Source: Pseudodesulfovibrio piezophilus C1TLV30
Lineage (GTDB): Bacteria > Desulfobacterota > Desulfovibrionia > Desulfovibrionales > Desulfovibrionaceae
Direction: 5' to 3'
DNA length: 32,000 nt
Assembly (NCBI RefSeq): GCF_000341895.1
Contig: NC_020409.1
Coordinates: 3,122,411 to 3,154,410 of the forward strand
Shown: piece after piece, positions 1 to 32,000 of the stretch
Layout: the number at the start of each line of letters is the position of its first letter
Position numbering within the stretch: the first letter of the stretch is position 1
Notes under the pieces: generated by a model
What the model saw: the letters and a program-made list of their open reading frames with translations, nothing else
What the model was told of the DNA's origin: nothing
Databases searched by the model: none
Translations under genes and position numbers: made by a program

Positions 1-1125
1 CTGGGCGCGCAGGAACATGAATTCGGGTGAAGGATTGCGTCCAATGGCCTCATCAAAATAGACGAGAGCCTGAACGAAATTTTTGTCCTTGCTTTGCAGG
101 AATCCCAGTTTGGCCAAGGCCTGGGCAGTCATGGGATGATCAGGGAATTGTTCAATAATATGAGTGAGGGATGCCTTGGCCGTCGTAAAATCTTCCTTGG
201 CAATGAGGATATCAACTCGAGCCAACTGAATACGGATGGCGTCGGGGTTATCATGCAACATGGCTGTAATGGTTTGCAGGCTTTTGTCAAATTGCTTGGT
301 GCGAAGATAAAAGCCTGTCAAGGCAAGTCGGGTGTCTATGTTTGCAGGATCGGACCGCACGACATCAAGAATCGTTTTTTCAGCTTTTCGGATTTGTCCG
401 GATTTTTCATACAACCGAGCAAGCATCATGCTGACGGGTGTTTTCTTTTCGGATATTTCAAGAAGCTTCAGGTAGTGTCCTTCCGCAGCGGTGAAGTCTC
501 CCGCTTTCTCAGCCATGGTTGCGGCCTTGAACCTGAATGCGATGTTGGAAGGGTTTTCGCTGATTGATTGCTCAAGAATCTCATATGCCTTTTCCAGTTC
601 ATTCTTTCGTTCATAGGCCGTCACCAGGCCAAGAGCGGCATCGGTATTGCTCGGTTCTTCCGTTAGAATCGCTTTGAGGATATGCATGGCTCCGGTGTGA
701 TCTCCCTGTTGCAGGAGGAGTCCGGCATGGAGCAAATGGGCATCGGTATTGGTTGGCTCGTTTTCCAGCAGTTGTGTTACGAGAGTCTCCGCTTTGTCGT
801 ATTGCCGGGAGAGCAGATAAAGCCGGCCAAGGCCTAGTTGCGCCTTGGTCAAATCCGGGTTGATTTCCACGGCCTGACCATAGGCTCCGAATGCGCTTTG
901 CCAGTTTTGTTCTTGAATGGCACAATCGCCGAGCAGGAGATACGCAAGAGCGTTTTTCGGGTCCAGTTTGATGGCGTTTTTGGCCTCAATGCGTGCATCG
1001 GGAATGTTCCCCTCGGCATAATACGCCATGGCTTTTTGATAGACCTCGATACTTTTTTCTTCTGAAGAGGCGCACGCTACGCAAACGAGGCATATGAGAA
1101 AGACGAAAACTATTTTTTTCAACAT
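1..1125 (-). CDS. prsT: PEP-CTERM-system TPR-repeat lipoprotein (PrsT-like); C-terminal part lies outside the window
   Basis: Missing from the ORF track because the frame is open at the window edge. The minus-strand frame is open from ATG (1125-1123) to position 1, 375 codons. My translation is MLKKIVFVFLICLVCVACASSEEKSIEVYQKAMAYYAEGNIPDARIEAKNAIKLDPKNALAYLLLGDCAIQEQNWQSAFGAYGQAVEINPD... This is a signal peptide with a Cys lipobox followed by tandem TPR-like 34-aa units. It is the last gene of the exosortase operon. Confidence 0.7.
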   Translation of the reverse strand, partial: MLKKIVFVFLICLVCVACASSEEKSIEVYQKAMAYYAEGNIPDARIEAKNAIKLDPKNALAYLLLGDCAIQEQNWQSAFGAYGQAVEINPDLTKAQLGLGRLYLLSRQYDKAETLVTQLLENEPTNTDAHLLHAGLLLQQGDHTGAMHILKAILTEEPSNTDAALGLVTAYERKNELEKAYEILEQSISENPSNIAFRFKAATMAEKAGDFTAAEGHYLKLLEISEKKTPVSMMLARLYEKSGQIRKAEKTILDVVRSDPANIDTRLALTGFYLRTKQFDKSLQTITAMLHDNPDAIRIQLARVDILIAKEDFTTAKASLTHIIEQFPDHPMTAQALAKLGFLQSKDKNFVQALVYFDEAIGRNPSPEFMFLRAQ

Positions 1126-1147
1126 GCTGACTCCGGCAATCAGAGGC

Positions 1148-2557
1148 TCAGGAAGCCCCGTCCTTATTGAGAATGACCCATATGGTCTTGAGGAGAATCC
1201 TGACGTCTCGCATAAAACGCCACCCATCAATGTAATCGAGGTCCATGCGGACAACATCCTCGAATTTATTTATTTTATTTCTGCCAGAGACCTGCCATAG
1301 ACCGGTGACACCCGGTTTCATGGAGATTCTGCGGCGTTCCCATTTCTCATAATGACTGACTTCGTCCACGGTTGGGGGGCGTGTCCCGACCAGACTCATT
1401 TCTCCGCGCATGACGTTGATGAATTGAGGAAACTCATCCAAGGATGTTTTTCTCAGGAATTTACCGACCTTGGTAATGCGAGGGTCATTTTTCATCTTGA
1501 ACATGTGACCGTCCATTTCATTGTGGGCCATGAGTTCCCGCTTCCGTGCTTCTGCATCAAGAAACATGGAGCGGAATTTGAACAGCTTGAATTTGCGATT
1601 GTTCTGGCCGACTCGGACCTGACTGAAGAGGATGGGGCCGGGGGATTCCATACGTATGGCGATGGCAACAGGTATATATATAAGACAAAAGATCAGGAAT
1701 CCTGCCGCACCACCGATGATGTCCAATATCCTCTTGTAGAAGAGGCCTGTCGCGTTGATGGTCGTTCCGGCAATACTCAGGGCCGGGACATTATCGATAC
1801 TGTCGATCCTGATGCCCCACCGTTCTTCCCCCGGAGTGAACATGGCTGGAACGATTCGACATGTCAGGCCCATTTTCTTGCATATATCCAGTCTGGATTG
1901 AAAGTCGAAGGGCAATGAGGGCGGCAAGGCAAAGACGACCTCGTCAATATCCTTTTCCACGGCAATATCGGAAAAAATAGTGGCGTCTCCTAGGTGTGGG
2001 ATGTCCTCGACAGGTTCTGAGCCGTTGACGGAAAGCCAGCCGACAATGCAGTGGCCCCAACTGGTTTGTCTGTGAAAGGCTTCGGCCACGGCCTTCACTC
2101 TGGCGTGATTGCCGACAAGGAGGATCCGACGCATGCTGTATGCATTGGCATCTTTCCTGAGAAATGCGTGAAAGAGAAAACGGACAAACATGGTCCCGGC
2201 AAAAACCATGGCTGCGTAACTTCCTATGAAAATTCGTGAAATTTCTTCCTCTTTCACAAAAAACATACCGAGGGTCAGCAGGGAGAAATCAATGGATACA
2301 GCGACTGCGCATTTACCCAGTGCAATAGAGAAAGGCGGGTTGAAATGGGATGTATAAAACCCCAACTGTCCGAGGACAAAACAATTGATGAACATCAATG
2401 AAAGTACAATCGAGGTGAAAAGCCCTCCATCCATGACCCAGTTTGGCGCTCCGATGAGCCAGCGGATGTAGTAGGCCCCGTATCCGGCCATGATGATGAC
2501 GAGACCGTCCAAAATCAGGGCCACGTTGGTAGTGACATATACTTGTTCCTTGTACAT
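1148..2557 (-). CDS. Exopolysaccharide priming sugar transferase (polyprenyl glycosylphosphotransferase, bacterial sugar transferase family, PEP-CTERM-locus type)
   Basis: 469-aa ORF with N-terminal TM helices. The C-terminal bacterial sugar transferase signature reads PGPILFSQVRVGQNNRKFKLFKFRSM...DPRITKVGKFLRKTSLDEFPQFINVMRGEMSLVGTRPP. It is adjacent to the exosortase gene. Confidence 0.85.
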   Translation of the reverse strand: MYKEQVYVTTNVALILDGLVIIMAGYGAYYIRWLIGAPNWVMDGGLFTSIVLSLMFINCFVLGQLGFYTSHFNPPFSIALGKCAVAVSIDFSLLTLGMFFVKEEEISRIFIGSYAAMVFAGTMFVRFLFHAFLRKDANAYSMRRILLVGNHARVKAVAEAFHRQTSWGHCIVGWLSVNGSEPVEDIPHLGDATIFSDIAVEKDIDEVVFALPPSLPFDFQSRLDICKKMGLTCRIVPAMFTPGEERWGIRIDSIDNVPALSIAGTTINATGLFYKRILDIIGGAAGFLIFCLIYIPVAIAIRMESPGPILFSQVRVGQNNRKFKLFKFRSMFLDAEARKRELMAHNEMDGHMFKMKNDPRITKVGKFLRKTSLDEFPQFINVMRGEMSLVGTRPPTVDEVSHYEKWERRRISMKPGVTGLWQVSGRNKINKFEDVVRMDLDYIDGWRFMRDVRILLKTIWVILNKDGAS

Positions 2558-2570
2558 GGTGCGTCTTTAC

Positions 2571-4091
2571 TTATACCGGGTTTTCATATCCGGCAGGCAG
2601 AAATGGTGTGAGTCGCCCCCTGAGTTGGCGGGCAAATGAATTGAGAGTTTTTTGTGTCTCCATGACAGAGGAATCAGGCCTGACTGGCATTTCCAGACGA
2701 ATAAGAGCCCCATCGGTCCTTTGCCGGAAGAGTGCATCTACGAGAAGGTGCCATTTGTTGAGCCATTCGTTCACCACGACACGGCCGCGCTGCAGGAACC
2801 AGAAATTGGAAATGATGGTCTGTCCATTCTTGTCCAGAGTCATCTGCGTAACGGGGAAATTCCGTTCATCGGATTGTCCGGCGTCGAGGACCTGCTTGTT
2901 CATGATATCCCACCCTCCGCCGACCAGACATGATGTGGGCGCATGAGCGGCGTGACTTGTGGTTTGCTGATCGTACCATGATATCAGGACGTAAATGGCA
3001 TCTTGTGTGTCTTTATTCCGGAAGACCATGTTGACATAATCGTCTGCTCCCAGGCTCTGTACAACCGGTTGGGAAAGGTAAATTCTCTGCCCTGTCCAGG
3101 GGCCGATCTGTGCAGAAAAACTTGTGAAATCATGCCGCGCTTGAATGCGTTGTGCCGGGAGCAGATGGAATTGGCTGTAGAGCATGATGCCCAGGAAGCA
3201 GCATGCGGCAAAACCGGTCCATTGAGTATGCGGTAGAATCCACGGGGGGAGATTCTCTTGTGACCGGACGGGGTGGTGGGGCCGGTCGGCAAGAAGCCAT
3301 GCGCACGCCCCGAGCAGCCCAAGTGAAAGGACATAGACAAGCCAGCCTGAAAAATCGTGGAAGAATCCTTCCGCCAGAGCCGGGTTGATGAATTTGGTTA
3401 AAACCCCGGTCAGGGCAATGCGAAAGGCATTGGAAAGGATCGTGACCGGTATGGCGATGGCAAGAAGCAGAAGCCGCTTCCGTGGTGCCGAAAGGAAAAA
3501 CCATCCGACAAGTAAGGCCATAAGCAGAGATGGCCATAAATACCTCAACCCGCTACAGGCATCGACCACCTGGAGTTGAATAACTCCGAGATCAATAACA
3601 TTCCCTTCACGATAGACCGGTATCCCGATGAATTGAAGCATTTTTTCTGAAAGTACAGAGGATATCAGCCGTAATTTGAGACTGGTCATTCGTGTAATGA
3701 AAACAGGTGGTGGGACAGCAAAAAATCCTACCAACATGGGCATCCAAAGGCTTCTGATTGCCTTGTCCCCAAGATACAGCAATGCTATGCCGCAGAGTGA
3801 AATCCACATGGCGAGGTGGACAAAAAATTTGAGTGAAGCAAAGCGTCCTATGTGAAAAAACAGGACCGCGACAAGGCATATGGCAAGGCCGAGGAAGGCT
3901 CCGCCTCCTAATTTCCCTGCTCTCTTTCCTCTTTCGGTCCAGAGCAGATACCCAACGATGGGTAGAACCAGATAACAGTGTGAATAATCCTCGGCATTCC
4001 ATTCGTGCAGGAGAATGGGGAAGTCTGACCAGAATACAACAATCCATGCGATGGAGGCTGTACAATAGAAAAAATTTCGTCGCGTGAGCAT
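2571..4091 (-). CDS. Exosortase (EpsH/Xrt family) fused to a C-terminal EpsI-family domain
   Basis: 506 aa. The N-terminal polytopic membrane half carries the exosortase catalytic motifs DACSGLRY (Cys), SNAFRIALTG (Arg) and HDFSGW (His). The roughly 200-aa C-terminal soluble part (GPWTGQRIYL...YVNMVFRN...WYDQQ...RLEMP) resembles EpsI. Confidence 0.8.
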   Translation of the reverse strand: MLTRRNFFYCTASIAWIVVFWSDFPILLHEWNAEDYSHCYLVLPIVGYLLWTERGKRAGKLGGGAFLGLAICLVAVLFFHIGRFASLKFFVHLAMWISLCGIALLYLGDKAIRSLWMPMLVGFFAVPPPVFITRMTSLKLRLISSVLSEKMLQFIGIPVYREGNVIDLGVIQLQVVDACSGLRYLWPSLLMALLVGWFFLSAPRKRLLLLAIAIPVTILSNAFRIALTGVLTKFINPALAEGFFHDFSGWLVYVLSLGLLGACAWLLADRPHHPVRSQENLPPWILPHTQWTGFAACCFLGIMLYSQFHLLPAQRIQARHDFTSFSAQIGPWTGQRIYLSQPVVQSLGADDYVNMVFRNKDTQDAIYVLISWYDQQTTSHAAHAPTSCLVGGGWDIMNKQVLDAGQSDERNFPVTQMTLDKNGQTIISNFWFLQRGRVVVNEWLNKWHLLVDALFRQRTDGALIRLEMPVRPDSSVMETQKTLNSFARQLRGRLTPFLPAGYENPV

Positions 4092-4127
4092 GGTCGCCTT
4101 GCTTCAAGAAAATAAGGGTGAATATTC

Positions 4128-4169
4128 AAAAAAAGGAGGAAACCGTACTCCGAGTTGGTGTGCGGTTCC
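4128..4169 (-). terminator. Rho-independent terminator after the first exosortase-substrate gene
   Basis: On the minus strand, GGAACCG ... CGGTTTCC forms a 7-bp stem with one bulge. It is followed by TCC-TTTTTTT (the A7 run at 4128-4134 on the plus strand). It lies about 30 nt downstream of the stop codon at 4196. Confidence 0.5.
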
Positions 4170-4195
4170 CTTTCTCTCGAAAGATTCTTGTTCAA

Positions 4196-4873
4196 TCAGG
4201 ATGCTCTCAGTCGACGAATTCCGACCATCCCCACAAGTCCGGAAAGTAACAGAAACGCACTGGCCGGGAGTGGGGTCGGATTGTAAACAAGCGCATCAAA
4301 TTGCTGGCTACCATATGAACTTCCGAGGTTCTCACCAATGAAGATTAAAGAATCTATGGTGAAAAGGGTTCCGTCGTCATCATTCAGTACCGAGAAAGAG
4401 AAAATGCTTGTGGGCAGACTTTGCAGGTCGAATGTAATGGTGTTGTTGAGTACCGTTGTCGCAATATTCAGAATGTTTGCGCTGAAGTCTTTGATTTGAA
4501 TTGTATAATTGAGATTGCTCAAGGATTGATCCAAGGTCACTGCCAAGGACCCACTTTGTTTTGTACTGCTGGCAAGGGCAAATTCCCATGCACCTTTATT
4601 AAAGAGGATTGACGGGTTGGCACTGGAAGTCGATGTCACAAGGGATTGCAGTCCACCGGCTTGAGAAATATTCCAGTCTCCGGTGAAAGTAGTGTCGATT
4701 CCACTGATCTTGTCAGTGAGTGAAGAACTGTCCGCAGATCCGCCTGTTACTGTCCCACTCCAGGAGCCGTCAGTGAAATAGGCTTCGTGAAAATATGAAA
4801 GCGAGACTGCATGAGCACTGGTGGCGCAGAGCAGCATAATTGTACTTGATATAATCAAGGACTTGAATTGCAT
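4196..4873 (-). CDS. Secreted protein with a PEP-CTERM-like (TPLPA variant) exosortase sorting signal
   Basis: The ORF-track frame 4196..5194 is over-extended. The likely start is ATG 4873 (MQFKSLIISSTIMLLCATSAHA|VS signal peptide), with GGAGGG 5 nt upstream; alternative starts are 4876 and 4885. The mature part is Ser/Thr/Asn-rich. The C-terminus is NPTPLPASAFLLLSGLVGMVGIRRLRAS: a Pro motif, a TM helix and a basic tail. Confidence 0.75.
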   Translation of the reverse strand: MQFKSLIISSTIMLLCATSAHAVSLSYFHEAYFTDGSWSGTVTGGSADSSSLTDKISGIDTTFTGDWNISQAGGLQSLVTSTSSANPSILFNKGAWEFALASSTKQSGSLAVTLDQSLSNLNYTIQIKDFSANILNIATTVLNNTITFDLQSLPTSIFSFSVLNDDDGTLFTIDSLIFIGENLGSSYGSQQFDALVYNPTPLPASAFLLLSGLVGMVGIRRLRAS

Positions 4874-4905
4874 CATTCCCTCCATTCTCGTATTTGCAGC
4901 AACAA

Positions 4906-4921
4906 TGAAATATCTGTGCCA
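4906..4921 (-). promoter_or_regulatory. Sigma-54-like -24/-12 element (TGGCACAGATATTTCA), weak -12
   Basis: The minus-strand sequence TTGGCACAGATATTTCA has a perfect -24 TGGCAC. The -12 position reads TC instead of GC. The predicted TSS is about 22 nt upstream of ATG 4873, leaving room for the GGAGGG SD. Near-identical copies occur at 11327-11342 and 16038-16053. Confidence 0.4.
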
Positions 4922-5132
4922 AGAAAAAGAAATGGTTTTTAACATACTGTTTAAAATGGTTAAATAAATATATAGAGGGATGTTGGAAAAGGGGGGAGCG
5001 TCTTTGTCTGATAAATGCAGACATGGATAAACCCGGATATCCATGAAACAATCGGGGGGGAGCCTCAAAAGGCTGTATAAAAACAGACGATATTTGGCGT
5101 TTTGAGAATGGTGGAAGTAGAAGGGCACCGCT

Positions 5133-6338
5133 CTATCCGGTGAAGAAGCTGATGAGGGAATTGAGCAAGCCTTGTTTTGAACCCGTCTGTTCATCGGTTT
5201 TTAGTCTCTCCGTTTTTCCCAGACGTTGGTGCTTTTCGAGTTCCTTGCCTAACATTTTGTTTTTGTGAAAGAGGGCGATACAACGCCCGAAATATCGCTC
5301 TGATCTGACCCGTTCCTTGTCCAGCAGGTCAGTGAGTGAGTTAACGAGTTTTTCATTACCGGCCGCTATGCCCCCATCAATGTGGCCTGCCTGGATGTTG
5401 ACCTGTGCTGTCAGTTTGGAAACCATGGATTCGAGGTGGGCTACTCTGCCGAGCATATGCTCGTCCACTGCATGTTGTGCAGTCTGACTCTTGTCTGTAC
5501 CGGCTGCACGGGATGAGTCCTTTGGGTGGTGCGTAATGCCGATATTGTCCAGAACGACTTGTTCAATGACTTCGCGTGAAATGGTTGGAAGTGAATCGGC
5601 ATATCCGTAGACCAGCGCTGCGTTGCACAGGATATTGACAGCCCTTGGCACGCCTCCTGTGTGTTCGTGCAACAGATCCACGGCTCCAGCTTCAAAGATG
5701 GGTTCACTTCCTGCCCCGGCTCGCTGAAGGCGATACTCAATGTACTCACCCAGTTCTTTCCGCGATAAAGGGGCGAGGTGATAGTTGATGGCCACTCGTT
5801 GAGCCAGTTGTTCCAGCCCAGGGCTGCTGATTATGTCCCGTAATTCAGGTTGGCCCGCCAGGATTATCTGGAGCAGCGGCGTTGTCTCGGTTTGCAGGTT
5901 GGAGAGCAGTCGGACTTCTTCCAGTGCCTCATGCGAGAGATTTTGTGCTTCATCAATGATGAGGAGACAGCGGCGACCTTGCCTGAATATGTCAATGAGA
6001 TGCTGGTTCAACAAATCGAGATTGTGCGACTTGTCCTGGCTGACTCCACTGACTTCAAGCTCAATGAGGATGAGCCTGAGGAGTTCCTGGGCATCGACGT
6101 TGGTATTGAAAACGACAGCCACTTCCACATCGGAAGCAATTTGAGTCAACAGGTACTTAAGCAAAGTGGTCTTGCCGGTGCCTATCTCACCCGTGAAGAG
6201 GATAAAGCCGATATTTTCCGTGAAACCGTATTGAAGATATGTCAGCGCCTGCCGGTGCTTGTTACTTTCGTAAAGCACGCCCGGATTCGGAATGATATCG
6301 AATGGTTTGTCGCGAAGACCGTAAAATGATCGAAACAT
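5133..6338 (-). CDS. ExeA-like AAA ATPase, PEP-CTERM locus subfamily (putative secretion ATPase)
   Basis: 401 aa. N-terminus MFRSFYGLRDKPFDIIPNP..., Walker A GEIGTGKTTL, Walker B LLIIDEAQNL. Its position in the exosortase EPS operon fits this family. Confidence 0.8.
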   Translation of the reverse strand: MFRSFYGLRDKPFDIIPNPGVLYESNKHRQALTYLQYGFTENIGFILFTGEIGTGKTTLLKYLLTQIASDVEVAVVFNTNVDAQELLRLILIELEVSGVSQDKSHNLDLLNQHLIDIFRQGRRCLLIIDEAQNLSHEALEEVRLLSNLQTETTPLLQIILAGQPELRDIISSPGLEQLAQRVAINYHLAPLSRKELGEYIEYRLQRAGAGSEPIFEAGAVDLLHEHTGGVPRAVNILCNAALVYGYADSLPTISREVIEQVVLDNIGITHHPKDSSRAAGTDKSQTAQHAVDEHMLGRVAHLESMVSKLTAQVNIQAGHIDGGIAAGNEKLVNSLTDLLDKERVRSERYFGRCIALFHKNKMLGKELEKHQRLGKTERLKTDEQTGSKQGLLNSLISFFTG

Positions 6339-6344
6339 GGGAGT

Positions 6345-7157
6345 CTACTGGCTGAAATGTTTATTTAAAACAACGCCAAGAATGTTGGCCTCACTCAGCA
6401 TTTCAAGGGAAGCCCGGATATCCTCCTGCGAAGTCTTCCCTTCCTCAACAACCAGAATCACCCCGTCCACATAGGTTGAGAAAACAAGGGAGTCCGGCAT
6501 ATCAATGATATGAGGGCAGTCGAAGATGACATAACGATCGGGGTATCGGCTTTTACATTCCTTCACGAGTTGTTGCATTTTGGGCGTACTCAAAAGATCG
6601 GCTGATTCTGTGGTGGCTCGGCAGGCTGGCAGGACAACAAGTTTATCTATCCCCGGATTGACCAGCAGTTCAGGAAGTTCCAGGTGGCCGATGAGATATT
6701 CCTCCAGCCCTCCTTCTTGCCCTCTGCATACACCCATGGTTGTTGCCACACCCGGCCATCGGAGATTCGTATCGACCAGCAGGGCGGTCTGTCGGGCGTC
6801 CCGGGCCAAACTCATGGCGAGGTTGGTCGCGACAATCGTCTTGCCCTCTTTGCGGCGAGGGCTGGTTACCATGATGGAATTAAGCCCATCGGTACGGGTT
6901 ATTTGCAAAATTCTCGCTCGGAGGACGTTGAATGAATCCCTTATATATTGGGCGCTTCCACTGGTAAGTAGGCGATTGCGTTCCAGATGGAGATCGTCGG
7001 CCTCCTGAATCTGGGTCATCCGATAGTTGTGACGAACTGTCGCTTCTTCGGTCTTTTCTTTGTCAGAAGACATGCTGGGGGATGACGGAGAAACCTGCTC
7101 CAAAATGTCGTTTCGCTCGTCTTGAGCCTTTTGTAGTGCCTTGGCTATTTTGCTCAT
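6345..7157 (-). CDS. BY-kinase-like P-loop ATPase (exopolysaccharide / PEP-CTERM locus tyrosine autokinase family)
   Basis: 270 aa. Walker A is SPRRKEGKTIVATNLA, Walker A' is LLVDTNLRWP and Walker B is YVIFDCPH. It lies directly downstream of the Wzz-like gene. Confidence 0.75.
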   Translation of the reverse strand: MSKIAKALQKAQDERNDILEQVSPSSPSMSSDKEKTEEATVRHNYRMTQIQEADDLHLERNRLLTSGSAQYIRDSFNVLRARILQITRTDGLNSIMVTSPRRKEGKTIVATNLAMSLARDARQTALLVDTNLRWPGVATTMGVCRGQEGGLEEYLIGHLELPELLVNPGIDKLVVLPACRATTESADLLSTPKMQQLVKECKSRYPDRYVIFDCPHIIDMPDSLVFSTYVDGVILVVEEGKTSQEDIRASLEMLSEANILGVVLNKHFSQ

Positions 7158-7180
7158 TGGGAGATACCTTTTTTGCTCAG

Positions 7181-8935
7181 CTAAACAATGACCTGAATTT
7201 TGTTCAGGATCTTGAGGGCAATGATGTCCAGCGGGAGCACCAAAAAGTGGACGAGGAGGATTGCGCAGATCACTGCTCCTGCCGAGATGGTGAGGATGAC
7301 AGCCCTTCTGCGGCGTTTCTGTGCCATTTCCTCACTGGTCTGGACATAGGGAATGACGCCGATCACTGGGATTTTGGTCAATAACGCAAGCGAAGTCCTG
7401 TCGTGGATCGAGTGGTCCATAAATTCGGCGACAGAGACAAGGCTGAGGCCGCCTGCTGTTGAGACGATCATGGCGATGATAAGCAGGAGCAGCCTCTTGG
7501 GCTTGTATGGTTTTTCCGGTAGGACAGGAGGTTCTATCAAGGAGAGTTTTTCACCGACATGCTCTTTTTCGAGTTCTTGGGATTGGCGGGCAGAAAGCAC
7601 CTTCTGCATTGTTTCCTGATATTTGACACTGGAGTTGTGATAATCTCGCTGTAAGCTCGTGTACTGCTGCTCAACCTGAGGGCTTTGTTCGATATATGAG
7701 ACATATTGATCATATTTTTTACGAAGCTCTGTCAGCAGGTTTCGTTCATTGCGGATTTCAAGGCTGGTTGCTTTGATTTGCGTTTTGAGGTTGATATACG
7801 CCGGATTTTCCTGGTCCAGATTTTCATTCGATCGCAAGACGCCCTGATTCTTGGACGATACTTGGAGTGAGGCTTTCAGTTCCGCTATTTTCCCTTTGGC
7901 ATTGATGACGTCCGGGTGTTTATTCGTATATTTTTTTTGTAACCGTGCAAGCTTGCGTTCCCATGATCCGAGTTCGGCGTTGATATCTCGTCCCTTGTTT
8001 CTGTGTGTCAATTCAGCCTCAAGCAGGTCGATCTGTCCCTTCAGTTTGATCATGTCCGGGTGTTTTTCCGACCGGCTTGTCTTGTAGGAAAGATACTGGC
8101 TACGCAGAGATTTTAATTCCTCTTCAGGACTCATGATCCGCTTGCCGTCAGCGGAATACGAATAGATGGTCTGATCGACGGTGGCCAGTTGACCTTCCAG
8201 GTAGACCCTGCGATCAGTCAGTGTTTTGATCATTTCCTGTCGGGCATCGATATCTTTTTGAATACGGTCAAGACTTTGCAAGTTCAATTCCATCAATTCC
8301 GGCAGTGAACGATAATTTTTTTCCTTGAAGCTCGCTATTTTCGATTCTGACTTTTGAACATCCTGTCGGAGTTCATCCAGCTGTTTATTCAGGAAGTCGA
8401 GGGTGGTCAGTGCCTTTTCTTCTCGTTGTCTCAGGTTTTGTTCAAGGAAGAGGGAGACGAGGGCGTTCGTTGTTTGTAAAACTTTCTTGGGTGATTTGCC
8501 ATCGAACGAGATGGTAAAGGCGATGGTTGCGGTCGTGGCTCTCCCCGTATTGTTGACAACTTCAGCCTGGATGTTTTCGACTTTGATATTGTCCCGCATT
8601 TTTTGGAGAATCTCTTCAGATGTCAGGCTGTCCTTATATTCGTCATACAAGCCAAAACGATCAATGATAGCCATGAGATTTTGGCGGTTGAAGGCCATTT
8701 GGCTGATTGATTGCAACCGTTCTTCAACATACCCTGTTACAGTAGTTTGAACGAGTTCCTGAGGGACTTCCTGTCCTTCCACCAAAATTGTCGCAGACGA
8801 TGTATAGATTGAAGGCAGCAGGAAGATGATTGCCGCAGTCAGCATGAAAAAAGCGCCTGTTGGAATGGCGAACAGCCAAAATCTCCGCTTGAACGCGTTG
8901 ATGTAAAGTCTGATATCGTTGGTGTTCGTTTCCAT
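7181..8935 (-). CDS. Polysaccharide chain-length determinant (Wzz/GumC-like, PEP-CTERM locus subfamily)
   Basis: 584 aa. It has an N-terminal Wzz-type TM segment (FWLFAIPTGAFFMLTAAIIFLLPSIYTSSATILVE), a long coiled-coil periplasmic region and C-terminal TM helices. Confidence 0.8.
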   Translation of the reverse strand: METNTNDIRLYINAFKRRFWLFAIPTGAFFMLTAAIIFLLPSIYTSSATILVEGQEVPQELVQTTVTGYVEERLQSISQMAFNRQNLMAIIDRFGLYDEYKDSLTSEEILQKMRDNIKVENIQAEVVNNTGRATTATIAFTISFDGKSPKKVLQTTNALVSLFLEQNLRQREEKALTTLDFLNKQLDELRQDVQKSESKIASFKEKNYRSLPELMELNLQSLDRIQKDIDARQEMIKTLTDRRVYLEGQLATVDQTIYSYSADGKRIMSPEEELKSLRSQYLSYKTSRSEKHPDMIKLKGQIDLLEAELTHRNKGRDINAELGSWERKLARLQKKYTNKHPDVINAKGKIAELKASLQVSSKNQGVLRSNENLDQENPAYINLKTQIKATSLEIRNERNLLTELRKKYDQYVSYIEQSPQVEQQYTSLQRDYHNSSVKYQETMQKVLSARQSQELEKEHVGEKLSLIEPPVLPEKPYKPKRLLLLIIAMIVSTAGGLSLVSVAEFMDHSIHDRTSLALLTKIPVIGVIPYVQTSEEMAQKRRRRAVILTISAGAVICAILLVHFLVLPLDIIALKILNKIQVIV

Positions 8936-8946
8936 TGAATCCTCGG

Positions 8947-10158
8947 CTAGAAGAACGTTGGATAGGAGTATTCGAATCGAAGGGCTATCCTGTTCTGTTG
9001 ATCTGTGTTGTGACTGATCCGGTTTTCGATGGATGTGTGTTTGTATTCAAGTCGAATAACTGCATCCTTGGTCCATTTGTATTGTATTGTCGGGCGGAGA
9101 GAAAATGTCTGTTTTTCTGTTTCAGCGACCAGCCCTTCGGTTTCAAGGGTGTAGAATGCTCCTTCGAATGACGCTGTGAGGCGTTCGGTGAATGCATATT
9201 CACTTGATGCCCGCACCCGTGCGCGGGTCGTTGACTCTCCATAAATGGAAGGTGAAATCATTCTGTCCGCTCCCAGAGTGAATTTCCATTTTTCGCGTGC
9301 GTAGGTTCCGGAAATGTCGAAGCTCGGATAGATGTCAGAGGCCGTTTTATCCGTTCCGCCATCCACAGTTGCTATGGAATTGGCGTATCCCAGACCTCCG
9401 TACCCGACGAATTCGAGAAGTTCAGTGGGTCTGTAGCTGAAGCCTCCCATCAAATTGTACACATCCTGCCGGGTATCTCCGTTTGTACGGTCATAGTCAT
9501 AGTGATTGTAGCTTCCCTGAGCCAGGAGGGCGGTTCGTTGGTTGTTCAGGCCGTGACTCCATGTCACCAGACTGCCGCGTTCAGTTGAATCCGGGTTGGT
9601 TTTTCCGGCATATCGTGTCGCAGACAGAGGAATGGTGATGGAGAGTCGGTCTTTTTCCGAAACATTCCAGGATATTCCGGGGGACATTGAGTATCTGCGT
9701 CTCAGGCTTGTGGTTGATTGGGTGCCGGATTGGGCCAGTTCTTCCACAAATGTGTGGTTATAGTCATAACTGGCGTCAAGTTTGAGCTGGAATCGCTCGT
9801 TGAGTTCCTTGCTGCCTTTGAACCAAATGTCATAGTTTTCCCGGTCATATTCGGTGAGATCCTCATAGCGGAAGAGGACCGCCTTGCCGCCTCCCGTGAG
9901 TTCCCAGTCCTCGGCTCTGTATTTCAATTTCATGGAAGGGGTAAGCCTCAGTTCGAGGTCTCCTGTGTCCTTGAAGAGAACATTGTCGTCATATGTCGTT
10001 TGAACCATGATCTTCGGTATGAAAACCGTTTGTTCGGCTCGTGTCGGCGCAGGATAAAGTACGCTCCATACTAGGAGAATGATCCACAGTGTGGTTGAAA
10101 AAGGAATGCGTTGTTTCATCTGGATTCTTTTGGCGCGGGAAGTTCTTGTTGCGGTCAT
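8947..10158 (-). CDS. Outer-membrane beta-barrel protein associated with PEP-CTERM/EPS loci
   Basis: The ORF-track frame runs to 10302 but would then overlap the upstream gene. Plausible starts are ATG 10158 or ATG 10119 (MKQRIPFSTTLWIILLVWSVLYPAPTRA|EQ signal peptide). The sequence shows an alternating beta-strand pattern, is rich in Y/G/S/T/D, and ends in the OMP-type terminus ...RFEYSYPTFF. Confidence 0.7.
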   Translation of the reverse strand: MTATRTSRAKRIQMKQRIPFSTTLWIILLVWSVLYPAPTRAEQTVFIPKIMVQTTYDDNVLFKDTGDLELRLTPSMKLKYRAEDWELTGGGKAVLFRYEDLTEYDRENYDIWFKGSKELNERFQLKLDASYDYNHTFVEELAQSGTQSTTSLRRRYSMSPGISWNVSEKDRLSITIPLSATRYAGKTNPDSTERGSLVTWSHGLNNQRTALLAQGSYNHYDYDRTNGDTRQDVYNLMGGFSYRPTELLEFVGYGGLGYANSIATVDGGTDKTASDIYPSFDISGTYAREKWKFTLGADRMISPSIYGESTTRARVRASSEYAFTERLTASFEGAFYTLETEGLVAETEKQTFSLRPTIQYKWTKDAVIRLEYKHTSIENRISHNTDQQNRIALRFEYSYPTFF

Positions 10159-10162
10159 TGTC

Positions 10163-10747
10163 TTAGGGGATAAGGACCGTATCTCCCGGCAGGAGGGGAA
10201 TATTTTGTTCCAGACCATCTCCTGAGACCGCTTTGACATAATTGAAGGGAAGATATGTTTGTTTTCCCTCTTTTCCGATGCGGACGACGAGAATGTCGTC
10301 ACTTTCCGCGTATGGTGTCATGCCGCCAGCCAAGGCAAGGGCTTGCAAAACAGTGATCTGCCCACTCATCAGATAGACGCCAGGCCGGTTGACCTTGCCC
10401 ACAACGTAGACTTGAGGACTCCCCAATTGTTGCAGCATGATCGTCACCGGTGCATCGGATACATATTCCTTTATACGCTTTTCGAATTCCTTGCGCAATG
10501 CCTCGACTGTTTTCCCGGCTGCTTTCATGTCGCCGACAAGAGGGAAGGAGACCATCCCATCGGGGCGGATGATGACATTGGGGCGGGTCAGAGCTTCATC
10601 TCCCCAAACGGAGACTTCCAAAATGTCCCCAGCTCCGAGCCGAAAATCCGACATTGATGCAGCGTGCGCCGGAGGACACAGAAAAAGAATAGCAAGGGTG
10701 AGTGGAGCGATCAAAGCAAAGGCAAATAAAAAAAAGGGACGTTTCAC
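10163..10747 (-). CDS. Polysaccharide export protein (Wza/EpsE-like, Poly_export + SLBB)
   Basis: 194 aa with a GTG start and a GAGGAAA SD. It has a signal peptide, then FRLGAGDILEVSVWGDEALT...VIIRPDGMVSFPLVGDMKAAGKTVEAL...GQITVLQALALAGG...LLPGDTVLIP. Confidence 0.85.
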   Translation of the reverse strand: MKRPFFLFAFALIAPLTLAILFLCPPAHAASMSDFRLGAGDILEVSVWGDEALTRPNVIIRPDGMVSFPLVGDMKAAGKTVEALRKEFEKRIKEYVSDAPVTIMLQQLGSPQVYVVGKVNRPGVYLMSGQITVLQALALAGGMTPYAESDDILVVRIGKEGKQTYLPFNYVKAVSGDGLEQNIPLLPGDTVLIP

Positions 10748-10760
10748 AGCATTTCCTCGA

Positions 10761-11315
10761 CTACAGTGTCGGATTCATTTTCGTCAGTTGCATGGATGCC
10801 AGTCCATAATCTTTAAGCAGCTTTTCATATGCTTTTTGCCCTTCATCGGATGATCCTGTAATCAGCGCACCCAGTTGTAATTCTTCCCCCATGACCTCAA
10901 TGCGTCTGGCCACGCATTGAAAGCGGATCGGGTCCATGTCGTCGGTGAAGGCAAATATGATTTCGAATCTCAATCCTACAGGATAGTCGGTTATGACACG
11001 GCCACACAGCTTTTTCCCGGAGCAGACAATACGGATGCCGATAGGGGAAATGTCCTTGAGCAAGGCTGGTTGATAGACGACCGATGCACCATTTTCCTCT
11101 TCAATATAAATGATCGCCGGGACGTTGACTTCAACACGTTGAAAAGAACGCCTCTCTTCCTCGGTTGCACATGGAGACTGCTGCGTATGAATATATTCTT
11201 CGACAATTGCTTCAAGCAGAGCTTCAGGAGGCGTACCGAGTTCTTTGGCGATCGTCTCCAGGTCAAGGGCCAGTTCGCCGCTGATGGAATACCGAGGGAA
11301 AACATCTTCAGACAT
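10761..11315 (-). CDS. PilZ-domain protein with a ribbon-helix-helix-like N-terminus (putative c-di-GMP receptor/regulator), first gene of the EPS export operon
   Basis: 184 aa. The PilZ motifs are RSFQR (RxxxR) and DISPIG (DxSxxG). The N-terminus RYSISGELALDLETIAKELGTPPEALLEAIVEEYI has a strand-helix-helix pattern. Its stop codon is 13 nt from the Wza-like start. It is a paralogue of 13177..13704. Confidence 0.7.
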   Translation of the reverse strand: MSEDVFPRYSISGELALDLETIAKELGTPPEALLEAIVEEYIHTQQSPCATEEERRSFQRVEVNVPAIIYIEEENGASVVYQPALLKDISPIGIRIVCSGKKLCGRVITDYPVGLRFEIIFAFTDDMDPIRFQCVARRIEVMGEELQLGALITGSSDEGQKAYEKLLKDYGLASMQLTKMNPTL

Positions 11316-11326
11316 CCTTACCCTAC

Positions 11327-11342
11327 TGAAATAATTGTGCCA
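11327..11342 (-). promoter_or_regulatory. Sigma-54-like element (TGGCACAATTATTTCA), copy B of the recurrent motif
   Basis: The minus strand reads TTTTGGCACAATTATTTCA, immediately upstream of the RHH-PilZ gene. The -12 position reads TC rather than GC. The predicted TSS would fall on the start codon, so its function is uncertain. Confidence 0.3.
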
Positions 11343-11552
11343 AAAGAAAAATAGTTAAGCATATGCTCACCCTTGCTCCGACAAAATACATCTAAGAGAC
11401 CATAAACAATTGCATTCTGGAAAAATCGGACAGGTTGACCGGGAGTATCTCCCGTACTGCTCAGGAAAAAACACCATTTTTACCCCTATGACTTCATTCC
11501 CTCTTCCAAATATTAATTTACCGTGCGATAGAGAAGTCCGATTTCGTTACGT

Positions 11553-11625
11553 TACCAAGCCAAACTGGGTGTGAGCCCAGGACGGAAAGCCACGGGTCTC
11601 TTGGAGATAGCCGGGTTGCCAATTG
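11553..11625 (+). promoter_or_regulatory. Candidate c-di-GMP-I (GEMM) riboswitch aptamer in the prsR leader
   Basis: The sequence reads G-CC-AAA-[CUGGGU-GUGA-GCCCAG]-GAC-GG-AAAGCC-[second hairpin with UCUC/GAGA core]-UAGCCGGGUUGCC. It lines up element by element with the V. cholerae Vc2 aptamer as I recall it: GGGCAAA-[CCAUUC-GAAA-GAGUGG]-GACGCAAAGCC ... UAGCGGGGUUACC. Both have a 6-bp stem capped by a GNRA tetraloop. There is an apparent compensatory change (G..C in Vc2, C60..G85 here) at the pair closing the AAA/GAC internal loop. Confidence 0.6.
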
Positions 11626-11666
11626 AAGTGTGTGGATTTTCACCTTTGATTCTATAGATTGGTGCC

Positions 11667-13106
11667 ATGGCTCGAATTCTGCTGATAGACGATGCACAGG
11701 ACTTTTGTCTGATTTTTGCGACAATGCTCAAGCGCCTTGGGTTTGATTGCATTACTTCGACGAGTCTTGAGGCCGGCCTTCAGGAACTGGAGAAAAACCC
11801 TTTTGATCTCGTTTTTCTCGATGTTTATCTCGGTGCGCACAGCGGGCTTGACCATATCGCCGGTGTCATGAACTCACCGGGCAATCCTGATGTCATCATC
11901 ATCTCGGCCAGCGGCAGCGGAAAAAACGCCGAAGAAGCCATTCAACTCGGCTCATGGGATTTTCTCGTCAAACCCGTGAGTTTTACTGATCTCGAAAAGT
12001 GTATTTCCCGATGTCTCAAGCATAGGGAAGCCAAAAGTCGATTCATTGCCGAATCCACATTCCATCGGGGACCAATTATTGGAGGCAGTCCTCAACTGCT
12101 TCGGGCCATCCAGTGGGTCGGCATCGTTGCCCGGTCCAAGAATAACGTCCTTATTCTTGGCGAAACAGGGACCGGCAAGGAGCTGTTTGCCCGAGCTGTT
12201 CACGAGAATAGTGAGCGGAGCAGTCAATCCTTTACGGTTGTCGATTGTACTAATCTGCCGACGACTTTGGCGCAAAGTATCCTGTTCGGTCATGAGAAAG
12301 GGACTTTTACCGATGCGAAAGAACGGCGGGAGGGGCTTTTCAAACAGGCGGATGGTGGAACCATCTTTTTAGATGAAATTGCGGATCTCGATATGACTAT
12401 CCAGAAGGCCCTTTTACGGGTTTTGCAAGATCATACTTTCCGGCCGCTGAGTTCCAGGAATGAGGTGAAAAGTGATTTTCGCCTCGTGGCCGCGACGAAC
12501 AGGGACCTGCCTCAAATGGTCCATGACGGGACTTTTCGTCAGGATCTCTATTATCGCCTCAAATCATGTATTATCAATCTGCCGCCTTTGAGAGAAAGGG
12601 TAGATGATATCGCTCCCCTGGCTATTCATTATATGAAAAAGATATGCAAGGAGCAGGGGATTCCCAAAAAGAGGTTTTCAGATGATTATCTCCAGGCCTT
12701 GAGGGAATATCACTGGGCAGGGAATGTCCGGGAGTTGATCAATACCGTCAATCATTCCATTTCAAATTCCTTTGATGCAAAGACACTCCATTCCTATCAT
12801 CTTTCAAGGGAATTGCGAGTCTGCCTGGTCAAAAACAATGTTGAAAATGCAGACCAGAAACTGACTACTGATTTCATTCAGCCACTGTCATCGCTCCCTG
12901 ACGATCACTTCAGTCAGGAGGAATTACCGACATTCAAGGAAGTTCGAAAAAAGGTCGTCAGTCAATTGGAGGCGGAATATCTTTTGGAATTGGTCAACCG
13001 GACTGCCGGTGATATCAAAGCAGCTTGCAAGGTGGCAGGATTGTCGAGGGCACGTCTCTACGAACTTCTGCAAAAGCATGAGATCGATTACAAGCACGCA
13101 AGTTAG
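11667..13106 (+). CDS. prsR: Sigma-54-dependent response regulator (NtrC family; PrsR-like PEP-CTERM-locus activator)
   Basis: 479 aa. It has a receiver domain (LLIDD...DLVFLDVYL), an AAA+ sigma-54 interaction domain (GETGTGKELFARAVH, GTIFLDEI, GTFTDA loop, NVRELIN) and a C-terminal Fis-type HTH (AACKVAGLSRARLYELLQKH). Confidence 0.85.
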   Translation: MARILLIDDAQDFCLIFATMLKRLGFDCITSTSLEAGLQELEKNPFDLVFLDVYLGAHSGLDHIAGVMNSPGNPDVIIISASGSGKNAEEAIQLGSWDFLVKPVSFTDLEKCISRCLKHREAKSRFIAESTFHRGPIIGGSPQLLRAIQWVGIVARSKNNVLILGETGTGKELFARAVHENSERSSQSFTVVDCTNLPTTLAQSILFGHEKGTFTDAKERREGLFKQADGGTIFLDEIADLDMTIQKALLRVLQDHTFRPLSSRNEVKSDFRLVAATNRDLPQMVHDGTFRQDLYYRLKSCIINLPPLRERVDDIAPLAIHYMKKICKEQGIPKKRFSDDYLQALREYHWAGNVRELINTVNHSISNSFDAKTLHSYHLSRELRVCLVKNNVENADQKLTTDFIQPLSSLPDDHFSQEELPTFKEVRKKVVSQLEAEYLLELVNRTAGDIKAACKVAGLSRARLYELLQKHEIDYKHAS

Positions 13107-13176
13107 CGCCTTGAAACGCAGGACATATCTTCAGTATACGGAATATCTTGTGAGAGTTGCTTGCAGCGTGCCTTGA

Positions 13177-13704
13177 TTATGGTGAAAATTGTAAAATCTC
13201 TTTGAGGACATCCAGGCTGTCTCCGGTTGATTTGATGAACGCACATCCCAATTCGGAGACATCTTTTTCAAAGACGTGTTTGACCTCACAAGTGAAACAA
13301 ACCGGGTACTGTCTTTCTGGAACCGTAAAAATGATCTCAACGTGATGTCCCACACCAATGATTCTCATCAGGTCTTTCGGCGCGTAATCGCACTGTAACT
13401 TGAGCCCTCCCACAGAGACATCGCGCACTTTCCCCGGTAAAATGGCTGTTCCGACCTCTTCACTGATAGGTCTGGCAACAGCAGAGAGGTTGACAACAGT
13501 GCGGTCGTGTGCCCGCCGGTTGCTGGCCTTGACACCGAGATAATTTTCAATCGCCTTGACTATCAGTTCATTGACATCCCGGTTTTCCAACGTAGCCCTG
13601 TCTTGAAGTGCTTCGTTAATCTCTTCGACCACCTGAAAGCAGATTGTTACTGTATGGCCCACATTTTTTCTCATTTTCAAATGCTCAAGTAGGAAGAGAG
13701 GCAT
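13177..13704 (-). CDS. PilZ-domain protein with a ribbon-helix-helix-like N-terminus (paralogue of 10761..11315)
   Basis: 175 aa; the alternative start ATG 13674 gives MRKNVGHTVTICF.... The N-terminus HTVTICFQVVEEINEALQDRATLENRDVNELIVKAIENYL looks like a CopG/RHH fold. The PilZ motifs are RAHDR (RxxxR) and DVSVGG (DxSxxG). The segment EIIFTVPERQYPVCFTCEV matches EIIFAFTDDMDPIRFQCVA in the paralogue. Confidence 0.7.
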   Translation of the reverse strand: MPLFLLEHLKMRKNVGHTVTICFQVVEEINEALQDRATLENRDVNELIVKAIENYLGVKASNRRAHDRTVVNLSAVARPISEEVGTAILPGKVRDVSVGGLKLQCDYAPKDLMRIIGVGHHVEIIFTVPERQYPVCFTCEVKHVFEKDVSELGCAFIKSTGDSLDVLKEILQFSP

Positions 13705-13782
13705 CCGTTTACACTTCGTTTCATCATCCTGAATCGGAAAAACTTTGGTAAGGCGTGGAGTGAGATTTGCATAATCGAATTA

Positions 13783-13798
13783 AGCCAGTTCCATGCCA
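13783..13798 (-). promoter_or_regulatory. Sigma-54 promoter (TGGCATGGAACTGGCT) upstream of the second RHH-PilZ gene
   Basis: The minus-strand sequence has correct GG-N10-GC spacing, lies about 80 nt upstream of the 13704 start and points toward the gene. Confidence 0.5.
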
Positions 13799-13909
13799 AG
13801 AGAGTTAACCAGCCGAGATGAAAATGTATTTTTGAACAAGTAACTGGGGCTTGGAGAGGGGGAATGTCTAATCTGTTTTTTAAGGACAACAAAGTTTAGT
13901 TAATGAATC

Positions 13910-15583
13910 ATGAGAGTTGATAATTGGAAGATGACAATGGGCAGTTTTCGTCTTTGCCAATGCGAAAGAATGCCAGCTTCAACTGAGTTGAAGTGTATAA
14001 TCAAAAGGTTGCAGGAGTCTCCCGAGGCCTGTGTCGGCTTGATGGCTGGAGGGCGTCTCAAAGGAATTGTGACCATTGAGACTCTTATCGCGAACCTTGA
14101 TTCCCATTCTGGGAGGTTGGAAGGCTCGTCTGCCCTTGAGTGTGCCTCAACGAGTTTTGTGATGACCAGTGGGGATGTTTTCTTCACCGATTTTCTGTAC
14201 GAAAACTCTTCGAAATCATATGACAATATTATTTTAACAAGTTCCCATGGACAAATCAGTCTTGTTGCCAAGGATACTTTTCGTCAAATACTTACCTTTA
14301 AAAACCGCCGGATACGTGAAGTCCTTCCTGTGACTTCCGGGGTCCCGGCTCTTAATGAGAAAGAGAGTTGTCTCAAGGCTCTGGAGCTTTTAAGTCATGA
14401 GGAACACCCGCATGTTGTCAGTTTGGGAAATGATGGCCCAACCGGAGTTGTGACGCGGCACGATATCTCCAGAGCCATTGAAATGCGACAAAACCTTTGG
14501 GATATACGACTTGTTGATGTGGCTCAGAGCAATGTGACTGTCTTGAGGGAGGATATTTCGGCAGAAGAAGCTCTTTTTCAATTGGAGGGAAATCCAAACA
14601 GGCTGATCATTTGCGAGGATTCCGATGGCGGCGTTCGTTCCGTGGTTGATATTATGCAGCTCCGTCGTGCCCTGATCGGTTTGCTCAAGCCGAAAAAATA
14701 TGAAATTGCGTACCAGGGAGTTGCCCAGAGACAGCTCAGTGATATCCTTATTGAACGGGTCATGAGTGATACCATGGGTATAGGAGTGGTGGCTCTGACA
14801 CCCGATCTAGAGATTCAATACAGTAACAGGACAGCGAAAAAACTCTTGGGCCTGAGTTCTGTTTCTCTGAGTAGAAAAAGCGCGTATTCTCTTTCTCATG
14901 ACATCCCGCTTCTGGAAAATGTCGTGCATGCTGTGGGCATGTTGGACCCCGTTTCCAATCCGGTTGTCGATTTGAGCAACAGGACGGATTTTCCCTCGAA
15001 TTATCAGACGAAATTGACAGGGGTATGGAAGAATAATGATCCGAGTGGTTTTATTGTTACCATCCAAAATTCCACTGATGTTCGACTCGCTGAAGCAAAG
15101 CTGCGAAAGCTGGCGTATTACGATGCCTTGACCGGGTTGCCGAATAGGACATTGCTTTTTGAGAGATTGAATATGGAGATCAGGAAAAGCCGCAGGTATA
15201 ATGAAGAGTTTGCAGTGGTGTTTGTTGATTTGAACGGGTTCAAGGGAATCAATGATCGCTATGGTCATCGTTACGGAGATCAGCTTCTTATCAAGGTTGC
15301 CAACCGATTTTCCAATGTCCTGCGTGAAACCGATACGGTTGCCAGGCTCGGTGGCGATGAATTCCTTTTTATTCTCCCTGGCGCATCCTTCATGGAAACA
15401 GCATGGGTTGTCTCCAAGAAGATACTCGCCGTGCTGGATGAGCCGATTGTTTTGGAAGAGGTGACAGTCTCCATCGATGCCAGTTTCGGGACAGCGTACT
15501 TTCCGGAAAATGGGCTGACCCCCGAGGAACTTATCGATTTTGCCGATCAGGAAATGTACGAATCGAAAAGACTTGGACTCTAA
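13910..15583 (+). CDS. CBS-CBS-PAS-GGDEF diguanylate cyclase
   Basis: 557 aa. It contains CBS-like modules (LKGIVTIETLIANL, PTGVVTRHDISRAIEM, VRSVVDIMQLRRAL), a PAS-like segment (MGIGVVALTPDLEIQYSNRTAKKLLG) and a GGDEF domain (YYDALTGLPNR ... RLGGDEFLFIL). An RxxD I-site (RETD) sits 5 residues before GGDEF. The exact start codon is uncertain. Confidence 0.85.
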   Translation: MRVDNWKMTMGSFRLCQCERMPASTELKCIIKRLQESPEACVGLMAGGRLKGIVTIETLIANLDSHSGRLEGSSALECASTSFVMTSGDVFFTDFLYENSSKSYDNIILTSSHGQISLVAKDTFRQILTFKNRRIREVLPVTSGVPALNEKESCLKALELLSHEEHPHVVSLGNDGPTGVVTRHDISRAIEMRQNLWDIRLVDVAQSNVTVLREDISAEEALFQLEGNPNRLIICEDSDGGVRSVVDIMQLRRALIGLLKPKKYEIAYQGVAQRQLSDILIERVMSDTMGIGVVALTPDLEIQYSNRTAKKLLGLSSVSLSRKSAYSLSHDIPLLENVVHAVGMLDPVSNPVVDLSNRTDFPSNYQTKLTGVWKNNDPSGFIVTIQNSTDVRLAEAKLRKLAYYDALTGLPNRTLLFERLNMEIRKSRRYNEEFAVVFVDLNGFKGINDRYGHRYGDQLLIKVANRFSNVLRETDTVARLGGDEFLFILPGASFMETAWVVSKKILAVLDEPIVLEEVTVSIDASFGTAYFPENGLTPEELIDFADQEMYESKRLGL

Positions 15584-15955
15584 ATGCGATTACGAGCAAC
15601 GCAATACTTGTTTCAGGCAGGGTGGTTGGGGGTGCTGACGAGCGTCACTGTTCTCTCTGTTTTACCCGGCAGTGGGCAGCCTGTGCCGTTCTCTTTCATT
15701 GATAAGATTGAGCATTTCAGCGCATATTTTACTCTTTCTCTTTTTGCGGAAGCTCTGCCGGGGTATCAGCGGGGGCGGATGATGTTCTTTCTTGTTGGTT
15801 GGGGTGGATTGATGGAAGTCATCCAGAATTATATCCCCTCCCGTGATCTTTCATTGGGAGATTTTATTTGCAACGCCGTGGGAGTTCTCTGTGGCTCTGT
15901 CGTGGGATTATTCCTGTCTCGGATGACGATGCGCGCTGGTCGAATGCGGTCCTGA
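15584..15955 (+). CDS. VanZ-like family membrane protein
   Basis: 123 aa with 4 predicted TM helices and the DKIEHFSAYF motif typical of VanZ-like proteins. Its ATG directly abuts the stop codon of the GGDEF gene (TAAATG). Confidence 0.6.
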   Translation: MRLRATQYLFQAGWLGVLTSVTVLSVLPGSGQPVPFSFIDKIEHFSAYFTLSLFAEALPGYQRGRMMFFLVGWGGLMEVIQNYIPSRDLSLGDFICNAVGVLCGSVVGLFLSRMTMRAGRMRS

Positions 15956-16115
15956 ATTCTGATGTCTCTCCCCGTTTGGGTGTGGTTGTGGAAAGGGGCT
16001 TTTGTCCTCTTCTCTAAAGAATATGTCCGTTTTTGCTGGAATACTCTGTGCCAGAAAATACGTACGCATATTTAAACAGCCCTAGAGGCTTGATTTTATA
16101 CTACAGTTACCATGT

Positions 16116-16131
16116 TGGCATCATACTCGCT
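16116..16131 (+). promoter_or_regulatory. Sigma-54 promoter (TGGCATCATACTCGCT) for the second exosortase-substrate gene
   Basis: GG-N10-GC spacing is exact. The site lies 36 nt upstream of ATG 16167, leaving a leader of about 25 nt that contains the GAGGAGAG SD. Confidence 0.55.
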
Positions 16132-16166
16132 TTTCTTTGGAAAGCTTATTCAGAGGAGAGAATATT

Positions 16167-16664
16167 ATGCTGAACGCGATACGTTTTATTCTGTTTGCAG
16201 CGGTGTTGAGCTTTCCTGGGATTGCGTCTGCTGCACTTTGGGCAGACAGTGGGACCTATTCGCCATTTAGCGATGGTGAAACCTACGCGGTTTTGGGGAG
16301 TGATGTTGGCTCTCTCGCACCGGGGACCTATGAATTTTCAATCACCTACACCACTCTTGGCACCTGGGATTCAGAATCCGATCCCGAGGATTCCATGATC
16401 CTTTCCGCTTTTTCGGATGGCTATAGCAAGTATTTTGCCGAGGCCGCCAGTGACATGAGCTTTTCCAATACGTACACAAAAACGCTCATCTTTACATTGA
16501 CTTCCGTGCTGAACGGCATTTTTGTTCAGTCGGATGTCACCGGAATCGATGAGAAGTGGGAGTTTGTCAGTGCTTCCATCAATGCGACTCCGGTACCGGG
16601 AGCCTTTTGGTTGCTTGGCAGCGGCCTGCTCGGTTTGATTGGTCTGCGGCGTCGATTGATCTAA
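16167..16664 (+). CDS. Secreted protein with a PEP-CTERM-like (TPVPGA variant) exosortase sorting signal
   Basis: The start is ATG 16167, 6 nt after GAGGAGAG (the ORF-track start 16137 is a non-ATG extension). The signal peptide is MLNAIRFILFAAVLSFPGIASA|AL. The C-terminus is NATPVPGAFWLLGSGLLGLIGLRRRLI. Confidence 0.8.
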   Translation: MLNAIRFILFAAVLSFPGIASAALWADSGTYSPFSDGETYAVLGSDVGSLAPGTYEFSITYTTLGTWDSESDPEDSMILSAFSDGYSKYFAEAASDMSFSNTYTKTLIFTLTSVLNGIFVQSDVTGIDEKWEFVSASINATPVPGAFWLLGSGLLGLIGLRRRLI

Positions 16665-16718
16665 AAGTCAAAGAGTTGAACCTTCATAGGCGCACCGTAG
16701 CCTTCCTTGTCATGGACC

Positions 16719-16749
16719 GGAAGAACGCGTTTGCGTCTTTCCTTTTTTC
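16719..16749 (+). terminator. Rho-independent terminator after the second exosortase-substrate gene
   Basis: GGAAGAACGC-gttt-GCGTCTTTCC forms a 10-position stem with 1 mismatch and 1 G-U pair. It is followed by TTTTTT. Confidence 0.6.
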
Positions 16750-16931
16750 TGTTCCATCCCCTCCAGTTTGTTTCGCGTCAAGAAGGGAGAGCTTCTTGAG
16801 GTGATTTATCAATCATGCATGTTCCTTGTGGTGGGGATGGGTAATTGTTCGCTTCCGGTTGCATATATGGTTTTAGCGGAGGCTGTTTGGTGTCGTTCCG
16901 GGGACTGTCAATGCAATCAATGGAGAGATAT

Positions 16932-17921
16932 ATGAAACCATGGTTCCTGTCTTTTTTGAGTATCCTGTTGCTGGTCCTGCCTGCTCAAGCGGAGATGCCT
17001 ATTGTCGGTTTTATTACCGGGGCTTCAGGGTTGGGAGATCTTTCCTTCAACGACATGGGCTATGGTGGGATCAGAAAGGCGCAACAGGAATTCGGATTCA
17101 AGTTGATCGTCCTGGAACCGAAGGGAAATGGAGAAAGCACGGAGCAGGACGTGCTTAAGCTTGTTGCAAAAGCTGATATAATTATACTTCTTGGTGTGCA
17201 GCATACAGAACTTGCCAAGCAGGCAGCCCAAGATAACCCTCACAAAAAGTTTGTTCTCGTTGAAATGCCGGTTAGGGATATGGCGAATATGTCCAGCATC
17301 ATGTTCAAGCAGCATGAAGGGTCGTTTCTTGCCGGAGCCATGGCCGGGTATATGACACAAACAGGTACAGTCGGTTTCATCGGCGGGACAAAAGTGTTGC
17401 CCGTCGAGGCTTTCGAACAAGGCTATCGTGAAGGATTCCTTTACGCCCGCCCTGATGGGACGTTGCGTGTCGAGTATCTTTCTGCTGCTGGCGACTTTTC
17501 CGGGTTCAGCAATCCTGCCAAAGCTTATGGGATAGCCATGGGCCAGTATGAGCAAGGCGCGGATATTGTTTTTGGTGTTGCCGGTTTGTCCGGCAATGGG
17601 GTTATCGAAGCCGCGAGGCGCACGGGGAAACTCGCCATCGGCGTTGATTCCGATCAGGATTCCCTGGCAAAAGGGTTTGTGCTGACGAGCATGATTAAAA
17701 GATTGGACACGGCTCTCTACCATGAATTGCAAGTAATCATGGGTGGTCATTTTTCGCCGGGGATCACGTTCTATGGCCTCGGGAATGGTGGGGTCAGTTT
17801 GAGTCAAATGAAATATACACGGCATCTGATCAACCCGGAAATACTGGAGAAGATCAAGGCAATCAGGAAGGAAATAATCAACGGTGGCATCAAGGTGACA
17901 GATCTGCTTCCCAAAGGATAA
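16932..17921 (+). CDS. BMP-family (basic membrane protein / Med / PnrA-like) periplasmic substrate-binding protein
   Basis: The start is ATG 16932 after GGAGAG. The signal peptide is MKPWFLSFLSILLLVLPAQA|EM. Family-typical stretches include VGFITGASGLGDLSFNDMGYGGIRKAQQEFG and GFIGG...FGVAG...AIGVDSDQ. Confidence 0.75.
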   Translation: MKPWFLSFLSILLLVLPAQAEMPIVGFITGASGLGDLSFNDMGYGGIRKAQQEFGFKLIVLEPKGNGESTEQDVLKLVAKADIIILLGVQHTELAKQAAQDNPHKKFVLVEMPVRDMANMSSIMFKQHEGSFLAGAMAGYMTQTGTVGFIGGTKVLPVEAFEQGYREGFLYARPDGTLRVEYLSAAGDFSGFSNPAKAYGIAMGQYEQGADIVFGVAGLSGNGVIEAARRTGKLAIGVDSDQDSLAKGFVLTSMIKRLDTALYHELQVIMGGHFSPGITFYGLGNGGVSLSQMKYTRHLINPEILEKIKAIRKEIINGGIKVTDLLPKG

Positions 17922-18049
17922 CCTGCCTACTATGAGCCAGTGAAAAATGTGCGGTTCGTCAGGTCCGTTTTATGCGGAAATCTCGATAGGCTGTGGCACA
18001 TCTCATTTTGAATTTCTGTTGAGGAACTATCGGTTACTATGAGGAATAT

Positions 18050-20347
18050 ATGAAAAGTCTGAGGATTCGAGTTCTGTTGGGAACTTCATTGATTCTTGTT
18101 GCCTTTTTATTTCTGCTGGGATCGTATGTTATTGTTTCCCAGCGGCAGGAGCTTATAAATACTCTTGAAGATCATGGCCAGCGGATGGCCTCTCTGACTG
18201 CTCGTTCCTGCTCGGAATATATTCAGCGATTCAGCTATTTCCTGATGGAGGATCAAGCCCTCTCCGTGGAGCAGTCCCCGGATGTCGCCTTTTGTGAAAT
18301 TTATGATGTGGAGGGCAAATCCCTTCTCCAGTCCGGTAATATCATTTCCAAGGATCATACTCGCAAGAATTCTCCGTCGTATGGGGGGAATCTGCTCCTG
18401 GTCTCTCAACCCATAATGGCAGGAACCACCCGGATCGGCCGGGTTGATATCGGTCTCAAACTTGAGAGTATTGATCAGGCTATTTCTGAAAAGACGATTC
18501 GTATGGTCATGCTATTCATTCTGCTTGCCCTGTGTTTGATTACCGTTTTGAGCGGTTTTTTCCAGCAACTCTGCATCAAACCCATTCAGGATCTGACTCA
18601 ATACACCCGCAAGGTTGCTCAAGGGGATTTTGTTGTGTTCGATGCTGGGGGCAGAGATGATGAAATTGGCTATCTCGCCCAGAATTTCAATGAAATGAGT
18701 ATGTCTCTCAAGGAATTGTACGGCGGTTTGGAATCCAAGGTTCGGGAGCATACCAACGAGTTGGAAAAAACAAATATGGAATTGCAGGACATGGTTTCAC
18801 ATGCAGAGCGCATGGCTCGGAAAGCGGAAGAAGGAACCCGAGCAAAATCTCAGTTCCTTGCAGCAATGAGCCATGAAATACGAACTCCCATGAATTCCGT
18901 CCTTGGCATGGCCGAAGCCTTGGCAGAAACGGCATTGACCGGTGAACAGAAAAGTTACTTGAATGTGATTCAGGGATCAGGCACCACATTGCTCGGTCTG
19001 ATTGATGATATTCTTGATCTGAGTAAAATTGAGAGTGGGGATGTGGTTGTGGAATCGATTCCTTTTCAGATTGAAGATGTCCTGGCTCATGTTTTCAGCG
19101 TGATGTCTTATGCCGGACATGCAAAGGCTCTTGATTTGGATTACATGATTGCGCCGGAAATCCCCGGTATGGTGCTTGGCGATTCCTATCGATTGCAGCA
19201 GATTCTCATGAATCTGGTCAGCAATGGGATCAAATTCACTCATGCGGGGGCGGTTCATGTTGAAGTTGATGTCCTGTCTCGAAAAGGGACAGGGTTTGGT
19301 TCCTCGGTGGTCCTGCAATTCCTGGTGCGGGATAGCGGGATAGGGATTGTCCCCGAGGCTCTTGATTCGATTTTCGATAAATTTACCCAGGCGGATTCCT
19401 CCACAACCCGTAACTATGGTGGTTCCGGTCTTGGTTTGGCCATCTGCAAATCACTGTGTGAAATGATGGGGGGAAAAATAGCTATAGAAAGTGAGGTGGG
19501 AGTGGGCACCAATGTCCTCTTTAACCTGCCATTTGATGTTGCGCGGGAAACAGCCCCTGGTGCATCTCCTCTTTCCGGCAAACATCTCTTGTTGGTTGAT
19601 GACCGGGATCGGCTTCAGGAACGGCTTGCAGCCCGTATCAGGGGGTGGGGTGGATCGATTGTCATCCGGGAGGATTTGGAGAGCGCAGTGACAGCTGTGG
19701 AAAGCGAAGGGAGCGGGGAAACGTATGACGCGGTTGTCGTCAATACCCCCTTGGGGGGCAAATCCTGGCGAAACGTGGCAGCAGAAATGGTCCAAAGAGG
19801 ACTTGATCCGCAACGGATCATCCTGCTGACGTCAGAGCCTGCCGAGGATGCCGGAGATTTTTACTCCATCGGCGGTATCCTGACAAAACCACCTGGCATG
19901 GAACGGCTCAAGGCCACAATGGAAAAGATGGCAGTCAGAAATTTGCAACCGCAAAAGACGCTGCGATCGTTGGAGATTCTCCTTGTTGAAGACAATGAAG
20001 CCAATGTCATGCTTATTGAAGTGTATCTCAAGGACACGGCGCATACCTTGTCTGTTGCGCATGACGGGCAGGAAGGGTTTTCCTTGTATCGGGAAAAGCG
20101 ATTCGATATTGTCTTTATGGATATCGAAATGCCCGTCCTTGACGGCTATGGCAGCACTCGGATGATTCGGCAATGGGAAAGGGAGAATCGCAAGTCACCA
20201 GTACGTATCATTGCCTTGACTGCTCATGCCCTGAACGAAGTCCGAGAAAAGGCACTCGATGCCGGATGCAATTCCCATTTGACGAAACCTGTTTCCAAGG
20301 AAGCTTTTTTGCGGGCTTTGCGAATCGAAATTGGCCGATTTCACTAA
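18050..20347 (+). CDS. Hybrid sensor histidine kinase (TM-periplasmic-TM-HAMP-HisKA-HATPase-pseudoreceiver-receiver)
   Basis: 765 aa. It has two TM segments flanking a loop of about 130 aa, a HAMP domain, the H-box SHEIRTPMNSV and the G-box GSGLGLAICK. The first REC-like domain has N at the phospho-acceptor position (AVVVNTPL). The second REC domain is canonical (DIVFMDIEMP...LTKP). Confidence 0.85.
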   Translation: MKSLRIRVLLGTSLILVAFLFLLGSYVIVSQRQELINTLEDHGQRMASLTARSCSEYIQRFSYFLMEDQALSVEQSPDVAFCEIYDVEGKSLLQSGNIISKDHTRKNSPSYGGNLLLVSQPIMAGTTRIGRVDIGLKLESIDQAISEKTIRMVMLFILLALCLITVLSGFFQQLCIKPIQDLTQYTRKVAQGDFVVFDAGGRDDEIGYLAQNFNEMSMSLKELYGGLESKVREHTNELEKTNMELQDMVSHAERMARKAEEGTRAKSQFLAAMSHEIRTPMNSVLGMAEALAETALTGEQKSYLNVIQGSGTTLLGLIDDILDLSKIESGDVVVESIPFQIEDVLAHVFSVMSYAGHAKALDLDYMIAPEIPGMVLGDSYRLQQILMNLVSNGIKFTHAGAVHVEVDVLSRKGTGFGSSVVLQFLVRDSGIGIVPEALDSIFDKFTQADSSTTRNYGGSGLGLAICKSLCEMMGGKIAIESEVGVGTNVLFNLPFDVARETAPGASPLSGKHLLLVDDRDRLQERLAARIRGWGGSIVIREDLESAVTAVESEGSGETYDAVVVNTPLGGKSWRNVAAEMVQRGLDPQRIILLTSEPAEDAGDFYSIGGILTKPPGMERLKATMEKMAVRNLQPQKTLRSLEILLVEDNEANVMLIEVYLKDTAHTLSVAHDGQEGFSLYREKRFDIVFMDIEMPVLDGYGSTRMIRQWERENRKSPVRIIALTAHALNEVREKALDAGCNSHLTKPVSKEAFLRALRIEIGRFH

Positions 20348-20366
20348 TGCGTACTGGATTGTTTTC

Positions 20367-20744
20367 ATGACAAGACTGCCTTTTACAGATCTCGTGATTG
20401 ATTTGATCAAAAGCATCCCGGCAGGGAAGGTCGCGACGTATGGAGGAATTGCCCGTATGGCCGGAAAGAGCCGTGGAGCAAGACAGGTTGCTTATATTCT
20501 CCACTCTTTTTCAGCCAAGGAAGGGTTGCCATGGCATCGTGTGGTCAACCGGGCAGGATGTATATCCTTGCGGCCAGGGTTTGGGTATGAGGAACAGAAA
20601 GATCGGCTCATCAGTGAAGGTGTCGTGTTTGACGAAAAGGACACACTTGATTTTGGACGATTCCTCTGGATCCCGGGGCCTGAAGAGTGCCAGGAAACCA
20701 CGCCCCCACGCGACATAACATCCTGTGGGGGCAATGATTCCTGA
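20367..20744 (+). CDS. Alkyltransferase-like (ATL) protein, MGMT DNA-binding domain family without the catalytic Cys
   Basis: The start is ATG 20367 (MTRLPFTDLV...). The fold matches the MGMT C-terminal domain (IPAGKVATYGGIARMAG...RQVAY). The active-site motif reads PWHRV instead of PCHRV; the Trp codon is at 20532-20534. Confidence 0.7.
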   Translation: MTRLPFTDLVIDLIKSIPAGKVATYGGIARMAGKSRGARQVAYILHSFSAKEGLPWHRVVNRAGCISLRPGFGYEEQKDRLISEGVVFDEKDTLDFGRFLWIPGPEECQETTPPRDITSCGGNDS

Positions 20745-20752
20745 CTCGGGAG

Positions 20753-21400
20753 TTACAGTTTTTTGAGTGCCTGTACGACCTCGGTCGGGTCCAGGCGTTT
20801 GGTGTAATCCACCTCGGCAAAGTGGTAGGCCACGGTGCCATCCTGTCGGATCACATATGTTGCCGGGATCGGGAGAGTGTATGAAGCATCTCCGTTGGAT
20901 TTCTCCAGATCAATTCCGAATCCCTTGTAGATTGCTTTGAGTTCTTCTCCGACCGTGAAGACGAGGCCAAATGATGTGGCAACGACATTACCATCGTCAT
21001 GAAGCACATCAAATGTCAGTGCATTCTTTTCAGCCGTGGATAGAGAGTTGTCTTCAGTTTCAGGACTGATTGCCGCAAGGCTCGCTCCCAGTTCATGAAT
21101 TTCCGGCAAGACCTTTTGCAGAGCTACCAGCTCCAGATTGCAGTAAGGTCACCAGCCGCCTCGGTAAAAACTGAGAACAAGTGGTCCCTGTTGCAGATAG
21201 GCAGCGAGGTTTCGTTCCTGATTCAGATGATTTTTCACTGAGAATTGAGGAGCTTTTTCTCCATCCGCCAATGCCGAGCCTTCTATGCCGGAATTTCGCA
21301 GGTCTTTCTCAGCTTGCTGCATTACTGCTTGTGCTGTTTCAGGGATTCGTTTCTTGTTCTGCTTGAGAGTCTGGGCCAATTGTTCTGTCAAAGTGGACAT
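20753..21400 (-). CDS. Peroxiredoxin-like (AhpC/TSA, Prx-like) selenoprotein; in-frame TGA (21151-21149) read as selenocysteine in a UxxC redox motif
   Basis: ORF-track entries 21149..21400 and 20753..21109 are in the same frame and are separated by a single TGA. The joined translation reads ...PLVLSFYRGGW-U-PYCNLELVALQKVLPEIHELGASLAAISPE... This is the FYRGxWCPYCN thioredoxin-fold motif with TGA at the first Cys. AGGAG lies 6 nt before ATG 21400. A hairpin with GGU in its loop follows the TGA. Confidence 0.7.
21117..21142 (-). promoter_or_regulatory. Candidate bacterial SECIS hairpin downstream of the in-frame UGA
   Basis: The mRNA reads UGA CCUUAC UGCA AUCUG GAGCU GGU AGCUC UGCA. It has a 5-bp upper stem (GAGCU/AGCUC) with a GGU apical loop 24-26 nt from the U of UGA, a 4-bp lower stem (UGCA/UGCA) and a 5-nt bulge. 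Confidence 0.5.
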
Positions 21401-21597
21401 CGCAATCTCCTGTGTGGGTTGTGTGTCTTGCTCCGTTACTATGAGGCAGGGACCTCAGCATAATCCCTGTAGTGCCTCCGAGTACGCTACAAGAGCCTAG
21501 TTGCATGTGCAACTATATTCTACGGTTCGTTATATTGAATTATTGTATTGAAAGCATATGCTTTTCAAATAGTTATAATTTTATAAGATTCATATTT

Positions 21598-21623
21598 ATC
21601 TAGAACAAACGTTTGACATAGAT
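21598..21623. promoter_or_regulatory. Probable TetR operator: ATCTA-gaa-CAAACGTTTG-aca-TAGAT
   Basis: A 26-bp imperfect palindrome with a perfect 10-bp core, CAAACGTTTG (21606-21615). It lies about 70 bp upstream of the TetR start. The same 11-mer, CAAACGTTTGA, recurs at 22265-22275. Confidence 0.45.
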
Positions 21624-21689
21624 GGTGAGCGGTTGTATTGCTGGATGCTGCCAAATGGGAAGATGAAAGCATTGAACTCAAAGGATGTC

Positions 21690-22373
21690 ATGGTGGAAAA
21701 GGAAAGGGCTGTAAGCAGAAAAGTGCAGGGGGAGGAAACCCGTGCACTGCTGATTGATGTCGGGGCACGTCTTTTTGGCCTTCATGGGTTTCACGGGGTG
21801 AGCATGCGGCAGTTGGCTGCTGAGGCCGGAGTCAATCTGTCGACCGTGGGGTATCATTTTGGTGGGAAAGCTGGACTGTACGAGGCTATTCTGCAGGAAC
21901 TCATCGCCATGCGCGACGAGATATTCCCACCGATCCCAGAGCTTGAGAAGCGTCTGTCCGAAGCAGCAGGGAATGCCAATGATCTGGCGGAAGTTGTCTC
22001 TTGGTATATGAACAGGCTTGTTCATGGTATTCTCGGGCAGAAAAGGGAGAGTTGGCCAGCTTTCATCATTTCCCGTGAATTGGCCCAATCCACGGAGTTG
22101 TATCCAAAAATCGAAAAAGAATTTTTCGACCCGACATTCAGTTCACTTTTTATTTTGGTCGATGCGGTTCTGCCGGATGTTGACGACAGGGAAGAAATTG
22201 TTATTACCAGCCACTGTATTATTGGTATGATTATCAAATTTCTGGAAAGTCATAAATTGATAACCAAACGTTTGAATTGGGAATCCTATAGAGGGCGCGG
22301 GGTTGAAAAGATCTCCGTCATTATGAGCAAACGCATTAGAGGCTTCCTTGGCCTTCCCATGGAGAATGCATGA
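21690..22373 (+). CDS. TetR/AcrR-family transcriptional regulator
   Basis: The preferred start is ATG 21690 (MVEKERAV...), preceded by AAGGA; ATG 21663 is an alternative. The HTH region is TRALLIDVGARLFGLHGFHGVSMRQLAAEAGVNLSTVGYHFGGKAGLY. The stop codon overlaps the start of the RND adaptor gene (ATGA). Confidence 0.8.
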   Translation: MVEKERAVSRKVQGEETRALLIDVGARLFGLHGFHGVSMRQLAAEAGVNLSTVGYHFGGKAGLYEAILQELIAMRDEIFPPIPELEKRLSEAAGNANDLAEVVSWYMNRLVHGILGQKRESWPAFIISRELAQSTELYPKIEKEFFDPTFSSLFILVDAVLPDVDDREEIVITSHCIIGMIIKFLESHKLITKRLNWESYRGRGVEKISVIMSKRIRGFLGLPMENA

Positions 22374-23470
22374 TGAAATATAGGTTTGTTTTCGGTTTTG
22401 TCGTGATGTCCTGCCTTGTCCTTTTGCAGGCGTGCGGTGGGGGCCAGGAAGAGGTCGCTGCCCCTCCCCGTCCTGTCAAAACCATGATCGTGAAGGAATA
22501 TGACATCGGTCAGCAATGGACATTTGCCGGAACTGCAGAAGATGCTCTTGAAACGCAGCTTTCATTTCGGGTGGGTGGAAAGATTATTGCTTTTCCCGGC
22601 GAACAGATAGGACGAAAGTTTTCCAAAGGCGCAGTGATCGCCCGCCTCGATCCTAGTGATTACGAACTGGAATATCGTCAGGCCAAAGCGAATCTGGAGC
22701 AGGTGCGTGCCAATTATGTGCGTGCCAAGGCAGATATGCAGCGGAATACGGAACTCTATAGACGAAGTGTCATCTCCCGTGGCGAATTGGATCAGATTGA
22801 GGCTGATTTCAAGTCCTATGAGGCGCAACTCAGCGCATCGGCCAAGCAACTCGATATTGCCCGCAAGCATCTCAGTTATACGACCCTGAATGCGCCATTT
22901 GATGGCTGGATAGGAGAAGTTCAGGCTCAGGTGCACCAGAACGTTGCTTCGGGGCAGGCAGTCGCTTCTTTCAATGCAGGTCGTGAGATGAAAATGTATG
23001 TCGCTGTACCGGATACGTTGATCGCACAGGTCCATGAAGGTGACAAGGTCGAGGTCCGGTTTGATGCTCTGCCCGGCACGATCTTGTTCGGCAAAGTCAT
23101 GGAGGTCAGTGTTGATTCCACAGCCAGTTCGACCTATCCGGTCAAGGTCTATCTTGATAATAAAAACAGGCTGTTGCGAAGTGGCATGTCCGGTCAGGTC
23201 AGTTTTCTTGGACGAGAATCTTCAGGCGCACGCTATTTTGTTCCGCCTGTGGCCGTATTAGGCAAAACGGATGGAACGCGCTCTCTCTGGATCGTTGACC
23301 CTGCGACCTCGACTGTCTCCAGTCAGACGGTGACCATAGGAAGTCTTTCAGAGCATGGTCTCGAAATTGTGGAAGGAGTCAAAAAAGGTGATATCATTGT
23401 GACACGGGGTGTCCATCACCTGAAAGAGGGCCTGAAGGTTCGCTATTCCAGTCGTGGTACGGAGGGATAA
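22370..23470 (+). CDS. RND efflux periplasmic adaptor (membrane fusion protein, HlyD family) lipoprotein
   Basis: 366 aa. It has the lipobox LVLLQAC, a coiled-coil hairpin (YRQAKANLEQVRANYVRAKADMQR...) and barrel-sandwich/beta-barrel segments. Confidence 0.85.
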   Translation: MMKYRFVFGFVVMSCLVLLQACGGGQEEVAAPPRPVKTMIVKEYDIGQQWTFAGTAEDALETQLSFRVGGKIIAFPGEQIGRKFSKGAVIARLDPSDYELEYRQAKANLEQVRANYVRAKADMQRNTELYRRSVISRGELDQIEADFKSYEAQLSASAKQLDIARKHLSYTTLNAPFDGWIGEVQAQVHQNVASGQAVASFNAGREMKMYVAVPDTLIAQVHEGDKVEVRFDALPGTILFGKVMEVSVDSTASSTYPVKVYLDNKNRLLRSGMSGQVSFLGRESSGARYFVPPVAVLGKTDGTRSLWIVDPATSTVSSQTVTIGSLSEHGLEIVEGVKKGDIIVTRGVHHLKEGLKVRYSSRGTEG

Positions 23471-23472
23471 TC

Positions 23473-26400
23473 ATGAATCTCGCCAAGTGGTGCATCAAGA
23501 ATAATCGTACTTCCCTCGTCCTGTTCGTGATCATCGCTCTTGGCGGTATCATGACTTTTATCAATATTCCCAAGGATGAAGACCCTGATTTTACCATCCG
23601 TACCGCTCTTGTCTCAACTCAGTTTCCAGGTGCATCTCCCCAGCGCGTGGAGGAATTGGTCACAGATAAGCTTGAGGAAAAGATTCGAGAATTGAGCGGG
23701 ATCAAAGTTGTTCGGTCCCAGTCCATGACCGGGGTTTCCATTATTGAGGCTGAATTCGAGGATTCACTGAAGGATATGGAACCTGTCTGGCAGAAATTGC
23801 GTAACAAGGTTTCCGATGCGGAATCATCCTTGCCGGATGAAGCCTACGAACCTGTGGTCAATGATGAATTTGGCGATGTCTTTGGGATTGTCATTGCCTT
23901 GACCGGGGATGGATTTTCCTACCGTGAACTTAAGGACGCCGCTGATTCCATGCGGGACCAGTTATTGAAGATTGACGGCGTCGGCAAAGTGGAGCGATGG
24001 GGGACCCAGGCTGAGCGTATCTTTGTAGAATTTTCCAATTCTCGTATGGCTGCGGCAGGTGTCAGTCCTTTTGCCCTGGCCCAGATCATCGATAATCAGA
24101 ATACAATTCAGCCCAGTGGTTCCAGTCAGGTTGGGCCGGAGCGTATTGTTATTGAGCCGACTGGAGAATTCAAGGGAGTGGACGATATCTATGCCCTGAG
24201 TATTCGCCCTGCCGGACAGAAGACATCCGTCAGGCTGGCAGACGTCGCGACGATTACACGGGGGTTTACTGACCCGCCGTCTACCATGACCCGGTACAAT
24301 GGGCGTCCCGGTTTGTTTCTCGCCGTTTCCATGGCAGATGGCGGCAATATCACGGAACTGGGAGAACGGGTTCAGAAACGGTTGGGTGAATTACGCCAGG
24401 ACATGTTCCTGGGCATGGATGCGGACGTTTTGGTTTTTCAACCGGATTACGTGAACACTGCCATCAGTGATTTCATGCTGAATCTTCTTGAGTCCTTCGG
24501 TTTTGTGGTTATCGTGATCCTTGCCTTTGCGGGCTTTCGAACCGGTTTGATAGCAGGGTCTCTCGTGCCTATGGCGATGCTTGGTTGCATTTGCCTCATG
24601 CCGTTTTTCGATGTCGGGCTGCAACGTATTTCCATTGCTTCATTGATTATCTCACTCGGTATTCTTGTTGATAACGGGGTCGTTGTTTCCGAAGCCATTC
24701 TTGTCAGACTGGCTGCGGGTGAGGAGCGACTCAAAGCGGTGGCCGGTGCTGTCAGCGAGTTGTGGATGCCGTTGCTCGCCGCTTCATTGACAACTATTTT
24801 CGCTTTTCTCCCTATCCCCTTGGCTGAGAATGCTACGGGTGAATTCTGTTTTTCCCTTTTTGTGGTGGTCTCTTTGGCCCTGTTGTGTTCGTGGGGCATG
24901 TCCATGAGCATGGTGCCGATGATGTGTTACTACATTCTTAAGCCGAAGTTGAAGGTGGAGACTTATATGGGGCGTCTCTATCGGTGGTATCGCAGTTTTC
25001 TTCTTCTGTGCTTGCGCAATAGAACGGTCTTTCTTGCCGGAGTCCTTCTCTGTTGCGGCGTGGCTGTATGGGGATTCAAGTATGTTCCGAAAATGTTCTT
25101 TCCCCCTAATGAACGGGCGCAGTTCACCATTGATTTTTGGCAGCCTTATGGAACGGACATTACCACGACAAACAAACGGGTGACTCGACTTGAAAAATTC
25201 CTTCTTGCGGACAAGGATATTGATAGTGTTGGTGTTTTTGTCGGGCATGGTGGGCCTCGCTGGTATCTGCCGCTCAATCTCGAACAGCAGAATAGCAATC
25301 TGGCCACATTCGTGATCAATACCAAGTCCGTGGAATCCGTTGATCCCCTTATTTCACGGACGAGAAAGGAATTGGAAGAGGCATTCCCTGATGCGGATTA
25401 CAGTTTGAATAAACTGATGAATGGGCCACCGGTCGGTGCTCCGCTTCAGGTGCGTATTTCCGGCCCTGACATGAAAACCTTGTATGCTCTGCGAGATAAG
25501 GTGGTCGCACTTGTCGAAAAGCAACCCGGCATTACCCGTGTTTGGGATGACTGGGGGCAGTGGACCAAGAAAATGCTGGTTAAAATTGATCAGGAGAAGG
25601 CTCGCAAGGCCGGGTTAACCAGTTTTGACGTGGCAGTGAGCCTACAAACCAGCATGAGCGGTCTTCAGGCTTCAGAGTATCGGGATGGGGACACTTCGAT
25701 TCCGATCCTGCTTCGTAACAATGAAGGCGTCCGTGATCATCTCGATAAAGTCGGAAGCCTGAATGTGTATTCCTACGATAGCGGAAAGAGTGTGCCTTTG
25801 AGTCAGGTGGCTGAGACGAAACTTGATTGGCAACCCTCTGATATCCGGCGTAGGGACCAGACACGGACCATGACTGTCAAGGCGAATGTGGGAGAAGGAT
25901 ACTATGCTCTTACTATTTTGGGATCGATTCGACCTCAAATCGATGAACTCATGAAGCAGGGAGATTGGCCGATCGGGTACACCGTCGAGTACGGAGGAGA
26001 ATTTGAAAAGAGTGTGGAATCTCAGGAAGCGATTAATGCCAATATGCCTCTTGCCATGGGGCTGTTGGTCTTGGTTTTGGTCTTTCAATTCAATTCGCTC
26101 CGACGCCCGTTGATCATTCTCCTGACATTGCCTCCCATGATGGTCGGTATCACCGCCGGGATGCTCGCGACCAATGCTCCCTTCGGCTTCATGCCTATGC
26201 TCGGCATGATTTCTCTCCTGGGTATTATCGTCAATAATGCGATTATGCTCATAGACCGGATAGAAATTCAAAGGAGCCGGGGAATGGATCTTGCCAACAG
26301 CATCGTGATATCAGCCATGGAGAGGGCGAGACCCATCATCATGACTGCAACCACGACGATTATCGGCATGATTCCACTCTCGTTGCAGGGGGGCGAAATG

Positions 26401-26571
26401 TGGCGTCCCATGGCCAACCTGATCATGTCAGGGCTGGCCTTTGCGACAATTCTCACCCTTGTTCTCTGCCCGGTCCTATATTCACTGTTCTTTCGTCAAT
26501 CCTTTGGGAAGTATACGTGGGACCCCGAAGAAGTCAGGCAGGGGAGTGACCTGAATGCGCTTTCTGAATAA
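23473..26571 (+). CDS. RND efflux transporter permease (AcrB/AcrD/AcrF family)
   Basis: 1032 aa with 12-TM RND topology and two large periplasmic loops. Typical N-terminus: MNLAKWCIKNNRTSLVLFVIIALGG...IPKDEDPDFTIRTALV. Confidence 0.9.
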   Translation: MNLAKWCIKNNRTSLVLFVIIALGGIMTFINIPKDEDPDFTIRTALVSTQFPGASPQRVEELVTDKLEEKIRELSGIKVVRSQSMTGVSIIEAEFEDSLKDMEPVWQKLRNKVSDAESSLPDEAYEPVVNDEFGDVFGIVIALTGDGFSYRELKDAADSMRDQLLKIDGVGKVERWGTQAERIFVEFSNSRMAAAGVSPFALAQIIDNQNTIQPSGSSQVGPERIVIEPTGEFKGVDDIYALSIRPAGQKTSVRLADVATITRGFTDPPSTMTRYNGRPGLFLAVSMADGGNITELGERVQKRLGELRQDMFLGMDADVLVFQPDYVNTAISDFMLNLLESFGFVVIVILAFAGFRTGLIAGSLVPMAMLGCICLMPFFDVGLQRISIASLIISLGILVDNGVVVSEAILVRLAAGEERLKAVAGAVSELWMPLLAASLTTIFAFLPIPLAENATGEFCFSLFVVVSLALLCSWGMSMSMVPMMCYYILKPKLKVETYMGRLYRWYRSFLLLCLRNRTVFLAGVLLCCGVAVWGFKYVPKMFFPPNERAQFTIDFWQPYGTDITTTNKRVTRLEKFLLADKDIDSVGVFVGHGGPRWYLPLNLEQQNSNLATFVINTKSVESVDPLISRTRKELEEAFPDADYSLNKLMNGPPVGAPLQVRISGPDMKTLYALRDKVVALVEKQPGITRVWDDWGQWTKKMLVKIDQEKARKAGLTSFDVAVSLQTSMSGLQASEYRDGDTSIPILLRNNEGVRDHLDKVGSLNVYSYDSGKSVPLSQVAETKLDWQPSDIRRRDQTRTMTVKANVGEGYYALTILGSIRPQIDELMKQGDWPIGYTVEYGGEFEKSVESQEAINANMPLAMGLLVLVLVFQFNSLRRPLIILLTLPPMMVGITAGMLATNAPFGFMPMLGMISLLGIIVNNAIMLIDRIEIQRSRGMDLANSIVISAMERARPIIMTATTTIIGMIPLSLQGGEMWRPMANLIMSGLAFATILTLVLCPVLYSLFFRQSFGKYTWDPEEVRQGSDLNALSE

Positions 26572-26578
26572 GTGGTGA

Positions 26579-27433
26579 TCATACGGAACAGCGCATCATC
26601 TCCATGAAGTTGGCGAGTTGTGGTAAATACGGTTCGGAAAAGAAGACATGTGTATCCATGGGGAGTGTTGCGACTGGTCGGTCTGCACTGGTGCGAACCC
26701 TGATCGCCGATTGGTCCATTTCTACTACCATCGGGACGACTTCTTCTTCACTCTCGCTACACAGGCTTTCTCTGGTGCCGGGGGTAAAAACCGTGGTTGT
26801 CCCATTGGGATGCACGGCCTTGACCCTGGTCAAGGTCGTGGTAACGCGGACAACAGCACCTGACTTGTCAAAGACCAAGGAATTCCAATCCCCATTCACA
26901 CCAATGGCGTCCGGGTCATATGCCGTGATTTCCCCGGCTGCTGTCTTGACTGGAGTCGGTTTGGCCGGTTCCAGGGAACTGACTTCGCCATCAGGGGTGA
27001 AACTGACTCCGATACGAGTATCCAACATTCCGGCGGGGGTGGAAATGGAGATGGTCTCTCCTGGCCAGAGGGTGATGCTGCGCAGGGTTTCATTCTCGTA
27101 AAAACTGATTCCGATGATGCGCGTTGTGATGGTTCCGGAGGGAGTCACCAGAGTGACTGGGCGAGCAAGGTTCGCTTCATCTTCCTGTGCCCAATAGCCG
27201 GACAGCTTTCCATTGAGGGGGAAAATTCGATTGATGCATCCGTTTGCATGGAAGGAGATCAGTTCCGCAGGGATTTCCCCAGCTGGTGTCACAACTGTTT
27301 GTTGCGATTCCAGCGGCAGTGATTTGATGACCCCGGATTCATGAAAGACGACAGGTAAAATTTCCTTTCGACGCAGTTCGTTGGCTGTGTGCTGGGCAAT
27401 GAATTCACCATACTTCGTTTCAATGGTCTGCAT
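26579..27433 (-). CDS. Hypothetical protein with degenerate tandem repeats (F-x-x-x-G ... TP-x-G-x-I units)
   Basis: 284 aa with a strong SD (GGAGGAAAT) before ATG 27433. It has no signal peptide and no TM segment. There are 4-5 repeats of roughly 31-50 aa: FHESGVIKSL..VTPAGEI, FHANGCINRI..VTPSGTI, FYENETLRSI..STPAGML, FTPDGEVSSL..KTAAGEI, FDKSGAVVRV... Confidence 0.6.
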   Translation of the reverse strand: MQTIETKYGEFIAQHTANELRRKEILPVVFHESGVIKSLPLESQQTVVTPAGEIPAELISFHANGCINRIFPLNGKLSGYWAQEDEANLARPVTLVTPSGTITTRIIGISFYENETLRSITLWPGETISISTPAGMLDTRIGVSFTPDGEVSSLEPAKPTPVKTAAGEITAYDPDAIGVNGDWNSLVFDKSGAVVRVTTTLTRVKAVHPNGTTTVFTPGTRESLCSESEEEVVPMVVEMDQSAIRVRTSADRPVATLPMDTHVFFSEPYLPQLANFMEMMRCSV

Positions 27434-27701
27434 GATTTCCTCCGTGTCTTTTCAGGATGTTTGGTCACAGGAAAACGGTTTATGAAGTGGACAGTATCCC
27501 ATCCATTTTCATCTGAGAAAAAGACTTCTCAACTGCAAGTCCTTTCGGGAGCATGAGCCAATCTAATTTTACCGTGTGCAGCCACTCTACAGTGCCATGA
27601 CTGGTCAGGCGAGCGGGGTACATGCGCTTGTGCGGAATTGGAGAGGAAGCATATCCAAAAGAAAATCAGGATGAATTTTCTGAGCATAGAAGCGATCCTT
27701 T

Positions 27702-28799
27702 TTAATTGCGCTTGGCTAATTCGGATAATTCCAGCGAAGTCAGTGGACGTTCCAGTTGCCAGGCCAGTTTTCTTACCGCTGAAACAAGCTGAGGGAGCTC
27801 CCGTTCGGGATATTCAAGCCCGTTCTTATCAAGTGCGTGGGCAACTGCCGCCCGCCCGCTTTTGCCGCCAACCGCGAGAGTGCGATCTGCGCCGATGGTT
27901 TTCGGTGAAAACGGCTCGAAGAGGTCGGGAGATTTGCTGAGTGCGTGAGCGTGGATGCCTGATTCGCATGAAAAGATATCCTTACCTGCAATGGCTTTCG
28001 TTCGAGGAATCGGGACCCCGGCAGCTTCAGCGACTTGATGGCAGAGTTGACGAATCCCTTGAGTTTGATACCCATGACTTTCCTCCTTGATGGTAAAATA
28101 CGCAGCAACTTCTTCAGTGGCGGCTATACCGGATCGTTCCCCGATTCCCAGAACACTGACATCTGCGTAATCTGCTCCTGAGGCCAAGGCTGTGATAGCA
28201 TTTGCCGTGGCCATGCCAAAATCGTTATGGCAATGGACCGCCACATCGATTTCAAGATTCTCTTTGAAAGATGTAATCATTTTTTTTGTCTCAGAGGGAG
28301 TCAGCAAACCGAGAGAATCTGACAGTCGGACCCTTGAAGCCCCCATATCCTGTGCCAGCATCGCAGCAGTCAGGGAAAACTCCGGGTCGGCACGGGAGAT
28401 ATCTTCAAGGCCGACAGAAACATATTCCACGCCGAGAAGGACGGCGGATAAAACTGTTCCGGCCAATCGCTCAAGTAATCCTTCGCGGTTGGTGTGCAAT
28501 CTGTTCTTGAGATGAAGATCGGAAACAGGGACACCAATATTGATCCTGTCCACATTCAATGCCGCTGCGGTGCGGATGTCTCCGTCCCGGCATGGGGTCC
28601 ATGCGCTTATCCGGGTTGCCCCGGCGAAGGGGCGAACACGGCGAATCAGTTCTTCAAGTCCATTTTGACCTACCCAGCCCAGTTCTAATTCTTCCACACC
28701 AAGTTCAAGGAGTCCTCGTATGATGGCTTCCTTTTCTTTCATGCTGAAATAAGCGCCGAAAAGCTGAGCGCCTTCTCTGAGTGTCGTATCAATCAACAT
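27702..28799 (-). CDS. nifV: Homocitrate synthase-like protein (NifV; HMGL-like/pyruvate carboxyltransferase fold)
   Basis: The preferred start is ATG 28799 (MLIDTTLREGAQ...), with GGGAGA 6 nt upstream; the ORF-track start 28880 adds 27 poorly supported residues. The metal-site motif is VHCHNDFGMATAN. There is no LeuA-type C-terminal regulatory domain. The gene is divergent from nifH. Confidence 0.7.
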   Translation of the reverse strand: MLIDTTLREGAQLFGAYFSMKEKEAIIRGLLELGVEELELGWVGQNGLEELIRRVRPFAGATRISAWTPCRDGDIRTAAALNVDRINIGVPVSDLHLKNRLHTNREGLLERLAGTVLSAVLLGVEYVSVGLEDISRADPEFSLTAAMLAQDMGASRVRLSDSLGLLTPSETKKMITSFKENLEIDVAVHCHNDFGMATANAITALASGADYADVSVLGIGERSGIAATEEVAAYFTIKEESHGYQTQGIRQLCHQVAEAAGVPIPRTKAIAGKDIFSCESGIHAHALSKSPDLFEPFSPKTIGADRTLAVGGKSGRAAVAHALDKNGLEYPERELPQLVSAVRKLAWQLERPLTSLELSELAKRN

Positions 28800-28936
28800 G
28801 TTGTTTCTCCCAATGTCATGTGCTGTTCCATGCGTATGGAGAAGCATGAACGATGCCAAAGCAGTCTGTTGATTTAACATTCTAAAATTACGTGTTTTTT
28901 TTAAAAAAGCGTTGCGGGTGTTGTTGCTGACATTTT

Positions 28937-28992
28937 TGTAGGTTCCTACAACTTCGTCTGCGAAGTTCGTTGCTTCCTACACTTTTCGTAGG
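28937..28992. promoter_or_regulatory. Cluster of inverted repeats with TGTAGG/CCTACA half-sites upstream of the nifH promoter (candidate activator binding sites)
   Basis: Three elements: TGTAGG-tt-CCTACA (28937-28950), AACTTCG-tctg-CGAAGTT (28950-28967) and CCTAC-acttttc-GTAGG (28976-28992). They lie 70-125 bp upstream of the -24 element. Confidence 0.4.
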
Positions 28993-29021
28993 TGAGTTGT
29001 CTCTGTGTGGTTTTATGATAA

Positions 29022-29951
<930 letters not shown>

Positions 29952-30116
29952 ATCTCATTTCGCATCCCTCCCGGCGTCTTCCGACGGTCGAGACTCGACG
30001 AATTTCGTGGATGAACGAAAGGTCTGCTCTTAACACCGATGCCTTTGACCCGGGAGGAATAAAAGAGAAAATGCAACCAAAAGTACATAATTCAAGTAAG
30101 ATAGGAGAGCGTTAAA

Positions 30117-30470
30117 ATGATGATCATGGTAAGAGCGATTGTACGGCCTGAAAAAGCGGATGATGTCTTGGCTGCCCTGATGGACAATGGTTTTCCGGCA
30201 GTCACCAAATACTCCGTGGCTGGTCGCGGCAAGCAGCGCGGCATCAAGATCGGTGAAGTCACCTATGATGAAATCCCCAAGACCATGCTCATGAGCGTTG
30301 TCAACGCCGCAGACAAGGACTTCGTCATCACGACAATCATGAACGCTGCGCGCTCCGGCACCAAAGGTGCTTTCGGTGATGGTAAGATTTTTGTTTCCGA
30401 AGTCGAGGATGTCTACACCATCAGTTCCGGCGTCAACGATACTGCCGCCGCTTCCGAGGAGGCAGCATAA
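30117..30470 (+). CDS. nifI1: P-II family nitrogenase regulator NifI1
   Basis: 117 aa with a P-II fold (MVRAIVRPEK...AVTKYSVAGRGKQRG...GDGKIFVSEVEDVYTI). It sits between nifH and nifD. Confidence 0.85.
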   Translation: MMIMVRAIVRPEKADDVLAALMDNGFPAVTKYSVAGRGKQRGIKIGEVTYDEIPKTMLMSVVNAADKDFVITTIMNAARSGTKGAFGDGKIFVSEVEDVYTISSGVNDTAAASEEAA

Positions 30471-30844
30471 TGAAGGAAATCATCGCAGTTGTGCGCATGG
30501 ACATGATGAACCGCACCAAGGCTGCCTTGACTGAGGTTGGCGTGGATGCCTTCTTTGCTCACGAAGCACAGGGCCGAGGCAAGGGGTTTATCAACTCAAG
30601 TGTCCTGGAAGGCGCTGAGAGCGGATACGAAGAAGCCGCAGCAGTCCTGGGAGAAAAAGGGAAATTGTATCCAAAGCGCATGTTGACGGCAGTAGTCACT
30701 GACGATGTCGTGGAAGAGGTGGTGGAAGCAATCACCTCTGTCAACCAGACCGGGAAACCCGGCGATGGCAAGATTTTCGTCCTGCCTATTGGGGACGCAG
30801 CCCGCGTCAGAACCTCTGAAACCGGCGAAAAGGCGATCGCCTAA
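30470..30844 (+). CDS. nifI2: P-II family nitrogenase regulator NifI2
   Basis: 124 aa with a P-II fold and an extended T-loop (HEAQGRGKGFINSSVLEGAESGYEEAAAVLGEKGKLYPKR...GDGKIFVLPIGDAARVRT). Its start overlaps the nifI1 stop codon (TAATG). Confidence 0.85.
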   Translation: MKEIIAVVRMDMMNRTKAALTEVGVDAFFAHEAQGRGKGFINSSVLEGAESGYEEAAAVLGEKGKLYPKRMLTAVVTDDVVEEVVEAITSVNQTGKPGDGKIFVLPIGDAARVRTSETGEKAIA

Positions 30845-30871
30845 AGCGCCGCTTTGAAGGAGAGCAAATAC

Positions 30872-32000
30872 ATGGCTAAGACGAAAAAGGTCGTGCAGTT
30901 CGATGCCGCCGATATCAAGGAAGAACTTCTCAAGAAGTATCCGCCCAAGGTGGCTCGCAAGCGCGCAAAGCAAATAATGATCAATGAGGCTCAGGAGTCC
31001 GAGACTCCGCCTGAGATCCTGGCAAATGTCCGTACCATCCCCGGTATCATCACCATGCGTGGATGCACTTATGCCGGTTGCAAGGGGGTTATCCTCGGCC
31101 CCACCCGTGATCTCGTAAATATCACCCACGGTCCCATTGGTTGTGGTTTCTATTCCTGGCTTACTCGCCGTAACCAGACTGAACCTGGACCGGACGGTGA
31201 TAACTACATGCCGTACTGTTTCTCGACCGATATGCAGGATCAGGACATCATCTTTGGTGGTGAAAAGAAACTCGCAGCAGCGATTCAGGAAGCATACGAC
31301 CTGTTTCATCCCAAGGGGATCGCCATATTCGCGACCTGCCCGGTCGGCCTGATTGGTGATGATGTCCACGCAGTGGCCAAAAAGATGAAAGCCAAATTCG
31401 GAGACTGTAACGTGTTCGGCTTCTCCTGCGAAGGATACAAGGGAGTTTCCCAGTCCGCAGGTCACCACATCGCGAATAACCAGGTCTTCACGCACCTGAT
31501 CGGTGAAAATGAGACCCCTTCTGAAGGCGAATACAAAATCAATCTCTTGGGTGAGTATAACATTGGTGGAGACGGTTTTGAGATAGATCGTATCTTCAAG
31601 AAGTGCGGTATCACCAATATCGCAACCTTCTCAGGCAACTCGTCCTATGATCAGTTCGCCTCTGCCCAGCATGCTGATTTGAGCGCGGTCATGTGTCATC
31701 GCTCTATCAACTATGTGGCTGATATGCTTGAAACTAAGTATGGCATTCCCTGGATAAAGGTCAACTTCATCGGAGCAGAGGCAACAGCGAAATCTCTGCG
31801 TAAGATTGCTGAATACTTTGGCGACAAGAAGCTTATCGATAAGGTCGAGGCTGTCATTGCAGAAGAGCTGGTCGAAGTGAAGACTGTCATCGAAGACGTT
31901 CGTTCGCGTACTGAAGGCAAAACAGCCATGATGTTTGTTGGTGGTTCACGTGCCCACCACTACAATGAACTGTTCGTCGAGATGGGAATGAAAACATTAT
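30872..32000 (+). CDS. nifD: Nitrogenase molybdenum-iron protein alpha chain NifD (3' end outside the window)
   Basis: Missing from the ORF track because the frame is open at the window edge. ATG 30872 follows GAAGGAGAG. My translation is MAKTKKVVQFDAADIKEELLKKYPPKVARKRAKQIMINE...TMRGCTYAGCKGVILGPTRDLVNITHGPIGCGFYSW...FATCPVGLIGDD...SQSAGHHIAN... Confidence 0.95.
   Translation, partial: MAKTKKVVQFDAADIKEELLKKYPPKVARKRAKQIMINEAQESETPPEILANVRTIPGIITMRGCTYAGCKGVILGPTRDLVNITHGPIGCGFYSWLTRRNQTEPGPDGDNYMPYCFSTDMQDQDIIFGGEKKLAAAIQEAYDLFHPKGIAIFATCPVGLIGDDVHAVAKKMKAKFGDCNVFGFSCEGYKGVSQSAGHHIANNQVFTHLIGENETPSEGEYKINLLGEYNIGGDGFEIDRIFKKCGITNIATFSGNSSYDQFASAQHADLSAVMCHRSINYVADMLETKYGIPWIKVNFIGAEATAKSLRKIAEYFGDKKLIDKVEAVIAEELVEVKTVIEDVRSRTEGKTAMMFVGGSRAHHYNELFVEMGMKTL

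Follow-up and report, generated by a model that had tools for sequence, protein, structure and literature searches.

Do the c-di-GMP components encoded in an exosortase locus of the sulfate-reducing bacterium Pseudodesulfovibrio piezophilus form a single regulatory circuit? We analysed a window of 32,000 nt of this genome (i.e. the whole stretch of DNA, to which all positions refer), where genes of two ribbon-helix-helix (RHH)-PilZ paralogues lie on either side of the gene of a sigma-54 enhancer-binding protein (EBP), with a CBS-PAS-GGDEF cyclase gene beyond. An earlier note had read the cyclase, a GEMM-like leader, the two RHH-PilZ proteins and the EBP as an integrated c-di-GMP circuit; all these parts were recovered at or near their proposed places using Rfam and Pfam, and this reading of the locus is supported by our analysis. 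A conserved, locus-specific module is probably encoded here, through which c-di-GMP would control a matrix system linked to an exosortase (EPS and XrtD). The combination had also been thought undescribed, and we indeed found no description of riboswitch, EBP and RHH-PilZ as the control of exosortase/EPS in the literature searched. Comparisons covered 13 related loci of Desulfovibrionaceae, in which EBP identity ranges from 47 to 100 %, and individual loci are designated by L numbers.

The EPS export/exosortase operon (1148-10747, minus strand) was annotated with Pfam and NCBIfam models. Its genes, all on the minus strand, encode polysaccharide export (10163-10747), an outer-membrane barrel (8947-10302), a chain-length determinant (7181-8935), a Tyr kinase (6345-7157), an ATPase (5133-6338), an XrtD-EpsI exosortase (2571-4091) and a priming sugar transferase (1148-2557), in an order common to L001-L006, L008 and L133. 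Judged by its match to the XrtD model TIGR04152 (449 bits, cutoff 400), the exosortase is of the XrtD, VPLPA-CTERM type, which confirms that the c-di-GMP parts lie within an exosortase locus. Between the ATPase and XrtD-EpsI genes lies the gene of a protein with a VPLPA-CTERM sorting signal, putatively a substrate of XrtD (4196-4876, minus strand; TIGR03370, 25.0 bits for a cutoff of 25.35), with an in-frame ATG at 4876 behind a GGAGGG Shine-Dalgarno sequence and with a signal peptide. A PEP-CTERM sorting-signal protein of 165 aa is encoded at 16167-16664 (plus strand; Pfam PEP-CTERM, 20.3 bits for a cutoff of 20.7, and weak matches to NCBIfam PEP-CTERM families).

Sigma-54-type promoters had been proposed in front of the substrate genes, where pattern searches recovered them, and in front of one PilZ gene; both PilZ genes in fact have one. 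These promoters precede the VPLPA-CTERM gene (TTGGCAC-AGATA-TTTCA, 4906-4922, minus strand), PilZ-1 and the EPS genes (TTGGCAC-AATTA-TTTCA, 11327-11343, minus strand), PilZ-2 (TTGGCAT-GGAAC-TGGCT, 13783-13799, minus strand) and the PEP-CTERM gene (TTGGCAT-CATAC-TCGCT, 16115-16131, plus strand). The pattern TTGGCAY-N5-TNNCW, which was derived post hoc, retrieves the four expected sites and no others in the 64 kb searched, versus 0.47 expected. At PilZ-2, TTGGCAT-N5-TnGC is invariant in 6/6 close loci amid diverged DNA and also occurs in L008 and L010, and TGGCAY-N5-TTTCA is kept upstream of the PilZ-1 homologues of L002, L005 and L008-L011. Two features weigh against the proposed circuit: at -12, the promoters of PilZ-1 and of the VPLPA gene read TC where GC is canonical, and in the window the end of the PilZ-1 promoter is 11 nt from the ATG, which implies a leaderless PilZ-1 mRNA.

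Each of the four window promoters carries, about 89-101 nt upstream, a dyad of consensus GTCY-N8-YNGA, also found by pattern: GTCTGCATTTATCAGA (5007-5022, minus strand) 101 nt from the VPLPA-CTERM promoter, GTCCGATTTTTCCAGA (11416-11431, minus strand; a candidate EBP binding site) 89 nt from the PilZ-1 promoter, GTCCTTAAAAAACAGA (13872-13887, minus strand) 89 nt from the PilZ-2 promoter and 23 nt before the divergent GGDEF ORF, and GTCCGTTTTTGCTGGA (16025-16040, plus strand) 91 nt from the PEP-CTERM promoter. Over 11 loci, the dyad was found at 24 of 30 promoters, 18 times at exactly 88-91 nt (versus 0.06 expected per window), and the genes behind these promoters are those of PilZ, EPS, UDPGP, XrtD and sorting-signal proteins. 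At the sequence level, the arrangement of promoters and dyads is demonstrated, and the fixed-distance dyad supports a single putative regulon that takes in the PilZ genes, the EPS operon and the genes of the VPLPA/PEP-CTERM proteins. A perfect palindrome, GGGAGTATCTCCC (11441-11453), lies between dyad and EBP leader and is, by pattern and conservation, a candidate operator; its form (G/A)GGA-N5-TCCC is kept in 6/6 close loci, has a single perfect match in the window and is absent from L008-L012.

Which protein would bind the dyads? The EBP (11667-13106, plus strand) has a REC-AAA+-HTH architecture (Response_reg 68 bits, Sigma54_activat 209 bits), retains D52 and K102 and carries GTFTDA as its GAFTGA loop. 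Its orthologues are 68-89 % identical, with D52, K102, Walker A and GTFTDA invariant, and in D. vulgaris the loop variants GAFTDA and GSFTGA were counted as functional (PMC4641369). The link to prsR made previously had to be abandoned, the EBP scoring 287 bits against the cutoff of 503 of the PrsR model TIGR02915. From co-localisation, we infer that the EBP is the candidate dyad binder, the RHH-PilZ proteins being the alternative one. Dozens of EBPs are found per Desulfovibrio genome (37 in D. vulgaris, PMC4641369) and a true PrsK/PrsR pair adjoins the module in Alkalidesulfovibrio (L010), so another activator elsewhere, PrsR-type or other, might serve these promoters and dyads; the regulon of the riboswitch EBP would then be unrelated, and synteny would not reflect a shared circuit. 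We hold this to be very unlikely: in every locus, even where no other EBP is encoded in 20 kb, the dyad-promoter units are grouped no more than a few kb away from this EBP, whose C-terminal HTH GLSRARLYELLQKH is kept wherever the upstream dyad occurs. With the EBP as binder, the protein, once made and phosphorylated on D52, would bind the dyad ~89 nt upstream of the sigma-54 promoters and activate four units, i.e. the EPS/XrtD operon with RHH-PilZ-1, RHH-PilZ-2, the VPLPA-CTERM gene and the PEP-CTERM gene.

The EBP leader contains a c-di-GMP-I (GEMM-I) riboswitch aptamer (11550-11624, plus strand; Rfam c-di-GMP-I clan, 63.3 bits for a gathering score of 59, E 6.8e-13), which ends 42 nt before the EBP start. 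Eight further loci have an orthologous aptamer, and the same position in the EBP leader is occupied in 9/13 related loci overall. In the aligned orthologues, compensatory changes affect 10 of the 25 aptamer pairs, with covariation in P1 and P1a. The single earlier mention of a c-di-GMP-I riboswitch before such an EBP in the literature searched is a passing one from 2024, concerning the sole riboswitch of this class in Oleidesulfovibrio alaskensis G20, located in the leader of a gene of NtrC type that carries the annotation 'norR' (PMC11124144). Of 120 metagenomic aptamers belonging to the same subtype, just one had a first downstream ORF that matched this EBP.

No terminator was found in the expression platform (11625-11666, plus strand), in which AUUGGUG, directly 5' of the AUG, is able to pair with the P1 3' strand GCCAAU. 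Alongside this absence and the 5'-leader position of the aptamer, both directly visible in the sequence, we infer that the riboswitch would gate initiation of EBP translation, ligand binding freeing the ribosome-binding site (ON switch). In L002, L003, L005 and L006, the 30 nt surrounding the AUG approximate the reverse complement of the aptamer 5' half, the duplex stands out from shuffles (z -2.0 to -3.5) and the free MFE is 6-10 kcal/mol lower than that of the aptamer-enforced fold. By these predictions, the sister-clade leaders have a translational ON-type architecture, and the direction is resolved there alone. As complementarity between ribosome-binding site and aptamer was no better than in shuffles for the window and L001 (z -0.2 and -0.7), the sign of regulation in the window is borrowed from the sister clade.

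A CACC anti-SD-like tract of the window (~11641-11644) could mask GGUG once P1 forms, giving an OFF switch, against which the sister-clade leaders argue. The ligand might also differ from c-di-GMP, being 3'3'-cGAMP as for Geobacter GEMM-Ib, or that of a 'GGC' variant; we regard all these options, the OFF switch included, as improbable. Deltaproteobacterial GEMM-I variants that bind cGAMP do exist (PMC7266159), and, for the window, L001, L102 and L123, RF03167 (c-di-GMP-I-GGC) is the Rfam model that scores best, but canonical RF01051 scores highest for the orthologous aptamers of L002-L006 and L009. The 'GGC variant' label, which flips inside one orthologous set, is consequently uninformative. 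At two consensus positions that we take to be ligand-contacting, the window aptamer has G and A; the presumed G20 is a G in 7/7 aligned aptamers, and an A stands where the variant model has its G (model position 37). The genes around the aptamer also speak for c-di-GMP, since they encode PilZ receptors and a GGDEF domain with the canonical Asp in GHRYGD, a residue replaced by Ser in cGAMP-making Hypr GGDEFs.

This GGDEF domain belongs to the CBS-PAS-GGDEF diguanylate cyclase (13910-15583, plus strand; GGDEF 150 bits, CBS 45.7 bits, and PAS 18.3 bits, below its own cutoff). In the stretch RETD-TVARL-GGDEF, an RxxD I-site stands five residues ahead of an intact GGDEF motif. The cyclase, which may provide local c-di-GMP, has orthologues in L001, L008, L010 and L133, with three further lineages represented. 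Domain searches identified the adjacent product as a VanZ-like membrane protein (15584-15955, plus strand), a conserved neighbour also present in L001, L002 and L004-L006.

RHH-PilZ-1 (184 aa; 10761-11315, minus strand; Pfam PilZ 29.3 bits, cutoff 22.5) has orthologues in L001-L006. RHH-PilZ-2 (13177-13674, minus strand; PilZ 33.7 bits) has 165 aa from the annotated ATG, its ORF reaching 13704. The two are distant paralogues (28 % identity over 109 aa, E 5e-8) that share the RxxxR and DxSxxG motifs, with R56, R60, S90 and G93 invariant in the PilZ alignment. The family comprises about 289 clusters and appears to be uncharacterised. AF2 models (pLDDT 76.5 for PilZ-1) show an extended segment, a helix-helix unit and then a barrel, for which Foldseek gave Alg44 and BcsA as best structural matches, MrkH being also among the matches. 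These two matches, together with PilZ-1 being the co-transcribed head gene of the EPS export operon, would suit proteins acting post-translationally rather than as transcription factors, either as c-di-GMP receptors that, like the Alg44 and BcsA PilZ domains, turn on EPS polymerisation/export or as anti-activators binding the EBP, with RHH serving dimerisation or protein contact. In Oceanidesulfovibrio (L012), moreover, the PilZ protein at the PilZ-1 position has a hydrophobic N-terminus in place of RHH, as expected of a membrane-anchored receptor. We consider such a role possible, if doubtful: a profile of 18 N-termini (45 residues) aligns full length with the DNA-binding repressor CopG (1b01/2cpg; E 1.9e-4), no membrane segment is present in the RHH-PilZ proteins, PilZ-2 stands as a monocistronic gene outside any EPS operon, and in L123 a lone RHH-PilZ gene lies immediately behind a riboswitch. 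We favour RHH-PilZ proteins that, themselves outputs of the regulon, would feed back as c-di-GMP-dependent DNA binders.

Conservation of the gene neighbourhood had been set beforehand as a test of the circuit, and a PilZ gene adjoins the EBP gene in 13/13 related loci, of the RHH type at every such position but one. An EPS export operon is adjacent in most of them, often with an exosortase, and an orthologous CBS-PAS-GGDEF cyclase occurs in five. The PilZ-EBP pair is found without any riboswitch in 4/13 loci, so the riboswitch is dispensable to the module. On this comparative evidence, the predicted core of the module is the PilZ-EBP pairing, to which cyclase and riboswitch are added as facultative layers. 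In its overall logic, phosphorylation and c-di-GMP would be the two inputs of an AND gate, and c-di-GMP would be read twice, by RNA and by protein.

Zoogloea is one case in which PEP-CTERM/exosortase EPS is controlled by PrsK/PrsR-RpoN. Such control is documented for PEP-CTERM/exosortase EPS loci (Haft 2006, PMC1569441) and for floc formation in Aquincola (PMC9850573). As in these systems, a response-regulator sigma-54 EBP stands beside an exosortase/EPS locus, with sigma-54 promoters before PEP-CTERM substrate genes; unlike PrsR, the present EBP fails the PrsR model, has no adjacent PrsK, occurs together with a true PrsK/PrsR pair in L010, and lies behind a riboswitch with PilZ genes on both sides and XrtD as the exosortase. 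In Vibrio cholerae, the c-di-GMP-I riboswitch Vc2 is located upstream of tfoY; both there and here, a transcription regulator gene has a GEMM-I aptamer in its leader, so that the second messenger would act via RNA on a downstream regulon, but the gene behind the aptamer here encodes a sigma-54 EBP. FleQ, VpsR and BerB with BerA, an EBP-type c-di-GMP-responsive regulation of EPS (PMC9684580), likewise couple c-di-GMP to an AAA+ EBP-family activator of polysaccharide genes, but by binding to the protein or to a partner protein, whereas the predicted sensor here is the EBP mRNA leader. MrkH of Klebsiella resembles the predicted RHH-PilZ function in that a DNA-binding regulator of a surface structure senses its ligand through a PilZ domain; it has a second, PilZ-like N-domain besides its PilZ and lacks RHH, in contrast to the ~165 aa, CopG-like RHH plus PilZ found here. 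CdbA of Myxococcus xanthus, a nucleoid-associated RHH protein that binds c-di-GMP (PMC7156744), shares the ribbon-helix-helix DNA binding with c-di-GMP-dependent activity predicted here but has no PilZ, the ligand module here being a canonical PilZ with RxxxR and DxSxxG. Finally, Alg44 and BcsA, the closest barrel structures, also illustrate a PilZ receptor gene inside an EPS operon; their PilZ domains lie within membrane synthase complexes, whereas the present proteins are small and soluble, with PilZ and RHH in one chain.

The window contains every part of the c-di-GMP circuit named in the earlier note, as recognised by Rfam and Pfam scores and, for the I-site and the PilZ motifs, in the sequence itself. 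Its EBP and PilZ-1 (see below) match proteins of Pseudodesulfovibrio piezophilus C1TLV30 at 100 % identity. An EPS export and exosortase operon runs on the reverse strand from 10747 down to 1148 and, according to Pfam and NCBIfam matches, encodes in this order a polysaccharide export protein, an outer-membrane barrel, a chain-length determinant, a Tyr kinase, an ATPase, a VPLPA-CTERM protein, XrtD fused to EpsI and a priming sugar transferase. As only 13 nt separate the gene of the RHH-PilZ protein PilZ-1 (10761-11315, -) from the export gene, PilZ-1 is the first gene of this operon. Divergent from PilZ-1 are the riboswitch and the gene of the sigma-54 enhancer-binding protein (EBP), together spanning 11550-13106 (+). 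The gene of the second RHH-PilZ protein, PilZ-2 (13177-13674, -), is convergent with the latter, and the CBS-PAS-GGDEF, VanZ and PEP-CTERM genes (13910-16664, +) are in turn divergent from PilZ-2. The exosortase was identified as XrtD (TIGR04152, 449.2 bits for an exception-level cutoff of 400), with a fused EpsI domain (103 bits). The match of the VPLPA-CTERM model TIGR03370 to 4196-5194 is weak (25.0 bits, cutoff 25.35), and comparably weak matches were obtained for proteins of L002, a related Desulfovibrionaceae locus. The GGDEF cyclase (PF00990, 150 bits) has an intact motif and an I-site (RETD-x5-GGDEF), which is also found in the cyclases of the related loci L001 and L010.

Gene content was compared among 13 loci, i.e. 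the window and twelve loci of related Desulfovibrionaceae, with the EBP of the window set at 100 %. The window and L001 (89 %) combine the riboswitch, both PilZ genes, the GGDEF gene and an EPS operon (with XrtD in the window); L002-L006 (68-69 %) carry the riboswitch, both PilZ genes and an EPS operon and have no GGDEF gene, and L133 (58 %) has all of these parts, its cyclase being of the CBS-GGDEF type. The riboswitch is also present in L009 (51 %), together with PilZ-1 only, no GGDEF gene and a PepA-like PEP-CTERM gene. It is absent from four loci: L008 from D. mangrovi (54 %; PilZ-2 only, GGDEF, XrtD EPS operon), L010 from Alkalidesulfovibrio (49 %; both PilZ genes, GGDEF, XrtA with PrsK/PrsR), L011 from Nitratidesulfovibrio (48 %; PilZ-1 only, no GGDEF, no EPS or exosortase genes seen) and L012 from Oceanidesulfovibrio (47 %; no GGDEF, an EPS operon headed by a TM-type PilZ gene, and an RHH-PilZ gene after a hybrid kinase gene). 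The conservation of neighbourhood that the earlier note had proposed as a check was thereby borne out: the PilZ-EBP pair forms the core, and the riboswitch (9/13 loci) and the cyclase (5/13) are layers added to it. The cyclases are orthologous, with 29-59 % identity over CBS-PAS-GGDEF. A metagenome scan for the same aptamer subtype yielded 120 loci, most of whose downstream genes encode signal-peptide proteins; a GGDEF gene follows in three, an EBP gene in one (contig L102), and an RHH-PilZ gene directly behind the aptamer in one (contig L123).

The aptamer lies in the 5' leader of the EBP gene, on the same strand, 42 nt from the ATG in the window and 48-120 nt in the eight other loci. Its Rfam covariance score is 63.3 bits (RF03167, gathering threshold 59, E 6.8e-13), within the c-di-GMP-I clan CL00126, and the presumed ligand-contact nucleotides G, A and C are found in its sequence. 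RNAalifold on seven orthologues gave 25 pairs, ten of them with compensatory changes, including P1 and P1a. Although RF03167, the 'GGC' variant, is the best Rfam model for the window aptamer, we did not retain this identity. We take 'GGC' to denote a G where an intercalating A otherwise follows the closing pair of P1a (model consensus ACGC-G-AA vs canonical ACGC-A-AA). The label carries little meaning here because the window aptamer shows A at position 37 of the model, because the orthologues (five sister loci and L009) fit the canonical RF01051 best (58-60 bits with this model, gathering threshold 35), and because the junction nucleotide that we equate with G20 of the Vibrio aptamer (Vc2 numbering) is G in 7/7 aligned orthologues. 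Elsewhere, on metagenome contig L114 (562-1020, -), five tandem c-di-GMP-I aptamers (945-1020, 799-864, 727-792, 635-702 and 562-629, all -) precede the gene of a 166-aa signal-peptide protein; each scores 50-56 bits with our own model R1, and P1 is missing from four of the five. The array is unusually long for riboswitches.

A transcription-terminator mechanism was rejected for the EBP leader, as neither the EBP leader of the window nor that of L009 contains a terminator; control is therefore most likely translational. In L002, L003, L005 and L006, the 5' half of the aptamer has its near reverse complement in the 30 nt that surround the AUG. This complementarity between ribosome-binding site (RBS) and aptamer was evaluated with RNAduplex against 1000 shuffles and was significant in these loci only (z = -2.0 to -3.5), being not above shuffles in the window, L001 and L009. 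In the same four loci the unconstrained minimum free energy is 6-10 kcal/mol below that of the aptamer-enforced fold, and RBS accessibility is about doubled when the aptamer is enforced. Their leader architecture is that of a predicted ON switch. The window and L001 offer a shorter possible pairing, of the P1 3' strand GCCAAU with AUUGGU just 5' of the AUG, which does not exceed shuffles, so that for the window itself we only infer the sign of regulation.

The EBP comprises a receiver domain (Response_reg, 68 bits; D8, D9, D52 and K102 invariant), an AAA+ domain (PF00158, 209 bits) whose Walker A motif GETGTGKE is invariant in orthologues, and a C-terminal HTH. Its GAFTGA loop reads GTFTDA, a double variant that is likewise invariant in orthologues; the single variants GAFTDA (DVU2106) and GSFTGA were counted as compatible with activation in D. 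vulgaris EBPs (Kazakov et al., PMC4641369). The link to prsR implied by the earlier note did not hold: the EBP falls well below the PrsR equivalog model (TIGR02915, 286.8 bits vs cutoff 502.6) and a profile search of the window detected no PrsK histidine kinase, the nearest kinase being a BarA-like hybrid histidine kinase (18050-20347, +). The gene of this kinase and that of a Bmp/PnrA-type binding protein (16845-17921, +) lie 3' of the module and are both kept in L001; the two proteins are candidates for the sensor that would phosphorylate the EBP. A true PrsR (632.5 bits with TIGR02915) occurs in L010 of Alkalidesulfovibrio alkalitolerans, where a canonical XrtA-EpsI-PrsK-PrsR set (3111-8131, +; PrsK 520 bits) adjoins a separate PilZ-EBP-PilZ-GGDEF module, which places two sigma-54 activators at one exosortase locus.

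With up to two mismatches allowed, the loose sigma-54 consensus matches the window 38 times for 31 expected, which is no enrichment. The stricter pattern TTGGCAY-N5-TNNCW has only four matches (0.47 expected), each upstream of a module gene and in the right orientation; since this pattern was derived post hoc, cross-locus conservation was used as support. TTGGCAT-N5-TnGC upstream of PilZ-2 is invariant in six loci despite diverged flanks, and TGGCAY-N5-TTTCA upstream of PilZ-1 homologues recurs in five genera. Two of the window sites (13783-13799 and 16115-16131) have GG at -24 and GC at -12 with 10-nt spacing, and the -12 dinucleotide is TC at the PilZ-1/EPS (11327-11343) and VPLPA (4906-4922) sites. 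At the PilZ-1/EPS and VPLPA promoters the -12 element is TTTCA in every genus examined (window, L002, L005, L008-L011), i.e. with T for the canonical G, and GC is kept in the PilZ-2 promoters; this conserved deviation may alter how tightly the promoters depend on their activator. The usual sigma-54 promoter of this genome is illustrated by a positive control, the perfect consensus TGGCACGGGGTTTGC (29061-29075, +), an ordinary nif promoter just upstream of nifH; the nifH ORF (29037-29951, +; Fer4_NifH 408 bits from ORF residue 30) is followed by two P-II genes (30117-30470 and 30470-30844, +). From the end of the PilZ-1 promoter to the ATG there are only 11-14 nt in the window (11315-11343, -) and in L001 (13760-13790), which predicts a leaderless or nearly leaderless PilZ-1 mRNA there; the 5' UTR measures 25-60 nt in other loci.

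A dyad, GTCY-N8-YNGA, lies 60-130 nt upstream of 24/30 such sigma-54-type promoters in 11 loci. In 18 of the 30 the distance is exactly 88-91 nt, with one and the same orientation throughout; the chance expectation is about 0.06 per window. The genes behind these promoters are those of PilZ-1/EPS, PilZ-2, a UDP-sugar pyrophosphorylase, in D. mangrovi XrtD, and proteins with a signal peptide that match the VPLPA/PEP-CTERM models weakly; no dyad-promoter unit of regular geometry was seen before the hybrid kinase gene (18050) or the Bmp/PnrA gene. Judged from the sequences, this geometry is the signature of one EBP regulon, and its assignment to the adjacent EBP rests on co-localisation. Two palindromes were also noted. 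GGGA-N5-TCCC is kept in six close loci; L008-L012 lack it, and it does not recur at other promoters. The perfect palindrome GTCGGATTTTTCCCGAC (L002 1675-1690, L003 3411-3426, L006 3683-3698) is found in the 5' UTR of the UDP-sugar pyrophosphorylase gene, about 60 nt 3' of its sigma-54 promoter; it is dyad-like, yet on the wrong side of the promoter.

Both PilZ proteins exceed the gathering threshold of PF07238 (29.3 bits for PilZ-1 and 33.7 for PilZ-2 vs 22.5) and carry c-di-GMP-binding motifs (RSFQR / DISPIG and RAHDR / DVSVGG, respectively), with R56, R60, S90 and G93 invariant across 11 homologues. They are distant paralogues (28 % identity, E 5e-8). The AF2 model of PilZ-2 (pLDDT 75.6) shows a six-stranded beta-barrel whose top Foldseek matches are Alg44, BcsA, MotI, YcgR and MrkH (E 8e-6 to 1e-3). 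For the N-terminal ~45 aa, a profile of 18 N-termini matched CopG (1b01/2cpg) over its full length (E 1.9e-4), followed by AvtR, CopG-family regulators, MazE and the PutA RHH; single N-termini are weak in Pfam (RHH_1 matched by 2/18, best E 0.0036). An extended segment and then two helices (H17-30/H34-46; H13-26/H30-45) appear in the AF2 monomer models. Searched exhaustively with HMMER, 1.84 billion representatives gave 289 clusters (50 % identity) at E <=1e-3, 98 of them at <=1e-10; most members have 158-170 aa and match the whole profile, and those with names, from MAGs of Syntrophorhabdaceae and Smithella, bear no annotation other than 'PilZ domain protein'. A word-index protein search with PilZ-1 returned no match but itself, its peptide patterns found nothing in the metagenome contigs, and a PilZ-2 profile search of genome contigs gave one locus, on the contig of L003. 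Literature searches for a fusion of ribbon-helix-helix or CopG with PilZ found no description. On the unrelated metagenome contig L123 (1454-2083, -), the gene of a 166-aa RHH-PilZ protein (1454-1954) follows a c-di-GMP-I aptamer (2005-2083, 66.9 bits) at a distance of 50 nt; in that lineage the RNA sensor would directly control the protein sensor.

How the RHH-PilZ proteins act can be read in two ways. They may be post-translational receptors, a serious rival reading that gains weight from L012, where a TM-type PilZ occupies the corresponding place in the operon; the CopG-like N-terminal profile points instead to DNA binding. We tentatively propose, as a possibility held with limited confidence, that they are a new class of c-di-GMP-dependent transcription factor, in which a canonical PilZ domain switches a DNA binder of the CopG type. 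Together with the riboswitch-gated sigma-54 activator they would form a two-tier loop of RNA and protein sensors, and this loop would determine when, and from which threshold on, sulfate reducers and related Thermodesulfobacteriota make their exosortase-dependent matrix. In the overall mechanism that we favour, high levels of c-di-GMP, the presumed ligand, coming partly from the adjoining cyclase, would open the ribosome-binding site of the EBP. The phosphorylated EBP would then bind the dyads, its putative sites, and activate the four sigma-54 promoters, driving EPS export, XrtD sorting, the substrate proteins and both RHH-PilZ proteins. The latter would sense c-di-GMP once more and, probably as DNA binders, exert feedback on the regulon. 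Of this scheme, the sequences establish which parts exist, how they are conserved and how promoters and dyads are spaced; the ligand, the sign of the switch, the protein bound at each site and the task of RHH-PilZ are inferences.

Control of the biofilm matrix by c-di-GMP is well known in Proteobacteria. In sulfate-reducing bacteria, the biofilms of which cause metals to corrode, little of it has been mapped. The locus offers a testable regulon made up, in the window, of one RNA sensor, one activator, two receptor proteins and four promoters with binding sites of defined geometry. It also ties c-di-GMP to exosortase/PEP-CTERM sorting, for which we know of no regulation beyond PrsK/PrsR. c-di-GMP riboswitches, PilZ receptors and c-di-GMP-binding EBPs are each already known. 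So is the control of PEP-CTERM genes by sigma-54 and PrsR (PMC1569441, PMC9850573). A c-di-GMP riboswitch before an EBP is the subject of one passing note for O. alaskensis (PMC11124144), aside from which we found no description of such gating as a conserved arrangement. Nor did we find described the RHH-PilZ family or the combination of riboswitch-EBP and RHH-PilZ at an exosortase/EPS locus, in agreement with the view of the earlier note that this control system is undescribed. Compared with these known systems, c-di-GMP would here reach sigma-54 transcription through a riboswitch and not through the activator protein, and the RHH-PilZ proteins represent an unstudied receptor architecture in a small family.

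What the first reader, a model, noticed from the sequence alone, without database searches (positions are those of the whole stretch)
11553..11625. Probable c-di-GMP-I (GEMM) riboswitch controlling the sigma-54 activator of the exosortase locus
The prsR leader contains all the conserved blocks of the c-di-GMP-I aptamer, in the right order. (1) G59 followed by CC-AAA. (2) A 6-bp hairpin, CUGGGU/GCCCAG, capped by the GNRA tetraloop GUGA. (3) GAC-GG-AAAGCC. (4) A second hairpin. (5) UAGCCGGGUUGCC. Against the Vc2 aptamer (GGGCAAA-CCAUUC GAAA GAGUGG-GACGCAAAGCC ... UAGCGGGGUUACC), the two differences flanking the first hairpin (G to C on the 5' side, C to G on the 3' side) are mutually compensatory and preserve a base pair. 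The positions equivalent to the ligand-contacting G20 and A47 are conserved. A weak sigma-70-like promoter (TGACTT-N16-TATTAA, 11489-11516) would place the aptamer inside a leader of about 140 nt. A riboswitch feeding c-di-GMP levels into a PrsR-type enhancer-binding protein would be a new regulatory connection for PEP-CTERM/exosortase systems.
Basis: partly seen in the sequence, partly recalled or inferred. Interest (0 to 1): 0.8.

Follow-up and report, generated by a model that had tools for sequence, protein, structure and literature searches.

The report
c-di-GMP riboswitch upstream of sigma-54 activator
The stretch is a genuine, ordinary-class c-di-GMP-sensing riboswitch in the leader of a sigma-54 transcription activator (not PrsR) next to an exosortase/exopolysaccharide gene cluster in Pseudodesulfovibrio piezophilus; it is a correct call of a known RNA family in a gene context that has been noted before in a related bacterium.

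Summary
Confirmed: window 11550-11624 (+) is a c-di-GMP-I (GEMM-I) aptamer. Rfam scores it 63.3 bits (E 7e-13). A leave-out covariance model built from six orthologous aptamers scores it 86.4 bits, the only significant hit in 32 kb. The same aptamer precedes the orthologous gene in 8 of 13 Desulfovibrionaceae loci. Covariation is strong: 93% of cells paired and 12 of 25 pairs changed on both sides. The ligand-contact bases (G20/A47/C92 equivalents) are invariant, so it is the canonical c-di-GMP type, although Rfam's best model is the 'GGC' variant. The downstream gene is a sigma-54 response-regulator activator but not PrsR: it scores 287 bits against a cutoff of 503, and true PrsR is a separate neighbouring gene in two relatives. 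The proposed promoter is not supported; a conserved extended -10-like motif at 11524-11532 fits better. No terminator is shared. The aptamer's 5' half is complementary to the start-codon region, so a translational ON switch is the best guess (inferred, moderate confidence). Conserved sigma-54-type promoters precede the flanking PilZ, EPS and VPLPA-CTERM/XrtD genes, which suggests a cascade from c-di-GMP to activator to exosortase locus. A GEMM-I riboswitch before an NtrC-family regulator was already reported in O. alaskensis, and GEMM-I before PEP-CTERM genes elsewhere. This is a new member of a known kind, of modest interest.

The parts
11524..11532 (+). Candidate extended -10 promoter element (TG-c-GATAGA). 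It would place the TSS near 11539-11541, about 10 nt before P1.
   Evidence: A TGn-CATAGA-like motif lies 20-26 nt upstream of the aptamer in 7 of 8 aptamer-bearing leaders. This is an inference; no TSS data exist.
11550..11624 (+). c-di-GMP-I (GEMM-I) aptamer of the GYRA-tetraloop, receptor-less subtype.
   Evidence: Rfam 63.3 bits. Leave-out model R2 86.4 bits. Covariation in 8 orthologs.
11551..11553 (+). P1 5' strand (GUU), pairing with 11621-11623 (AAU). Only 3 pairs form in this species.
   Evidence: Alignment A3 columns 13-15 with 87-89. P1 has changes on both sides at 4 of 5 pairs across the orthologs but is only 70% paired.
11559..11561 (+). G20-equivalent ligand contact (G11559) plus the junction bases C11560 and C11561, which pair with G11585 and G11584.
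   Evidence: Invariant in all 8 sequences. cmscan alignment.
11565..11580 (+). P1a hairpin CUGGGU-GUGA-GCCCAG.
   Evidence: 100% paired across the orthologs; 5 of 6 pairs show changes on both sides.
11586..11586 (+). A47-equivalent, the base that intercalates between the two guanines of the ligand. It is A here; the GGC-variant consensus has G.
   Evidence: cmscan alignment, model position 37. Invariant A in all 8.
11588..11617 (+). P2 hairpin (AGCC-A-CGGGUCUC / GAGAU-AG-CCGGGUU) with bulged A11592.
   Evidence: 97.9% paired; 3 pairs changed on both sides.
11619..11619 (+). C92-equivalent, which forms a Watson-Crick contact to the ligand.
   Evidence: cmscan model position 75. Invariant C in all 8.
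11625..11672 (+). Expression platform and translation initiation region: UUGGUG (11659-11664), AUG (11667-11669), UGGCU (11668-11672). These are complementary to aptamer segments UACCAA (11553-11558), AGCCA (11558-11562) and GCCAAU (11618-11623).
   Evidence: Free-state MFE pairs CGU+UACCAA with UUGGUG..AUG. NGCCA x UGGCN is conserved in 6 of 8 leaders. No terminator on the + strand.
11667..13106 (+). Sigma-54-dependent response-regulator activator (REC + AAA+ + weak Fis-type HTH). Not PrsR. L1 loop reads GTFTDA.
   Evidence: 100% identical to a Pseudodesulfovibrio piezophilus protein.
11327..11342 (-). Sigma-54-type promoter-like motif TGGCACAATTATTTCA, upstream of the divergent PilZ/EPS/exosortase operon.
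   Evidence: One mismatch to the consensus. TGGCAY-N5-TTTCA lies in the same position in 7 of 13 orthologous loci.
11441..11453 (.). Palindrome GGGAGTATCTCCC, a candidate regulator/UAS site between the divergent promoters.
   Evidence: GGGA-N5-TCCC lies 101-109 nt upstream of the aptamer in 5 of 8 aptamer-bearing loci.
10761..11315 (-). PilZ-domain protein, first gene of the divergent EPS operon.
   Evidence: Pfam PF07238, 29.3 bits against a cutoff of 22.5.
4906..4921 (-). Second sigma-54-type motif TGGCACAGATATTTCA, about 30 nt upstream of the VPLPA-CTERM protein gene.
   Evidence: 14 of 16 bases identical to the motif at 11327-11342.
4196..4884 (-). VPLPA-CTERM protein, the likely XrtD substrate. 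The probable real start is at about 4884-4872.
   Evidence: TIGR03370, 25.0 bits against a cutoff of 25.35. Signal peptide after the SD sequence GGAGGGA.
2571..4091 (-). Exosortase XrtD with an EpsI domain.
   Evidence: TIGR04152, 449.2 bits against a cutoff of 400.
13177..13704 (-). Second PilZ-domain protein, preceded by the sigma-54-type motif TGGCATGGAACTGGCT at 13783-13798 (-).
   Evidence: Pfam 33.7 bits. The motif is conserved in 7 of 13 loci.
13910..15583 (+). CBS-PAS-GGDEF diguanylate cyclase.
   Evidence: Syntenic in the orthologous loci.

Best explanation
Window 11550-11624 encodes a canonical c-di-GMP-I (GEMM-I) riboswitch aptamer of the GYRA-tetraloop, receptor-less subtype. It lies at the 5' end of the mRNA for a sigma-54-dependent response-regulator activator in Pseudodesulfovibrio piezophilus. 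This activator is a distinct family with a GTFTDA loop; it is not PrsR. Shown: family membership, structure supported by covariation, conserved placement in front of the orthologous gene in part of the Desulfovibrionaceae, and canonical G/A/C ligand-contact bases. Inferred: it binds c-di-GMP and acts at translation as an ON switch. Without ligand, the 5' half of the aptamer (P1 5' strand, J1/2 and the junction GCCA) pairs with the UUGGUG/AUGGCU initiation region. Ligand binding locks those bases into the aptamer and frees the start codon. Further inferred: the activator, once phosphorylated by an unidentified kinase, drives the conserved sigma-54-type promoters in front of the divergent PilZ-EPS-VPLPA-CTERM/XrtD operon and the downstream PilZ gene. 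c-di-GMP would then act both on regulator synthesis (riboswitch) and post-translationally (PilZ proteins), with a GGDEF cyclase encoded alongside.
For: Aptamer identity: Rfam 63.3 bits, E 7e-13, with a second clan family above its own gathering score. Orthologous aptamers are called RF01051 at 50-59 bits against a gathering score of 35. The leave-out model gives 86.4 bits and a single significant hit in the window. Structure: 93% of cells paired against 29-48% in slid controls, 12 of 25 pairs with changes on both sides, 0 of 500 shuffles as good. RNAalifold recovers the same helices independently. Ligand bases: G, A and C are invariant in 8 of 8. Cis-regulatory position: same strand, 31-120 nt before the ATG of the ortholog in 8 of 13 loci spanning 51-100% protein identity. 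No aptamer precedes the regulator in about 158 loci of more distant sigma-54 activators. Translational ON model: no terminator in the window leader and none shared among the leaders; spacers are short (31-51 nt) in four species. Free-state MFEs pair aptamer 5' segments with the initiation region. NGCCA x UGGCN forms 5 pairs in 6 of 8 leaders, with G-C, A-U, C-G and G-U at the variable outer pair (permutation p about 0.03-0.05). Duplex z-scores are negative in 7 of 8. RBS accessibility rises in 6 of 8 leaders when the aptamer is enforced. Cascade: sigma-54-type motifs sit at conserved positions before both PilZ genes and before the VPLPA-CTERM gene. The PilZ / activator / PilZ / GGDEF synteny is conserved.
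Against: No ligand-binding or expression data exist, and no TSS is mapped. In the window itself P1 has only 3 pairs (two A-U and one G-U). In the simple model, RBS accessibility does not rise there (0.47 to 0.44), and the enforced-aptamer fold is 12 kcal/mol above the free MFE. The TIR-aptamer complementarity is only modestly better than shuffles in most leaders (z -1.3 to -1.9 in five). GCCA and AUGGC are each constrained for other reasons, so the covariation rests on one variable pair. The aptamer is missing from 5 of 13 orthologous loci, so it is dispensable for the module. The total count of sigma-54 motifs in the window is not above chance (19 found, 17 expected). The -12 element TTTCA departs from the TTGC consensus, and the activator's GTFTDA loop is non-canonical. 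Activator-promoter pairing is inferred from adjacency only.
Confidence: 0.7

Rival explanations
1. It is a genuine c-di-GMP-I riboswitch, but it works differently from the proposed translational ON switch. It could be an OFF switch, or it could act on transcription elongation (Rho-dependent or non-canonical termination) or on mRNA stability.
For: The spacer length and sequence are not conserved (31-120 nt). The window's own RBS accessibility does not change in the model. L169 carries a U6 tract after a long stem, and L166 has a weak terminator-like hairpin. Many GEMM-I elements elsewhere use terminators (PMC1950547).
Against: No terminator-like site is found on the + strand in the window, L169 or L001 leaders. 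The complementarity runs between the initiation region and aptamer strands that the ligand-bound fold needs, which predicts ON rather than OFF. Biologically, high c-di-GMP normally turns EPS on.
Confidence: 0.2
2. It is a specificity variant: either a 'c-di-GMP-I-GGC' variant or a GEMM-Ib 3',3'-cGAMP sensor, responding to a ligand other than c-di-GMP.
For: The best-scoring Rfam model for the window and for L161 is RF03167 (63.3 and 62.3 bits; gathering score 59). All 8 aptamers carry an unusual flipped junction pair, C-G instead of G-C, next to the binding pocket.
Against: The column that gives the GGC family its name is A, not G, in all 8 sequences. The G20-equivalent is G, not the A typical of cGAMP sensors, and C92 is kept. 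Six of the eight are called RF01051. The locus encodes PilZ and GGDEF proteins, which are c-di-GMP components.
Confidence: 0.05
3. One reading: the riboswitch controls PrsR, the dedicated PEP-CTERM-box response regulator of the PrsK/PrsR system.
For: The gene is a sigma-54 response regulator adjacent to an exosortase operon, and TIGR02915 is among its hits.
Against: It scores 286.8 bits against a cutoff of 502.6, and only residues 45-365 align. True PrsR (622-632 bits), with a GAF kinase, is a separate neighbouring gene in L170 and L171, where the ortholog of our gene scores 297. No PrsK-like kinase lies next to it in the window.
Confidence: 0.03
4. It is a chance resemblance or a decaying relic with no function.
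For: P1 is weak in the window, and the aptamer is absent from 5 of 13 orthologous loci.
Against: E-values range from 1e-13 to 1e-19. The aptamer block is conserved while its flanks are diverged. Compensatory changes maintain every helix across 8 lineages.
Confidence: 0.02

Closest known systems
c-di-GMP-I / GEMM-I riboswitch (Rfam RF01051; type examples Vc2 upstream of tfoY in Vibrio cholerae and Cd1 in C. difficile)
   Same: Same architecture: a 2-bp junction helix, an AAA internal loop, the P1a hairpin with a GNRA-type loop, the P2 hairpin, the G20/A47/C92 contact bases and a 5'-UTR position. Like Vc2-tfoY, it sits in front of a regulator gene. It belongs to the GYRA-loop, receptor-less subtype with a bulged A near the base of P2, as described in PMC1950547.
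   Different: The junction pair is flipped (C-G instead of G-C) in the whole lineage. P2 is very short, and P1 is very short in this species. The downstream gene is a sigma-54 enhancer-binding response regulator.
c-di-GMP-I-GGC variant (Rfam RF03167)
   Same: It is the best-scoring Rfam model for the window (63.3 bits) and for L161 (62.3 bits). The overall sequence of P2 and the 3' tail is very close to that consensus.
   Different: The defining G at the A47-equivalent position is A here and in all orthologs, so it is not a GGC variant by binding-site signature. The meaning of 'GGC' is inferred from the family name and the consensus lines; the defining paper was not held.
c-di-GMP-I riboswitch in the 5'UTR of 'norR' (an NtrC-family regulator) in Oleidesulfovibrio alaskensis G20 (PMC11124144)
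   Same: Same bacterial family. It is that genome's single GEMM-I element, it precedes a sigma-54 NtrC-family regulator, and it was drawn on the c-di-GMP-I-GGC template.
   Different: Orthology to the window's gene could not be checked here. That paper gives no mechanism, no conservation analysis and no exosortase context.
c-di-GMP riboswitches upstream of PEP-CTERM/VPLPA-CTERM protein genes (Methylophaga GP59, PMC12530212) and before gsu1945/gsu1948 in Geobacter sulfurreducens, next to the PEP-motif genes GSU1943/1944 (PMC10599522)
   Same: They link c-di-GMP sensing by RNA to exosortase/EPS systems.
   Different: There the riboswitch sits directly on or next to the substrate genes. Here it sits on a transcription activator, and the substrate and exosortase genes carry sigma-54-type promoters instead.
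PrsK/PrsR two-component system of PEP-CTERM/exosortase loci (TIGR02916/TIGR02915)
   Same: A sigma-54 response regulator encoded beside an exosortase EPS locus.
   Different: The window's protein fails the PrsR model and coexists with true PrsR in relatives. It has no adjacent kinase, it has a GTFTDA loop, and it gives only a sub-threshold HTH_8 match.

Membership tests
c-di-GMP-I riboswitch (RF01051 / clan CL00126) | Covariance-model score at or above the curated gathering score | tested here: met
   A clan hit of 63.3 bits (RF03167, gathering score 59), plus one further clan family above its own gathering score. Orthologs score 50-59 bits on RF01051 (gathering score 35). The window's own RF01051 score is hidden by clan competition.
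c-di-GMP-I riboswitch (RF01051 / clan CL00126) | P1a hairpin (2-bp plus 6-bp stems with an AAA/GAC internal loop and a GNRA-type tetraloop) and the P2 hairpin, supported by covariation | tested here: met
   100% paired in the junction helix and P1a, 97.9% in P2, and 8 pairs with changes on both sides in P1a plus P2.
c-di-GMP-I riboswitch (RF01051 / clan CL00126) | Ligand-contact nucleotides equivalent to G20, A47 and C92 of Vc2 | tested here: met
   G11559, A11586 and C11619, invariant in the 8 orthologous aptamers. Vc2 numbering is from my own knowledge of the crystal structures.
c-di-GMP-I riboswitch (RF01051 / clan CL00126) | 5' regulatory configuration to a gene | tested here: met
   Same strand, 42 nt upstream of the ATG at 11667. 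The position is conserved in 8 loci. The TSS is not mapped.
c-di-GMP-I riboswitch (RF01051 / clan CL00126) | Binds c-di-GMP and changes expression of the downstream gene | not testable with these tools
   This needs in-line probing or ITC, and reporter assays.
c-di-GMP-I-GGC variant (RF03167) | G at the A47-equivalent position (model position 37) | tested here: not met
   The window has A at that column, and all 8 orthologs have A.
GEMM-Ib 3',3'-cGAMP riboswitch | A at the G20-equivalent position | tested here: not met
   G in all 8. The feature definition is from my own knowledge (Kellenberger 2015; Nelson 2015).
PrsR, PEP-CTERM-box response regulator (TIGR02915) | Score at or above the equivalog cutoff of 502.6 bits over the full length | tested here: not met
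   286.8 bits, residues 45-365 only. True PrsR scores 622-632 bits as a separate gene in L170 and L171.
Sigma-54 enhancer-binding protein (bEBP) | Sigma54_activat AAA+ domain with a GAFTGA-type L1 loop | tested here: inconclusive
   PF00158 at 209 bits. The loop reads GTFTDA: F and T are kept, positions 2 and 5 are changed, and this form is conserved in orthologs P0001-P0010.
Exosortase XrtD / VPLPA-CTERM system | An XrtD-specific model hit plus a VPLPA-CTERM substrate | tested here: met
   TIGR04152 at 449.2 bits against a cutoff of 400. The adjacent protein hits TIGR03370 at 25.0 bits against a cutoff of 25.35, which is borderline.

The most novel reading that the evidence does not exclude
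The riboswitch is the entry point of a two-tier c-di-GMP circuit specific to a Pseudodesulfovibrio-centred lineage. First tier: c-di-GMP unlocks translation of an unusual sigma-54 activator with a GTFTDA loop. It does so through an expression platform built into the ligand-binding core itself: the lineage-specific flipped junction pair creates a GCCA that base-pairs with AUGGC of the start codon. Second tier: the activator fires atypical sigma-54 promoters (TGGCAC-N5-TTTCA) in front of the PilZ/EPS genes and the VPLPA-CTERM substrate/XrtD exosortase genes, while PilZ proteins read the same signal post-translationally.
Probability: 0.3. Interest if true: 0.5.

Novelty: new member of a known kind. 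Interest (0 to 1): 0.33.

Why it matters
Regulation of exosortase/PEP-CTERM systems is poorly understood, and sulfate-reducer biofilms drive metal corrosion. A c-di-GMP riboswitch gating a sigma-54 activator beside an XrtD/EPS cluster offers a concrete, testable route from the second messenger to transcription of the exosortase locus. The route consists of one RNA, one protein and three candidate promoters. It also shows that best-hit Rfam naming can mislabel canonical aptamers as the 'GGC' variant. The RNA class itself and the general link between c-di-GMP and EPS are well established, so the advance would be incremental.

Tried and rejected
1. I could not display the window's own RF01051 score, because clan competition hides it even at E<=10. 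I substituted a leave-out model.
2. The paper that defines the GGC variant (Weinberg 2017, PNAS) is not held. I inferred the meaning of 'GGC' from the consensus lines and the family name.
3. The genome and metagenome scans with the protein gave only one close ortholog, L001. The other 159 loci are paralogs at <=47% identity without an upstream aptamer. Orthologs came from the protein database plus context look-ups instead. The P0008 look-up failed.
4. I looked for a shared intrinsic terminator and found none.
5. The minus-strand 'terminator' at 11580-11565 is only the reverse complement of P1a, so I rejected it.
6. I prefer the conserved TGn-CATAGA motif.
7. The inverted-repeat tool found nothing in the intergenic regions at seed 6. 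The GGGA-N5-TCCC palindrome came from a regular-expression search.
8. Whole-leader folding is not more stable than shuffles (z 0.22), which is uninformative for a switch.
9. The 12-bit R1 hit inside the L171 coding region is treated as chance.
Full report
OBSERVATION. Rfam cmscan over the whole 32-kb window returns a single hit, at 11550-11624 on the + strand, with 63.3 bits and E 6.8e-13. The named family is RF03167 (c-di-GMP-I-GGC, gathering score 59). One further family of the same clan (CL00126) also passes its own gathering score but is suppressed by clan competition. Two such families are suppressed at E<=10.

WHICH FAMILY. In the cmscan alignment the RF03167 consensus has G at model position 37. 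This is the base equivalent to the intercalating A47 of the Vc2 aptamer, whereas the RF01051 consensus has A. The window has A there (A11586), G at the G20-equivalent (G11559) and C at the C92-equivalent (C11619). By binding-site signature it is the canonical 'GAC' c-di-GMP type, not the 'GGC' variant and not the A20 cGAMP type. The higher score on RF03167 most likely reflects overall resemblance of the short P2 and the 3' tail to that seed. Vc2 numbering and the meaning of the variant names rest on my own knowledge plus the consensus lines; the defining paper was not available.

ORGANISM AND CONTEXT. The downstream protein is 100% identical to a Pseudodesulfovibrio piezophilus protein. It has a receiver domain, a sigma-54 AAA+ domain, an AAA lid and only a sub-threshold Fis-type HTH. 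Its L1 loop reads GTFTDA instead of GAFTGA, and this form is conserved in orthologs down to 55% identity.

Divergently upstream lies an operon encoding the following:
- a PilZ protein
- a polysaccharide export protein
- a beta-barrel protein
- a chain-length determinant
- a tyrosine kinase
- an ATPase
- a VPLPA-CTERM protein
- the exosortase XrtD
- a priming glycosyltransferase

Downstream lie a second PilZ gene, a CBS-PAS-GGDEF cyclase and a small secreted protein with a VPxPx-TM-RRR tail.

NOT PrsR. The protein scores 286.8 bits on TIGR02915 against a cutoff of 502.6. In two relatives (L170, Desulfovibrio sp. X2; L171, Alkalidesulfovibrio alkalitolerans) a GAF kinase plus a regulator scoring 622-632 bits, the real PrsK/PrsR, lies next to the ortholog of our gene, which scores 297. 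The riboswitch-associated activator is a separate family.

CONSERVATION. Protein-guided scans of genome and metagenome collections gave one close ortholog, L001 (68% identity). The other 159 loci are paralogs at <=47% identity. The protein database supplied a graded ortholog series, and I fetched the DNA around eleven of them. Rfam finds a GEMM-I aptamer in the same position in L001, L161, L162, L163, L164, L166 and L169, at 50-62 bits. Six of these are named RF01051. L165, L167, L168, L170 and L171 have none, even at relaxed thresholds. The aptamer is therefore present in 8 of 13 orthologous loci, spanning 51-100% protein identity, in a patchy pattern. My model R1 found no aptamer in front of the regulator in the remaining ~158 loci. 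It gave only three unrelated hits on the other strand. The window-versus-L001 alignment shows the aptamer as a conserved island in diverged flanks.

STRUCTURE. On the model-based alignment of the eight aptamers:
- 93% of cells form standard pairs, against 29-48% for slid controls.
- 12 of 25 pairs have changes on both sides.
- No shuffle out of 500 matches the covariation score.
- P1a covaries at 5 of 6 pairs.
- The junction pairs C-G/C-G are invariant.
- P2 is 98% paired.
- P1 covaries (4 of 5 pairs) but is only 70% paired, and in the window it is reduced to U-A, U-A and G-U.

RNAalifold on six sequences recovers the same helices on its own. That leave-out model hits the window at 86.4 bits. 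The GUGA/GCGA loops, the lack of a tetraloop receptor and the bulged A match the receptor-less GEMM subtype described in 2007 (PMC1950547).

PROMOTER. A TGn-CATAGA-like motif, consistent with an extended -10 element, lies 20-26 nt upstream of the aptamer in 7 of 8 leaders. In the window it is at 11524-11532. This would start the mRNA about 10 nt before P1. It is an inference; no TSS data exist.

EXPRESSION PLATFORM. The aptamer-to-ATG distance is 31-51 nt in four species and 70-120 nt in the others. No terminator-like site is found on the + strand in the window, L169 or L001 leaders, and L166 has only a weak 5-bp one.

In free-state folds, aptamer 5' segments pair with the initiation region. 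In the window, CGU+UACCAA (the P1 5' strand plus J1/2) pairs with UUGGUG..AUG. In L161, L001 and L164, GGCCA pairs with UGGCC of AUG-GCC.

Across the eight leaders, columns 20-24 (NGCCA) can form 5 pairs with UGGCN in six. The one freely variable pair takes G-C (three times), A-U, C-G and G-U, with permutation p about 0.03-0.05. Duplex energies between aptamer and initiation region are below the shuffled means in 7 of 8 leaders, but clearly so in only two. Enforcing the aptamer raises modelled RBS accessibility in 6 of 8 leaders, but not in the window.

Because the sequestering strands are ones the ligand-bound fold needs, the simplest reading is a translational ON switch. I put this at roughly 50-55%, and at about 95% that the element is a functional c-di-GMP-class aptamer acting in cis on this gene.

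DOWNSTREAM CIRCUIT (inferred). Sigma-54-type motifs occur at three places in the window:
- 11327-11342 (-), TGGCACAATTATTTCA, before the PilZ/EPS operon. This motif is in the same position in 7 of 13 loci.
- 4906-4921 (-), TGGCACAGATATTTCA, about 30 nt before the VPLPA-CTERM gene. It is 14 of 16 identical to the first.
- 13783-13798 (-), TGGCATGGAACTGGCT, before the second PilZ gene. This motif is present in 7 of 13 loci.

The same scan also picks up the expected nifH promoter at 29061-29076. These motifs occur in loci both with and without the aptamer, so the activator/sigma-54 module is the older unit and the riboswitch is an added input in some lineages. A palindrome GGGA-N5-TCCC at a fixed distance from the aptamer in 5 of 8 loci could be the activator's binding site. 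The total motif count in the window is not above chance (19 found, 17 expected), so the argument rests on position and conservation only.

COMPARISON WITH WHAT IS KNOWN. The RNA class has been known since 2007-2008. Control of a regulator gene by GEMM-I has the Vc2-tfoY precedent (own knowledge; tfoX-like gene association in PMC1950547). A c-di-GMP-I riboswitch in the 5'UTR of an NtrC-family 'norR' in O. alaskensis G20, drawn on the GGC template, was reported in 2024 (PMC11124144). I could not test its orthology to the window's gene. c-di-GMP riboswitches directly upstream of VPLPA-CTERM/PEP-CTERM genes are listed for Methylophaga (PMC12530212). GEMM-I elements are reported before gsu1945/gsu1948 in Geobacter, next to PEP-motif putative exosortase substrates (PMC10599522). 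The sigma-54 regulome study of D. vulgaris lists EPS-controlling activators but no riboswitch (PMC4641369).

What appears not to be described: the conserved riboswitch-activator pairing in a Pseudodesulfovibrio-centred group, the distinction from PrsR, and the candidate sigma-54 promoters of the XrtD locus.

VERDICT. This is a new member of a known kind and is of modest interest (0.33). The most novel reading still open is a core-embedded anti-start-codon platform feeding a two-tier c-di-GMP cascade onto an exosortase locus. I give it a probability of about 0.3, and it would merit about 0.5.

Noticed in passing
window 11667-13106 (residues about 207-212 of the protein): The sigma-54 activator has GTFTDA in place of the canonical GAFTGA loop. 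The variant is conserved in orthologs P0001-P0010. More distant relatives have GAFTDA, GSFTGA or GAFTGA.
   Followed up: partly
window 11327-11342 (-) and 4906-4921 (-): Two near-identical sigma-54-like promoters (14 of 16 bases) have TTTCA instead of TTGCA at the -12 element. The TTTCA form recurs in 7 orthologous loci.
   Followed up: partly
window 11441-11453; L162 3537, L163 3790, L001 5747, L164 3691: A 13-bp palindrome GGGA-N5-TCCC lies at a fixed 101-109 nt upstream of the aptamer in 5 of 8 aptamer-bearing loci. It is a possible regulator binding site shared by the divergent promoters.
   Followed up: partly
window 11550-11624 and L161 3875-3952: Best-hit Rfam naming assigns these canonical (A47-type) aptamers to the GGC-variant family RF03167 above its gathering score. 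This is a possible source of mis-annotation; the O. alaskensis paper also used the GGC template.
   Followed up: partly
window 4196-5194 (-): The ORF as listed overlaps the upstream ATPase gene. The probable real start is at about 4884-4872 (signal peptide MEGMMQFKSL... after GGAGGGA). The product ends in a borderline VPLPA-CTERM domain and is the likely XrtD substrate.
   Followed up: partly
window 16116-16664 (+): A small secreted protein (probable start at 16164) ends in VPGAFWLLGSGLLGLIGLRRRLI, a PEP-CTERM-like sorting signal with only weak model hits. A sigma-54-like motif TGGCATCATACTCGCT lies at 16116-16131.
   Followed up: partly
window 27702-30844: A nitrogen-fixation cluster begins here: a nifV-like homocitrate synthase (27702-28880, -), nifH (29037-29951, +, TIGR01287 443 bits) with a TGGCACGGGGTTTGCC promoter motif at 29061-29076, and two P-II-family genes (30117-30844).
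   Followed up: partly
L164 about 3945-3975: The ortholog's 5' end reads ATGGCCAGATACTTC where L001 has ATGGCCAGAATACTG. This one-base loss shifts the frame, so the gene was called from an internal ATG (459 aa). It is probably an assembly error in the Logan contig.
   Followed up: no
L074 11936-12045 (-), L076 2174-2282 (-), L055 3405-3521 (-): Model R1 finds GEMM-like elements (35-45 bits) elsewhere in three unrelated loci (deltaproteobacterial and Nitrospirae MAGs), on the strand opposite the sigma-54 regulator that brought the locus in. Their downstream genes were not examined.
   Followed up: no
window 11580-11565 (-): The terminator scan calls a minus-strand terminator-like site that is simply the reverse complement of the P1a hairpin followed by TTTGG. 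This is an artefact of the aptamer's own hairpin.
   Followed up: yes
window 21633-26571 (+): A TetR-family regulator, an RND adaptor and an RND permease form an efflux operon unrelated to the finding.
   Followed up: no

Follow-up and report, generated by a model that had tools for sequence, protein, structure and literature searches.

A predicted peroxiredoxin-like UxxC selenoprotein gene, annotated as fragments, in Pseudodesulfovibrio piezophilus C1TLV30

The locus and its reading frame

We analysed a 32,000-nucleotide stretch of the Pseudodesulfovibrio piezophilus C1TLV30 genome (contig NC_020409.1), hereafter called the window. Translation of the window revealed that positions 21400-20753 of the minus strand make up a single reading frame of 215 sense codons followed by TAA. 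The sole internal stop of this frame is a TGA at 21151-21149, which lies in the minus-strand context LSFYRGGW-TGA-PYCNLELVALQ. In the ORF list the gene is split into an 83-aa ORF (21149-21400), which stops at the TGA, and a 118-aa ORF (20753-21109), which begins with a TTG start; both are in the same frame, and the 13 codons separating them are open. The initial annotation had described two ORF fragments in one frame, interrupted by the TGA alone, and a full product of 215 aa, and the translation agreed with it on both points. The features of the locus are listed below.

20753..21400, minus strand: complete coding sequence of a predicted selenoprotein, Prx-like with a thioredoxin fold; 215 residues, Sec at 84, TAA at 20755-20753 (one frame, Pfam, homologues)
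21149..21151, minus strand: UGA, predicted to encode Sec84, which opens the U-P-Y-C redox motif (invariant-Cys column; TGA also in contig L121 and at least 120 genome loci)
21140..21142, minus strand: UGC, Cys87, the putative resolving partner in UxxC (opposite the peroxidatic Cys of canonical Prx/BCP in the alignment to PDB 2cx3 and 5epf)
21110..21151, minus strand: predicted bacterial SECIS element (fold, orthologue comparison and the bSECIS model of PMC13188914, Fig. 2A)
21398..21411, minus strand: ribosome-binding site AGGAG (21411-21407), 6-nt spacer and ATG (21400-21398), seen in the sequence itself, with the homologues also aligning from residue 1
21539..21568, minus strand: possible sigma-70-type promoter, TTGAAA-18-AATAAT, a weak candidate from a consensus scan

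The promoter scan returned one site against 1.5 expected from shuffles, which is not significant. The gene stands alone, with an MGMT-like gene in convergent and a TetR-RND efflux operon in divergent orientation to it. TGA is the normal stop of 8 of the 26 long ORFs in the window, indicating that the standard code is in use and that any recoding must be local; an alternative genetic code was rejected on this basis.

The two ORFs could also be taken at face value. The UGA would then terminate an 83-residue peptide, and the C-terminal 118-127 residues would be translated separately, as they are annotated. This reading can draw on the TTG at 21109 and other possible starts downstream, as well as on the 118- and 127-aa products listed in databases: two entries named Pseudodesulfovibrio piezophilus, of 127 and 118 aa, correspond to the C-terminal part of the gene with 99% identity. 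However, the annotated C-terminal products lack Sec84, and Cys87 and helix 1 are missing as well from the 118-aa product, which would be left with no redox centre. The internal starts have no evident ribosome-binding site, and the open frame between the pieces, which is conserved across all orthologues, favours one polypeptide. Separate translation of the two parts is therefore very unlikely.

Family, fold and active site of the predicted product

The full product, with U replaced by C, matched the Pfam families AhpC-TSA (PF00578; 1.3e-27, 96.6 bits against a cutoff of 26) and Redoxin (PF08534; 9.9e-16). Searching 5.8 billion proteins yielded 6079 homologues, and those of full length (about 215-218 aa, named 'peroxiredoxin-like family protein') showed 55-61% identity from residue 1 to the end. 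Cys forms were far more numerous than Sec forms among the homologues. We aligned 58 full-length homologues and found the motif F-Y-R-G-x-W-C-P-Y-C to be invariant save for x. The TGA falls on the first Cys of this motif, a column that holds Cys in 58 of 58 sequences, and both C84 and C87 are invariant. The reading FYRGGW-U-PYCN, with the TGA on the first redox Cys, had been put forward in the initial annotation together with a proposal to look for homologues carrying Cys or Sec there. Both kinds were found to align at the position: Cys in all 58 sequences, and TGA in contig L121 and at least 120 genome loci.

The same annotation had called this codon the catalytic Cys position. That wording is apt for a thioredoxin-type CxxC centre, but not for a canonical Prx, whose peroxidatic Cys aligns with C87. 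Alignment to PDB 2cx3 and 5epf placed 'SPVC' and 'TPGC', respectively, opposite 'CPYC'. The canonical PxxxT/SxxC motif of Prx is absent from the window protein: where BCP has 'FPAAFSPVC', the window protein has 'YRGGWUPYC', with Pro replaced by Arg80 and Ser/Thr by Sec84, and with the Cys kept as C87. The PrxU type (Eubacterium acidaminophilum, PxxxTxxU) resembles the window protein in its AhpC/TSA fold, in the location of Sec in the active-site turn before helix 1 and in the use of UGA with a SECIS. The two differ in that Sec of PrxU occupies the place of the peroxidatic Cys, whereas the window protein has Cys87 there and its predicted Sec replaces the conserved Thr three residues earlier.

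Against the NCBIfam models, the window protein stayed below the cutoff for BCP (NF006960; 44 bits, cutoff 140), ResA (NF002854; 37 bits, cutoff 170), the SelL-related family (NF040769; 32 bits, cutoff 120) and PrxU (NF040737; 21 bits, cutoff 270). The AlphaFold model of a Cys homologue, P0002 (61% identical), has a Trx/Prx fold with a pLDDT of 90.7. In this model the first Cys directly precedes a helix formed by residues 85-103, and an additional two-helix hairpin is present at the N-terminus (residues 4-37). The PDB structures nearest to it were BcpB, AhpE and ResA. Structures of the BCP/PrxQ, AhpE and ResA types (5epf, 3hjp, 1xvw, 2h19) share the fold and the place of the active-site helix, with TM-scores of 0.75-0.87 that are target-normalised and refer to the Cys-homologue model; they differ in showing 19-27% identity, in lacking the N-terminal helical hairpin (residues 4-37) and in that none is a selenoprotein.

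The Cys-type homologues, which include Maridesulfovibrio frigidus P0005 and proteins from many cyanobacteria, are alike in full-length identity (55-61%), in length and in the sequence FYRGGW-x-PYCN. They differ from the window gene in having Cys (TGY) for UGA and in lacking the constrained GAG-CUG-GNN-GCU-CUG hairpin codons described below.

Recurrence of the TGA and the hairpin downstream of it

The closest homologue, P0001 (60% identity), comes from a metagenome and is encoded on contig L121 with TGA at the same codon. Its database product prints W at this residue; the DNA of L121 reads TGA, so the printed W is a caller artefact. From the TGA onward, 36 nt are identical between L121 and the window. 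Of the codons for conserved residues, 11 of 11 after the TGA are nucleotide-identical, compared with 38 of 117 elsewhere (Fisher p = 1.2e-5). The two sequences share 49% identity over the N-terminal part and 68% over the C-terminal part.

We then scanned genomes, one per species, with the back-translated motif YRGxW-TGA-PYC (pattern TAYMGNGGNNNNTGGTGACCNTAYTGY). At least 120 loci with the motif and TGA were found in species genomes, and 120 of 120 among the matches listed encode homologues. The frames continue open for 107-204 codons beyond the TGA in all listed loci, save a few that end with the retrieved DNA. About 30 of the at least 120 loci are full-length TGA orthologues with 35-56% identity, including members from Geobacteraceae, Desulfocapsaceae, Desulfoluna and Malonomonas; those in Geobacteraceae MAGs show 38-45% identity to the window protein. 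Hosts of the TGA loci, among the matches listed, belong to Desulfobacterota, Acidobacteriota, Gemmatimonadota, Chloroflexota, Actinomycetota, Proteobacteria and others. A homology search with a Geobacter-type orthologue did not return G. sulfurreducens WP_010940744.1, the protein cited as reference for the Prx-like UxxC family, among the matches listed.

These data bear on two explanations in which the TGA has no coding function. A spurious TGA produced by a sequencing or assembly error is extremely improbable, given that L121, an independent contig from a metagenome, agrees with the window in all 36 nt, TGA included, and that independent assemblies from at least 120 species genomes carry TGA at the same codon. 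The other explanation is that a Cys-type Prx-like gene was inactivated when its Cys codon (TGC or TGT) became TGA, leaving the ORFs as decaying remnants. A single third-position change suffices to turn TGY into TGA, public annotation labels the pieces 'fragment', and the excess of Cys over Sec forms noted above is as this explanation would have it. However, a pseudogene is hard to reconcile with 215 codons that contain no second lesion, with a TGA that recurs at the same codon in L121 and at least 120 species genomes, where the frame remains open after it, and with a SECIS hairpin nucleotide-identical to that of a homologue differing at 40% of its residues. A constraint on synonymous sites that is specific to the TGA forms, presented below, also argues against it. 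The initial annotation had itself named further lesions as the mark of a decayed gene; none was seen in the 215 codons, and both halves are intact. We regard decay of a Cys-type gene as highly unlikely.

A hairpin with the layout of a bacterial SECIS element follows the TGA. Numbered from the U of UGA, nt 2-7 pair with nt 37-42 to form a lower stem, and nt 17-23 (21135-21129) pair with nt 27-33 (21125-21119) to form a 7-bp upper stem, UGGAGCU/AGCUCUG, which is capped by the apical loop GGU at nt 24-26 (21128-21126). The 45 nt from the UGA fold with -15.6 kcal/mol (z = -3.0), and the 26-nt hairpin core alone with -6.7 kcal/mol. The z value depends on where the segment is cut: the 26-nt core gives -0.33 and a 73-nt segment -1.08, against -3.0 for the 45 nt; as it was weak in the shorter and longer segments, we relied on comparative evidence.

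The published bSECIS model describes an upper stem of 4-16 bp that carries a loop of 3-9 nt; a G stands within the first two positions of the loop, as a rule with G/U after it, the distance from the UGA to the loop is 16-37 nt, and the MFE is -7.5 kcal/mol or lower (PMC13188914, Fig. 2A). The window hairpin conforms to the model on four of four counts, with a loop of 3 nt on a stem of 7 bp, the loop sequence G-G-U, a spacing of 20 nt and -15.6 kcal/mol. Compared with the consensus bacterial SECIS and the SECIS of E. coli fdhF, it likewise follows the UGA, has a small loop beginning with G-G/U and agrees in spacing and MFE. Its likeness to the fdhF element is structural and does not extend to primary sequence, and binding of SelB to it is predicted. 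Rfam searches of positions 20700-21500, at the gathering threshold and with E up to 10, gave no match to a SECIS family, and no bacterial SECIS model at threshold.

We compared 32 Sec orthologues from genomes with 48 Cys orthologues from metagenomes, which were collected with the same pattern carrying TGY for TGA. A contiguous stem of at least 6 bp was found in 88% of the 32 Sec orthologues and in 29% of the 48 Cys orthologues. A loop start at nt 23-25, with the sequence GGA, GGU, GGC or UGGAU, is common to 24 of the 32 Sec orthologues, whereas stem positions and loops are scattered in the Cys orthologues. The folding energy of nt 10-51 was -11.6 kcal/mol for the Sec set and -8.2 kcal/mol for the Cys set (p = 9e-5), with equal GC content.

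The stem is coded by E-L-x-A-L, and its conservation is thus partly driven by the protein; for this reason synonymous codon choice in the Cys forms served as the control. Glu was encoded by GAG in 27/27 Sec orthologues and 9/18 Cys orthologues, Leu by CTG in 27/30 and 17/46, and Ala by GCT in 24/29 and 4/34 (p = 9e-9), respectively. On the alignment of the 32 Sec sequences, 77% of the cells were paired, against 32-48% when the partners were slid, and double changes occurred in six of the nine stem pairs. Shuffles reached the observed pairing values in 1-8 of 500 trials on four of five measures and in 24 of 500 on the fifth. In several orthologues the encoded residues differ, yet compensating bases preserve the helix: L057 (CCACGCU-GGU-AGCGUGG), L107 (GCAGUUG-GGU-CAACUGC) and L073 (CCUUC-AGGU-GAAGG). 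Of 119 Sec forms, 89 fitted a strict version of the bSECIS model; of 120 Cys forms, 13 did. These comparisons strongly support the view that the hairpin is kept at the nucleotide level in TGA-bearing orthologues only, through constrained synonymous codons. The synonymous-codon contrast between Sec and Cys forms is a clean, reusable computational test for a SECIS located within coding sequence.

Low-level suppression of UGA exists in bacteria, and the codon might be read through as Cys or Trp, by near-cognate suppression or a Cys-tRNA(Sec), giving a CxxC or WxxC protein. Besides such suppression, the JGI product of the closest homologue, with W at this codon, could be counted in its favour. That W is a caller artefact over a DNA sequence that reads TGA, however, and 8 of 26 ORFs end in TGA as their normal stop. 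Moreover, near-cognate suppression needs no conserved SECIS-type hairpin at the canonical distance, and a published survey counts the organism among the Sec users (PMC5029168). Insertion of Cys or Trp at this codon thus has very little probability.

Taken as a group, the four explanations considered above are improbable. We conclude that 21400-20753 is very probably one intact selenoprotein gene, which would encode a 215-residue Prx-like thioredoxin-fold oxidoreductase with the centre Sec84-Pro-Tyr-Cys87, its UGA being recoded via the SECIS. A probable Prx-like selenoprotein had been suggested at the outset, and the recurrent TGA, the SECIS-type hairpin and the intact conserved halves agree with that suggestion.

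Predicted mechanism, related selenoproteins and annotation

Selenoproteins of the Prx-like thiol:disulfide oxidoreductase type were reportedly predicted by Kryukov and Gladyshev in 2004. Prx-like UxxC selenoproteins are described in Geobacter, Syntrophus and Desulfotalea (PMC1794560), which bears out the remark in the initial annotation that such proteins had been reported in deltaproteobacteria. The Sargasso Sea study listed 22 Sec sequences of a 'Prx-like protein' (PMC1088965), the GOS study 225 sequences of 'Prx-like 1, pfam00578, UxxC' (PMC2398784), and a survey of 5200 genomes found the Prx-like family in 28 organisms (PMC5029168). A 2026 review grades the Prx-like UxxC family as 'predicted with high confidence' (PMC13188914).

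The window protein shares with these proteins the PF00578 domain and a thioredoxin-like UxxC rather than the TxxU of Sec-Prx. In both, Sec stands opposite the first Cys of abundant Cys homologues, with a SECIS hairpin just downstream, and both occur in the selenoprotein-rich Deltaproteobacteria; there are no essential differences. Judged by its domain, its UxxC, the Sec/Cys pair, the TGA homologues and the SECIS, the window gene would be assigned to the Prx-like UxxC family on the features by which that family is recognised in sequence. It falls in a subfamily of about 215 aa with the N-terminal two-helix extension; shorter subfamilies, in which the SECIS loop is of another kind, also exist within the wider UxxC set. 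Descriptions of the family date back to 2004-2005, and the window gene leaves knowledge of Sec decoding and of the family unchanged. It is almost certainly a real selenoprotein gene, though an unremarkable one, from a family known for many years, and its annotation as fragments is mistaken.

By analogy with the established bacterial mechanism, SelB carrying Sec-tRNA(Sec) would bind the hairpin and insert Sec at the UGA in place of termination. CxxC chemistry and the family assignment suggest how the product could act. Placed at the N-terminus of the active-site helix, Sec84 would attack as a selenolate, its target being a substrate in oxidised form, either a disulfide or, possibly, a hydroperoxide; Sec84 would then form a selenenylsulfide with Cys87, which a thioredoxin-type reductant may re-reduce. 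We clustered the gene neighbourhoods of the 32 Sec and 48 Cys orthologues and found no conserved partner gene among them, only antisense ORF artefacts and occasional TetR/LysR regulators; the neighbourhoods therefore give no operon-based clue to function or substrate.

The subfamily of about 215 residues might instead represent a selenoenzyme with a mechanism of its own, such as a peroxidase or lipid-hydroperoxide reductase with a Sec-Cys dyad, and not a generic thiol:disulfide oxidoreductase. We consider this unlikely. The features behind the idea are the N-terminal two-helix extension, Sec at the Thr position of Prx and Cys at the peroxidatic position. P. piezophilus is cultivable and could allow the first experimental validation of a family that has so far only been predicted.

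The host is listed, as Desulfovibrio piezophilus C1TLV30, among Sec-utilising organisms with seven known selenoproteins (PMC5029168, Table S2), Sec utilisation being defined there by SelD/SelA/SelB (Peng et al. 2016, PMC5029168). This one published table, which does not name the present gene, is the basis for ascribing the Sec machinery to the host. Within the 32-kb window, ARAGORN found no tRNA, so that selC is absent from the window, and Pfam searches of 27 window ORFs found neither sel genes nor further selenoprotein candidates. The D. piezophilus genome and proteome paper does not mention selenium, peroxiredoxin or pseudogenes, and a literature search for piezophilus with selenocysteine or NiFeSe found nothing specific.

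Gene callers stop at the UGA, and as a result databases hold only the C-terminal fragments of 118 and 127 aa. The finding is of practical use mainly for annotation: a correct record would have a single selenoprotein of 215 residues, with the UGA entered as a translation exception. Read in this way, the gene would give a deep-sea piezophilic sulfate reducer one more redox selenoprotein within its antioxidant and thiol-redox repertoire. The database labels of the pieces are 'fragment' or 'redoxin domain-containing protein', and the same truncation was seen in the Geobacter-type members P0154 and P0203.

Hairpins downstream of the UGA codon

The TGA-bearing genome loci matching YRGxW-TGA-PYC (L001–L120 among the matches listed) carried two classes of hairpin 3' of the UGA, and these were split by subfamily. 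The first class, found in 41 sequences among the matches listed, had a GGN-type loop from nt 23–25, and the subfamily of the window protein belongs to this class. The second class, with an AGUUG or AGUUA loop from nt 20, was found in 34 sequences among the same matches; most of its proteins were shorter ones that contain WUPYCRRQLA.

Database entries and the N-terminal helices

The JGI predicted product P0001, the nearest homologue (metagenome contig L121, 301–978, + strand), was given Trp at the TGA codon. Thus, this protein is full-length in the protein database, but with the wrong residue at the Sec position. Unlike P0001, the NCBI-derived entries of Sec forms were C-terminal fragments: the window selenoprotein gene is represented by P0011 and P0042, and Geobacter-type members by P0154 and P0203. 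Cys-type members of the family also occur in tandem, as two paralogues about 650 nt apart (4214–4240 and 4872–4898, + strand) on the single metagenome contig L146.

The AlphaFold model of the Cys homologue P0002 (m55941a0f3824) contained a helix pair at the N-terminus (residues 4–37), predicted with high confidence and characteristic of the family. This helix pair lies outside the region covered by the nearest solved Prx, BCP and ResA structures; the TM-score of the model against the nearest structures was about 0.6 when query-normalised and about 0.85 when target-normalised.

Other features in the window

One gene is convergent with the selenoprotein gene, and the two stop codons are 8 nt apart:
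20331–20744, + strand, MGMT-family DNA-binding-domain gene (PF01035)
A terminator-like hairpin (20735–20755, + strand) overlaps the ends of both genes.

A c-di-GMP riboswitch precedes the gene for an enhancer-binding protein, a response-regulator/sigma-54 activator ORF (11667–13106, + strand) that begins 43 nt downstream. Many c-di-GMP functions are encoded around it, listed here after the riboswitch itself:
11550–11624, + strand, c-di-GMP-I-GGC riboswitch (Rfam RF03167, 63.3 bits, E = 6.8e-13)
10761–11315, − strand, PilZ gene
13177–13704, − strand, PilZ gene
13910–15583, + strand, GGDEF+CBS gene
1148–10747, − strand, exosortase/EPS export cluster

The beginning of a nitrogen-fixation cluster is located at 27702–30844:
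27702–28880, − strand, homocitrate-synthase-like gene
29037–29951, + strand, nifH
30117–30470, + strand, first of two P-II genes
30470–30844, + strand, second of two P-II genes
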